Source of the DNA: Candidatus Iainarchaeum sp. | GTDB taxonomy: Archaea > Iainarchaeota > Iainarchaeia > Iainarchaeales > 0-14-0-20-34-12 | Direction of reading: 5' to 3' | DNA length: 32,000 nt | Assembly (NCBI GenBank): GCA_030649345.1 | Contig: JAUSKK010000038.1 | Span: 54,315-86,314, forward strand | In this document: in pieces, positions 1 through 32,000 of the stretch | How the letters are laid out: each line of letters opens with the position of its first letter | Numbering within the stretch: position 1 is the stretch's first letter | Notes under the pieces: generated by a model | Seen by the model: the letters and a program-made list of their open reading frames with translations, nothing else | Told to the model about the DNA's origin: nothing | Database searches by the model: none | Translations under genes and position numbers: made by a program

Positions 1-50
1 CAAAAATAAAAACAAACCTGAAATAGGCTTTTTCTTGCATTTGCATAGTT

Positions 51-58
51 TTTTAAAT
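51..58 (+). promoter_or_regulatory. TATA-like box (TTTTAAAT) upstream of lipoprotein gene; GGAGG at 87-91
   Basis: TTTTAAAT lies about 40 nt upstream of the ATG at 98. GGAGG sits 7 nt before the ATG. Confidence 0.35.
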
Positions 59-97
59 TAATTTAGTATCAATTAACTAATCATTTGGAGGCTTTAT

Positions 98-796
98 ATG
101 AATAAATCTTTTTTAACCGTTGGCTTATTGTTGGTCATAGCTTTGTTGGTATTTGGTTGCACGAATTCAACTACTTCAACTACTGGTTCTACTGGAACTG
201 GTGTAAGCAATCCTTTGACTGCGTTTGCTCAAACATTTAGTAATCAAGCACCGGCTGGTTTTTCAATTACGTATAATATGAATTTAACTGGAACTCAAAC
301 AAGCAATTCTGTGTATGTTAGTCAAAATAAATTCAGAACAGACAGTACCTTTAATGGTGTTCAAACTCGAGTCATTGTCACGGATGCTATTGCTGCTGTA
401 TGCAATCAAGAAAATAGTGTATGGCAATGTGTTGAAACTCCTGCTACTCCAGAAGAAAAACTGCAAGTCTATAATTCAACTTCTTTAAATCAAGCACAAT
501 TGGATGAATTGAATAAATTCCAAATTACGGAAGCTCCTTCTAGAACTGTTTTAGGAATTGCTGCAAAATGTTTCAATATGTCTAGGACAGACGACAATGA
601 TACACCGGAAACAACCGATGACGAAACTGTTACAGGTTTAACGTGTTATCATCCGAATGCATTTGTAACCTTGTATTCTGAATTGAATACTTCACAAGGC
701 AATTTAGTTCAGGAAGCAACTGCTGTAAGCTTAACTGCTCCAGCAGATTCAGAATTTGCTTTGCCAGCTGCATTAACCAGCCAGCCAACGGAATAG
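98..796 (+). CDS. Secreted lipoprotein, unknown function (paralog of 2370..3146)
   Basis: N-terminus MNKSFLTVGLLLVIALLVFGC is a signal peptide with a lipobox-like LVFGC, followed by a Thr/Ser-rich linker. It shares AKC(F/Y), C(Y/F)HP and F(A/V)LPA motifs with 2370..3146. Confidence 0.8.
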   Translation: MNKSFLTVGLLLVIALLVFGCTNSTTSTTGSTGTGVSNPLTAFAQTFSNQAPAGFSITYNMNLTGTQTSNSVYVSQNKFRTDSTFNGVQTRVIVTDAIAAVCNQENSVWQCVETPATPEEKLQVYNSTSLNQAQLDELNKFQITEAPSRTVLGIAAKCFNMSRTDDNDTPETTDDETVTGLTCYHPNAFVTLYSELNTSQGNLVQEATAVSLTAPADSEFALPAALTSQPTE

Positions 797-826
797 AATT
801 AACTATTCAATAGAATTATTTGCAGT

Positions 827-870
827 GGAACAGAATAAACTGTTCCTAGTTTTCTTTTTTTATTTTTTTA
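827..870 (+). terminator. Hairpin plus T-tract terminator after lipoprotein gene
   Basis: GGAACAG-aataaa-CTGTTCC is a perfect 7-bp stem (827-846), followed by a T-rich run to about 870. Confidence 0.55.
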
Positions 871-978
871 ATTAATTTTTTGTTTTTTTAAAATTAGATT
901 TTTGTTAATTGGAATTTGTTTTTATTTTTTAAGTTCTATTTTAAAAATTAGTTTTTTGAATTTTTAGTTTTTTGCGAA

Positions 979-2250
979 TTAAACTTTTTTAATTAATTGC
1001 ATTCGTTCTGCTCCAATTCCAATTAATTTAATGGGAACATTTAATTCGTGTTCAATGAATTCAACATATTTGCGTGCACTTTGCGGTAATTCGTAATAGT
1101 TTTTGATTTCATTTGCATTAAAGTCAAATCCAGGCAAAGTCAAATAATCGGGTTCGCATTTTCCTAATTCTTGAATGGTTGCAGGCAAATCATGCAGACA
1201 AGTTTCTCCTTTATGATAACCTGTGCAAATTTTAATTTCCTTTAATCCAGACAATACATCTAATTTGGTTAAAGCAATTTCGCTGACATTGTTTAATCTT
1301 CTGGCAGTTCTTAATTGCACTAAATCTAACCATCCCACTCGTCTAGGTCTTCCAGTGGTTGTTCCAAATTCGTTTCCTTTGGTTCTAAGTTCTTCTTCTA
1401 AAGATCCGTTCATTTCTGTAATAAATGGTCCAGAACCAACTCGGGTTGTATAGGCTTTAGCTATTCCAATTACTTTATCAATTACATTCGGGCCTAAACC
1501 TACTCCGACCAATGCATGCGCTGCCAAAGGATGAGAACTGGTCACAAACGGATAAGTTCCAAAGTCATTGTCTAAAAAAGTTCCTTGAGCGCCTTCAAAT
1601 AAAATTTTTTTATTATTTCGCAAAGCATTATCTAACAATAAAGAAACATCTCCCATAAAAGGCTTGATTTTTTTTCCATATTCGACATATTCTTTGAGTA
1701 AATCTTCTAATTTGAGTGTATCTTGGACACCATATACTTTTTCTAAAATTGCTTTTTTGGTTGGCAGAATTTCTTTTAATTTTTCTTCCAATCTTTTTTC
1801 GTCAATAATATCTTCAATTCGAATTCCTGTACGAGAAGCTTTGTCTGCATAACAAGGGCCAATGCCTCGTTTGGTGGTTCCAATATTTCCAACACCGCTT
1901 TTGGTTTCCACAACTTCATCTAAAAGAATATGGTACGGCATGATGACTTGCGCGCGAGGATCAATGACTGCATTGATTGAATCGAAATTTTTTTGAGCAG
2001 TTTCAATTTCTTGAATTAGTCCTTGCGGATTAATGACCATGCCGGCTCCCAGCATGACTTGTTTTTTTTGAAGAATTCCAGAAGGAAGTAAATGAAACTT
2101 GTATACTTTGTCTCCAACCACTACAGTATGCCCTGCATTGTTTCCGCCTTGATAGCGTACCACAATATCGGCATCTTTAGCAATATGGTCGGCAATTTTT
2201 CCTTTGCCTTCATCGCCCCATTGCAGGCCTACAATAATCCAAGCTGACAA
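979..2250 (-). CDS. purA: Adenylosuccinate synthetase (long, bacterial-like form, 423 aa)
   Basis: Motifs QWGDEGKGK, GGNNAGHT, TTKRGIGP and GTTTGRPRR; full-length ORF. Confidence 0.97.
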   Translation of the reverse strand: MSAWIIVGLQWGDEGKGKIADHIAKDADIVVRYQGGNNAGHTVVVGDKVYKFHLLPSGILQKKQVMLGAGMVINPQGLIQEIETAQKNFDSINAVIDPRAQVIMPYHILLDEVVETKSGVGNIGTTKRGIGPCYADKASRTGIRIEDIIDEKRLEEKLKEILPTKKAILEKVYGVQDTLKLEDLLKEYVEYGKKIKPFMGDVSLLLDNALRNNKKILFEGAQGTFLDNDFGTYPFVTSSHPLAAHALVGVGLGPNVIDKVIGIAKAYTTRVGSGPFITEMNGSLEEELRTKGNEFGTTTGRPRRVGWLDLVQLRTARRLNNVSEIALTKLDVLSGLKEIKICTGYHKGETCLHDLPATIQELGKCEPDYLTLPGFDFNANEIKNYYELPQSARKYVEFIEHELNVPIKLIGIGAERMQLIKKV

Positions 2251-2369
2251 ACAGGTTCCCTTCAGAATTTTAGTTCCAACTGGCTTTTAAAGCAAAGCGT
2301 TTTTTGTAAAGAAATCTTTTTAAAGAACAAATTCCTATATTTTGTATACTTTTTAATGGAGGTAATTCA

Positions 2370-3146
2370 ATGAATTTTAAATCAATTCTAATCATGGCTT
2401 TTGTTGCCTTGATTATTGCAGGATGTACTCAACCGCCTGCCAATGGTGGAACTGGAGCTAATGCAGGAACTGCAGGCAATGGTGCTGGTGCAGCCGGCGG
2501 AGCTAATGGAAATGGAGTAGCTCAAGAAATTAGTCAATTGGGAAGTGCTCCAACAGATTATTGTATAACGTATACTACTGGAACAAATACTGAAGCCTAT
2601 GGTGGCGGATCATTTGATGCAGTTGTTGAATATTGTTTAAAAGGAACTGACAAAGTTACCAATATAAGCTTTGGCGGCGGAACTCCTGGAACACCCGGTG
2701 CAGCTCCTGAAATTGTAATGACAAATTATTGTTTGCAAAATGGAACTGTAGCTAAGACTTGCGGTTCAGGTTATTGTTCGGATGATTCAAGCGGTTGTAG
2801 TGGAATGGAAGAACCTTTTGCTACTGCAAACTGGAATGAATCTGACTTAATGTATTACAAGAAAACAGCAGACCGAACTGTTGCAGGTGTTCAAGCTAAA
2901 TGTTATTCTGTGAATTTGAATGAATTAGCTCAACAAGCAGGAGCCAATATTGGCGGAGAAACATTGCCTGCTGGATCGGATCGAGTGGAATTTTGTTTCC
3001 ATCCGCAATACAAACAATTTTTGTATTATGCTTTTGGTCCAACAACAGTACAAGTTACTAATTATGTAACTCCTGCGCCGGCCAGCAAATTTGTTTTGCC
3101 TGCAGATACTGGTGCAGTTGATCCGTACGGAACTCAAACAGGTTAA
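2370..3146 (+). CDS. Secreted lipoprotein, unknown function (paralog of 98..796)
   Basis: MNFKSILIMAFVALIIAGC is a signal peptide with a lipobox, followed by a Gly/Ala/Asn-rich linker. GGAGG at 2358-2362. The C-terminal half aligns with 98..796 (AKCYSVN, CFHPQYK, FVLPAD). Confidence 0.8.
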   Translation: MNFKSILIMAFVALIIAGCTQPPANGGTGANAGTAGNGAGAAGGANGNGVAQEISQLGSAPTDYCITYTTGTNTEAYGGGSFDAVVEYCLKGTDKVTNISFGGGTPGTPGAAPEIVMTNYCLQNGTVAKTCGSGYCSDDSSGCSGMEEPFATANWNESDLMYYKKTADRTVAGVQAKCYSVNLNELAQQAGANIGGETLPAGSDRVEFCFHPQYKQFLYYAFGPTTVQVTNYVTPAPASKFVLPADTGAVDPYGTQTG

Positions 3147-3155
3147 ATAGTTTAG

Positions 3156-3197
3156 AGAAAAGAGCTTTGGCTCTTTTCTTTCTCTTTTATTTTTTTA
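3156..3197 (+). terminator. Hairpin plus T-tract terminator
   Basis: AGAAAAGAGC-tttg-GCTCTTTTCT is a perfect 10-bp stem (3156-3179), followed by ttctcttttattttttt. Confidence 0.65.
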
Positions 3198-3233
3198 AAT
3201 ACTCTTTTAAATTCTTCTATTCCCTAAGGTTTT

Positions 3234-4661
3234 ATGTTGCGTGCCTTAACTTTTGATGATGTTCTTCTTCTGCCGCAAAAATCTGATATTTTACCCAAAG
3301 ATGTTTCTTTGCGCACTAAATTAACGAATAATCTTGAACTCAATATTCCATTAATTACTGCTGCCATGGATACTGTGACTGAAGCCAAGACTGCGATTGC
3401 GATCGCCAAGCAAGGTGGAATTGGAATTATTCACAAAAATATGAGCATTGAAGCTCAAGCTGAACAAGTGGCTAAAGTAAAAAGGTCCGAAGCATTGATT
3501 GTAGAAAATCCAGTGACTGTTGCTCCCAATCAAACTTTGGCTGATTTATGGTTTATTAAAAAATCTCAAGGAATTTCTAGTTTTCCGGTAGTTCAAAATG
3601 GAAAATTAGTTGGCTTGGTTACCAATCGAGATATTCGTTTTGAAAGCAATGGTTTGAAAAAAGTTTCTGAAATGATGACTAAAGATTTAGTTACTGTAAA
3701 TAAAAAAGTTGGAGCCAGTGAAGCGATTGAAATTTTACGCAAAAATAAAGTAGAAAAATTGCCCATTGTAGACAAGCAAGGAAAATTGCAGGGATTAATT
3801 ACCAGTACAGATATTTTAAAGAAACAAAAATATCCAAATACTTTGACAGACCATCAAGGAAAATTACGCGTTGGAGCTGCCATTGGTCCAAAGGATTTTG
3901 ACAGAATTGAAAAACTAATTTCTGCTGGAGTAGATGTAATTGTTTTAGACACTGCGCATGGTCATTCTTTGAATGTGATTAATGGAATTAAAAAAATTAA
4001 AAAAGAATTTCAAATTGAATTAATTGCAGGAAATGTTGGAACTGCTCAAGGGGCTAAAGATTTATTGAATGCTGGCGCGGATGCTATTAAGGTAGGAATT
4101 GGCCCGGGCGTAATTTGCACTACTAGAATTATTACTGGCTGTGGTGTTCCGCAGTTAAGTGCAGTGCAGGCTTGTGTGAAAGCTGTAGGTGAAGATATTC
4201 CTGTTATTTCAGACGGTGGAATTCGTTATTCGGGTGATATTGTAAAAGCTTTGGCTGCTGGTGCTTCGAGTGTAATGATTGGTTCTTTGTTTGCTGGCTG
4301 TGATGAAACTCCAGGTAAACTAATTTATTTAAACAATCGAAAATTCAAACAATACAGGGGCATGGGTTCCCTGGGGGCAATGATCGAAGGTTCCAAGGAT
4401 AGGTATATGCAAGCTGATGTTATGGATAAAGACAAATTAGTTCCAGAAGGAGTAGAAGGAATTGTTCCATTTAAGGGAACTGTGGCTGAAGTATGTTTTC
4501 AGTTATTGGGCGGCTTAAAAGCCGGAATGGGAATGCAGGGTGCCAAAAATATTGCAGTATTGCAAAAAAATGCAGAATTTATAGAATTAACTTTTGCCGG
4601 ATTAAAAGAAAGCCATCCGCATGATATCAAAATCACAGAAGAAGCACCGAATTACTCGTAA
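3234..4661 (+). CDS. guaB: Inosine-5'-monophosphate dehydrogenase with CBS pair
   Basis: N-terminus [13 protein letters not shown], catalytic loop [11 protein letters not shown] with GVPQ, and an internal CBS-like pair (about aa 95-200). TATA-like CTTTTAAATT lies about 20 nt upstream. Confidence 0.97.
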
Positions 4662-4669
4662 ATTTTTTA

Positions 4670-5869
4670 ATGTTTATGTCTTTTTCAAAAATTGAGTCTG
4701 CAGTCAAAGATTTGAAAGTTGGAAAAATTATTATTGTTGTAGACGACAAAAATAGAGAAAACGAAGGAGACTTTGTTTGCTCGGGCCAGAAAATTTCTCA
4801 TCAAAAAATTAATTTCATGATCCAGCATGGCCGCGGTTTGGTGTGTGCTCCAGTTTCTGAACAAATTGCTTCTCAGTTTAATTTATTTTTAATGACCAAT
4901 CCAAGAGATTCCATGCATACCCGTTTTACAGTTTCCATTGATTTAAAACAAGGCACCAGTACAGGAATTTCTGCAGATGATAGATCTAAAACCATTCAAG
5001 CTTTATGCAATACTTCCTTAAATGAGCAGGCTTTTTCTAAACCAGGCCATGTGTTTCCTTTAATCGCACGACCTGGAGGAGTACTTCAACGAGCCGGTCA
5101 TACTGAAGCTTCGATTGATTTATTAAAATTAGCTGGCTTGAAAGAGGTTGGAGTTATTTGTGAAATTATTAAAGATGACGGAAAGATGGCCCGCTTGCCT
5201 TTTTTGAAAAAATTTGCATTAAAACATAAACTGAAAATTATTTCCATTGAAGACTTAATTCAATACAGGCTGTCTCAAGAACGTTTAGTGGAAAAAGTGA
5301 TTACGACTACTTTGCCAACTGAATTCGGCGAATTTCGAGCCATTGGTTTTCGAGACACTGTCATGAACGGACAATATTTGGTTTTAGCTAAAGGCAGTCC
5401 AGAAAATAAAAAAAATGTATTGGTTCGCGTTCATTCAGGCTGCATGACTGGTGATGTTTTTTTTTCCAAGAAATGCGATTGCCGGGAACAATTAACTGAA
5501 GCCATGAAACGAATTCAAAAAGAAGGTCAAGGAATTATTTTATATATTGCTCAACACGAAGGCCGAGGAATTGGTTTATTGAATAAATTAAAAGCCTATT
5601 CTTTGCAAGAACAAGGCTATGATACTGTGGAAGCCAATCAAGAATTGGGATTCAAAGCAGATATGCGGGAATATGGAATTGGAGCCCAGATTTTACGTGA
5701 GCTAGGCTTAACGTCCATTCGTTTGCTTTCGAATAATCCGAAGAAAATCATTGGCTTGAATGCCTATGGTTTAAAGATTGTAAAACAAATTCCATTAACC
5801 ATTAAGCCCAATAAATACAATGCCAATTATTTGAAAACCAAGAAAACCAAATTAGGGCATTTGATGTAA
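4670..5869 (+). CDS. ribBA: Bifunctional 3,4-dihydroxy-2-butanone-4-phosphate synthase / GTP cyclohydrolase II
   Basis: N-terminal half has VDDKNRENEGDFV (DHBP synthase). C-terminal half has VRVHSGCMTGDVFFSKKCDCREQL (GCH II zinc/GTP motif). Confidence 0.94.
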   Translation: MFMSFSKIESAVKDLKVGKIIIVVDDKNRENEGDFVCSGQKISHQKINFMIQHGRGLVCAPVSEQIASQFNLFLMTNPRDSMHTRFTVSIDLKQGTSTGISADDRSKTIQALCNTSLNEQAFSKPGHVFPLIARPGGVLQRAGHTEASIDLLKLAGLKEVGVICEIIKDDGKMARLPFLKKFALKHKLKIISIEDLIQYRLSQERLVEKVITTTLPTEFGEFRAIGFRDTVMNGQYLVLAKGSPENKKNVLVRVHSGCMTGDVFFSKKCDCREQLTEAMKRIQKEGQGIILYIAQHEGRGIGLLNKLKAYSLQEQGYDTVEANQELGFKADMREYGIGAQILRELGLTSIRLLSNNPKKIIGLNAYGLKIVKQIPLTIKPNKYNANYLKTKKTKLGHLM

Positions 5870-5955
5870 TGCTTTTTTTTTAAATAACCTAATTTTAGAT
5901 ATATTTATATATTTAGGTGACGTAAATATGTAATTAAGTGGTGTAAGGTGGTTTT

Positions 5956-6201
5956 ATGAAAGGCAGTGTGATTACTATTGCAATTAGCAAAGAGAGTGAG
6001 AAATTGTTGAGAACATTGGCCAGTGAAGAATTTGGCCATGAAAAAGGTGCATTGGGTAAAACAGTAAGTATGGCTATTCATTCTTTGATGGAAAAGAAAA
6101 AAAGAAAAATTGCTTCGGATGCACTTTTGGCTGATATGGCAAAAGGTTTTCATGGCGGTGGATTTAATGGGTGGAAAAATCGAAATGAAATTTACGACTA
6201 A
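5956..6201 (+). CDS. Ribbon-helix-helix-like antitoxin (VapB-type partner of the PIN toxin)
   Basis: Small ORF that overlaps the start of the downstream PIN gene by 17 nt. VITIAISKESEKLLRTLA ... GKTVSMAIHSLME fits a beta-alpha-alpha RHH pattern. Confidence 0.6.
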   Translation: MKGSVITIAISKESEKLLRTLASEEFGHEKGALGKTVSMAIHSLMEKKKRKIASDALLADMAKGFHGGGFNGWKNRNEIYD

Positions 6202-6619
6202 AGTTTTGTTAGATACCAATATTTTGATATATGCTTACGAACAAGATAACCTGGTAAAATGTTCAATTGCCCGCAAGTGTATTGAAGAAATATCCAGCAC
6301 AAATGAAATGATTTTATCTATTCAAAATTTGGCTGAGTTTTCCCGGGTTGCTAAAGAAAAACTTAAAAGTCCTCTTTCTTCTTCTGAAATAAAGTCTCAT
6401 TTAAAGATCTTTGAAAAAAGTTTTACAATTATTTATTATTCGTCCAGTTCTATTGAAGTTGCGCTTGAACTCGTGGACAAGTACGGAATCCATTTTTTTG
6501 ATGCTTTATTAACTGCAACGATGAAAGAAAATGGAATTAACACAATCTTAACTGAAAATGAAAAAGATTTTAACAAAATTCCTTGGCTGAACGTAGTTAA
6601 TCCGTTTAAGCGTGCATAG
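6185..6619 (+). CDS. vapC: PIN-domain ribonuclease toxin (VapC family)
   Basis: MKFTTKVLLDTNILIYAY (first acidic residue), LAEF, FFDALLTAT and TENEKDF give the PIN acidic quartet pattern. The start was moved from 6110 to the ATG at 6185, giving the usual 144 aa. Confidence 0.85.
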   Translation: MKFTTKVLLDTNILIYAYEQDNLVKCSIARKCIEEISSTNEMILSIQNLAEFSRVAKEKLKSPLSSSEIKSHLKIFEKSFTIIYYSSSSIEVALELVDKYGIHFFDALLTATMKENGINTILTENEKDFNKIPWLNVVNPFKRA

Positions 6620-6620
6620 T

Positions 6621-6630
6621 CTTTTTATAG
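6621..6630 (+). promoter_or_regulatory. TATA-like box for leaderless 6651 gene
   Basis: CTTTTTATAG lies 21-30 nt upstream of the ATG at 6651, with no SD. Confidence 0.4.
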
Positions 6631-6650
6631 TTCAAATTCATTCTTTTATT

Positions 6651-7256
6651 ATGCCTATTCCATCTAAGCGAATTCAAATATTGCTAGCTACTCCAGATTC
6701 TAAGCTTTCTGAATTTGAATTAAAAGTAAAAAAAGCGCAATTGGATGCTTTAACTCGTTTGGCCGAACATCGCATTCATAAACGGCCTTTTTTTCAAGGA
6801 AAGTCTCTTGCAGATTTTTCAGTAATGCATACGCCTGAATTTGAGAAAGATTCTTTACTATTTTTTTCTGCCCAAATAGCTATGGTTCATGCAATGCATT
6901 GGTATTCGGATAACGGAAAAAAGCTTTTGACTATGGATCATTTTCGCGATTTATTTGCTTTTGCAGCTCACGCCTATCATCCTGCTTTGGTGGAAGTTTT
7001 TCCGCGAAGATTTTTACGGTATGCTGAAGAGAATAATTTAAAGGTTCTTCCGTTGAAGCGTTTGCAAATCATGGCTGCGCGAGGTTTAACGCGAGAACTT
7101 TCCGGACTATTAGCTCATGCTGCTGGATTAAATCCACGAGATGTTTTATTTAGGTTTACTGGGTTTCCTTCAATTATTCATTCTCCGGGCACGCGTAAGT
7201 CTAGAGTAAAACTTAAACCTAGAATAAATTTACGGAAAAAGCCTAAGCCAAAATAA
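6651..7256 (+). CDS. Hypothetical protein with basic K/P/R tail (paralog A)
   Basis: Start chosen at MPIPSKR. Homologous to 7297..7905 (LL.TPD, W...NG+K.L, DL..FA). C-terminus is RKSRVKLKPRINLRKKPKPK. Confidence 0.7.
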   Translation: MPIPSKRIQILLATPDSKLSEFELKVKKAQLDALTRLAEHRIHKRPFFQGKSLADFSVMHTPEFEKDSLLFFSAQIAMVHAMHWYSDNGKKLLTMDHFRDLFAFAAHAYHPALVEVFPRRFLRYAEENNLKVLPLKRLQIMAARGLTRELSGLLAHAAGLNPRDVLFRFTGFPSIIHSPGTRKSRVKLKPRINLRKKPKPK

Positions 7257-7265
7257 TTTCAGAAG

Positions 7266-7275
7266 ATTTAAATTG
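7266..7275 (+). promoter_or_regulatory. TATA-like box for leaderless 7297 gene
   Basis: GATTTAAATT lies 22-31 nt upstream of the ATG at 7297. Confidence 0.4.
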
Positions 7276-7296
7276 AAGTTTGATGTATTCTTTTAA

Positions 7297-7905
7297 ATGC
7301 CGGATTCTTTTATTCCTTTAGCTCAGTTGTTGAAAACGCCTGATCGTGATTTGGAGCCTTTGGCTGTTGTAGCCAAGCATTCTCAATTTCAATTATTCAC
7401 TGCTTTGAAGTTATTTCGCACAGGTAACTTGAACGGAAGTATTGGAAAAGGAAAGCAAAGAATTCCTTCCAATGCTGAATTATTTGTTTTAGAAAGCAGA
7501 TTAAACATAATTGCTGAAGATGCTTTGGCTTCTGTTTTATTGTGGCGAACCAATAATGGAAGAAAAGTTTTGGAAACACGAGTAGCTCAAGATTTAATTT
7601 TGTTTGCAAAATCCAAATATCCTTTGGGTTTTGTTCAAAAACTAGCCAGGCATTTTGAGCATGCAATTGAAAAACACGAAATTGCTGTTCGCGAACCTGA
7701 CTTTGTAGACGCATTGTTAAGGGATCCTAGAGAGCGCGCAATTCGAATTGGGCAAGCGCATTCTGATCGATTTGTTGCTCGTGAGATTGCACAACGTTCT
7801 AAGCCTAGACCTAAACCTAAGCCAAGAATTCCAAAAAAACCAAAAAAGACAAATGCGTGGTCTGTTGTAAGAAATAAGTTTCGTTTTAAGTCTAGGCCTA
7901 AATAA
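7297..7905 (+). CDS. Hypothetical protein with basic KPKPK tail (paralog B)
   Basis: MPDSFIPLAQLLKTPD...; C-terminus is RSKPRPKPKPRIPKKPKKTNAWSVVRNKFRFKSRPK. Paralog of 6651..7256. Confidence 0.7.
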   Translation: MPDSFIPLAQLLKTPDRDLEPLAVVAKHSQFQLFTALKLFRTGNLNGSIGKGKQRIPSNAELFVLESRLNIIAEDALASVLLWRTNNGRKVLETRVAQDLILFAKSKYPLGFVQKLARHFEHAIEKHEIAVREPDFVDALLRDPRERAIRIGQAHSDRFVAREIAQRSKPRPKPKPRIPKKPKKTNAWSVVRNKFRFKSRPK

Positions 7906-7954
7906 TTCTTTAAAAAACCTTAAATACTAGTTTTGGTCTTGTTTGTTGGATCTT

Positions 7955-8524
7955 ATGGTTTTGAATAAATTTTATGACCGCTATGTAATGACTAACAATC
8001 TCAACTACAAGAACAATAATTTTTATTTATTAAAAACTCCGTTTGTAATGCTGCCAGTTGAATTATTGGGCGCCATGCTTAGAAACGAAGAAGCTCCGTA
8101 CGTTCAGTCTTTGTATTATTGGGTGAAACATTCTACGTTTAATAATTTAACCAAAGAATTTTTGACTGGAAGTGATTTGAATTCTAAAAAGGTTTTGGAT
8201 TTTTTTGAAACTTATTTTTCGGCTTCTGGTTTTGGTTTATTGCAGAATGTGGATTTAGATTTAGAACACAAGCATGCCATTGTTGTTTTAGTCAATAATC
8301 CCTTGCAAGGCAGATTAAATTTTGTTTCCCAGCTGCCTTTGGATCATTTTATGCGCGGAGTCTTAGCTGGATTATTTTCTAAATCTTTGAATTCAAATGT
8401 AGACTGTTTAGAAACTCAATGTTCTGTGTTTAACAAATTTAATGCCTGCAGGTTTGTAATTAAGCCTTTGAATGAATTTGATTTTCAAAATCCTGAAGTT
8501 CGAAGACAAATATTTATTCAGTAA
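7955..8524 (+). CDS. V4R (4-vinyl reductase) domain protein
   Basis: C-terminal DHFMRGVLAGLFS ... VDCLETQC ... ACRFVIKP matches the V4R pattern also present in 22372..22941. The start is uncertain: TTG 7943, ATG 7955 or ATG 7988. Confidence 0.7.
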   Translation: MVLNKFYDRYVMTNNLNYKNNNFYLLKTPFVMLPVELLGAMLRNEEAPYVQSLYYWVKHSTFNNLTKEFLTGSDLNSKKVLDFFETYFSASGFGLLQNVDLDLEHKHAIVVLVNNPLQGRLNFVSQLPLDHFMRGVLAGLFSKSLNSNVDCLETQCSVFNKFNACRFVIKPLNEFDFQNPEVRRQIFIQ

Positions 8525-8691
8525 TTCAAGTTTTACTTGGTTTATTGATTCCTAGGCTAAAGTAATGCGTTCGGTTTTCTTCTTTTTACTTCATTTTTTT
8601 CGGCATTTGTCCAATTACCGGTGCCCTTTTTATATTCTTTAGTGAAGAATACAATATAGTATTTTGGGTTAGTTTTAGTGGGGGCAATTGT

Positions 8692-9207
8692 GTGAATTTG
8701 CGGATAGTGTTAGCACTTTTTGTAGCTTTTATTGTTGCTGCCGGAATTTATCTTTATTCACCTAATTTTACTGGTTTGGTTGGATTAAGTGCTGTGAATT
8801 CAAGTGTTTCAATTCCAGAAGATCAGCCTTTAACAAATGCGCAAGTTCAAACTGTTGTGCAGCAATATCTTGCTGAAAATCCAATGCGTGCAAGTTATTT
8901 AAATTCTAAAGCACAAAGTAAATTGAATTCTGTTTTGCAAGAAAATCCTGGAATGACTAAAGAAGCTGTAACTGAATTAATGAATACTTTTACTCGTTCA
9001 CCGGAAGAAGAACAGCAAATGCTGCAAGAAATTGAACGCAATATGGCTGGAGTTGAAACTGTTGCAACCGGCGGGTATGAAGAAAATTTTATTTTTGGCG
9101 GAAGAACTTTTACTGAAACTGAATTAAAGAATATGACTCCAGAACAACAACAAGCATTTATTGAAGAATATGGTTTGCCAAATGGTTCGGAGGCGTATTC
9201 GAAATGA
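8692..9207 (+). CDS. N-terminally membrane-anchored protein, unknown function (first gene of surface operon)
   Basis: GTG start. MNLRIVLALFVAFIVAAGIYLY is a single TM/signal anchor. The stop overlaps the next start (ATGA at 9204-9207). GTGGGGG SD-like sequence at 8678-8684. Confidence 0.7.
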   Translation: MNLRIVLALFVAFIVAAGIYLYSPNFTGLVGLSAVNSSVSIPEDQPLTNAQVQTVVQQYLAENPMRASYLNSKAQSKLNSVLQENPGMTKEAVTELMNTFTRSPEEEQQMLQEIERNMAGVETVATGGYEENFIFGGRTFTETELKNMTPEQQQAFIEEYGLPNGSEAYSK

Positions 9208-10652
9208 AATTGCCGGCATTATTTTTTGCAGCAATTTTTTTCTTAACAATTTTTTCAATAAATGTATTTGCTATTTGGCCTTGGGATGAATGTGCTAATC
9301 CATCGGGCGGAACATTTACTGCGCCAGGTTCTGCAACTCAAAATGTTCACTGGTTTTATGATTCAGATGATTGGGCAAGTGCCTATATTCCTTCTTCAGG
9401 GAATTATGTGTTTTATTTGAGCGGGCCTAGCGGGCAAGACTTTGATTTGCAGCTATATTATTCCTGTGGTGGATCTCCGTTTCGGAGTTCCGCAGGCAGT
9501 ACGGCAACAGAATCTATTACTAACTACATATCTGGTGGTACAACTGTTCATATGCGTGTAATTGCATTTGGGAGCAGCAGCGGTAATTGGACTATGGGTG
9601 CCTATAAATCGTGTACTGCCAATACCAATTGGTGGTGTTCAAGCGGAGATGTGTATTGGTATGATTCTTGTGGAACCCGTGGATCTCTGAAACAAGATTG
9701 TACTGCCAGTCAAACTTGTTCTGTGGATGTTTGTGTGAATACTTGTACTTCTCATACTTCGTCTAGTTGTTCCAACGGTGATGTGTATTGGTATAATTCT
9801 TGCGGTACTCGAGAAGATTTAAGGCAAGATTGTTCGAGTTCTCAAATTTGTTCTGGCAATACTTGCCAAAATGTTGCCTGCTTTAATGATTCACAGTGTC
9901 CAAGTGATACTTTTGTTTCGAATACGCAAAGATGTTCTGCGTCCAGTGATGTAGAAGCTGTTTGGAGAAATTACTCGTGTGTCAATCCTGGAACAACTAG
10001 TTCGTCTTGTTCGTATGGTGAAGCCTATCAATTGTATGATAATTGCACATCTACTGAATATTGTAATTCCAGTACTAAAACTTGTCAATCATTTGCCTGT
10101 ACTTCTAATTCAAGCTGCGGAACCAATGCATATACTGGAAGCACGTTTTGTTCCAATAATGATGTTTACAAAAATAATGTAACCTATACTTGCAGTAATC
10201 CAAATACTTCGAGTTCTTCGTGTTCAAATTCAACCCAAGCAATTTTACAGCAAGACTGCGGTAATAATTCTACTACAACTTCCAATCGCAGATGTTCTGG
10301 TTCAGAAATTTTAGTAGACCAAACTGCAACTTTGCGCGGCTGTTCAACTGGAGCCTGTTATTCTTCAACTGGTTCAATTACTACTACAACAGAAACTGAT
10401 TGCAGTAATTTGAATTATTATGGAAGCACTGAATATTATTGTTCCAGTGATAATACGCAGAAAAGAAGCCGGCAATTGTATACTGGATTTTATTGCAATT
10501 CCAGTACAATTAGTTGTGCTCAAGGCAGTTCCTCGTATGTAAATGACCAATTGCTTGAAACCTGTGTATATGGTTGTTCAAGTGGATCATGCATTACTGC
10601 CAGACCCAATTTAGTGATTAGCAGTTCAGATATAACAATTGAGAAAACCTAA
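9204..10652 (+). CDS. Secreted Cys-rich protein with N-terminal PPC (pre-peptidase C-terminal)-like domain
   Basis: Signal peptide MKLPALFFAAIFFLTIFSINVFA. DSDDWASAYIPSSGNYVFYLSGPSGQDFDLQLYY ... VHMRVIAFGSSSGNWTMGAY fits the PPC pattern. This is followed by about 350 aa of Cys/Ser/Thr-rich modules. Confidence 0.8.
   Translation: MKLPALFFAAIFFLTIFSINVFAIWPWDECANPSGGTFTAPGSATQNVHWFYDSDDWASAYIPSSGNYVFYLSGPSGQDFDLQLYYSCGGSPFRSSAGSTATESITNYISGGTTVHMRVIAFGSSSGNWTMGAYKSCTANTNWWCSSGDVYWYDSCGTRGSLKQDCTASQTCSVDVCVNTCTSHTSSSCSNGDVYWYNSCGTREDLRQDCSSSQICSGNTCQNVACFNDSQCPSDTFVSNTQRCSASSDVEAVWRNYSCVNPGTTSSSCSYGEAYQLYDNCTSTEYCNSSTKTCQSFACTSNSSCGTNAYTGSTFCSNNDVYKNNVTYTCSNPNTSSSSCSNSTQAILQQDCGNNSTTTSNRRCSGSEILVDQTATLRGCSTGACYSSTGSITTTTETDCSNLNYYGSTEYYCSSDNTQKRSRQLYTGFYCNSSTISCAQGSSSYVNDQLLETCVYGCSSGSCITARPNLVISSSDITIEKT
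9636..9880 (+). repeat. Tandem 132-nt (44-aa) Cys-rich coding repeat, 2 copies
   Basis: CSSGDVYWYDSCGTRGSLKQDCTASQTCSVDVCVNTC versus CSNGDVYWYNSCGTREDLRQDCSSSQICSGNTCQNVAC. The GD codons sit at 9645 and 9777. Confidence 0.85.
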
Positions 10653-10662
10653 GGTGTAAAAA

Positions 10663-13600
10663 ATGTTGAATGAAAAAGCTAGAACACAATTGACTTTGGC
10701 ATTGCTTTTGTTAGTTGTAACTGGCGTTTCGTATTCTGTGTATGCTCCGCCGGGTGACAATGGAAATGCTCAGGATAATTTAAAAGATACTGATTTAATT
10801 TTTTCAACTGAAGAATTAAGTTCTTTGGAATTAAAACAGCAAGCTTTGCCTTATTTGAATTCTTTACTGAACACTGCAATTGAAGACGATCGCGCAAAAT
10901 TACTGGAAGCCAGAGATGCTGTTGAAGCTAGTTTGAATTCAAATTACTGGAAACGTTCCGGTGTTTTAGTTGTAGACAATCAAGTTTTTGAATTAAGTCA
11001 AACTGCAGCCAATCGAATTAAGACTTTATATAATCGTGAAAGTTCTGATTTGAATTCTGAACAATTATTGCTGGCAATATCGCGCATAGTTCAAGCAGAT
11101 CAGCAAGCAGCTGAATATACTTTGTTTTCTTTGCAGGAAATTTTTCCTCAATTAACAGATGAAAATTTGATTGCAACTATTCAGCCCATGCTTTCCAGTG
11201 CAGAAAATGCCTACGATCAAGCATTGCATCAGTTAAGTATTGGAAATTCGCCGAATGCAATTGTACACTTTCAAGAATCTTGGGATAATAGTTATCGTGC
11301 TGTTTTGTTGACTGATGAATTTACTATTCCGGAAGTAATCATTACAGAACCTTTGGCTGGCTGGTATACTCGTTTGGCCAGTATTTTGGTTTCAGGTACT
11401 CTTTGGGATGTTCAATTGGAAACCATTCCAAGTGTTGTGGTTGCAGTGAATGATTTGAATTATGTTTTCCCGCAATCCAATGGATTGTTTTCTGGAATTA
11501 TTTCTTTAACTGAAGGAAGCAATGCAATTGTAGTTTACGGAATTGACCAATATCAAAATATTGGAACTGCAGAAACTCAGGTAACTTTGGATACTATAGC
11601 TCCAGAAATTTTTGTAGCCGGTGTAGAAAATAATTCATTTAATCCAGTTTCTGTTACTCCGGTAATTGAGTTTTCAGATTTGCATTTAAATGAAACCAGA
11701 ATTGAATTAAACAATCAAATATTTATTTCAGGAACTGAAGTCTTAGAAGAAAAAGAATATTCTTTGGTTGTTTATGCTAATGATTTGGCTGGAAATGAAC
11801 AAACTCAGACTGTAAACTTTGTAATTGATCGCACAGTTCCAGAAATTGCTTTAATCAATCCCTACAATGGTCAGTTTGTGCACAATACACTAAATGTTCA
11901 AGGTACTGTGAGCGATACTTATTTAGATTACTATATATGGAAGATTGACGGAGTTGAAGTTGCACGCAATCAATCAAATTATTCTTGGAATACTCAAAAT
12001 TTTGAAGACGGAGAGCATACAGTAACTTTATTTGCAATTGATAATGCAGGAAACTCCAGTGAAACAACTGCTGCTGTTACAGTCGATAATACTTTGCCTG
12101 TGATTGAAGTTTCCGGCGTTTCAGACAATGAATTTTATAACTCTAACATTACTCCAGTAATTTTAGTTACTGAATTGAATTTAGAAATTCAGTTGTTTAC
12201 TTTGAATGATTTAGAATTTGTTTCAGGCACAGAAGTCAGTGCAGAAAATGAATACGATTTGAATGTAACTGTAATTGATAAAGCAGGAAATCGTGCTGAC
12301 CAAATAGTTTCATTTACGATTGACAAGACTGCTCCATTTGCTCAAATTGTAAATCCTTTGGAAAATTCCTTTGTGCATGAAATTGTTTCAATTCAAACTT
12401 TTGCAAGTGATTTGTATTTGGATACTCAAACTTTATTTTTGGATGGAACAGAAGTTTCTTCGAACAATTCTTTTGAATGGAATACTTTAGATTATTCTGA
12501 CGGCGAACATAGTATTGATTGGGTTGTAATAGATCAAGCAGGGAATTCTACAACAAGCAGTGTTTTGGTTACTGTAGACAATACACTTCCTGTTGTTTTG
12601 GTTTCAGGAATTCAAGAAAATGTTTTTTATAATTCAGATCGTGTTCCCTTGGTTGAAGTTCAAGATGTAAATCCAGATCAATTGAATGTATTTTTGAATA
12701 CTCAGCCTTTTGAATTAAGTAATTCCATTTCTTCAGATAACGAATATTCTTTTACTGCAATTGCTGTGGATCGTGCTGGAAATATTGGGCAGACTACTGT
12801 AAACTTTGTTTTGGATAAAACTGTTCCAGTAGTGGAAATTGTTTCTCCTGTAGAAAATTCTTTTTTGCGCCAAACTGTTGGAATCGAAGGACTTACAGAA
12901 GACAAGTATTTGAGTACAGTTGAATTATTGGTGGATGGAACTCTAGTTTCAAATAATTCTTTTTTTGAATGGAATACTTTGAACTATTCAGAAGGCTTGC
13001 ATTCCATTGAATTAATTGCTTTAGATTTAGCTGGCAATCAATCTAGTCAAACAATTCAAGTGACTGTAGATAATGTTTTGCCGGAATTGTTGGTTCAAAA
13101 TTTAACTGAAAATGGTTTGTATTTGAATTCTGATTTTACTCCCAAATTTGAATTAACTGAAACTAACCCTAGTGTAACCAGTTCTTTGTTGAATGATTTA
13201 GAATACAATTTGGAAACTGTAAGTGTAGATGGAGATTATGTTTTGGAAATTACTCACACAGACTTAGCTGGAAACTCCAATTCTTTGACTCGTACATTTG
13301 TAATGGATCAAACTTATCCAGTAACTTCAATTGATTCTCCAACTTCTGGTTCGTTTGTTCGCGGTATTGTTTTAGTTCAAGCTCAAGCCAGTGACTTGCA
13401 TTTGAGCCTAACTCAACTATTGATTGACAATGTTTTGGTTTCTTCTGAAAATGAATTCGAATGGAATACTTTAAATTACGCTGAGGGTGCTCATAAAGTT
13501 GAATGGATTGCTTTAGATTTAGCTGGAAATCAAACCAACAGTGTTTCGTATATTGTAGTAGATAATACTGTTCCAGTGATTGCTATTGTTGGAGTAACTG

Positions 13601-16600
13601 AAGGAACTTTTTATAATTCGAATCAAACTCCATTGGTTGTAGTTCATGAAACCAATCCTAAATTAACTCAAGCATTTTTGAATAACGAGCTCTTTGAATT
13701 AGATTCAACTATTGTTGAAGAAGGCGAATATACTTTAGAAGTTCAAACAGAAGACTTAGCTGGAAATACTGCTGTTCAATCTGTTTCGTTTGTAATTGAC
13801 AAAACTGCGCCTGTAACTTCCATTGATTCTCCAAGTTCTGGTTCGTTTGTTTCAGGCAATGTTTCAATTACTGCCAGTGCCAGTGACTTGTATTCTTTAA
13901 CTCATACTTTGTCTATAGATGGCCAAGTTTTGACTGAAAATAATTTTATGACTTGGAATACTTTGAATTATTCTGATGGCTTTCATGCAATTGAATGGCA
14001 TGTGCAAGATTTAGCAGGAAATGAAACCAATTTGACCTATGCTGTTACTGTTGACAACACAGTTCCAGTAATTGAATTTTTGAATTTAGAAGAAGGAACT
14101 TATTACAATCAGTTTTTGGTTCCAGAAGTTAAAATTACTGAAACTAATTTAGATTCAGTGCAGTATTTCTTAAACAATCAATCTTATATTCCTGGAACTG
14201 TAATTCAAGAAAATAAAGAATATGTTTTAGAAGTTCAAGCTTTGGATTTAGCCGGCAATCAATCGATTGAAAGTGTTTCATTTATTGTAGATACTTTAGC
14301 TCCAGTTGTGGAATTAAGTGTTCCGAGTGCCAGTAGTTTTGTTCGCGGGGTAGTGGAAATTTCGGGTTCAGTTTCTGATTTGTATTTGGATTCAACCAAT
14401 TTATTAATTGACAATTCTTGGGTTACTTCTGATTTACCATTTAACTGGAATACTTTAGATTATTCAGATGGAAATCATGTAGTTACTTTTACTGGAACTG
14501 ATTTGGCTGGAAACTCAACTACAGTTTCTGAAATCTTTACTGTAGATAATACTGTTCCAGTGTTTGTTTATGTTTTGCCGAATCAACCGTATACTCGCTG
14601 GGATGTATTGGTTGATTTTGTTTTAACTGAAATCAATAAAGGTGTTACTGAAGCTTTTTTGAATAATGAATCTTTTGATTGGCGTTCAGTAATTTCAGCT
14701 GAAGGAGATTACAATTTAGTTTTACGTCATACAGATAAAGCTGGAAATATTGCAGAAGTTTTGCGTACATTTACAATTGATAAAACCAAGCCTTGGGCTG
14801 AAATTTTAAGTCCAGAAAATAATTCGTTTGTTAAAGGAATTGTTCGCGTTTCTGCAGATGCGAATGACTTGCATGGTATTGTGTACCGTTTGGATGTAGA
14901 TCAACGTGTTTTAACTACTGGCAAATCCATTGACTGGAATACTTTTGTTGAAGGCGATGGCTTGCATGTTTTGAAATGGTTTGTAATTGATGTCGCAGCC
15001 AATGATATTTTAGTTGAACATACTGTTACTGTAGACAATACTTTGCCTGAAATTCGTTTCACCAATATTCAAAACGGAATACACTACAATTCTTCAATTA
15101 TTCCTGAAATTGAAATTGTGGAATTAAATTTGCAGAGCGTACATTATTTTTTGAACAATCAACCGTATGTTTTAGGTACTCCAATTTCTCAAGATAATGA
15201 CTATGTTTTGGAAATTCAGGTTACAGATAATGCTGGAAATTATGTTACGCGATTTATTAATTTTGTGATTGACACTACTGCGCCTGAAACAGTGTTAACT
15301 GTTCCAAACACAAATGATTTTGTAAAAGGCATGGTTTCAGTTACTGGTGAAACTTCAGATTTGTATTTAGACACCACTACTTTGTATATTGACAGTTTGC
15401 CAGTTGCGTATAGTTTTCCGTTTGAATGGAATACTGTAAATTATTCAGACGGAACACATACTGTAAGTTATACGGCTGTAGATTTGGCTGGCAATTCAAC
15501 TACTGTAAGTACAACAGTTAATGTGGACAATACTTTGCCGGCTGTAACCTATGTTACTCCAATTGTAAATTCGTATGTTCGCCAAACAGTTGAAATTAAT
15601 GCAACAATTGTTGAAACAAATTTGGAATTATTGGAATTATTAATTGACACTGAATTGATTAGTAATTCTTTGCCGTTTGAATTAAATACTTTAAATTATT
15701 CAGATGGAGAACATCAATTGTCTGTAACTTTAACAGACCAAGCTGGCAATTATTATAGAACGGATTGGACTGTATTTGTAGACAATACTGTTCCTGAATC
15801 GACTGTTTCTGAATTAATCGAGAATCCTACTTTGGTTGAACCTTTTTATTCTTTAACTGGAACTATTTTAGACTCAAGTAGTATTGAATATGTTCTAGTA
15901 AATGATCAAATGGTTTCTGTATTGGATGGAGATTTTTCATTTGATTTTAATGTAATCGAAGGTCGAAATACAATTACTGTAACTGCAGTTGATTTAGCTG
16001 GCAATCAAGTTGTTTTCTTGAAAGAAAGATTGGTAGACAAAGATTTGTTGCCTGATTTTTATGAATTATCTGTCTTGCAGTCTGATCCGTTGAATTCAGA
16101 TTCTGATTTTGGAACAACTGAAGCTGATGAATCAAATAACGAAATTTTGGATGATGCTGAAGATTTAGACCAAGATGGTTTGCCTACATTTGCAGAATAT
16201 TTTTATGGCTCTAATCCATTTTCAGATAATTCGGACGCAGATTCTTTGGATGATTTCTTTGAGTTAACTATGTCAGGCACTGATCCAGGAATTGCTGACT
16301 CAGATGAAGATGGCGTCTTAGATTCTGATGAAGACTTTGATGGAGATAGTTTAACGAATGCACAAGAAGAACAACTGCATGCCAATCCATACTTATTGGA
16401 TACTGATTCAGATGGCTTAGATGATTCTGTTGAATCTAGTTTAGGCACAAATCCAATTGAAGTGGATTCAGATCATGATGGTTTATTGGATGAAAGTGAA
16501 ATTTATTTGGAAAGCAATCCTTTGGTGTCAGATTCAGATAATGATGGTGTCTTAGATTCGTTGGAATATTATTCACAGACTTTTTCAGACTTGAATGGAA

Positions 16601-19341
16601 TTTTGCAAGTTACTATTGAAGGTCAAGGAGACTTGCGATACACTACTCAAGTTGTAGAAACACCTGAACCACATGCAGCATTGTTGGAATTACCGGATAT
16701 TGTTACAGGCTACTATGATATCTCTACGGATTCAAATTTTTTATCTGCTGTAGTGCGTTTGCATTATGCTGAAAGTGACTTGAATGGTTTGTTGGAATCT
16801 GAAATTCGATTATTTTACTACGATGAAGACTTGAATATTCTTGTAGAAGAATCCGTGCAAGGAGTGAATGAATCTGAAAATTATGTTTGGGCTCAAACTA
16901 CCCACTTTAGTTATCGTGCTGCTGGTTCCAGTAAAAATTGGAAAAGTCCAACCAGTTATCCTTGGAATCGCGATCCAATTGTTTATTCTTCTGGAGAAAC
17001 TTTGCGTTTGAAAGCCCGCGTTTATAATATTGGAATTGCTCCAGCTTCAAATGTTCCTGTGAGTTTTTATTCTGGAGATCCAAGTTCTGGTGGTGTTTTA
17101 CTTGGAACAGTTACTGTAAATAATATTCCTTCTGGTGGAAATGCTGAAGCAATTTTGACTTGGGTTGCCAGTTTGGATGTAGATTTCTTGTATGTTGTAG
17201 TGGATGCAGGCAATGTTATTGCAGAAGAATCTGAAACCGATAATAAAGCATTCCGTCAGTTTATCACAGAATTTAACGGCGATTCTGATGGTGATGGTTT
17301 AAGTGATTATGAAGAAATTAATGGAATGCGAACACAATTCAGTAATTTATTTATTAAGACAGATCCTTACGAAGAAGATACTGATGGCGATGGCTTAACT
17401 GATAATGTTGAAATGAATTTGGGTGGAGGAACTAATGCAAATCAACAGTATCTTACTAAAAGTAATCCATCTAAATTGGATTCGGATAATGATGGTTTAA
17501 CGGATTACGAAGAACTTGCTGGCCGGCAATTACGAATTACAAACAATCACTCAGATGCAGTTGCTTTATTGTCTGATTTGGAATTTGGAAATAGTTTAAG
17601 TGATAATGTGGACACTGGCACAGTTTATTCTGATGCATACATGGTTGACACCGATGCAGATGGGTTAACAGATTATCGCGAATTTGAATGGGGTTCAAAC
17701 CCCCGCTGGGTTGACTCAGATAGTGATGGACTAAAAGATGGTGTTGACGATGACCCTTCAATGTATGATGTTACTCCTCCAAGCGTGCAAATTGTTTCAG
17801 TTTATCAAGATGAATGGTTTGGATACAAAATTAAATATGTTGTGACTGCTACAGATTCATCTGGAATAATTGCTCATTGGATAATTCATGATGGCATACA
17901 AGTTGATTTTGCAACTTATGCTAATCGAAAAAATCCTGTGACTATTTCAGGTACCTTGGATGTCAGCTGGTTAAGTGAAAGTTTTACTGGCACTGTGGCT
18001 AACGTAAAAGTGGAGGATTATTCCGGTAACCAATTGATTAAAGACTTGTATTCTCAAGATGGTGTTGTCACTTCAGCCGCTGTTGCTGCTGTGAAAGAAA
18101 TTAATCGATTGTATTCTCAAGTGGATCCTTTTAGTGGGGGAATACAATCTGGAATTGCAATTAGTTTAATCCATCAAGGAGAAGATATTGTAGGCATAGT
18201 TAAAAATCCAGGCAGTATTTTGGATGGTATTCGTGGTTTAGGCACTGCAGTAGATGAGCAAGGTATTGGTGTGGTTTCTACTTTATATAATTCATTTAAG
18301 CAACGCATTGATGAATCGCATAATTCTTTGAATCCATTTAAATCCAGTGACTGGAGATATTCTTCTTATCAAGGTGGTTTTTACACTGGTTATGTGGGTG
18401 GCTTAATTATTACTTCCGTGGTAGGCGCTGGTGTTGTATCCAAAGGATTGAGTGTCATTAAAGCTGGAAGTTTAGTTTCTAAAATTTCAAAAATTAGCAT
18501 TGTAAAGAGCGCGCTGAGTATTGTAAAACAAACTCCACGAATGAAACTGTTATTGGGCGCAGCCGGAACTGTAGCTGCTACCTATTGGTTGAAAGAACAG
18601 TTCCCTGATATTGATGCATTGCAAACTTTGTCCGATTACCAAATAGGTTTTGCCACCATGGCATTAACTGCTGAAGCAGGTCCTGCCTTGGGTCGCATTG
18701 CAGGAGTTACAGCAGCTCAACAAAAACGCTTAGTTGTATTTCTTTCCCGAAATTCTAAATTTACTGTAGAAAATCGTGTGGCTTTCTTAAAGCCAGCATC
18801 AATTGACAACGGCGTAGCTAAAATATTCAGTGACTTGTCTGATGACTTACAGGATAATATTTTTATAGCATCTCACGGACAAGGCATTCCTTCATTGGAA
18901 CGTAGTGTAATTGTTTCTCGCACAAATCGATTGAAAAATGTCCCCGGAGTTGACGATGTTGTAAGGAATCTTAATAAACGTAATTGGCATGGTCATTATT
19001 TTGAATTAGATGCCGCGGATACTTTGCGAACGCGGGGTCATAATTTAATTGAATTATCTAAAAAATACCCTTTTGGTGACGGTGAACTGGATGTGTATTT
19101 CCAGCACTTAAATGGAAAGAAAATTGTTGCTGAAATAAAATCTATTCCGGCTGATAAATGGCTTACAAATAAAGGAAACTTAGATCCGCGTATTGATCGA
19201 CAATTGGATAGATATGCGCGACTTGTACAAACTGGCGATGCTCAAGAAGCATGGGTTATTTCAGAAAACACTATTTCTCCTGCTGCCAGAACGCTTATTG
19301 AAAACAAAGGAATTATTATAAAATATATTGGAGAGATTTAA
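10663..19341 (+). CDS. Giant (2,892 aa) multidomain cell-surface protein with C-terminal PD-(D/E)xK-like nuclease module
   Basis: Uninterrupted ORF with AGGTG 7 nt upstream. Domain order: N-terminal signal/anchor LTLALLLLVVTGVSYSVYA; helical region; Ig-like didomain array; two DxDxDG arrays; CARDB-like domain; hydrophobic helices (about 18370-18710); C-terminal E..D..ExK signature. Confidence 0.92.
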   Translation: MLNEKARTQLTLALLLLVVTGVSYSVYAPPGDNGNAQDNLKDTDLIFSTEELSSLELKQQALPYLNSLLNTAIEDDRAKLLEARDAVEASLNSNYWKRSGVLVVDNQVFELSQTAANRIKTLYNRESSDLNSEQLLLAISRIVQADQQAAEYTLFSLQEIFPQLTDENLIATIQPMLSSAENAYDQALHQLSIGNSPNAIVHFQESWDNSYRAVLLTDEFTIPEVIITEPLAGWYTRLASILVSGTLWDVQLETIPSVVVAVNDLNYVFPQSNGLFSGIISLTEGSNAIVVYGIDQYQNIGTAETQVTLDTIAPEIFVAGVENNSFNPVSVTPVIEFSDLHLNETRIELNNQIFISGTEVLEEKEYSLVVYANDLAGNEQTQTVNFVIDRTVPEIALINPYNGQFVHNTLNVQGTVSDTYLDYYIWKIDGVEVARNQSNYSWNTQNFEDGEHTVTLFAIDNAGNSSETTAAVTVDNTLPVIEVSGVSDNEFYNSNITPVILVTELNLEIQLFTLNDLEFVSGTEVSAENEYDLNVTVIDKAGNRADQIVSFTIDKTAPFAQIVNPLENSFVHEIVSIQTFASDLYLDTQTLFLDGTEVSSNNSFEWNTLDYSDGEHSIDWVVIDQAGNSTTSSVLVTVDNTLPVVLVSGIQENVFYNSDRVPLVEVQDVNPDQLNVFLNTQPFELSNSISSDNEYSFTAIAVDRAGNIGQTTVNFVLDKTVPVVEIVSPVENSFLRQTVGIEGLTEDKYLSTVELLVDGTLVSNNSFFEWNTLNYSEGLHSIELIALDLAGNQSSQTIQVTVDNVLPELLVQNLTENGLYLNSDFTPKFELTETNPSVTSSLLNDLEYNLETVSVDGDYVLEITHTDLAGNSNSLTRTFVMDQTYPVTSIDSPTSGSFVRGIVLVQAQASDLHLSLTQLLIDNVLVSSENEFEWNTLNYAEGAHKVEWIALDLAGNQTNSVSYIVVDNTVPVIAIVGVTEGTFYNSNQTPLVVVHETNPKLTQAFLNNELFELDSTIVEEGEYTLEVQTEDLAGNTAVQSVSFVIDKTAPVTSIDSPSSGSFVSGNVSITASASDLYSLTHTLSIDGQVLTENNFMTWNTLNYSDGFHAIEWHVQDLAGNETNLTYAVTVDNTVPVIEFLNLEEGTYYNQFLVPEVKITETNLDSVQYFLNNQSYIPGTVIQENKEYVLEVQALDLAGNQSIESVSFIVDTLAPVVELSVPSASSFVRGVVEISGSVSDLYLDSTNLLIDNSWVTSDLPFNWNTLDYSDGNHVVTFTGTDLAGNSTTVSEIFTVDNTVPVFVYVLPNQPYTRWDVLVDFVLTEINKGVTEAFLNNESFDWRSVISAEGDYNLVLRHTDKAGNIAEVLRTFTIDKTKPWAEILSPENNSFVKGIVRVSADANDLHGIVYRLDVDQRVLTTGKSIDWNTFVEGDGLHVLKWFVIDVAANDILVEHTVTVDNTLPEIRFTNIQNGIHYNSSIIPEIEIVELNLQSVHYFLNNQPYVLGTPISQDNDYVLEIQVTDNAGNYVTRFINFVIDTTAPETVLTVPNTNDFVKGMVSVTGETSDLYLDTTTLYIDSLPVAYSFPFEWNTVNYSDGTHTVSYTAVDLAGNSTTVSTTVNVDNTLPAVTYVTPIVNSYVRQTVEINATIVETNLELLELLIDTELISNSLPFELNTLNYSDGEHQLSVTLTDQAGNYYRTDWTVFVDNTVPESTVSELIENPTLVEPFYSLTGTILDSSSIEYVLVNDQMVSVLDGDFSFDFNVIEGRNTITVTAVDLAGNQVVFLKERLVDKDLLPDFYELSVLQSDPLNSDSDFGTTEADESNNEILDDAEDLDQDGLPTFAEYFYGSNPFSDNSDADSLDDFFELTMSGTDPGIADSDEDGVLDSDEDFDGDSLTNAQEEQLHANPYLLDTDSDGLDDSVESSLGTNPIEVDSDHDGLLDESEIYLESNPLVSDSDNDGVLDSLEYYSQTFSDLNGILQVTIEGQGDLRYTTQVVETPEPHAALLELPDIVTGYYDISTDSNFLSAVVRLHYAESDLNGLLESEIRLFYYDEDLNILVEESVQGVNESENYVWAQTTHFSYRAAGSSKNWKSPTSYPWNRDPIVYSSGETLRLKARVYNIGIAPASNVPVSFYSGDPSSGGVLLGTVTVNNIPSGGNAEAILTWVASLDVDFLYVVVDAGNVIAEESETDNKAFRQFITEFNGDSDGDGLSDYEEINGMRTQFSNLFIKTDPYEEDTDGDGLTDNVEMNLGGGTNANQQYLTKSNPSKLDSDNDGLTDYEELAGRQLRITNNHSDAVALLSDLEFGNSLSDNVDTGTVYSDAYMVDTDADGLTDYREFEWGSNPRWVDSDSDGLKDGVDDDPSMYDVTPPSVQIVSVYQDEWFGYKIKYVVTATDSSGIIAHWIIHDGIQVDFATYANRKNPVTISGTLDVSWLSESFTGTVANVKVEDYSGNQLIKDLYSQDGVVTSAAVAAVKEINRLYSQVDPFSGGIQSGIAISLIHQGEDIVGIVKNPGSILDGIRGLGTAVDEQGIGVVSTLYNSFKQRIDESHNSLNPFKSSDWRYSSYQGGFYTGYVGGLIITSVVGAGVVSKGLSVIKAGSLVSKISKISIVKSALSIVKQTPRMKLLLGAAGTVAATYWLKEQFPDIDALQTLSDYQIGFATMALTAEAGPALGRIAGVTAAQQKRLVVFLSRNSKFTVENRVAFLKPASIDNGVAKIFSDLSDDLQDNIFIASHGQGIPSLERSVIVSRTNRLKNVPGVDDVVRNLNKRNWHGHYFELDAADTLRTRGHNLIELSKKYPFGDGELDVYFQHLNGKKIVAEIKSIPADKWLTNKGNLDPRIDRQLDRYARLVQTGDAQEAWVISENTISPAARTLIENKGIIIKYIGEI
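11587..15795 (+). repeat. Coding tandem array: about 8.5 copies of a 492-nt (164-aa) Ig-like didomain unit
   Basis: The V-D-N-(T/V)-(L/V)-P boundary motif starts at 12082, 12574, 13066, 13558, 14050, 14542, 15031, 15523 and 15778. The spacing is 492 nt six times, 489 once, then a half unit. Each unit holds one ..EY.L.V...D.AGN...FxIDKTAP domain and one ..F.WNTL(N/D)YS(D/E)G.H...D.AGN..VDNT.P domain. Confidence 0.9.
16081..16560 (+). repeat. Thrombospondin type 3-like Ca-binding repeat array 1 (DxDxDG)
   Basis: DSDEDGVLDSDEDFDGDSL, DTDSDGLDD, DSDHDGLLD and DSDNDGVLD, each preceded by (S/T)NP. Confidence 0.8.
16993..17250 (+). other. CARDB-like beta-sandwich domain within giant protein
   Basis: GETLRLKARVYNIGIAPASNVPVSFYSGD ... 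IPSGGNAEAILTW ... LYVVVDAGNVIAEESETDNKA. The ending vvD..N.i.E..E.DN is typical of CARDB. Confidence 0.7.
17278..17757 (+). repeat. Thrombospondin type 3-like Ca-binding repeat array 2
   Basis: DSDGDGLSDYEE, DTDGDGLTDNVE, DSDNDGLTDYEE, DTDADGLTDYRE and DSDSDGLKDGVDDDP. Confidence 0.8.
18970..19338 (+). other. PD-(D/E)xK (restriction-endonuclease/Hjc-like) fold signature at C-terminus of giant protein
   Basis: HGHYFELDAADTLRTRG (E2781, helix), then GDGELDVYFQ (D2810, strand), then KKIVAEIKS (E2824-x-K2826, strand), then RQLDRYARL helix, then AWVIS strand. The order and spacing match the alpha-beta-beta-beta-alpha-beta core. Confidence 0.6.
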
Positions 19342-19343
19342 TT

Positions 19344-19976
19344 GTGTCTTCTGGTTTTGTTGCACAGTTTTATGTCTCTGGAAATTTATCTTCTGAAATT
19401 ATTTCCACTAAATTATTAAAAGTAGCACAAGTCCTACAAGAAAGTGGATTTACGCTTGAAAAAGAAAAATCTTTAGAATATACTTTTTACTGTAAAGAAA
19501 ACAGTTATTTTATGGAATTGTTTTTGTTTCAAGCTAATTCAGTGGATTCATTTAAGGTAATTGAATTATCAGCTACTTTAAGTTCACATCTTTCCCTGCA
19601 ATTTTGGAATAAACTTATTGATGTAGTTATCAAAGTATATAGTGTTATTCAACCAGAATTTGGATTGGGTGACGCGGAAGAGTTTTTTAATGATTTTAGA
19701 CATCCTAAAACTGAATTAGGCTGGCTTACTTTCTTTAACTCAAAACAAGTTCATTCACTGGGTGAACAAAAGTTTTCTCAAATTCCGGTGTGGAAATCAG
19801 GAGAATACGAATTGAAATTCGGAGAATACTTTGACAAAGTGTCTGCCGGCAAAATGCAGTTGTTACCTGTCTGGAAATGCGAAAAATTATCCGATGGAAG
19901 TTATCTTTTGGTATTGACTGAACAATTTGAAGGCTATCCTTCTCTAAAAGAGCTGAAACAACATTTAGGGTTGTGA
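19344..19976 (+). CDS. Hypothetical cytoplasmic protein, candidate cognate immunity/partner of the C-terminal nuclease module
   Basis: The GTG start lies 2 nt after the giant-gene stop (19339-19341). No signal peptide or TM segment. 210 aa with an alpha+beta-like composition and a GWLTFFNSKQV motif. Confidence 0.65.
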   Translation: MSSGFVAQFYVSGNLSSEIISTKLLKVAQVLQESGFTLEKEKSLEYTFYCKENSYFMELFLFQANSVDSFKVIELSATLSSHLSLQFWNKLIDVVIKVYSVIQPEFGLGDAEEFFNDFRHPKTELGWLTFFNSKQVHSLGEQKFSQIPVWKSGEYELKFGEYFDKVSAGKMQLLPVWKCEKLSDGSYLLVLTEQFEGYPSLKELKQHLGL

Positions 19977-19978
19977 AC

Positions 19979-20239
19979 TTATTTGTAGCTTTTGTACCAG
20001 CGTTCGTATTCTTTGTGCGTTTCAAAGCAATGCAGTATGTAAATGATTTCTTTTTCGATATAGTAAATAATTCTTGCTTGTTTTGTGACATTTTCTGTGA
20101 AATAAGGCAAGCCATGATTCAAGTGTTTGCTAACTGGATTGTCGGCAATTTTTTCAATATGTTTTCCAAATTGTTTGTTTAAAGGATTGGGTATTTTTTC
20201 AAGTTCTTTTTCAGCAGTTTCAAGAATTTGTATTTCCAT
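19979..20239 (-). CDS. RelE/ParE-superfamily toxin
   Basis: MEIQILETAEKELEKIP ... ARIIYYIEKEIIYILHCFETHKEYERW. The start was trimmed to the ATG at 20239, 1 nt after the upstream antitoxin stop (20241-20243). Confidence 0.75.
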   Translation of the reverse strand: MEIQILETAEKELEKIPNPLNKQFGKHIEKIADNPVSKHLNHGLPYFTENVTKQARIIYYIEKEIIYILHCFETHKEYERWYKSYK

Positions 20240-20240
20240 T

Positions 20241-20477
20241 TTACCACTTGAACTTTTTCTTGATTTCATTAAAAGACTTTGTTTTGATATTGCCTGCTTT
20301 CACTTCATCCATTTCTATTCGGATGCCTTTGGCAACCAGTTCTTTTTCTTCTTCATCCAGTATGCGTTCGTAAGCCAATAATGCCTGCCGAATTACTTCG
20401 GTTTGACTTCCAGCATATCCTTTTTCAATTGCTTTTTTTACAATAGTTTCATAAGGAATTCCCAAATTTACGTTCAT
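20241..20477 (-). CDS. ParD-like RHH antitoxin
   Basis: MNVNLGIPYETIVKKAIEKGYAGSQTEVIRQALLAYE resembles the ParD-type N-terminus (..G.Y.S.SEVIR.AL). GGAGG sits 7 nt upstream on the minus strand (20485-20489). Confidence 0.75.
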   Translation of the reverse strand: MNVNLGIPYETIVKKAIEKGYAGSQTEVIRQALLAYERILDEEEKELVAKGIRIEMDEVKAGNIKTKSFNEIKKKFKW

Positions 20478-20622
20478 TTCAGTTCCTCCAGTTCGATTTA
20501 ATGCATATATTTAATGTTCATTAAACTATATAAATAGTGCCTATTGAATGTGCATTAGATGATCATTTAATAACTATTTTTTAAATCAGGAAATCGTTTT
20601 TGTTGCCATTTTTTAGAAAAGG

Positions 20623-20630
20623 TTTTAAAG
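20623..20630 (+). promoter_or_regulatory. BRE/TATA-like element for hicB (leaderless)
   Basis: AGAAAAGG-TTTTAAAG ends 29 nt before the ATG at 20659, with no SD. Confidence 0.4.
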
Positions 20631-20658
20631 TACTTTTGCCAATAGTTTATTGATTGTT

Positions 20659-20871
20659 ATGAACTTTAAGGTAATTTTAGAGAAAGGTGAAGATGGTTTT
20701 TTTGTAGTGACTGTTCCTGCTTTGCCTGGTTGTATTTCTCAAGGTGAAACTGAAAAAGAAGCTTTGGATAATATTAAGGAAGCCATTGAATTGCATGTTT
20801 CTTCTTTGGCTGAAGATGGAATTCCGATTTCTCAGAAACAAGTTGTGAAGGAAGTTGCTGTAAGGTTATAG
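20659..20871 (+). CDS. hicB: HicB-family antitoxin (UPF0150)
   Basis: MNFKVILEKGEDGFFVVTVPALPGCISQGETEKEALDNIKEAIELHV is the canonical HicB N-domain. Start set at ATG 20659 rather than TTG 20650. Confidence 0.85.
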   Translation: MNFKVILEKGEDGFFVVTVPALPGCISQGETEKEALDNIKEAIELHVSSLAEDGIPISQKQVVKEVAVRL

Positions 20872-20872
20872 A

Positions 20873-21134
20873 ATGTCTAAGCTTCCGATTATTTCCGCAA
20901 ACGAAACGCTTGTTTCGTTGCGCATTAAAACGTGTTCGTTTTAATTGCGGAAAAGATTTATTGAAAATTTTATTAAAAAAAGGTTATTATATTCGAAACC
21001 AGAAAGGAAGTCATGTTCATTTGCGTCATTCTTTTTTGTTGCCTGTGACTGTTCCCAATCATAAAGTAATTGCACTAGGTACACTTAAAGCTATAATGAA
21101 AACTACTGGTTTAACTGAAAAAGATTTTGAGTAA
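20873..21134 (+). pseudogene. hicA: HicA-family toxin gene interrupted by a 52-nt insertion after codon 8
   Basis: The ATG at 20873 encodes MSKLPIIS, then runs into a stop at 20942-20944. The HicA core GKDLLKILLKKGYYIRNQKGSHVHLRH...VTVPNH...GTLKAIMKTTGLTEKDFE resumes at 20949 in the +1 frame. Removing 20897-20948 restores the canonical MSKLPIISGKDLL... reading frame. Confidence 0.75.
20897..20948. repeat. 52-nt double-hairpin palindromic insertion (REP/MITE-like) inside hicA
   Basis: Hairpin 1: AACGAAAC-gctt-GTTTCGTT (20900-20919), extended by CGC/GCG. Hairpin 2: CGCATTAAAACG-tgtt-CGTTTTAAT(T)GCG (20921-20949). The insert sits at the centre of what would be the palindrome TTTCC|GGAAA. The outer 9-bp inverted repeat is TTTCCGCAA/TTGCGGAAA (20892-20900 / 20945-20953). 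Confidence 0.7.
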
Positions 21135-21544
21135 TTTGCTATTTTTTAAACCAAGAAATTGTTTCTTGTTTGATTTGTTCAGCGAGTGTTGAATTTTTGG
21201 TTATGGTAATTGGTATTTTTGTTTTTTGTTCGAATACGTTTTCAAAGAATTCGTTTAAATTCATTTGATTGAATGTTTTGGTTTTTTGATAGAATTCATT
21301 GATTTCTTTTCGGAGTTCTGGCGGATGAAATGATTTTTCATTTCATCATTTCAGCATAACTGTATTGTTATGTTGGAGTGATAGTTCATAGTTTATGATT
21401 TATTTTAGAGTCATTTTTTTATAATTTGAATGTATTTGAGTACTTTCAACCTCAATTGGTGTGCATTAGCAATATATAATAGTTTGCATTACTAATGCAC
21501 ACTTAAGGTTTCGGTCTAATCTGGGCAATTTGTGGGTTAGCAAG

Positions 21545-21554
21545 TTTTATATAC
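21545..21554 (+). promoter_or_regulatory. TATA-like box upstream of KaiC-like gene
   Basis: TTTTATATAC lies 31 nt before ATG 21585 and 40 nt before ATG 21594. Confidence 0.4.
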
Positions 21555-21584
21555 TTCTTTTACCTTACTAATTCGAGTTAAGAG

Positions 21585-22358
21585 ATGTATTTTATGGCTA
21601 GTGACCGAACACAAACAGGTATTGAAGGCTTGGATAAAGCATTAAATGGAGGCATTCCTTCAGGAAATTTAGTCTTATTGTCGGGTGGAGCTGGAACTGG
21701 TAAGAGTACCTTATGCTTGCAGTACTGCATTAATGGTTGTGTAAAATTTAATGAGAAAGCTTTGTTTATTTCAACAGAGCAAACGCCCACTGAATTACTA
21801 AGACAGGCTGCTCAATACAATTGGCCTTTGACTGATTTGATTAACAAAGGCAAACTCAAGATAGAATACTTTGATGTTACCAAAGGCGACGAGTTCTTGA
21901 AACGAATCGATGAAAGCATTGATCACTTTAAACCCAACAGAATTGCTTTAGATTCTTTAACCACATTAGCCGATGCTTTATTAATTTCAGACATGTCAGA
22001 AGAAACTGCTTTTAGTATGGTTCAAATTGCCGAAAGCGTAAACCCTATTCCAAGAACTGAACAAATAATTACAAAAACACTATTATACAGATTAATTGGA
22101 GCACTCAAAAAATATCATGTTACAACTTTACTCACAAGCGAATTGCCGGAAGAAGGAAAAACACTAAGCGCAGATGGAGTAAGTGAGTTTATTACGGATG
22201 GAGTAATTTTATTAAGTTATTTGAGTGTTGGTGCAACTGAATTAAGAGTTCTTAAAATAAGAAAAATGAGATATTCTGTTCACACTAAAGAATATCTGAC
22301 TTATGATTTTTCATCCAAAGGGCTTGAATGCAAACTTGAAGAACAGTTAAGTATTTAG
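21585..22358 (+). CDS. KaiC-like / RecA-superfamily ATPase (single domain)
   Basis: TGIEGLDKALNGGIPSGNLVLLSGGAGTGKSTLCLQY (Walker A), RIALDSLT (Walker B-like) and TTLLTSE. Alternative start at 21594 (MASDRTQ). Confidence 0.85.
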   Translation: MYFMASDRTQTGIEGLDKALNGGIPSGNLVLLSGGAGTGKSTLCLQYCINGCVKFNEKALFISTEQTPTELLRQAAQYNWPLTDLINKGKLKIEYFDVTKGDEFLKRIDESIDHFKPNRIALDSLTTLADALLISDMSEETAFSMVQIAESVNPIPRTEQIITKTLLYRLIGALKKYHVTTLLTSELPEEGKTLSADGVSEFITDGVILLSYLSVGATELRVLKIRKMRYSVHTKEYLTYDFSSKGLECKLEEQLSI

Positions 22359-22371
22359 TTATTGATTTCTA

Positions 22372-22941
22372 ATGTGGGATACTGTTGCCAAACTTTTAAT
22401 GCACAAACAAATTTCCTTTGAAAAAGGTAAAATAGAAATATTTGGTCGGCTTTCATCACTGTTGCCATCAGATTCGTTTGTGACTCTACAAATGGAACTT
22501 GAGACACGTGGACTTCAAAACTTAATATATTTTAAAGCAAAAGAATCAGGCGCAAAATGGTTTGTTGAAATGAATAAATATTATCATTTGAAAGGAATGG
22601 ATGTAATTAAATGGGGGTCTGAAATAGTTACATTTGCCGGTTGGGGTGAAGCAATAATTGTAAGACGAGATGATTCAAAAAAAGAAATTGTATTTAATTT
22701 AAAAAATTCAATAACTGCAAAATTACACCCAGCCTCAGTAGTGCCAGTTGATCATTTATTTCGAGGCTTACTTTGTGGTGCAATGGCCACAATTTATGAT
22801 ATTGAATTATCTAAAATTGACGCAGTTGAAACTAAGTGTATTGCGATGGGTAGTCCAATCTGTGAATTTATTGTCAAACAAACTAGCGAATTTGATGTTA
22901 ATAATGATTTAGTTAAAGCTCAGCTAACTCCGGTAATGTAA
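22372..22941 (+). CDS. V4R domain protein
   Basis: VDHLFRGLLCGAMATIY ... VETKCIAMGSPICEFIVK. Located 13 nt downstream of the KaiC-like gene. Confidence 0.75.
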   Translation: MWDTVAKLLMHKQISFEKGKIEIFGRLSSLLPSDSFVTLQMELETRGLQNLIYFKAKESGAKWFVEMNKYYHLKGMDVIKWGSEIVTFAGWGEAIIVRRDDSKKEIVFNLKNSITAKLHPASVVPVDHLFRGLLCGAMATIYDIELSKIDAVETKCIAMGSPICEFIVKQTSEFDVNNDLVKAQLTPVM

Positions 22942-23792
22942 AAAGCTGTTATTGTAATCCCAATTTCGACAAGTAATACGTACCAAATATATGTACTGAC
23001 ATTTTTTGAGTGAATAATTAAATTTTCATTTGAATTGATTATTTTTACCTTTTTATTTAATGCCCAAAATAACATCAAAGATAAAATTACTGGTAATAAA
23101 AAAAGTTTATTTAAATTACTAAAAATAATAGCCACTGTTAATCCAACGAAAAGTAAATACACTGAATTCATAATCCATTTTAAAGTGCTCTTTTCGCCAA
23201 TTAATAGTGGAATGGTTTTGAAACCAAATTTTTTCTCACCTTGTTGATCTTCAATATCTTTTATTGGTGCAATAATTCCAATGAGTAAACTAAAAAAAAC
23301 AAAAAATATGATTGAAAATGGATTATTGCTGATTAAAAATCCACAAATAAAAGGAATTATTGAATAAAACATTGCTCCAAAAATAGGAGTTGCAAATATT
23401 TTCCTTTTTAGGTAAAACGGCCTTGCAGTATATGCGATTGTAAGAATTGCAAGTAAAATAATTGTAAAAAAAATGTTGGCACTAACAAAGTATGCTAAAC
23501 TAAGACTAATTATATAAAAGGCAATTGCTAAAAACAGTATAACTTTTTTATCAACTTTTTTGTTTGGGATTGGTCTATTGGGTTTGTTTATCTTATCCAG
23601 GGTTTCATCTTCAACCATATTAAGAAAATTGAATCCACTTATTGTAAAAATAAGTGCAAAAAGTGTTAGTACCAATTTAGAACCAATTGGGAATATTCCT
23701 GCGTGAATGGCTAATGAACTAAATAGTCCAATTGCCACTAAGATAATGTATTGGGGGGCCAAAAGTGAGCTGATTTCTTTCAATGTAAGCAT
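22920..23792 (-). CDS. UbiA-family prenyltransferase (possible DGGGP synthase-like), polytopic membrane protein
   Basis: NMVEDETLDKINKPNRPIP gives NxxxDxxxD followed by RP.P. The second motif is KDIEDQQGEKKFGFKTIP. About 8 hydrophobic helices. Confidence 0.8.
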   Translation of the reverse strand: MLTLKEISSLLAPQYIILVAIGLFSSLAIHAGIFPIGSKLVLTLFALIFTISGFNFLNMVEDETLDKINKPNRPIPNKKVDKKVILFLAIAFYIISLSLAYFVSANIFFTIILLAILTIAYTARPFYLKRKIFATPIFGAMFYSIIPFICGFLISNNPFSIIFFVFFSLLIGIIAPIKDIEDQQGEKKFGFKTIPLLIGEKSTLKWIMNSVYLLFVGLTVAIIFSNLNKLFLLPVILSLMLFWALNKKVKIINSNENLIIHSKNVSTYIWYVLLVEIGITITAFYITGVS

Positions 23793-23839
23793 ATTTATTA
23801 ATACGTCTTAATCTATTAAAATATTCGCATGGTGCTATT

Positions 23840-24919
23840 GTGGATTTAAATATCATCGGAGGAGGAATTGCTGGGCTTACTTGTGCCATAAAGTTAGCAG
23901 AAGCTGGAAAAACAGTGGAAGTCTTTGAAAAACAAGATTTTATTGGAAAAAGCGAAGGTGAAAATCTTAAAGCAATCCGTAATTATGATGTTAAAATCGA
24001 TCTTATTGAATATCTTAAAAAAAATAATATTGATTTGAAAAATGTTAAACCAATTGATAAAATTACCAAATATTCTCCAACTGGAAAAAAGATGACTGTT
24101 ACTTCTGACAATGGTCCACTATTTTATATATTAAAAAAAGGCCATGATGAAAAGTCTGTCGATTATGAACTTTATGAGCATGCATTGAATCATGATGTAA
24201 AAATTCGCTTTGGTCAAAATAAAATTATAACTGATGGTGACGTAATTTCAGTAAATACTATTTATCGAAATATTTGGGCTCATGGGGCAATGTATTCTGA
24301 TGTCGATGTTGACGAGTCTGAAATACTTTTTTTTATGGACAATAATTATGCGCCTCAAGGATACATCTATGGTATGCCTTTTGGGAAGCACCAATTTTGT
24401 TTAGGTTCTGTAAGTTTTGATTTGAATTGTGCTCTTCCCATTTTATTTAGACGTTTTATTACGGAAAATAGTGTAATCTCTAAAATTCTTGAAAATGCAA
24501 CACTAACAAATCACTATGGTGGCTTTGCGTACTCTAATATTCCTGAAACTGCAGTGATTAATAAAAAATTATTTATAGGTTCTGCCGCTGGTTTTATAGA
24601 TCCAGCCCGTGGTTTTGGTGTTAAATATGCCTTCCAATCAGCGATATTGGCTGCAAATGCACTGACCAATAATCTAAATTATGATACACTTTGGAAAACT
24701 GAATTTAGAGCTGAATTAATAGATGGTTACAAGCGCCGACTTTTACTTGAAAAAATGAGTAATGCTGATTATGAAAAATTAATTATTGATGAAAAGGTTT
24801 CCATTAAAAATTATGAAAAGATACCATTTGGACTACAAAATCTATTTAAAAAAATTGAGTTATCTGTTGAGCTTAATAGTTTAAAGCAAAAATATGATTT
24901 AACTAAACTATTTAGGTAA
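23840..24919 (+). CDS. FAD-dependent oxidoreductase, geranylgeranyl reductase family
   Basis: GTG start. MDLNIIGGGIAGLTCAIKLAEAGKTVEVFEK (GxGxxG ... E) and GSAAGFIDPARGFGVKYAFQSAILAA (GDAAG..P..G.GI-like). Confidence 0.75.
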   Translation: MDLNIIGGGIAGLTCAIKLAEAGKTVEVFEKQDFIGKSEGENLKAIRNYDVKIDLIEYLKKNNIDLKNVKPIDKITKYSPTGKKMTVTSDNGPLFYILKKGHDEKSVDYELYEHALNHDVKIRFGQNKIITDGDVISVNTIYRNIWAHGAMYSDVDVDESEILFFMDNNYAPQGYIYGMPFGKHQFCLGSVSFDLNCALPILFRRFITENSVISKILENATLTNHYGGFAYSNIPETAVINKKLFIGSAAGFIDPARGFGVKYAFQSAILAANALTNNLNYDTLWKTEFRAELIDGYKRRLLLEKMSNADYEKLIIDEKVSIKNYEKIPFGLQNLFKKIELSVELNSLKQKYDLTKLFR

Positions 24920-24965
24920 TTCTTCCGTGCAGATTGAACGGGAACTTTTATAAATTTGAAAATTT

Positions 24966-27842
24966 ATGGATAATAAGATGGTTTCTGGAAAAGTAATTGT
25001 TTTGTTTTTGCTGGTTTTGCTGAGTTGTACTTTAACTGCAAGCGCGCAATCTTTGAGTTCAGAAGTTGAAAACATTCAAATTCAAGCCCAAAAATATGAA
25101 TCTCAAGAAATTAGTTTCCTGCAATTAAAAATGCTGCTCAATCAAGCCAGAGAAAATATTGTCAGCAAAATTGAAAACCAAAGAATTCAAATCTCTGGCC
25201 AAGAAGAAAACAGAAACGAATTAGGCTGGAGTACAGAAAGCATCCAACAACTATTAGGAGAACCTACTGGATACGATGAATGGCTATGGTTTGAAAACTT
25301 AAGACAATCCAAACGAGTGAAAGAAAAAATTGCCAAATGGGAAAAAACAATCTGGGATGGGCAAAAAATTAAAATAACCCTAAATGCTTGGCCGCAAGCA
25401 CTCCAACACGAACAAGAAATTATTCAATTTTACTGGATTGATTTAGATTTAAAATTTAAAAAACCAGAAGATCGGCTGGAAAAAAACAAAATCATCCAAG
25501 AACTAGACACAGCCATACAAAATTACAAAAATCAAACCACGGATATTAAAGAATTTGCAAAAACAACAGTAGAACTAGAAAAACAACTGCAAACATTTTC
25601 TGAAAACAATCAAAAAAATTGCGCGGCAGCCATGGAAAACTTTTTTGAATTCACACCCCAAGAACGCCTTAGAACCCAATGGCAAGGAGTACTATTCGAA
25701 GGACAAAATTTTGAACTAGAACTCAACTTAGATGAAGGCAAAGAACCAGACCACAATTACCAATACTGGAATGCCAGAGTAGACTTCCGGCCAACAACAG
25801 ACAATTTTAAATTACCAGAATTTTTACCTCAAGAAAACAACTTACAAGAAGAAATTGCAAACCAACAACCCGAAGAATTAATTCAAGAACTTAAAAAAAG
25901 ACTAAATCAAATCAAAGAATTTGCAAAAACACTGGATATTATTCCCAATGCTTCAGCTGGGCAACAAATTCAAGAAAACTTGTACTGGATTCAAGAAGCA
26001 AGCAATGTATTAAACCAAAAAGCCAACAATCAAGAATATGGTTACACTCTAGAAAAACTTGCACAAGACTGGGAACAAATATTTCAAGAATTTACAACCA
26101 ATTATGAAAAAAATACAATTACTGAAAAAAGATTCAATGTCTTAGTCTTAGATGAACAAAAAGAACAAACATCCGCCTATTGTCAAGCCAAAGAAACAGA
26201 CTGCGGAGAAAACAATGTCTGCCAAAATGCTGTTTGTGTGAGTGCTTTAGGTGGAAATGAAATCTGTGACAACCAACAAGACGATGATTTAGATACTTTA
26301 AATAACTGCGAAGACCCAGACTGCTTTGAAACCTGCAGAAATCCGCCAGAAATAAATGAAAATAGTTTTCCGGAACCGCAAAATAGTCCGGAACAAGAAA
26401 ATTCTATTTCAGAACCTGAAAGTAATCCAGAAAATTCAAATCCAGGCTCTGAAAACAATGAATTAGAAAATTCTAATCCTGAATTAAATGAAAACAATTC
26501 TTTGCAAAATACAGGAAATGTTTTACTGCAAGCAAACGAAAATGAATCTAGGTGCGGTGAATCGGTTTGCAGAACAAATCAAGTATGCAATTCAGAAAAA
26601 GGCTGGTGTGATTGCAGGCAAGGATTCTTTGACTGTGACGGCGAATGGTTAAATGGCTGCGAAAGCCAAAGTTCCTGCAAACAATGTCAAACCAATCAAG
26701 ATTGTGCTCAAACCAGGTGCAGTGAAGACAATCGAAGACTTACTGAATTTGAATGCAAACAAGGAGATAGTTATACTGAAAATATAGCTTCAGTTGAATT
26801 GGCTGGAAGTTGTGAAATACTGAATTCTGGAGAAATTCGAGCCGGAGTATGGATTAGTGCTTGGGGTGAAGGATTTGAAAACTTTAATGAATTCAAACAA
26901 GAATACTATTCTCAAGATGATAAAAGTCATTGCTTGAAAGAATTTGAATCCTTTAAACAAGAACGCATTGAATTACAAAAATCTTTAAACAATGAATTGC
27001 TGGAATGGTTTTATGAAAATTCAGTTAAACAAAAAGTAAATGATTTTGAAAAACACACGCGTTCCATTCGTGCAATTTATGAAAGTTTTATTCGCGTCAA
27101 CGGAGACTTAGCCAGAAGCATGACTTGCTTGAATATGACTCAATTGCCTGCAGAAATTCAACCGATTTCCAAAGTAAAACTAGACGCAGGAAATGGGTAT
27201 GTTGAAATATGGGAAGAAAAAAAGACAACTGCTTTTTTTGCAGAAGGCCAGCAAACTCAAACAAGCGTGGAAGTAATTTCGCCGTATGCTACGTTTTGGT
27301 TTTTTCCAACAAGAGAAGAATTTAAAGAAGAATTCAAAAAACACTTTTTTGAAGAAGGTCCAGAATCTGAAGGGCCCAGTCCAGATGAATTGAAACAAAT
27401 CAGAAACGATTTACAGGTAATACAAAAAATTGAAAGAATTAGTGACTTGTTTGGAGGAGAAGCCAAATTAGTAATGGAAATACGAGATGGAAGTGAAGCA
27501 ATTGCCCGCGGAGTATTCTCCATTGATCCAGTGAATTTAGTTCGATTTGATAAAACGTTAGACAAACCTGAAGATACAGACGTAACTTTAGTGGTGGGTT
27601 TGGATTTTATGTATGGAATTATGGAAGGTATTTTTAAAGAACAATTCGAGAACGATGTCCAAAAACCATATTGGGAAGAACAATTTGAATTTGAAATTGA
27701 TGATGCTTTAATTGAAATTAAAATTTTCAGTAACTTAATTGGCGGTTTACTTTCTGGGCAAATTATAGTTGAACCCTTTTATCAATTGCCGAATACTCTT
27801 TTAGCATTGCAAGAATTAATGACTTTAATGCCCAAAGGATAA
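24966..27842 (+). CDS. Large secreted protein (958 aa) with Q/E/K-rich helical region, Cys-rich modules and acidic N/E/S/P low-complexity linker
   Basis: Signal peptide VIVLFLLVLLSCTLTASAQ. Cys clusters at about aa 405-460 and 525-590. NSPEQENSISEPESNPENSNPGSENNELENSNPELNENNS linker (about 26350-26500). Confidence 0.8.
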   Translation: MDNKMVSGKVIVLFLLVLLSCTLTASAQSLSSEVENIQIQAQKYESQEISFLQLKMLLNQARENIVSKIENQRIQISGQEENRNELGWSTESIQQLLGEPTGYDEWLWFENLRQSKRVKEKIAKWEKTIWDGQKIKITLNAWPQALQHEQEIIQFYWIDLDLKFKKPEDRLEKNKIIQELDTAIQNYKNQTTDIKEFAKTTVELEKQLQTFSENNQKNCAAAMENFFEFTPQERLRTQWQGVLFEGQNFELELNLDEGKEPDHNYQYWNARVDFRPTTDNFKLPEFLPQENNLQEEIANQQPEELIQELKKRLNQIKEFAKTLDIIPNASAGQQIQENLYWIQEASNVLNQKANNQEYGYTLEKLAQDWEQIFQEFTTNYEKNTITEKRFNVLVLDEQKEQTSAYCQAKETDCGENNVCQNAVCVSALGGNEICDNQQDDDLDTLNNCEDPDCFETCRNPPEINENSFPEPQNSPEQENSISEPESNPENSNPGSENNELENSNPELNENNSLQNTGNVLLQANENESRCGESVCRTNQVCNSEKGWCDCRQGFFDCDGEWLNGCESQSSCKQCQTNQDCAQTRCSEDNRRLTEFECKQGDSYTENIASVELAGSCEILNSGEIRAGVWISAWGEGFENFNEFKQEYYSQDDKSHCLKEFESFKQERIELQKSLNNELLEWFYENSVKQKVNDFEKHTRSIRAIYESFIRVNGDLARSMTCLNMTQLPAEIQPISKVKLDAGNGYVEIWEEKKTTAFFAEGQQTQTSVEVISPYATFWFFPTREEFKEEFKKHFFEEGPESEGPSPDELKQIRNDLQVIQKIERISDLFGGEAKLVMEIRDGSEAIARGVFSIDPVNLVRFDKTLDKPEDTDVTLVVGLDFMYGIMEGIFKEQFENDVQKPYWEEQFEFEIDDALIEIKIFSNLIGGLLSGQIIVEPFYQLPNTLLALQELMTLMPKG

Positions 27843-27850
27843 AATTAGCT

Positions 27851-29188
27851 TTAAGGTGCCAGTCGATTCATGGTTCGCGGGAAAGGAATAGCATCTTTTA
27901 CAGAATCTAATTTTAATAACCAGCGGCAAATTCTTTCGGAGCCCATTCCAAAACCTGAATGGGGAACTGTTCCATATTTTCGCAAGTCTGTAAACCATTC
28001 ATAATCTTTGGGGTTTAATCCAGCAATCTTCATGCGTTCAATTAATTCACTATAATCCGAGACACGTTCTGAGCCTCCAATAATTTCTCCAATTCCTTCC
28101 GGGGCCAATAAATCTCCGTCCAATACTGTTCTTGGATCTTGGGGATTAATTTTCATATAAAATGCACGAATTTCTTTCGGTAAATTAATTAAAAAAATTG
28201 GCTGCTTGTTTTCTTGAACTAAAATCTTTTCTTCATCTAATCCTATTCCGTCGCCCCATTTAATTTTGACTCCTTTTTTTTGCAAAACATCCAAAGCTGT
28301 TTCATACGTCATGCGATCAAATGGTGCTTTAATATTCAATAAATCTTGAGGATCTCGGCCAAATCTTTTCAATAATTCTGCTTGTTCTTTTCCGAGTTTG
28401 TGGCAAAAATATTGAACCAAGTTTTCTTGCAATTCTAAATTCATGTCAAAATCATACCATGCCATTTCGGGTTCCATTTGCCAAAATTCAGTTAAATGTC
28501 TCGGTGTTCTAGAAGGATCTGAACGAAAAGAGGGTGCGAAAACGTAAACTAAAGGATTTCCTGAAATCATGGCTTCACTATACAATTGTCCAGATTGAGA
28601 AAGATATGCTGTGCGGTCAAAATATTTAACTTCAAAAACTTCAGCGCCTCCCTCACAAGCAGAAACAGTAAATAAGGGCGGCTGGACTTCAATAAATCCC
28701 AAAGAATCTAAATATTCGCGGCAAGCTTTCATTAATTCATGCTTGAATTTGAATACATCTGCCATTTTTTGAGAACGAACCCATAAATGTCGTTTGTCTA
28801 ATAATAATTCGATGCTTTGATCTTTTCCAATCGGAAAAGGTTCGCCGCGAAATAAAACTTGCAAATCTTTAACTTGAATTTCAGCTCCACCGGGTGCTCG
28901 TTCATCTTTTTTGGCAACACCAGTCAAAGCTACAACACTGGATTCAGGATATAAGGGTTCTAAAGATTTCCATACTGGTTCTGGCACAGAATCTTTGCTG
29001 ACAGTACATTGAATTATGCCAGATCCATCTTTAATGACTACAAAAAACATGTTCGTTGAACCGCGAGCTCTATACACCCAGCCGCGCAAAGCAACTTCGC
29101 CTACAGGGTTAGCTAGCACGTGTTTAACTAAACCAAATATTTTGGCTTGTTCTTTCAATGGCTTGCTTAAAATAGTCTTCAAATCCAT
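27851..29188 (-). CDS. asnS: Asparaginyl-tRNA synthetase (class IIb)
   Basis: OB-fold LRGWVYRARGSTNMFFVVIKDGSGIIQC. Motif 2 region FRSDPSRTPRHLTEFWQMEPEMAW. Motif 3 HSGFGMGSERICRWLL. Confidence 0.88.
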   Translation of the reverse strand: MDLKTILSKPLKEQAKIFGLVKHVLANPVGEVALRGWVYRARGSTNMFFVVIKDGSGIIQCTVSKDSVPEPVWKSLEPLYPESSVVALTGVAKKDERAPGGAEIQVKDLQVLFRGEPFPIGKDQSIELLLDKRHLWVRSQKMADVFKFKHELMKACREYLDSLGFIEVQPPLFTVSACEGGAEVFEVKYFDRTAYLSQSGQLYSEAMISGNPLVYVFAPSFRSDPSRTPRHLTEFWQMEPEMAWYDFDMNLELQENLVQYFCHKLGKEQAELLKRFGRDPQDLLNIKAPFDRMTYETALDVLQKKGVKIKWGDGIGLDEEKILVQENKQPIFLINLPKEIRAFYMKINPQDPRTVLDGDLLAPEGIGEIIGGSERVSDYSELIERMKIAGLNPKDYEWFTDLRKYGTVPHSGFGMGSERICRWLLKLDSVKDAIPFPRTMNRLAP

Positions 29189-29341
29189 TAAAATCGTCCC
29201 GATTTTAAATTTTTAAATTTTGTTGCAAAATTTAAATCCATAGTATCATTTATAGATGCAAAAACATTTAAAGCTAGAGATTGTGTTAAGGCATTGCAAG
29301 ACTCTGAAAGATTTAAAGTTTGATTTAACCTAAAGCAAGTA

Positions 29342-30118
29342 ATGCATTCCGTAAAACAAGTTTATGAAACTTACCCGTATCCTAGAAGATGGGTGAATTC
29401 CAAAGAAGATTTAATGAATTACTTAGACTGGGTTTTGGAAGCCATTGGATTGGAAAAAACTTGGCTCAAAGACAAACACATTTTAGAAATTGGCTGTGGC
29501 ACAGGAGAAATAGCGAATGCTTTAAGTTTAGCTGGAGCGCATGTAATTGCTTTAGATTTAAGTAAAAATTCATTAAAGTATGCTCAAAAATTGAAAGAAA
29601 AATTTCAAACCCAAAATCTAGAATTCATTAATGGGAATGCTTTAAGCTTGCCTTTGAAAGAAAATCAAAAATTTGACTTAGTGTTAAGCTTGGGGGTCCT
29701 TCATTACACTGGAAATACAAAAAAAGCAATTCAGCTAGCCAGCCAGCATGTCAAATCTACTGGCTATCTTTCTGTTGGGCTATATAATAAAATCGGAAGA
29801 CTTCGAATGAGAATTAAAAGATTTATTGTTCAAAAATTGGCTGGAAATAATTTAGAAAAACAAATGCAGTTAGGCAAAAAATTATTTGGTTATGGAAATA
29901 CGGCTATGCATGAACAAGTTTGGCTGGCAGACAAATATGCCGTGCCTGTAGAAACCTATCATTCGCTGAAAGAAGTTACTAAATGGTTTGAAAAAAATAA
30001 ATTTGAAATTGTAAACATTCGGCCAAAACTGAAATGGAAAAGTTTTTTGAAAAATGAAATAAACTGGTTTTTTGAAAAGCGAGGAGCTTTTTTTATTGTA
30101 ACTGGAAAAAAGAATTAG
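29342..30118 (+). CDS. Class I SAM-dependent methyltransferase
   Basis: ILEIGCGTGEIANALSLAGAHVIALDLS (motif I plus acidic loop) and FDLVLSLGVLHY. Confidence 0.85.
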   Translation: MHSVKQVYETYPYPRRWVNSKEDLMNYLDWVLEAIGLEKTWLKDKHILEIGCGTGEIANALSLAGAHVIALDLSKNSLKYAQKLKEKFQTQNLEFINGNALSLPLKENQKFDLVLSLGVLHYTGNTKKAIQLASQHVKSTGYLSVGLYNKIGRLRMRIKRFIVQKLAGNNLEKQMQLGKKLFGYGNTAMHEQVWLADKYAVPVETYHSLKEVTKWFEKNKFEIVNIRPKLKWKSFLKNEINWFFEKRGAFFIVTGKKN

Positions 30119-30127
30119 ATTGAAAAT

Positions 30128-30167
30128 AAAGAGTGGTTTTATACTGGGTATTCCCCCACCACTCTTT
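30128..30167. terminator. 10-bp perfect stem hairpin between convergent genes
   Basis: AAAGAGTGGT (30128-30137) pairs with ACCACTCTTT (30158-30167) around a 20-nt loop. It lies between the methyltransferase stop and the NYN-gene stop. Confidence 0.45.
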
Positions 30168-30221
30168 CCTTGAAGATATATAAATTACTTATCTAAACCG
30201 GTTTATATGACTATTGTTTGC

Positions 30222-30632
30222 TTAAAGTTTTATTTCTTCAAAAAGCTCATCTAATAGGAAAACTTTGTCGGCAATATTGCGTAAGTCTTTGGATAAGTTT
30301 CTCTTAAAAGATACCACCCAAACTTTTAGTCCTTTATCTTTTGCACATTCAACAGCATCTTTGTAATCCTCATCACCGCTAACTAAAATGCAAATATCGC
30401 AAGTGTTTTGCCAAGCATGTCTTAAAATATCAGTTGCCAGAGATACATCAACACCTTTTTGTACCCAATATTCTTCTCTTTTTTTGCAACTAGAACACGT
30501 ACGTACTCTTGATTTTAAAATTCTAAGCCGCAATTGAAATCCTTTGCTTTGCAATGCGTGTAAAAAATCTTGCTTATGTTGGGTAATCTTTTCAGGAACT
30601 CCGTCAATAAAAATCAATGCCTTTTCTTTCAT
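30222..30632 (-). CDS. NYN-domain (LabA/DUF88-like) protein, putative RNase
   Basis: ALIFIDGVPE, then CSSCKKREEYWVQKGVDVSLATDIL, then DICILVSGDEDYKDAVECAKDKGLKVWVVSF. Confidence 0.75.
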   Translation of the reverse strand: MKEKALIFIDGVPEKITQHKQDFLHALQSKGFQLRLRILKSRVRTCSSCKKREEYWVQKGVDVSLATDILRHAWQNTCDICILVSGDEDYKDAVECAKDKGLKVWVVSFKRNLSKDLRNIADKVFLLDELFEEIKL

Positions 30633-30845
30633 AATGATCTTGCAAGGGGGTGATTTAGGCTATCCGCTTTTTTTTCTCAAAGTGGAGCAAGGAGAACGGA
30701 TAGCCCCACACACCTAGTTTTTTCTTCAACTCTCTTTCTTACACTTAGCAAGTGCTATCAAACTTGAGTTGAGTTCATTAAAATAACTTGGGTTGAATTT
30801 CATTCAACTGTTTGGTTTAATAAATTTTTTAAATAAATTTAATGT

Positions 30846-31511
30846 ATGAAAAAATTGTTTGTATTCGACTGGAATGGCTGCTTGCTGGCAGATACTAAAA
30901 TTTGCTGGAAAGCCAACAATTATGTGTTAGAACATTTTAAACGAAAGCCTATTTCGTTGAAGCGATTCCAAGAAACCATTGTTGTGCCCATTCAAGAATT
31001 CTATAAACTTAATGGCTTTACAGAAAAAGAAGTTCAAACCATTGGTCCGCAAATTTCCAAAATATTTCATGAAAAATATGCACAAACTGCAAAAAATTGC
31101 AGAACCCGAAAAGGAACTGTAGAATTGCTGGACTGGATACGCAAACAAGGAAGTACTGCAATTATTCTAAGCAATCACCACCTGCAAGAATTAGAACAAC
31201 AACTTAAGAGATTAAACTTGCGGGATTATTTTTCAGAAATATTTGCAAACTCAGACCAACATGAAGTTGTGTTGCGGAAAAATAAACAAGAAAAACTAGA
31301 AAACTATTTAAAGACACAAAATATTGGAAAAAAAGATATTGTGATTTTAGGGGATAGTGTAGAAGAAATTCATGTAGGAAAACATTTGGGAATTACGAGT
31401 ATTGCTGTGACTGGCGGGAATTATTCAAAAGCTCGCTTGCTGGCAGAAAAACCAGACTATTTAGTGAATCATTTAATGGAAGTTAAACGCATTTTTGAGA
31501 AAGAATTTTGA
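30846..31511 (+). CDS. HAD-superfamily hydrolase (phosphoglycolate phosphatase-like) with atypical motif I
   Basis: FVFDWNGCLLAD (motif I, DxN instead of DxD), ILSNH (motif II) and LGDSVEEIHVGKHLG (motif IV). Confidence 0.75.
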   Translation: MKKLFVFDWNGCLLADTKICWKANNYVLEHFKRKPISLKRFQETIVVPIQEFYKLNGFTEKEVQTIGPQISKIFHEKYAQTAKNCRTRKGTVELLDWIRKQGSTAIILSNHHLQELEQQLKRLNLRDYFSEIFANSDQHEVVLRKNKQEKLENYLKTQNIGKKDIVILGDSVEEIHVGKHLGITSIAVTGGNYSKARLLAEKPDYLVNHLMEVKRIFEKEF

Positions 31512-31650
31512 TGTTTTATGCCTGCAATATTAAAGGCTGTTTAATGCAATATATTGAATCAAATATGGCTTTTTATTGGTTCAATTTTGTGCCCGAAGGT
31601 TTTTAAAGATAAAATAGTATATTAGTTATAGTATTCAATGGAGGCTAATT

Positions 31651-31887
31651 ATGTCCAATGTATTAATTTATACCACAAACACGTGTTCGTATTGTGTGAT
31701 GGCTAAAGATTTTTTTAAACAAAACAATGTTTCGTATGTGGAAGTTAATGTATCCAATGATCCAAGGAAAGCAGATGAAATGATTGAAAAATCTGGTCAA
31801 ACTGGAGTTCCAGTCATAGACATTAATGGGAAAATTATTATTGGATTTGACAAGCGAGCCATCAAAGAAGCCTTGAATTTACAGTAA
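31651..31887 (+). CDS. Glutaredoxin-like protein (YruB/NrdH-like)
   Basis: VLIYTTNTCSYCVMAKDFF (CxxC), TGVPVIDINGKIIIGFD. GGAGG at 31641-31645. Confidence 0.85.
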   Translation: MSNVLIYTTNTCSYCVMAKDFFKQNNVSYVEVNVSNDPRKADEMIEKSGQTGVPVIDINGKIIIGFDKRAIKEALNLQ

Positions 31888-31898
31888 AAAGTGAAAAT

Positions 31899-32000
31899 AT
31901 GCCTGAAGTTGAAATTTTACATGAAAAATTTAAATGCATTGGCTGTGCCACCTGTACTGCTTTGCATCCTAAGTATTGGGTGATGGAAGGAATGAAAGCA
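31899..32000 (+). CDS. 4Fe-4S ferredoxin-like protein, 5' partial (runs off window)
   Basis: MPEVEILHEKFKCIGCATCTALHPKYW contains CxxCxxC. The ORF is open to the window end. Confidence 0.55.
   Translation, partial: MPEVEILHEKFKCIGCATCTALHPKYWVMEGMKA

Follow-up and report, generated by a model that had tools for sequence, protein, structure and literature searches.

A probable polymorphic toxin–immunity operon with an exchangeable, predicted nuclease tip in a Diapherotrites archaeon

A four-gene operon in a Diapherotrites genome

The window analyzed here, a stretch of DNA of 32,000 nucleotides, comes from a Candidatus Diapherotrites MAG. ORF calling delineates four successive genes on the + strand: gene A (8692-9207, 171 aa, GTG start), gene B (9204-10652, 482 aa), gene C (10663-19341, 2,892 aa) and gene D (19344-19976, 210 aa, GTG start). 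A and B overlap by 4 nt (ATGA), B and C are separated by a 10-nt gap with an AGGTG that overlaps the B stop codon, and C and D lie 2 nt apart. ORF listing and junction inspection return the four genes, with their coordinates and junctions, exactly as a sequence-only reading of this DNA had placed them. The window also encodes PurA, IMPDH and RibBA.

The giant protein has an adhesin-like body

The product of gene C is very acidic, contains no cysteine and consists of an adhesin-like body, a pre-tip module and a toxin tip. Its strongest hydrophobic segment, a signal peptide or signal anchor, occupies aa 1-31 (10663-10755, + strand), and its N-terminus is conserved with P0003, the giant protein of a second Diapherotrites MAG (locus L001). 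An array of bacterial-type Ig domains follows (aa about 230-1800; 11350-16062), recognized by Pfam matches to Big_13, Big_7 and Glucodextran_B and by its repeat period: Big_13 matches 11 stretches of C (E 2e-62), and an Ig didomain recurs in eight copies with a period of 164 aa. Farther on lie two TSP3-type calcium-binding arrays, identified by the TSP3_bac profile and by motif count, which hold 11 DxDxDG motifs in total, six at aa 1834-1962 (16162-16548) and five at aa 2207-2356 (17281-17730). Between them sits a CARDB domain (aa 2109-2195; 16987-17247) that exceeds the Pfam gathering score (PF07705, E 2.2e-9). Pfam and repeat analysis thus recover the adhesion modules that had been noticed earlier, namely Ig didomains, TSP3-like DxDxDG arrays and CARDB. 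These features show C to carry a predicted Sec-exported, calcium-binding, adhesin-like stalk of the Ig/TSP3/CARDB type.

Genes A and B are conserved upstream partners

Gene A encodes a protein with one N-terminal membrane anchor or signal followed by an acidic, Cys-free helical region. Its single hydrophobic segment lies at the N-terminus (aa 1-27), in keeping with the earlier description of A as TM-anchored. No significant family was found for A in Pfam, NCBIfam or PADLOC; the ORF at the same position of L001 (A′) is 35% identical to it (E 1.5e-21).

Gene B encodes a secreted protein with a signal-like N-terminus and 38 Cys in 482 aa, in which an N-terminal PPC-like region precedes Cys-rich 'C..GD.YWY.SCG' repeats. 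Its secreted and Cys-rich character stands as first described. The PPC-like label does not find the same backing, as B itself matches no Pfam family, PPC included, and a match to PPC (PF04151) appears below threshold in one homolog only, that of L003 (E 3.3e-4). B homologs sit directly upstream of related giants at L001 (B′, 32% identity, E 2e-43) and L003 (27% identity, E 2e-16), and in the Woesearchaeota locus L002 the B-like region forms the C-terminal part of a 1,155-aa S8 subtilase that precedes the giant. The claim that the two upstream partners lack an equivalent elsewhere is amended by these findings, since A and B are kept in the L001 operon and B-like proteins stand before other giants. 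Judging by homology and gene position, A and B are each a conserved, putatively accessory gene.

A conserved pre-tip module precedes the C-terminus

Aa 2481-2716 of C (18103-18810, + strand) form a conserved helical module with the consensus G..SG…DP….GI…NPY…F…WY.GY..G, after which C has a Lys-rich stretch and weakly hydrophobic helices. A single-sequence structure model of the module is all-helical, at low confidence, and a Pfam comparison gave no family and no known pre-toxin domain. When 1.84 billion representatives were searched in full with HMMER, 17 of the 23 non-self proteins found contained the module; it is carried by giants from Diapherotrites, Woesearchaeota, Altiarchaeota and haloarchaea. 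Toward the C-terminus, it is the final segment that C shares with relatives bearing other tips.

Between the adhesin body and the nuclease, aa 2574-2599 make up a moderately hydrophobic, Gly-rich stretch that is absent from the sequence-only reading and that, with its Lys-rich follow-on, bears on the topology of C. The Kyte-Doolittle value peaks at 1.88 (aa 2580-2599), with the Lys-rich stretch downstream; aa 2574-2599 are Gly/Ser-rich and have an apparent-free-energy sum of +3.6, versus +0.5 for C's own signal. The stretch is missing or interrupted by Glu in P0003 and P0006, which are the closest relatives, as well as in every halo-type member. By these predictions, the C-terminal hydrophobic stretch of C is weak and non-conserved.

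The tip of the giant is a predicted PD-(D/E)xK nuclease

The last 176 aa of C (aa 2717-2892; 18811-19341 with the stop codon, + strand) form a domain of the PD-(D/E)xK (Mrr/NucS-like) type, in which catalytic E2781, D2810 and E2824-x-K2826 show little or no variation across the tip family. Comparison with Mrr_cat (PF04471) aligns 103 of 115 profile positions at E 0.0015 and 19.1 bits, below the Pfam gathering threshold of 21 bits; when the PDB was searched by sequence profile with the tip as query, nothing was returned. An AlphaFold2 model (pLDDT 86.3, pTM 0.82) has the core order alpha-beta-beta-beta-alpha-beta, which fits the PD-(D/E)xK superfamily. With this model, Foldseek retrieves NucS/EndoMS, the nuclease domains of Card1/Can2, SfsA and EcoO109I at probability 1.0; the best matches are all PD-(D/E)xK nucleases, and the structural matches share 13-22% identity with the tip. 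NA-iREase1 ('inactive restriction endonuclease') matches weakly (E 0.0027-0.024), over 34 residues only. The nuclease fold that an E..D..ExK signature had hinted at is thus borne out by structure and profile searches, which show the tip, as modeled, to be a modular PD-(D/E)xK nuclease with an intact predicted catalytic site.

Tips are exchanged among distant relatives

L001 has the same A-B-giant operon as the window. Homology between C and the L001 giant stops at aa 2734 and homology with the L007 giant starts at aa 2723, so that the cassette junction of C is bounded at aa 2723-2734. L001 has a BECR RNase as its tip, followed by an ORF that bears no relationship to D. The family of this alternative tip matches PDB 7M5F ('Toxin CdiA', E 4.3e-12), a Serratia marcescens CDI toxin of the BECR RNase type (PMC8616854). 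Behind the pre-tip module, the 17 proteins carry additional tips of the REase and BECR types, with at least four tip types represented, and no part of the family varies more than the nuclease. We found no strain-level variants of the operon; the tip swap is seen between distant relatives, whose bodies are about 30-37% identical. A CdiA-CT RNase homolog on the same scaffold in a sister genome is direct evidence for toxin-cassette exchange between domains.

C-type tips also occur on P0007, after a signal peptide and a PKD-like domain and with no membrane segment, and P0007, P0016 and P0021 are small signal-peptide-plus-tip proteins. The carrier architecture of P0007 and the weak, non-conserved character of the hydrophobic stretch in C together point to export of the tip.

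Gene D belongs to a family that tracks the nuclease tip

D has no hydrophobic segment, which agrees with its earlier characterization as a small partner ORF lacking a signal peptide. It matches no family in Pfam, NCBIfam or PADLOC, and a word-index search of 5.8 billion proteins returned D itself alone. C-type tips on otherwise unrelated carriers are always followed by a D homolog, at six distinct loci and two times within L007; such pairs are seen in the window, L005/L014 (variants of one locus), L006, L007 and L008. The L006 homolog has a Smith-Waterman z of 12.5, and that of L005/L014 is 31% identical to D (E 7e-12; some E-values in this family derive from very small custom databases). Across the unrelated carriers, D-family genes are coupled to the tip by 2-nt gaps or 4-nt overlaps. 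ORFs after other tip types have no similarity to D; those after BECR tips are unrelated and 162-201 aa long, and two of them from different phyla, L6_u1 and L13_F, are homologous to each other. The sequence-only reading had suggested comparing the C-terminus with the downstream ORF in homologous operons, and this comparison reveals a replaceable tip with a linked, co-varying ORF. We predict that D is the cognate immunity protein, a cytoplasmic inhibitor of the nuclease.

Tips and D-like genes are also found as additional cassettes. At L007/L008, the order is giant, D-like gene, signal peptide plus BECR tip, ORF, signal peptide plus REase tip, D-like gene; the REase tip is 73% identical to the end of the giant, and the second D-like protein is 64% identical to the first. 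Orphan tip/immunity arrays are present at L006, L012 and L013 as well, with an Imm49 gene at L012. A tblastn search of the whole window detected no further tip, pre-tip or immunity-like sequence.

A probable polymorphic toxin–immunity system

We consider it likely that the four genes constitute an archaeal polymorphic toxin–immunity system, a reading that had been proposed from the sequence and that is strengthened by the nuclease fold and by the co-variation of tip and downstream ORF among homologs. C combines the N-terminal export signal and repeat-rich center of a multidomain carrier in the sense of Zhang et al. 2012, the C-terminus varies between distant relatives, the modeled fold and catalytic residues of the tip suggest a toxin-type enzyme, and the D family co-varies as the downstream gene. 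Orphan cassettes, a common feature of polymorphic toxin systems and not an obligatory one, are absent from the window.

In the mechanism that we envisage, the producer would display the tip on its outside or release it, perhaps following a cut near aa 2720-2735, and the tip would then enter a neighboring cell. The pre-tip module, which is helical, Lys-rich and weakly hydrophobic, would serve as the putative membrane-translocation part. Inside the entered cell, the tip would degrade DNA. D would bind and block the nuclease in the cytoplasm of the producer and in sibling cells, and A (membrane-anchored) and B (secreted, Cys-rich and related to a subtilase C-terminus) may help to anchor, mature or present the giant. 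Candidate targets are a competing DPANN strain or the host archaeon.

We know of no archaeal delivery route for such toxins. A tentative extension of the polymorphic-toxin reading, to which we give somewhat less than an even chance, is that the pre-tip module, A and B form an archaea-specific toxin-delivery scaffold common to DPANN, Altiarchaeota and haloarchaea. Interchangeable nucleases, some from bacterial CDI systems, would cross the S-layer and the single membrane without a bacterial-type secretion machine, and in DPANN they would act against the host or rival episymbionts. Such a scaffold, if real, would make these a new class of polymorphic toxins in terms of delivery and offer a handle on DPANN attack and competition.

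Alternative explanations

Barnase–barstar and NucA–NuiA are nuclease/inhibitor pairs that guard the producer before export. By analogy, the giant could bind surfaces or environmental DNA as a surface-displayed or secreted scavenging nuclease, its tip digesting extracellular nucleic acids for a nucleotide-poor DPANN cell and D shielding the producer's DNA before export, with no cell attacked. Such a role would suit an exported nuclease paired with a cytoplasmic partner, the resemblance of P0007, P0016 and P0021 to simple secreted nucleases, the reduced metabolism of DPANN archaea and the occurrence of barnase–barstar-like pairs in some methanoarchaea (Zhang et al. 2012, PMC3482391). We nevertheless regard scavenging as unlikely, because conflict systems, and not nutrition, typically show tips that alternate between DNase and tRNase (CdiA-CT-like) types, duplicated orphan tip/immunity arrays and a nearby Imm49 gene, and because an organism encoding PurA, IMPDH and RibBA is not wholly reliant on scavenging. 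It is more improbable still that C is self-anchored in the manner of SPEARE proteins, with aa 2574-2599 as a true TM helix, the body outside and the nuclease in the producer's cytoplasm, where it would degrade DNA imported from an attached host under regulation by D. This is exactly the SPEARE topology (PMC6642349), the Kyte-Doolittle peak and Lys-rich follow-on fit the positive-inside rule, and the S8 serine protease gene that precedes the L002 giant means that protease, adhesin and REase elements co-occur. The stretch is, however, Gly/Ser-rich with an unfavorable free-energy sum relative to C's own signal, it is lost or Glu-interrupted in the relatives described above, and the C-type tip is elsewhere fused directly to signal peptides or a PKD-like domain. 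The tip is moreover the most variable part of its family, whereas the cytoplasmic part of SPEARE proteins is the most conserved; no protein longer than 2,144 aa is found among relatives of the C-terminal 426 aa of C; protease, laminin-G and type III restriction domains are all lacking in C; and an RNase tip in the orthologous position makes little sense for the processing of imported DNA.

The weak NA-iREase1 match and the adhesion-type repeats that make up most of C could also be taken to mean that C serves only in adhesion or as a structural protein of the cell surface, that its REase-like fold binds or anchors without catalysis, and that D is an unrelated neighbor. Against this, the NA-iREase1 match is confined to its 34 residues, the catalytic E, D and ExK are conserved through the tip family, and D-family genes track the tip on unrelated carriers in translationally coupled arrangements; we think a purely structural role highly improbable.

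Comparison with known systems

The probable toxin–immunity operon has its closest parallels in bacterial polymorphic toxin systems, including CdiA/CdiI (Zhang et al. 2012, PMC3482391). Like C, these have a large exported repeat stalk and a swappable C-terminal nuclease past a conserved junction and, as here, a co-varying immunity gene directly downstream and orphan cassettes in relatives; the CT of Serratia CdiA (7M5F) is a sequence homolog of one alternative tip. The operon and its neighbors hold no CdiB Omp85 transporter and no FHA repeats, and neither a VENN nor an Rhs motif marks the junction to the tip (the sole VENN of C, at aa 321, falls within an Ig repeat). Unlike CdiA/CdiB/CdiI, the operon resides in an archaeon without outer membrane, T5SS, T6SS or T7SS. 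Further differences from the bacterial systems are a stalk built of Ig/TSP3/CARDB, a junction module and A, B and D proteins without a Pfam family, and orphan tips that bear their own signal peptides in archaeal relatives.

The tip has its core fold and E…D…ExK constellation in common with PD-(D/E)xK nucleases of the Mrr, NucS-EndoMS and Card1-Can2 types, to which its sequence similarity is marginal. Those are cytoplasmic repair, restriction or CRISPR-ancillary enzymes, whereas the tip is the terminal cassette of a predicted exported protein.

The SPEARE proteins described from Nanohaloarchaeota (Hamm et al. 2019) unite adhesion domains, laminin-G among them, with a region of serine-protease type, a BC-toxin-like region and a C-proximal TM helix; conservation is highest in their type III restriction-enzyme region, which lies in the cytoplasm (PMC6642349). 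C resembles them as a giant DPANN surface protein in which adhesion domains are joined to a restriction-endonuclease-type C-terminal region after a hydrophobic stretch; this stretch is weak and non-conserved in C, whereas SPEARE proteins have a bona fide C-proximal TM helix. C matches no peptidase family (an S8 subtilase occurs only as the separate upstream gene in Woesearchaeota L002), has no laminin-G match in Pfam despite its Ig, TSP3 and CARDB adhesion-type domains, and contains no ResIII, helicase or type III restriction domain, its tip being a Mrr/NucS-like domain of 176 aa. The SPEARE-like reading offered earlier is not supported by these results, the protease, laminin-G and type III restriction domains being absent and the nuclease being the variable part.

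VARTIG modules of Thermococcales, which have a PTS-like organization, consist of an Ig-domain surface protein with a hypervariable C-terminus and variable downstream genes (PMC8416519). They differ from the system described here in that their variable part is an Ig domain and not an enzyme, in having no nuclease/immunity pair, and in lineage and sequence family.

Makarova et al. 2019 (mBio 10:e00715-19) reportedly predicted archaeal polymorphic toxin systems. In the predicted archaeal systems, known from genomics only, multidomain proteins that are exported carry a PD-DExK or BECR (colicin D-like) toxin at their end and have small genes next to them, as is the case here. Polymorphic toxin systems were at one time deemed rare in archaea (Zhang et al. 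2012, PMC3482391); archaeal systems with PD-DExK toxins have since been predicted (PMC6393860, PMC8416519), and such systems were later predicted to be widespread, with none experimentally characterized as of 2021 (PMC8416519). For DPANN archaea, the locus is a small and clearly bounded test case, with a 176-aa nuclease with named catalytic residues, a 210-aa candidate inhibitor from an unannotated family, a defined junction at aa 2723-2734 and two conserved accessory genes. Validation of the system would reveal how archaea with small genomes compete with neighboring cells or attack them, and would also yield new nuclease–inhibitor pairs. The operon is thus of a known kind, that of the polymorphic toxin systems already predicted in archaea, and it adds to them an unannotated carrier (all named family members are still labeled 'hypothetical' or 'VWA domain-containing'), unannotated accessory genes and an unannotated immunity family.

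Organization and genomic setting of the operon

The operon consists of four plus-strand genes: A (8692-9207), B (9204-10652), the gene for the 2,892-aa giant C (10663-19341) and the candidate immunity gene D (19344-19976). These ORFs and their junctions had been proposed in a sequence-only reading, and our analysis reproduced all coordinates and gaps, with an ATGA overlap between A and B, a 10-nt gap containing AGGTG between B and C, and a 2-nt gap between C and D. A contains a single hydrophobic segment, located at its N-terminus, B and C have signal-like N-termini, and D has no hydrophobic segment. The giant also contains 427 acidic residues. Disulfide chemistry is sharply divided between two neighboring proteins that are co-expressed and both predicted to be exported, with 38 cysteines in the 482 residues of B and none in C.

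A TATA-box-like element (TTTTTATATT, window 8627-8636) can be read off the sequence some 60 nt before the GTG start codon of A, and a GGGGG run (window 8680-8684) lies 8 nt upstream of the same codon. Together, these elements are candidates for a single archaeal promoter and ribosome-binding site serving all four genes. Scans with sigma-70 promoter and terminator models, which are uninformative for an archaeon, gave matches at or below chance. Comparison of GC content (0.365 in the tip of C, 0.327 in D, 0.350 in the body of C and 0.346 in the window) revealed no trace of a recent transfer of the tip-D cassette.

Genes neighboring the operon are archaeal and include those for a KaiC-like ATPase, V4R proteins, a UbiA-family prenyltransferase and a geranylgeranyl-reductase-like flavoprotein. 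Directly downstream of D is a minus-strand toxin-antitoxin pair (ParE-like, 19979-20269; ParD/RHH-like, 20241-20477), and a second small pair (HicB-like, 20650-20871; HicA, 20910-21134) lies further 3'. With a PIN-domain ORF at 6110-6619, the operon is therefore situated in a neighborhood rich in conflict genes. V4R-domain proteins are encoded on either side of the operon (7943-8524 and 22372-22941), and the second adjoins the KaiC-like ATPase gene (21585-22358), with which it may form a signaling module that has no evident tie to the operon. A 958-aa ORF (window 24966-27842) has a signal peptide, is very Gln/Glu/Asn-rich with a Cys-rich central block, matches no Pfam family and shows a strong A-over-T skew in its DNA (0.32 at 25-26 kb). 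Its product appears to be a further secreted protein that is still uncharacterized.

The C-terminal tip of the giant has a PD-(D/E)xK nuclease fold

Pfam domains identified in the body of C (Big_13, Big_7, Glucodextran_B, TSP3_bac and CARDB) agree with the Ig, TSP3-like and CARDB-like modules previously proposed from sequence. The Ig didomain is repeated eight times with a period of 164 aa, and 11 DxDxDG motifs are distributed over two arrays. When the last 192 residues were searched alone, they aligned to 103 of the 115 profile positions of Mrr_cat (PF04471; E 0.0015), at a score of 19.1 bits that is slightly below the cut-off of 21.

C aa 2467-2892 served as query in a full HMMER search of 1.84 billion representatives, which returned just 23 proteins besides C; five of these are small proteins with the tip type found in the window. 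Within the tip alignment, G2777, E2781, D2810, F2813, K2819 and E2824 are invariant, and K2826 is missing in one sequence only. An AlphaFold2 model of the tip (aa 2717-2892) built from a 9-sequence alignment has an alpha-beta-beta-beta-alpha-beta core (pLDDT 86.3, pTM 0.82); a single-sequence model of the C-terminal 426 aa was unusable (pLDDT 40). Foldseek comparison of the tip model to the PDB retrieved PD-(D/E)xK enzymes throughout, with probabilities up to 1.0, including NucS/EndoMS (2vld, 5gke), Card1/Can2 nuclease domains, SfsA, EcoO109I and XisH. Sequence profiles of the tip family retrieved no meaningful PDB match, and the relationship surfaced by fold search only. Structure and profile searches thus recover the nuclease fold that had been suggested for the C-terminus. 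We set aside the possibility that the tip is an inactive restriction endonuclease domain, as its catalytic E, D and ExK residues are conserved.

A conserved scaffold carries exchangeable tips

The best relative of C is P0003, a 1,983-aa protein from Ca. Diapherotrites (MBI2529735.1). The two proteins have in common the N-terminus, the Ig/TSP3/CARDB body and the region directly before the tip, and their homology ends at C aa 2734. The P0003 locus (L001) has the same operon order, consisting of an A homolog (35% identity, E 1.5e-21), a B homolog (32% identity, E 2e-43) whose gene starts with the same 4-nt overlap, the giant and then a 162-aa ORF without similarity to D.

The tip of P0003 belongs to a second tip family, along with those of P0014, P0015, P0017 and two small proteins. 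A profile built from this family matches PDB entry 7M5F chain C, 'Toxin CdiA' (E 4.3e-12), a BECR-fold RNase toxin from the Serratia marcescens BWH57 CDI system (PMC8616854). The archaeal 'GW.HI…H' motif matches the conserved H47/E51/H52 of this toxin (PMC8616854).

Directly 5' of the tip is a helical pre-tip module of about 150-250 aa (aa 2481-2716 in C), which is present in 17 of the 23 relatives, has the consensus G..SG…DP….GI…NPY…F…WY.GY..G and matches no Pfam family. At least four tip types follow this module: three E…D…ExK nuclease groups and the BECR RNase. Named carriers come from Diapherotrites, Woesearchaeota, Altiarchaeota and Natrialbaceae, with shorter fragments from Halorussus and Methanolobus; bacteria are absent among the named members. 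Word-index searches returned six short fragments for pre-tip alignment A1 and no match for C aa 2381-2892, even missing C itself, the tool apparently saturating on low-complexity queries. A metagenome scan with alignment A2 gave no match.

P0018 (locus L004, 3-951) is a tip of the window's type that stands alone. The partial ORF before it overlaps it and closes with the pre-tip sequence 'Y..F..GY..GY..G'; P0018 is probably the end of a larger carrier, separated by a frameshift, rather than a small protein. In the Woesearchaeota locus L002 (JAGVZX010000108.1), the giant is encoded by two overlapping ORFs (5106-6689 and 6686-10774), and an unsplit 1,927-aa version (P0033) falls in the same 90% cluster. 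Either the protein is genuinely divided, or the split stems from a frameshift or an assembly error.

Tips and downstream genes co-vary

Carriers otherwise unrelated to C also bear the window's tip type. P0007 (loci L005 and L014) is 413 aa long and combines the tip with a signal peptide and a PKD-like domain, P0021 (locus L006) has 210 aa, P0016 has 273 aa and a signal peptide, and the giant of L007/L008 has only the tip in common with C (BLAST covers C aa 2723-2892, E 5e-14). The next ORF after these tips overlaps by 4 nt or starts at most 2 nt away and is always a D homolog. D aligns to the L006 ORF L6_D with a Smith-Waterman z of 12.5 and to the complete 209-aa L014 ORF with 31% identity (E 7e-12), the corresponding tips of the window and L014 being 30% identical (E 2e-18). 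Iterative searches unite D, L6_D, L7_d1, L7_D, L8_D and L5_down in one family.

ORFs that follow BECR-type tips are 162-201 aa long and unlike D. Among these, L6_u1 (unassigned NCBI metagenome assembly) and L13_F (Altiarchaeota) are mutually homologous, L1_D aligns to L6_u1 with a z of 4.4, and no group was found for L9_D, L7_d3, L11_D and L12_D. The homologous loci show a replaceable C-terminus linked to a co-varying downstream ORF rather than a conserved C-terminus.

D is annotated as a hypothetical protein (identical entry, Candidatus Diapherotrites MAG). Neither A, B and D (Pfam and NCBIfam) nor the alternative immunity candidates (Pfam) have a significant family match, and a metagenome scan with the D-family alignment recovered only the already known Hainich lineage.

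Relatives encode arrays of orphan cassettes

The window contains one cassette only. The L007/L008 array begins with a giant bearing a restriction-endonuclease-type (REase) tip, followed by a 240-aa D-like ORF, a 232-aa protein with a signal peptide and BECR tip, a 171-aa ORF, a signal peptide with a second REase tip and a second D-like ORF. The second REase tip is 73% identical to the last 259 aa of the giant, and the second D-like protein is 64% identical to the first. In the haloarchaeal-type locus L012, a BECR-tipped VWA/TSP3 giant precedes a 162-aa ORF, a 408-aa fragment with a REase-like end, a D-like ORF (BLAST E 1.5e-6, small database), a 600-aa ORF that starts with the pre-tip module and a closing Imm49 (PF15575) gene (15073-15397). 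A divergent gene upstream of the L012 toxin gene (1-4824) encodes a 2,835-aa PQQ/beta-propeller protein. Comparable arrays are present in L013 (Altiarchaeota) and L006.

Some orphan tips begin with a start codon and an N-terminal signal peptide of their own (L007 4776-6822, L013 10550-11404); typical bacterial orphan CT fragments are not known to have either. Such tips may thus be produced as stand-alone small toxins that are secreted.

Accessory genes A and B

Both genes have conserved counterparts in L001, and B-like proteins are encoded directly 5' of the giants in L003, where the homolog has a sub-threshold PPC domain, and L002. The product of the L002 gene (1642-5109) is 1,155 aa long and joins a Peptidase_S8 domain (E 2.9e-56) and an Ig domain to a B-like Cys-rich region at its C-terminus. 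B thus resembles the C-terminal part of a secreted subtilase without the catalytic portion, and it could plausibly help to mature, release or present the giant. Beside giants outside the clade (P0015, P0011 and P0014), A and B are missing.

Topology of the C-terminal end

Ahead of the tip lies a Gly/Ser-rich segment (C aa 2574-2599) whose Kyte-Doolittle hydropathy peaks at 1.88 and which is followed by a Lys-rich stretch. If this segment were a true transmembrane helix, the nuclease would lie in the cytoplasm of the producing cell, the arrangement described for SPEARE proteins, the giant nanohaloarchaeal surface proteins (PMC6642349). Comparable segments are absent in P0003, P0005, P0006, the L007 giant and all halo-type members, and the equivalent helix contains Glu in several of these. 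Apparent-free-energy sums, calculated on a position-independent scale with Hessa-type values, are +3.6 for the segment versus +0.5 for C's own signal; the signals of most complete relatives fall between -2.3 and +0.8 (P0005, +3.3), and all tail segments between +1.7 and +9.8. Elsewhere, the window's tip type is joined straight to signal peptides, and in P0007 no hydrophobic segment separates it from the PKD-like domain. Because the hydrophobic stretch is poorly conserved and energetically unfavorable and the tip follows signal peptides or a PKD-like domain directly in other proteins, we infer that the tip is exported from the producer. The helical, Lys-rich and weakly hydrophobic pre-tip module may then function in membrane translocation, by analogy to the entry domains of CdiA-CT and colicins.

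Comparison with known systems

The suggestion that the operon encodes a polymorphic toxin-immunity system is well supported by the predicted fold, the cassette boundary, the co-variation of tips and immunity genes and the orphan arrays of relatives. An archaeal carrier family that extends over several phyla, with a CdiA-CT homolog at the orthologous position, makes the system worth experimental follow-up, as do the new candidate immunity family and two conserved accessory genes. A reading as an anti-phage defense system was dropped because PADLOC assigned no defense-system family to A, B, D or the C-terminal 426 aa of C, pre-tip included.

Polymorphic toxin systems were described as rare in archaea, where most immunity families were absent (Zhang et al., 2012; PMC3482391). 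Later work predicted such systems in many archaea, with PD-DExK and colicin-D-type toxins (PMC6393860, PMC8416519), none of which had been experimentally characterized as of 2021 (PMC8416519). The sequence-only reading had offered SPEARE proteins as an alternative likeness, which we set aside: C lacks their protease, laminin-G and type III restriction domains, and its nuclease is the variable rather than a conserved part. Unlike CDI systems, the operon has no CdiB, FHA repeats or VENN junction. Its gene syntax matches the definition of polymorphic toxin systems (Zhang et al., 2012); the kind of system is already known, and the operon is probably an unannotated new member.

Follow-up and report, generated by a model that had tools for sequence, protein, structure and literature searches.

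Among CdiA-CT domains with a PD-(D/E)xK fold, that of E. coli EC869 (o11) is a DNase and that of Burkholderia 1026b a tRNase, such that toxins of this fold may be DNases or tRNases, as seen in CdiA-CT structures. Hydrophobic helices act as translocation devices in the TH8-TH9 hairpin of the diphtheria toxin T-domain, the hairpin of pore-forming colicins, and the transmembrane helices of Tse6. In bacterial polymorphic toxins, Tox-REase-1 to -10 are toxin domains (Zhang et al., 2012, PMC3482391), with Tox-REase-7 carrying the signature GxxxE, IxD, ExK, Q (PMC3482391). Makarova et al. (2019), cited in PMC7297114 and in PMC8416519, predicted archaeal polymorphic toxins as a class; the toxin domains of these systems include, in the account of PMC7297114, EndoU/RNase A-like domains, and according to PMC8416519 (literature to 2021) the archaeal toxins are without experimental characterisation. 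VARTIG modules of Thermococcales have an Ig domain as their variable part, with no toxin domain identified (PMC8416519).

The window analysed here (the whole stretch of 32,000 nt) contains a giant gene and, immediately downstream, a small ORF (Table 1). By exact look-up, the giant protein is MDO8428551.1 of a Ca. Diapherotrites MAG, annotated as "Ig-like domain repeat protein," with Big_13, Big_7, TSP3_bac, and CARDB domains (Pfam) in its stalk. We infer that this product is most likely a polymorphic toxin, secreted or held at the cell surface, with an exported C-terminus. Swapped tips, orphan cassettes, linked partner ORFs, and tips placed behind signal peptides all argue for an archaeal polymorphic toxin and its cognate immunity gene, and it is likely that the two genes together represent a Ca. 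Diapherotrites toxin whose exchangeable nuclease tip would be translocated to a neighbouring cell.

Table 1. Features of the giant gene and its downstream partner in the window.
Feature	Position	Strand	Residues and remarks
Whole gene	10663..19341	+	2892 aa; from ORF list and translation
N-terminal signal peptide or signal anchor	10663..10746	+	aa 1-28; hydrophobic core LTLALLLLVVTGVSYSVYA
Helical pre-toxin domain, conserved	18100..18441	+	aa 2480-2593; C-terminal end is the helix containing TM1
Family signature motif NP[YF]...Y..F..G[WF]Y.GY	18331..18393	+	aa 2557-2577; here NPFKSSDWRYSSYQGGFYTGY
TM1, Gly-rich borderline-hydrophobic helix	18373..18438	+	aa 2571-2592; GGFYTGYVGGLIITSVVGAGVV
Lys/Ser/Ile-rich basic stretch	18439..18540	+	aa 2593-2626; pI 11.4
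h2-turn-h3 handle	18541..18708	+	aa 2627-2682; contains ...YWLKEQFPDIDAL...
Helical linker, conserved	18709..18864	+	aa 2683-2734; common to relatives with other tips
Exchangeable toxin tip, predicted PD-(D/E)xK nuclease domain	18865..19341	+	aa 2735-2892 plus stop
Predicted catalytic residues	E2781 19003-19005; D2810 19090-19092; E2824 19132-19134; K2826 19138-19140	+	
Candidate cognate immunity gene	19344..19976	+	210 aa; MDO8428552.1, "hypothetical"

The family is rare and small, with 23 relatives among 1.84 billion representative proteins. BLASTP of the giant protein (P0001) against P0007 (Iainarchaeum), the closest full-length relative, gave alignments over aa 2-817 and 1145-2734 and nothing past 2734, where P0007 continues into an unrelated, Pfam-negative tip with EndoU-like motifs. 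The linker that precedes this boundary is conserved in alignments A3 and A4. Tips with GWxHI..H stand in place of the nuclease in P0007, P0018, P0020, and P0022, and those of P0020 and P0018 have weak EndoU/BECR matches. At related locus L001, three successive tips each lie behind a copy of the handle (94-100% DNA identity among the three copies over 122-299 nt), with a small ORF after each. The order at L007 is giant toxin, immunity ORF, a protein that has a signal peptide and an EndoU-like motif, its partner ORF, P0019, and an immunity ORF; no orphan cassette is present in the 32,000-nt window. P0011 consists of an N-terminal signal segment (-0.86) and the nuclease tip with no further hydrophobic segment, and P0019 and P0024 are similar. 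The same scaffold is also present in free-living Halobacteria. The alignments and gene orders of these loci thus demonstrate a conserved body, a module boundary, an exchangeable tip, and orphan cassettes.

The AlphaFold model of the tip (pLDDT 86.9, pTM 0.81) has an alpha-beta-beta-beta-alpha-beta core, with E2781 on a helix, D2810 on the second strand, and E2824-x-K2826 on the third; judged by these secondary-structure positions, the four residues would cluster as an active site. Foldseek top matches were PD-(D/E)xK nucleases throughout (probability ~1.0, E 1.7e-5 to 1e-3), with NucS, Card1, EcoO109I, Can2, EndoMS, AF1548, and XisH as neighbours. The 16 aligned family members all have G2777, E2781, and E2824; D2810 is kept in 14 of them (in the other two by a one-residue register shift), and K2826 is present in 14/16. 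The motif exceeds chance expectation, and model, fold search, and alignment together confirm the predicted PD-(D/E)xK nuclease fold. The original prediction, which had recognised the order and spacing of this core and looked to conservation of its residues across homologs, is borne out on both counts, and all of its quoted strings and residue numbers (E2781, D2810, E2824, K2826) were correct by position check. In profile searches, the window's tip scored 19.3 bits against Mrr_cat, below the cut-off of 21; the Tox-REase Pfam models were reached by 0/16 tips, the best result being one member against Tox-REase-9 (E = 0.19); and no Pfam family was matched by the tip, the immunity protein, or the pre-toxin module. 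Because PD-(D/E)xK toxins may be DNases or tRNases, the DNA cleavage that had been proposed for the tip is treated here as presumptive.

The downstream ORF starts 2 nt past the toxin stop codon, with GGAGAG ~9 nt upstream. A P0002-family ORF adjoins this nuclease tip in 6/6 loci, and homologues of the 210-aa protein (BLASTP E 1e-30 to 3e-7, with a GW[LI]TFF motif) directly follow all other nuclease tips of the family, at L003, at L007 (twice, with one of these copies duplicated at L008), at L009, and at L010. The downstream ORFs cluster strictly according to tip type, which, judged by gene neighbourhood, establishes a strict tip-partner linkage. All nine putative immunity proteins, MDO8428552.1 included, are without hydrophobic segments, and MDO8428552.1 had no match in Pfam (including Imm families), NCBIfam, PADLOC, or PDB. 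The pI values of 9.2 for the tip and 5.3 for its partner form a charge pattern typical of nuclease/immunity pairs. These findings are consistent with a candidate cognate immunity gene, the product of which would neutralise the tip.

On the Hessa scale (summed over segments without positional terms), the only clearly membrane-grade segment of the giant protein is its N-terminal one (+0.5), whereas TM1 scores +3.6 and h2 (MKLLLGAAGTVAATYWL, aa 2627-2643) and h3 (IGFATMALTAEAGPALGRIAGV, aa 2661-2682) score ~+8.7; by comparison, values for nine genuine UbiA helices of the same window lie between -2.5 and +2.2, and that for a true C-terminal anchor at a related locus is -2.2. TM1, h2, and h3 are therefore not anchor-grade, with TM1 borderline rather than clearly non-membrane. 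TM1 had been proposed as a strong transmembrane candidate, followed by an amphipathic Lys/Ser/Ile-rich stretch and two weaker hydrophobic segments: all of these lie where predicted, but "strong" overstates TM1, h2 and h3 fall short of membrane grade, and the stretch, treated as an alpha-helix, has little amphipathicity (hydrophobic moment 0.1-0.4). The stretch has 7 K/R and no acidic residues, and is kept as ...ASKLSKAGKIIKSAAS... in P0007, P0008, and P0010. Its Lys-rich composition after TM1 fits the positive-inside rule for a cytoplasmic tail, an observation that counts against delivery of the tip to another cell.

In the AlphaFold model, helices occupy aa 2489-2593, and TM1, with a GxxxGxxxG glycine-zipper (small-xxx-small) pattern, is the last helix of this confidently predicted region (pLDDT 85-94 for the block that contains it); the h2/h3 part is of low confidence (pLDDT 35-60). 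The pre-toxin domain is kept in 16 large relatives, with no Pfam match in 18/18 copies and no PDB fold match. By regular expression, its signature motif was found in 14 relatives (15 proteins with MDO8428551.1), 280-490 aa from the C-terminus, as also seen in alignment A3, and the L007 giant protein has a divergent form. LKE.FPDI is invariant in the handle (alignment A4), which is the last strongly conserved block before linker and tip, and recurs as the recombination handle of the orphan cassettes. The equivalents of these helices are non-hydrophobic in haloarchaeal and P0029/L007-type relatives, including the L007 giant protein. Although overall identity is low, some DPANN and other members still have two hydrophobic helices separated by an E.FP[DE] turn, which suggests selection on the protein and not on DNA alone.

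We propose that the N-terminal signal sequence would export the giant protein as a long, acidic, Ca-binding Ig/TSP3 stalk, the last ~410 residues of which would comprise the helical pre-toxin domain (NPF...GFYTGY, with the Gly-zipper TM1), the basic K/S-rich stretch, the h2-h3 handle, the linker, and the tip from ~aa 2735. The marginally hydrophobic Gly/Ala-rich helices may stay soluble through Sec export and then insert into the target membrane, aiding passage of the tip into a neighbouring cell, whether a competitor or the host of the DPANN cell. There, the tip would cut nucleic acid (DNA or RNA) at a putative metal site of E2781, D2810, E2824, and K2826, with presumed toxicity, and within the producer and its kin the soluble 210-aa protein would neutralise it. 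The DNA encoding the h2-h3 helices may serve as a homology handle for the exchange of tip and immunity cassettes.

The alternative with an appreciable, if minor, chance of being correct is that the protein is a polymorphic toxin whose helices have no role in translocation, and function as a proteolytic release site, to retain the tip on the producer until it makes contact, and/or as a recombination handle, with target entry via target-cell proteins or the tip's own N-terminal part. Pre-toxin domains are likely processing sites (Zhang et al., 2012, PMC3482391), conservation of the handle is seen in DNA, no resemblance of the module to known translocation domains was detected, and haloarchaeal and P0029/L007-type scaffolds share the signature motif without hydrophobic h2/h3. 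Since these relatives must also deliver their tips, the hairpin would be no universal requirement; however, its retention at low identity in the DPANN subset and others speaks against this alternative, and a single-membrane archaeal target still demands membrane crossing. A translocation role for the helices is proposed by analogy only, because the h2/h3 model is of low confidence and neither known structures nor Pfam offer an analogue of the module.

It is improbable that the tip is a nutritional nuclease, surface-tethered or secreted, that scavenges extracellular or host nucleic acid, with the partner as a barstar-like intracellular inhibitor that would protect during synthesis only. The source is a DPANN archaeon, a group with reduced biosynthesis, other members of the family carry the tip behind an export signal, and secreted nucleases with cytoplasmic inhibitors exist (barnase-barstar), including methanoarchaeal "simple barnase-barstar-like systems" (PMC3482391); yet one would not expect unrelated RNase-like tips to replace a housekeeping scavenging enzyme on one scaffold, nor such an enzyme to occur in arrays of orphan tip/inhibitor cassettes, and free-living Halobacteria share the scaffold. 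Very improbable is the first of the original readings, a C-terminal membrane anchor that leaves the nuclease in the producer cytoplasm. In this case TM1, either by itself or together with h2/h3, would stop transfer, and events at the surface stalk would activate the nuclease as part of a transmembrane sensor-effector or an abortive-infection-like suicide module, with the downstream ORF as inhibitor. TM1 is the most hydrophobic segment past the signal peptide, is followed by positive-inside charge, and lies in a gene that adjoins a cytoplasmic inhibitor gene and is found among toxin-antitoxin modules, but the segments score outside the range of real helices and anchors of the same or related genomes, their hydrophobicity is absent from haloarchaeal relatives and the L007 giant protein, the tip elsewhere follows a signal peptide in proteins that lack any membrane-spanning segment, PADLOC gave no defence-system match, and the exchange of tips and the presence of orphan cassettes with identical handles characterise polymorphic toxins that are delivered. 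The second reading originally offered, a translocation or pre-toxin module that carries the nuclease into a target cell, holds in substance, given the conserved module before the exchangeable tip and the cognate partner gene after it, and the topology puzzle mostly dissolves.

The proposed toxin is close in organisation to the contact-dependent growth inhibition toxins CdiA-CT/CdiI. Both have a very long filament protein at the cell surface whose body is conserved and whose C-terminal nuclease can be exchanged, with an immunity gene directly after it, and in both, orphan tip/immunity cassettes keep a conserved pre-toxin stretch as recombination handle. Unlike CdiA, the archaeal protein lacks a TPS domain and FHA repeats as well as a CdiB partner (by Pfam), and it has no VENN boundary (a single VENN lies at aa 321, in the stalk); instead it combines a Sec-type signal and an Ig/TSP3/CARDB stalk with a boundary module formed by the helical NPY...GWY.GY domain and the h2-h3 handle. 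The restriction-endonuclease-fold tip resembles Tox-REase-7 in its family signature, GxxxE ... [EI][IL]D ... ExK, although the archaeal tips fall outside the Tox-REase Pfam models and the partner outside the Pfam Imm families. With NucS/EndoMS, Mrr, EcoO109I, and the nuclease domains of Card1/Can2 it shares a PD-(D/E)xK core in which the first helix carries E, strand 2 carries D, and strand 3 carries ExK, but at 12-22% identity and TM-scores of 0.39-0.49. Rather than being tips of secreted proteins, those neighbours are cytoplasmic enzymes of repair or restriction, or ancillary to CRISPR, and are joined to other partner domains. The marginally hydrophobic Gly/Ala-rich helices beside a catalytic domain, which could insert into a target membrane, recall the T-domain, colicins, and Tse6 by analogy only, with no sequence or fold similarity detected for the archaeal module. 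The original view that such an architecture is unusual for an archaeal surface protein fits the rarity of the family, but less so the archaeal systems already predicted by Makarova et al. (2019; mBio 10:e00715-19), which, as far as citing papers describe them, likewise comprise large secreted proteins that have a toxin domain at the C-terminus and immunity genes next to them. VARTIG modules are similar in pairing a large archaeal Ig-domain protein of hypervariable C-terminus with variable small downstream genes in a polymorphic-toxin-like organisation; here, by contrast, the variable part is a predicted nuclease or RNase-like tip whose cognate partner is conserved.

The feature lies within the final ~320 codons of one ORF of 2,892 aa, and an exact look-up identified the encoded protein as MDO8428551.1, an 'Ig-like domain repeat protein' on an 86-kb contig of a Candidatus Diapherotrites (DPANN archaeon) MAG. 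One clearly hydrophobic, signal-like segment lies at the N-terminal end of this host protein (aa 10-28, score +0.5), providing a putative export signal of the kind expected of a polymorphic toxin, and is followed by a very acidic stalk (pI 4.1) of Big_13, Big_7 and Big_3 Ig-like domains, bacterial-type TSP3 calcium-binding repeats and a CARDB domain.

Features of the host protein, its neighbourhood and related loci (nucleotide positions in the window, unless given as aa or with a locus)
Feature	Location	Strand	Remarks
PIN-domain ORF	6110-6619		
V4R-domain protein (second)	7943-8524		
171-aa ORF	8692-9207		N-terminal signal/anchor segment; no Pfam match
P0005, 482 aa	9204-10652		N-terminal signal/anchor segment; no Pfam match
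Host protein ORF, 2,892 aa	10663-19341	+	
TM1	aa 2571-2592		
h2	aa 2627-2643		
h3	aa 2661-2682		
P0002 ORF, 210 aa	19344-19976		candidate immunity gene
ParE/RelE-like ORF	19979-20269	-	Pfam E = 9e-4; directly downstream of toxin/immunity pair
78-aa upstream partner of ParE/RelE-like ORF	20241-20477	-	
HicB	20650-20871	+	
HicA	20910-21134	+	
KaiC-like ATPase	21585-22358		
V4R-domain protein	22372-22941		
P0006, 958 aa	24966-27842		N-terminal signal-like segment; 25 cysteines; no Pfam match
Homologous immunity ORFs	L001 1266-1440, 4516-4690		shared terminal peptide
Repeated DNA past immunity ORFs	L001 1389-1683, 3077-3374		94% identical
232-aa protein, 171-aa ORF next	L007 2776-4004		typical signal peptide (...NTYSA|E)
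RDD-domain (PF06271) membrane protein gene	L001 4756-5196, L003 11338-12729, L009 2310-2786		adjoins cassettes

The C-terminal domain (tip) is, in its AlphaFold model, a PD-(D/E)xK nuclease fold, with nuclease activity predicted. Pfam gave only a sub-threshold Mrr_cat match (PF04471; 19.3 bits vs a cut-off of 21), and that for the window's tip alone, so that the nuclease assignment needed testing by other means. HMMER, run exhaustively against 1.84 billion representative proteins, recovered 23 relatives, 16 of which cover the C-terminal domain and were aligned. In this alignment G2777, E2781 and E2824 are invariant, K2826 is present in 14/16 members, and D2810 is likewise found in 14/16, and in the remaining two after a one-residue register shift. 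The model built from the alignment (pLDDT 86.9, pTM 0.81) contains the alpha-beta-beta-beta-alpha-beta core that defines the superfamily (H66-81, E85-92, E99-105, E111-117, H133-147, E153-158, model numbering), with E2781 on helix 1, D2810 on strand 2 and E2824-x-K2826 on strand 3; these canonical secondary-structure positions suggest that the predicted catalytic residues cluster in space. The top Foldseek matches in the PDB are all PD-(D/E)xK nucleases (NucS/EndoMS, Card1/Can2 nuclease domains, EcoO109I, AF1548, XisH and McrC; E from 1.7e-5 to about 1e-3, probability about 1.0). The nuclease fold that the original prediction had read from the sequence is thus borne out by core, structural matches and motif conservation, and all of its sequence strings and residue numbers (E2781, D2810, E2824 and K2826; TM1, h2 and h3) proved correct. 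Two relatives, P0015 and P0012, have Thr at the position of the catalytic Lys of ExK; their tips may be inactive, or the lysine may have relocated.

Sequence-level classification of the tip was largely unproductive. None of the 16 tips reached threshold for a Pfam nuclease family, Tox-REase-1 to -10 included, and the best Tox-REase score was for Tox-REase-9 in one member (E = 0.19). The profile of the tip gave just a weak UPF0102 match (E = 0.007), and its single sequence returned noise from PDB sequences (a tag-like LEVLFQ match and ribosomal S12). Neither NCBIfam nor PADLOC matched the tail, its partner or the ORFs upstream. Homology searches by word index, queried with the last 413 aa, P0002 and the tip alignment, yielded nothing useful, and the relatives come from HMMER alone; the 413-aa query (window 18100-19338) missed its own parent protein, though this was present in the collection, and the negatives of such searches therefore need caution for fragments of very long proteins.

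Four comparative lines point the same way, namely that the module preceding the tip (the pre-toxin module, aa 2480-2734) would be the conserved neck of a polymorphic toxin. The closest full-length relative, P0007 from a Candidatus Iainarchaeum genome, aligns with the host protein over aa 2-817 and 1145-2734, and the similarity ends at aa 2734; the last ~135 residues of P0007 instead carry a GWDHI..H motif. Tips like that of P0007 follow the same module in P0018, P0020 and P0022, such that GWxHI..H motifs mark alternative tips in four relatives, while further relatives have other REase-like sequence variants as tips. Conserved stalks with unrelated C-terminal toxin domains thus occur among close homologues. 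The tips of P0020 and P0018 have weak Pfam matches to EndoU/BECR RNases; as Pfam offers nothing beyond sub-threshold EndoU/PBECR1 hints for the alternative tips, their assignment as RNases is tentative.

Orphan tip–immunity cassettes were identified in two related loci, L001 and L007. In L001, two further C-terminal modules (P0008 and P0013) come after the 3′ terminus of a large gene. Both start within the h2–turn–h3 segment (the 'handle'; ...GLVGSAYLLKEVFPDIEALDELYYTSLGGAPIFLTVG.GK) or slightly ahead of it, diverge past it, and have a small ORF behind them; the DNA of the handles shows 100% identity over 122 nt and 94% over 299 nt. In L007, a giant protein with the window's tip type is followed by its partner ORF, then by a signal-peptide protein with its own partner ORF, and the array ends with P0019 and a further partner ORF. 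Within the window, tblastn detected no orphan cassettes or extra handle copies. A search of genome contigs with the handle alignment matched two DPANN genomes, and the handle pattern had no match in a metagenome scan.

Several details of these cassette loci are recorded here in their own right. The two homologous immunity ORFs of L001 share the terminal peptide ...PKEAYTEIEDVKDEVFWPPRRS[RK]R, and the 94%-identical DNA past the immunity ORFs leads into the next orphan tip; this repeat looks like a recombination scar that runs from the 3′ end of an immunity ORF into the 5′ end of an orphan. The 232-aa secreted protein of L007 carries a GWEHI..GH-type GFGWEHIIGEGH motif reminiscent of the EndoU-like tips of P0007, P0020 and P0022, and together with the 171-aa ORF that follows it seems to form a stand-alone secreted toxin/immunity pair. 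The RDD-domain protein encoded next to cassettes in three loci could be an accessory factor; no RDD-domain gene was found among the scanned subset of window ORFs.

The small ORFs downstream of the tips group strictly by tip type. In L001, ORF1 and ORF3 are homologous (E = 2e-66) and their two tips are similar; ORF2 matches the ORF after P0010 of a Woesearchaeota genome (E = 1e-54), which follows the same tip type; and the ORF after P0007 matches neither the L001 ORFs nor that after P0010. For the tip type of the window, the next ORF belongs to the P0002 family in 6/6 loci (the window; L003 after P0029; L007 twice, with one copy duplicated in L008; L009 after P0024; and L010 after P0011), with a shared GW[LI]TFF motif and pairwise E from 1e-30 to 3e-7, while other tip types have other ORF families downstream. 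This linkage is kept across quite different scaffolds, and an immediately downstream candidate immunity gene therefore co-varies with the tip. A partial ORF after P0021 (L004) had no match to P0002, but as it spans just the poorly conserved N-terminal 93 aa, this negative carries no information. P0002 itself starts 2 nt past the toxin stop codon, is mildly acidic (pI 5.3, vs 9.2 for the tip), and had no match in Pfam, NCBIfam, PADLOC or PDB sequences.

The same tip also occurs on much simpler exported proteins. P0011 consists of an N-terminal signal/anchor segment (-0.86), a short Ig-like region and the tip, with no further hydrophobic segment, and P0019 and P0024 are built likewise. Hydrophobic segments are absent from P0002, as from all nine candidate immunity proteins examined. 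An exported tip invariably paired with a presumably cytoplasmic partner would follow the logic of a toxin that acts in the cytoplasm of another cell.

The pre-toxin module occurs in Iainarchaeota/Diapherotrites, Woesearchaeota, Altiarchaeota and Halobacteria (Natrialbaceae). Its AlphaFold model has a pLDDT of 56.6 overall, with the first ~110 residues well predicted; 'TM1' is the last helix of this predicted helical block (pLDDT 85-94), carries a GxxxGxxxG glycine-zipper pattern, and overlaps a signature motif, NP[YF]…Y..F..G[WF]Y.GY, that in 14 relatives (15 proteins with the host protein) is placed 280-490 residues ahead of the C-terminus. The K/S-rich stretch is very basic (pI 11.4) and weakly amphipathic. 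Foldseek with this low-confidence model returned nothing below E = 2, and for both reasons we draw no conclusion on the fold; PT-TG and the other pre-toxin Pfam models gave no match at E <= 1, whether for the window's module or the 18 aligned copies.

Hydrophobicity was scored in 19-residue windows on the Hessa biological scale, leaving out positional terms. Authentic membrane segments served for calibration: all nine helices of the UbiA enzyme encoded in the window (-2.5 to +2.2), a real C-terminal anchor from a related DPANN locus (-2.2), and the N-terminal signal segments of the L001 surface protein and of secreted ORFs close by in the window (-2.8 to 0). Against these, 'TM1' scores +3.6, h2 +8.9 and h3 +8.6. 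The scale is crude, so the comparison is strong evidence against an anchor for h2 and h3, and suggestive at most for 'TM1', within a block that on sequence grounds probably does not anchor the protein. The equivalent region of haloarchaeal relatives has no segment scoring below +7, and in the giant protein of L007 the TM1-equivalent helix (...GYHIGYVSEQAVLLEVAAAKAGK...) is plainly no membrane helix. A conserved stop-transfer segment as hydrophobic as genuine membrane helices was not found in these homologues.

The observed fold with its catalytic signature, the boundary near aa 2734, the exchange of tips, the orphan cassettes of related loci and the linkage of tip and partner can be accommodated in the following scheme. 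The host protein would leave the cell by Sec export, with its long Ig/TSP3 stalk presenting the C-terminus; at contact, the Gly/Ala-rich helices, which are marginally hydrophobic, would enter the target membrane and help the basic tip to reach the cytoplasm, where it would cleave nucleic acid, with the partner protein blocking the tip in the producer and its kin. Helices of this kind can pass the translocon, as in Sec-exported diphtheria toxin. Because both DNases and tRNases are known among PD-(D/E)xK toxin tips, from CdiA-CT structures, the substrate is left as 'nucleic acid'. The translocation role proposed for the helices is the weakest link in this scheme, as it is drawn by analogy, h2/h3 are poorly modelled, and hydrophobic h2/h3 are missing from some scaffolds that have the signature motif. 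A bolder version, to which we give only tentative credence, is that the NPY...GWY.GY domain, the glycine-zipper helix and the h2-h3 hairpin constitute a previously undescribed, self-contained membrane-translocation device, with which a Sec-exported fibre of ~2,500 residues delivers a nuclease through the one membrane of another archaeal cell, with no need for a dedicated secretion machine. The target would then be the host of a DPANN episymbiont, and the device could serve host exploitation in addition to competition among kin.

The most serious rival accepts a polymorphic toxin and assigns the helices to processing, retention or recombination, with no role in translocation; we consider this unlikely, but it carries more weight than an anchor. 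A secreted nuclease for nutrition, held in check by a barstar-like inhibitor, would be possible for a DPANN cell; however, it leaves both tip swapping and cassette arrays without explanation, and we regard it as improbable. Least probable of all is a C-terminal anchor that keeps the nuclease in the producer cytoplasm, for although 'TM1' is borderline and the Lys-rich stretch after it fits the positive-inside rule, the calibration conflicts with it, the hydrophobicity is not conserved, the tip is fused to signal peptides elsewhere and the cassette architecture conflicts as well. The original prediction had left this anchor and a toxin delivered into a target cell side by side; tip swapping, cassettes, pairing with a partner and the exported tip favour the delivered toxin, and the locus is less puzzling than had been supposed.

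The wider neighbourhood includes genes of archaeal-chromosome type (IMP dehydrogenase, RibBA, AsnRS, UbiA prenyltransferase, KaiC-like ATPase and V4R proteins), among which toxin–antitoxin genes (PIN, ParE-like and HicAB) are scattered. Two small toxin–antitoxin pairs lie directly 3′ of the toxin/immunity pair (19979-21134), and the neighbourhood looks like a small conflict-gene island. The KaiC-like ATPase, the V4R protein that follows it and the second V4R protein have no evident relation to the toxin, and P0006 is one more unannotated secreted protein. Immediately upstream of the giant gene are the 171-aa ORF and P0005, the latter with 38 cysteines in repeated ...DVYWY[DN]SCGTR..L.QDC... 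units, whereas the host protein has no cysteine in its 2,892 residues. P0005 has no similarity to the ORF upstream of P0029, and thus no conserved upstream accessory gene was found.

Within the databases searched, the pre-toxin module, the tip and the partner all appear to be unclassified, and as they have no Pfam family, they could seed three new ones. Source-named members are annotated as 'Ig-like domain repeat protein', 'VWA domain-containing protein' or 'hypothetical', and none as a toxin. The locus offers a clean and testable example of an archaeal polymorphic toxin from a DPANN (symbiont) lineage, in which the tip boundary at ~aa 2735, four candidate catalytic residues, the conserved partner gene and the conserved pre-toxin module provide handles for experiment. 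If the helices mediate crossing, the system would show how a toxin enters cells with one membrane and an S-layer, and what effect DPANN symbionts have on host cells through such giant surface proteins.

Polymorphic toxins are among the chief weapons that bacteria use in contact-dependent conflict, whereas those of archaea are known from computational prediction alone. Classical forms were regarded as rare in archaea (Zhang et al., 2012; PMC3482391); a large archaeal expansion, EndoU/RNase A-like tips included, is attributed to Makarova et al. (2019), as cited in PMC7297114, and archaeal polymorphic toxins had no experimental characterization as of 2021 (PMC8416519). The scaffold of the window may already be among the systems of Makarova et al. 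(2019). Two strings in the host protein were considered and rejected as chance matches in the wrong position: PAAR, and VENN as a CDI pre-toxin boundary, the sole copy of which is at aa 321, in the stalk. Although the hallmarks of CDI (TPS, FHA repeats and CdiB) are absent from the host protein according to Pfam, and the organism is an archaeon, the closest functional analogue of the toxin/partner pair is CdiA-CT/CdiI, and the signature of the tip family (GxxxE, [I/L]D, ExK) resembles that of Tox-REase-7 (Zhang et al., 2012).

Follow-up and report, generated by a model that had tools for sequence, protein, structure and literature searches.

A cytoplasmic orphan gene coupled to a giant surface-protein gene of Candidatus Iainarchaeum, and its candidate role as inhibitor of a nuclease-like tail

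Directly downstream of a giant surface-protein gene in the DNA that was analysed (a stretch of 32,000 nucleotides from Candidatus Iainarchaeum sp., referred to as the window), an open reading frame of 210 codons (ORF210) was found to be a genuine, native and lineage-specific gene for a cytoplasmic protein. Both genes belong to one transcription unit, with the translation of ORF210 coupled to the last codons of the giant gene. Our preferred reading, held tentatively and at slightly less than an even chance, is that ORF210 encodes the cognate (immunity-type) inhibitor of the nuclease-like tail in which the giant protein ends. From the gene order, we infer three things in this reading, i.e., nuclease activity of the tail, binding of ORF210 to it, and an inhibitory outcome of that binding.

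The genes and signals concerned are the following (positions are those of the window):

8692 to 9207, plus strand: first gene of the apparent operon, encoding 171 aa with an N-terminal membrane helix and overlapping the next gene by 4 nt
9204 to 10652, plus strand: upstream operon member, encoding a 482-aa secreted protein (8.3% Cys, S/T/N-rich) and ending 10 nt before the giant gene
10663 to 19341, plus strand: giant gene, encoding 2892 aa with a signal-peptide-like N-terminus, Ig-like modules, CARDB, TSP3, a membrane-helix-like segment and a nuclease-like tail
19330 to 19335, plus strand: Shine-Dalgarno-like GGAGAG, 8 nt 5′ of the ORF210 GTG and within the last codons of the giant gene
19344 to 19976, plus strand: ORF210, encoding 210 aa from a GTG start; cytoplasmic, pI 5.3, a sequence orphan that may inhibit the nuclease tail or act as its partner
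19979 to 20269, minus strand: convergent ParE/RelE-like ORF of 96 codons
20241 to 20477, minus strand: ORF for a ParD-like antitoxin paired with the ParE-like gene

The giant ORF stops at a TAA (19339–19341), which is followed by two bases (tt) and then by the GTG of ORF210 at 19344, in line with the original prediction of a start 2 nt past the giant-gene stop. Since no ATG, GTG or TTG lies between this GTG and the closest in-frame stop on its 5′ side (TGA, 19299–19301), GTG 19344 is the earliest possible start of ORF210. The GGAGAG ahead of it is comparable to the GGAGG sites located 11–15 nt ahead of four other genes in the window, and the gap of 2 nt, combined with a ribosome-binding site that lies within the giant gene, points to a co-expression that is obligatory for ORF210. 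At the other end, the TGA stop of ORF210 (19974–19976) is separated by 2 nt from the minus-strand stop (19979–19981) of the convergent ORF, which makes ORF210 the terminal gene of the transcription unit. This operon-terminal position next to a RelE/ParE-like gene had been predicted as well and was recovered, with the likeness to ParE being weak (Pfam ParE_toxin, E of 8.9e-4, 20.2 bits vs. a cut-off of 23); the same ORF also matched Gp49 at 19.3 bits. No terminator-like sites were found between ORF210 and the convergent ORF, and no Rfam families were matched.

The coding nature of ORF210 was assessed from its length and codon usage. In dinucleotide-preserving shuffles of the window (n = 100), the longest ORF averaged 128 aa, and an ORF of at least 210 aa occurred in one of the 100. 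Moreover, a codon-usage log-odds score derived from the window's other genes (where accepted genes score 0.13–0.52) amounted to 0.343 bits per codon in the ORF210 frame and ranged from –0.17 to +0.04 in the other five frames. The GC content and codon-position GC of ORF210 also agree with the surroundings. An antisense ORF that overlaps ORF210 (19735–20115) was rejected as a gene, with a codon score of –0.02.

The ORF210 protein had been expected to carry neither a signal peptide nor a transmembrane segment, and its highest 19-residue Kyte-Doolittle mean is indeed 1.15, with no basic N-region. Its N-terminal half is acidic (pI 4.8), and the segment of the giant protein spanning aa 2600–2772 is basic (pI 9.9). 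The acidity of ORF210 speaks against a subunit that binds DNA and would suit an inhibitor. Single-sequence AlphaFold2 modelling of ORF210 yielded a mean pLDDT of 47.9, in which a strand-helix-four strands-helix arrangement covered the N-terminal half (about residues 14–120, pLDDT 59–83) and no fold was resolved for the C-terminal 90 residues. The Foldseek matches of this model (KA1 and Bet v 1-like, i.e., generic alpha+beta) had TM-scores below 0.5 and were not used for assignment, and no recognisable regulatory or nucleotide-binding motif was found in ORF210. One short motif had drawn attention earlier:

19719 to 19736, plus strand: GWLTFF motif, ORF210 residues 126–131, followed by PVWK motifs at residues 148 and 175

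This motif had been described as reminiscent of some alpha+beta immunity families, and profile searches against immunity families had been proposed as a check. The motif is present, but no family match could be detected: ORF210 matched zero families in Pfam (whole ORF at E ≤ 1, each half at E ≤ 10), which presumably contains the Imm (Imm1-74), SUKH/SMI1_KNR4, SuFu, Imm-PA2201, barstar and other immunity models, zero families in NCBIfam, PADLOC and PHROGs, and no PDB sequences at E ≤ 10. As judged from these profiles, ORF210 lies outside every known immunity family searched. A word-indexed search of 5.8 billion clusters returned ORF210 itself only, and a full HMMER search of 1.84 billion representative proteins added two non-self matches, P0002 and P0003, both of which were rejected as homologues. 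Specifically, P0002 (1393 aa) consists of nine repeats that each align only to ORF210 residues ~148–191, and P0003 is a short-repeat protein aligning to residues 142–188, so that both are repeat-inflated local matches to the PVWKCEKLSDGS hairpin, with E-values raised by 5–9 repeated stretches. No relatives of ORF210 were found in genome, viral and plasmid contig collections, and exact look-ups retrieved only Logan contigs from one run (SRR13727527) that are identical to the window. A Logan contig of this run breaks at window position 19276, within the tail of the giant protein, and the run accession was found in no paper. Within the window, neither paralogues nor orphan tip or immunity cassettes were found for ORF210 or for the tail of the giant protein. 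The assignment of a function to ORF210 depends on gene order in an orphan from a single sample.

The giant protein encoded upstream gave Pfam matches to Big_13, Big_7, Glucodextran_B, CARDB and bacterial TSP3 repeats, and a motif count put its Ig-like modules at about eight, with a period of 164 aa; TRF found no DNA-level tandem repeats in the gene. The features that matter for ORF210 are located at its C-terminal end:

18979 to 19317, plus strand: Mrr_cat-like PD-(D/E)xK nuclease domain, giant protein aa 2773–2885
19003–19005, 19090–19092, 19132–19134 and 19138–19140, plus strand: codons of the putative catalytic residues E2781, D2810, E2824 and K2826, respectively

The last ~115 residues of the giant protein matched Mrr_cat over profile positions 2–104 (of 115) with an E-value of 4.8e-4 and a score of 20.7 bits vs. 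a cut-off of 21, and weakly matched NA-iREase1 as well. The PD-(D/E)xK residues could be placed in this tail as E2781 in HYFELD, D2810 in GELDVYF, and E2824-x-K2826 in VAEIKS, and the motif residues sit on a predicted strand hairpin. AlphaFold2 modelled the nuclease region at a pLDDT of 75–92 with a strand-strand-helix-strand-helix-strand core, and its Foldseek matches included AF1548, Cdn1, Can2, VC1899, EcoO109I and AspBHI (all of which we take to be PD-(D/E)xK nucleases) at non-significant E-values of 0.13–0.37. A nuclease domain of the restriction-endonuclease fold is the likely identity predicted for the tail.

No Mrr_N DNA-binding domain was detected in the tail, and neither the tail nor ORF210 matched an ATPase family. 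The giant protein contains GIAISLIHQGEDIVG, which we take to resemble the TG motif of PT-TG; PT-TG itself (PF14449) had no match in aa 2540–2686 or 2370–2570 at E ≤ 10, and no other pre-toxin (HINT and the like) or protease domains were detected in the protein. A protein search with the tail and the 330 residues ahead of it returned no relatives, and likewise did not return the giant protein itself, which indicates that very long or partial proteins may be under-represented there; the tail had no relatives among metagenome contigs either.

Where the tail resides depends on the region that precedes it, in which two elements were identified:

18379 to 18459, plus strand: hydrophobic Gly-rich segment FYTGYVGGLIITSVVGAGVVSKGLSVI, giant protein aa 2573–2599, with a Kyte-Doolittle maximum of 1.88
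18454 to 18552, plus strand: K-rich juxtamembrane stretch with a positive-inside signature, giant protein aa 2598–2630 (33 residues, 7 K/R and 0 D/E)

The FYTGYVGGLIITSVVGAGVVSKGLSVI segment is a candidate stop-transfer anchor or, alternatively, a candidate membrane-interacting pre-toxin segment. The ectodomain on its N-terminal side contains 3.7% K+R, 26% S+T+N and 1.2 N-x-S/T sequons per 100 aa, thereby resembling the secreted proteins of the window, and the tail (aa 2600–2892) contains 13.3% K+R, 17% S+T+N and no sequon, thereby resembling the cytoplasmic enzymes of the window. The segment, the charge and this shift in composition together look like those of a type-I membrane protein whose tail lies in the cytoplasm. 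Because of the transmembrane-like segment, the positive-inside stretch and the cytoplasm-like composition, the tail may not be a delivered toxin; between a tail released to neighbours and a tail tethered inside the producer, the predicted topology leans slightly towards the latter.

In the inhibitor reading, ORF210 would be made together with the giant protein, would bind the nuclease tail in the cytoplasm of the producer and, once bound, would stop the tail from cleaving DNA there. While it is being made, and possibly for good, an intact nuclease tail would reside in the cytoplasm, so that a safeguard would plausibly be needed. Among the products of the operon, ORF210 alone is not exported; because the two upstream genes encode exported or membrane proteins and the next downstream gene is convergent, it is also the sole candidate partner that the operon offers. 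The immunity role put forward in the original prediction fits the position of ORF210, its cytoplasmic and acidic character and the nuclease-like domain encoded upstream, but no immunity-family match was obtained. The strict polymorphic-toxin version, with a delivered toxin and with immunity directed against sister cells, receives somewhat less than half of the weight that we give to the inhibitor reading.

Several observations weaken the inhibitor reading. ORF210 has no homologue in the collections searched that would link it to nuclease tips, and no orphan tip or immunity cassettes lie near it. On the side of the tail, the Mrr_cat score falls 0.3 bits below the Pfam cut-off and the structural matches are non-significant; on the side of ORF210, the predicted structure is poor and has only generic alpha+beta matches. 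Enzymes of the Mrr family are typically modification-dependent and have no need of a protein inhibitor, which likewise counts against this reading. Finally, the membrane-helix-like segment ahead of the tail would be unusual among Sec-exported polymorphic toxins.

Known systems provide partial parallels. In polymorphic toxin systems, the immunity gene as a rule follows the toxin domain directly, and tips of the restriction-endonuclease fold are common (Zhang et al. 2012, PMC3482391). The toxins Tox-REase-1 to -10, with their Imm-SUKH, Imm49, Imm52, Imm54 and Imm-PA2201 immunity proteins (PMC3482391), share with the present locus a large secreted protein with signal peptide and long repeat arrays, a PD-(D/E)xK domain of ~115 residues that carries E, D and ExK and is placed at the very C-terminal end, and a small cytoplasmic gene immediately 3′ on the same strand. 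However, ORF210 belongs to none of their immunity families, and the tip matches the generic Mrr_cat and no Tox-REase model. The present locus further differs in having no detected pre-toxin domain, a membrane-helix-like segment ahead of the tip, no orphan cassettes in this window, and an archaeal host.

As summarised in PMC8416519 (citing Makarova 2019), the predicted polymorphic toxin systems of archaea carry mainly DNase and RNase tips, and that summary describes these systems as predicted and, as of 2021, without experimental characterisation. The multidomain secreted proteins of the arCOG07560 type, as outlined in the same source, share with our locus an Ig/CARDB-rich secreted effector that ends in a nuclease-type C-terminus, a small gene next to it, and an archaeal setting. 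The VARTIG modules of Thermococcales (PMC8416519) also have a large Ig-domain surface protein heading co-directed genes (which are variable in VARTIG), in an organisation that has been likened to polymorphic toxins, but they have a hypervariable C-terminal Ig domain, no nuclease and downstream genes for membrane or Ig proteins, whereas here a nuclease-like tip is followed by a soluble downstream product. The Mrr-family type IV restriction endonucleases (Mrr_cat, PF04471) share the catalytic-core motifs and the predicted order of secondary structures over nearly the whole profile; the tail differs from them in a score 0.3 bits below the gathering cut-off, in the absence of Mrr_N, and in forming part of a giant surface protein and not a protein of its own.

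The SPEARE giants of Nanohaloarchaeota and other DPANN combine a Sec signal, an Ig-like ectodomain, a near-C-terminal transmembrane segment and a cytoplasmic enzymatic domain with a linked cytoplasmic gene directly downstream (PMC6642349), and their ‘restriction endonuclease’ was later reinterpreted as a VirB4/TraG ATPase (PMC10266531). The giant locus shares the Sec signal, a huge Ig-like ectodomain, a C-terminal transmembrane-like segment, a cytoplasm-like enzymatic tail and a cytoplasmic gene downstream. [quoted passage not shown] 6000–9400. By its domain content, the locus appears to resemble SPEARE in architecture but not to be a member, because it has no ATPase. The nearest functional analogues would be the Tox-REase tips paired with immunity proteins, along with the polymorphic toxins predicted in archaea; the nearest architectural ones would be the SPEARE-type proteins.

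If ORF210 inhibits the tail, it would represent a new and structurally uncharacterised family of nuclease inhibitors, and tail and ORF210 would form a compact two-piece test case for archaeal conflict systems. If the tail is cytoplasmic, giant archaeal adhesins may carry a genuine endonuclease inside the cell, an idea that was proposed for SPEARE and later retracted.

Of the alternatives to inhibition, the one that survives best is that ORF210 is a lineage-specific gene of some other function that is merely co-transcribed, beside a small toxin-antitoxin island (ParDE, HicAB). To this explanation we give about one chance in four: ORF210 is an ORFan that adjoins two toxin-antitoxin modules, genes without a family are numerous in the window, and its sequence gives no pointer to nuclease binding. 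Nevertheless, the 2-nt gap and the ribosome-binding site in the upstream gene indicate obligatory co-expression, a coupling so tight is rarer for unrelated genes than for partners, and the codon usage and GC content of ORF210 are native and not island-like.

Somewhat less probable, at about one chance in five, is a SPEARE-like arrangement without inhibition, in which the giant protein is a type-I anchored adhesin whose tail is permanently cytoplasmic and ORF210 is a non-inhibitory accessory subunit, for example one that regulates the tail, acts as an adaptor or connects surface contact to the nuclease. The topology speaks for such an anchor (i.e., hydrophobic aa 2573–2599 with Kyte-Doolittle values up to 1.88, then 7 K/R and 0 D/E in 33 residues), as does the change from a secreted-like ectodomain to a cytoplasm-like tail, but the hydrophobic segment is Gly-rich and borderline. 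Precedent exists in giant DPANN proteins whose next gene downstream encodes a cytoplasmic partner (PMC6642349, PMC10266531), but in the SPEARE proteins the tail is a VirB4/TraG ATPase, unlike the one here. The archaeal character of the window is in keeping with this arrangement too. The AsnRS encoded in the window has its best match in 1x54 (420 bits vs. 357 for 5zg8), which we take to be the Pyrococcus (archaeal) enzyme, with 5zg8 presumably being a bacterial (Thermus) AsnRS; the window also encodes V4R, single-domain KaiC-like and UbiA/GGR-like genes, and TATA-like boxes (TTTAAA/TTTATATA) occur 20–40 nt ahead of many start codons that have no ribosome-binding site. Against an accessory role, ORF210 shows no motif recognisable as regulatory or nucleotide-binding, and an intact nuclease in the cytoplasm would still need a safeguard, which leads back to inhibition.

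A more elaborate possibility, which we regard as unlikely and place below the two preceding ones, combines this anchored topology with inhibition. The giant protein would then be an adhesin that is anchored in the membrane and senses contact, in an archaeon that lives (epi)symbiotically or attached to surfaces. ORF210 would keep its cytoplasmic Mrr-like nuclease inactive until the Ig-like ectodomain is engaged, or until foreign or host DNA is imported at the site of contact, and the nuclease is thereby freed. Such an outside-in switch of nuclease and inhibitor could serve defence, self-destruction or DNA scavenging, and would correspond to what had been suggested, and was afterwards withdrawn, for SPEARE proteins, here with a predicted endonuclease fold.

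ORF210 could in principle be no gene but an open frame that arose by chance in the 3′ untranslated part of the giant-gene transcript. Its lack of homologues (and hence of conservation evidence) and its low-confidence AlphaFold2 model speak for this reading, but it was rejected on codon statistics and is highly improbable in view of 210 sense codons in DNA of ~34% GC, a length reached anywhere in 32 kb in one of 100 shuffles, a gene-typical codon score in frame and in none of the other five frames, a ribosome-binding site at the correct spacing, and an N-terminal half that folds at a pLDDT of 59–83 without an alignment.

With regard to the other genes of the window, many are without a family. 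The 482-aa secreted protein of the operon matched no family in Pfam, and the KaiC-like neighbour had no relatives among species-representative genome contigs or metagenome contigs. On the other side of ORF210, the ParD-like partner of the convergent gene matched TIGR02606 with an E-value of 1.2e-5, below the cut-off, and a HicB/HicA pair lies beyond this ParD/ParE-like pair.

The giant gene (window 10663–19341, plus strand), encoding an Ig-like surface protein of 2892 aa with an Mrr_cat-like tail, was found to contain approximately eight Ig-like modules following a strict 164-residue period (window 12000–15600), each marked by the motif 'VDN[TV][LV]P' (i.e., at aa 474, 638, 802 … 1621). Since no DNA-level tandem repeat was detected in this gene by TRF, the modules are well diverged. 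Downstream of them, a TM-like Gly-rich segment is followed by a K-rich stretch (window 18379–18552), and the composition of the protein suddenly changes from secreted-like to cytoplasm-like after the TM-like segment (window 18460–19338). These segments and the composition change therefore suggest that the C-terminal 'toxin tip' (aa 2600–2892) may be a cytoplasmic tail, the arrangement described for the SPEARE-type proteins of DPANN.

Apart from the window itself, the region is assembled only in a Logan contig from run SRR13727527. This contig starts at window 19276, i.e., 66 nt ahead of the giant gene stop and within the unique tail, not in the repeats. Strain variation at the tip of the giant protein might underlie a graph break at this position.

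The 482-aa protein encoded immediately upstream (window 9204–10652) is secreted and rich in cysteine (8.3%, vs. zero in the giant ectodomain), with 39% S+T+N and 2.6 sequons per 100 aa. Units of the type 'CS.GDVYWY.SCGTR…QDC' recur in this protein, for which no family was found.

With regard to expression signals, TTTAAA/TTTATATA-type boxes were present 20–40 nt upstream of about a dozen of the 19 gene starts examined window-wide, and the start codons behind these boxes lacked a Shine-Dalgarno site. GGAGG was present at operon-internal genes and at some others in the window. Taken together, this is an archaeal, leaderless-like arrangement, but boxes of this kind are common by chance in a 34% GC genome.

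Small toxin and nuclease modules are abundant in the window, comprising ParDE-like and HicB-like/HicA pairs as well as two single genes:
6110–6619, PIN-domain gene
30222–30632, NYN gene

The ParE-like and ParD-like ORFs as listed (window 19979–20477, minus strand) share 29 nt. An alternative ParE-like start (ATG at 20239, minus strand) lies 1 nt past the ParD-like stop; it would shorten the product to 87 aa and give the two genes the coupling typical of TA pairs. Immediately beyond this pair, HicB-like (E 1.2e-13) and HicA (E 1.6e-15) genes are located (window 20650–21134).

The entire block of giant operon and TA modules is bracketed by two V4R-like paralogues (7943–8524 and 22372–22941; 31% identity over 86 aa, E about 1e-10), the second of which adjoins a KaiC-like ATPase gene (21585–22358). 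Genes 6612–7256 (overlapping the PIN-domain gene) and 7297–7905 are likewise paralogues (27% identity over 122 aa, E about 8e-6), without family and both with Lys/Pro/Arg-rich C-termini (…KPKPK). Two S/T-rich secreted proteins with a lipobox (…FGC / …AGC; window 98–796 and 2370–3146), also without family, are weak paralogues (E 0.015–0.04). Finally, a 958-aa Q/E/N-rich secreted protein, for which no family was found, is encoded at window 24966–27842, and its gene region displays a strong A>T skew (AT skew 0.32 at 25001–26000).
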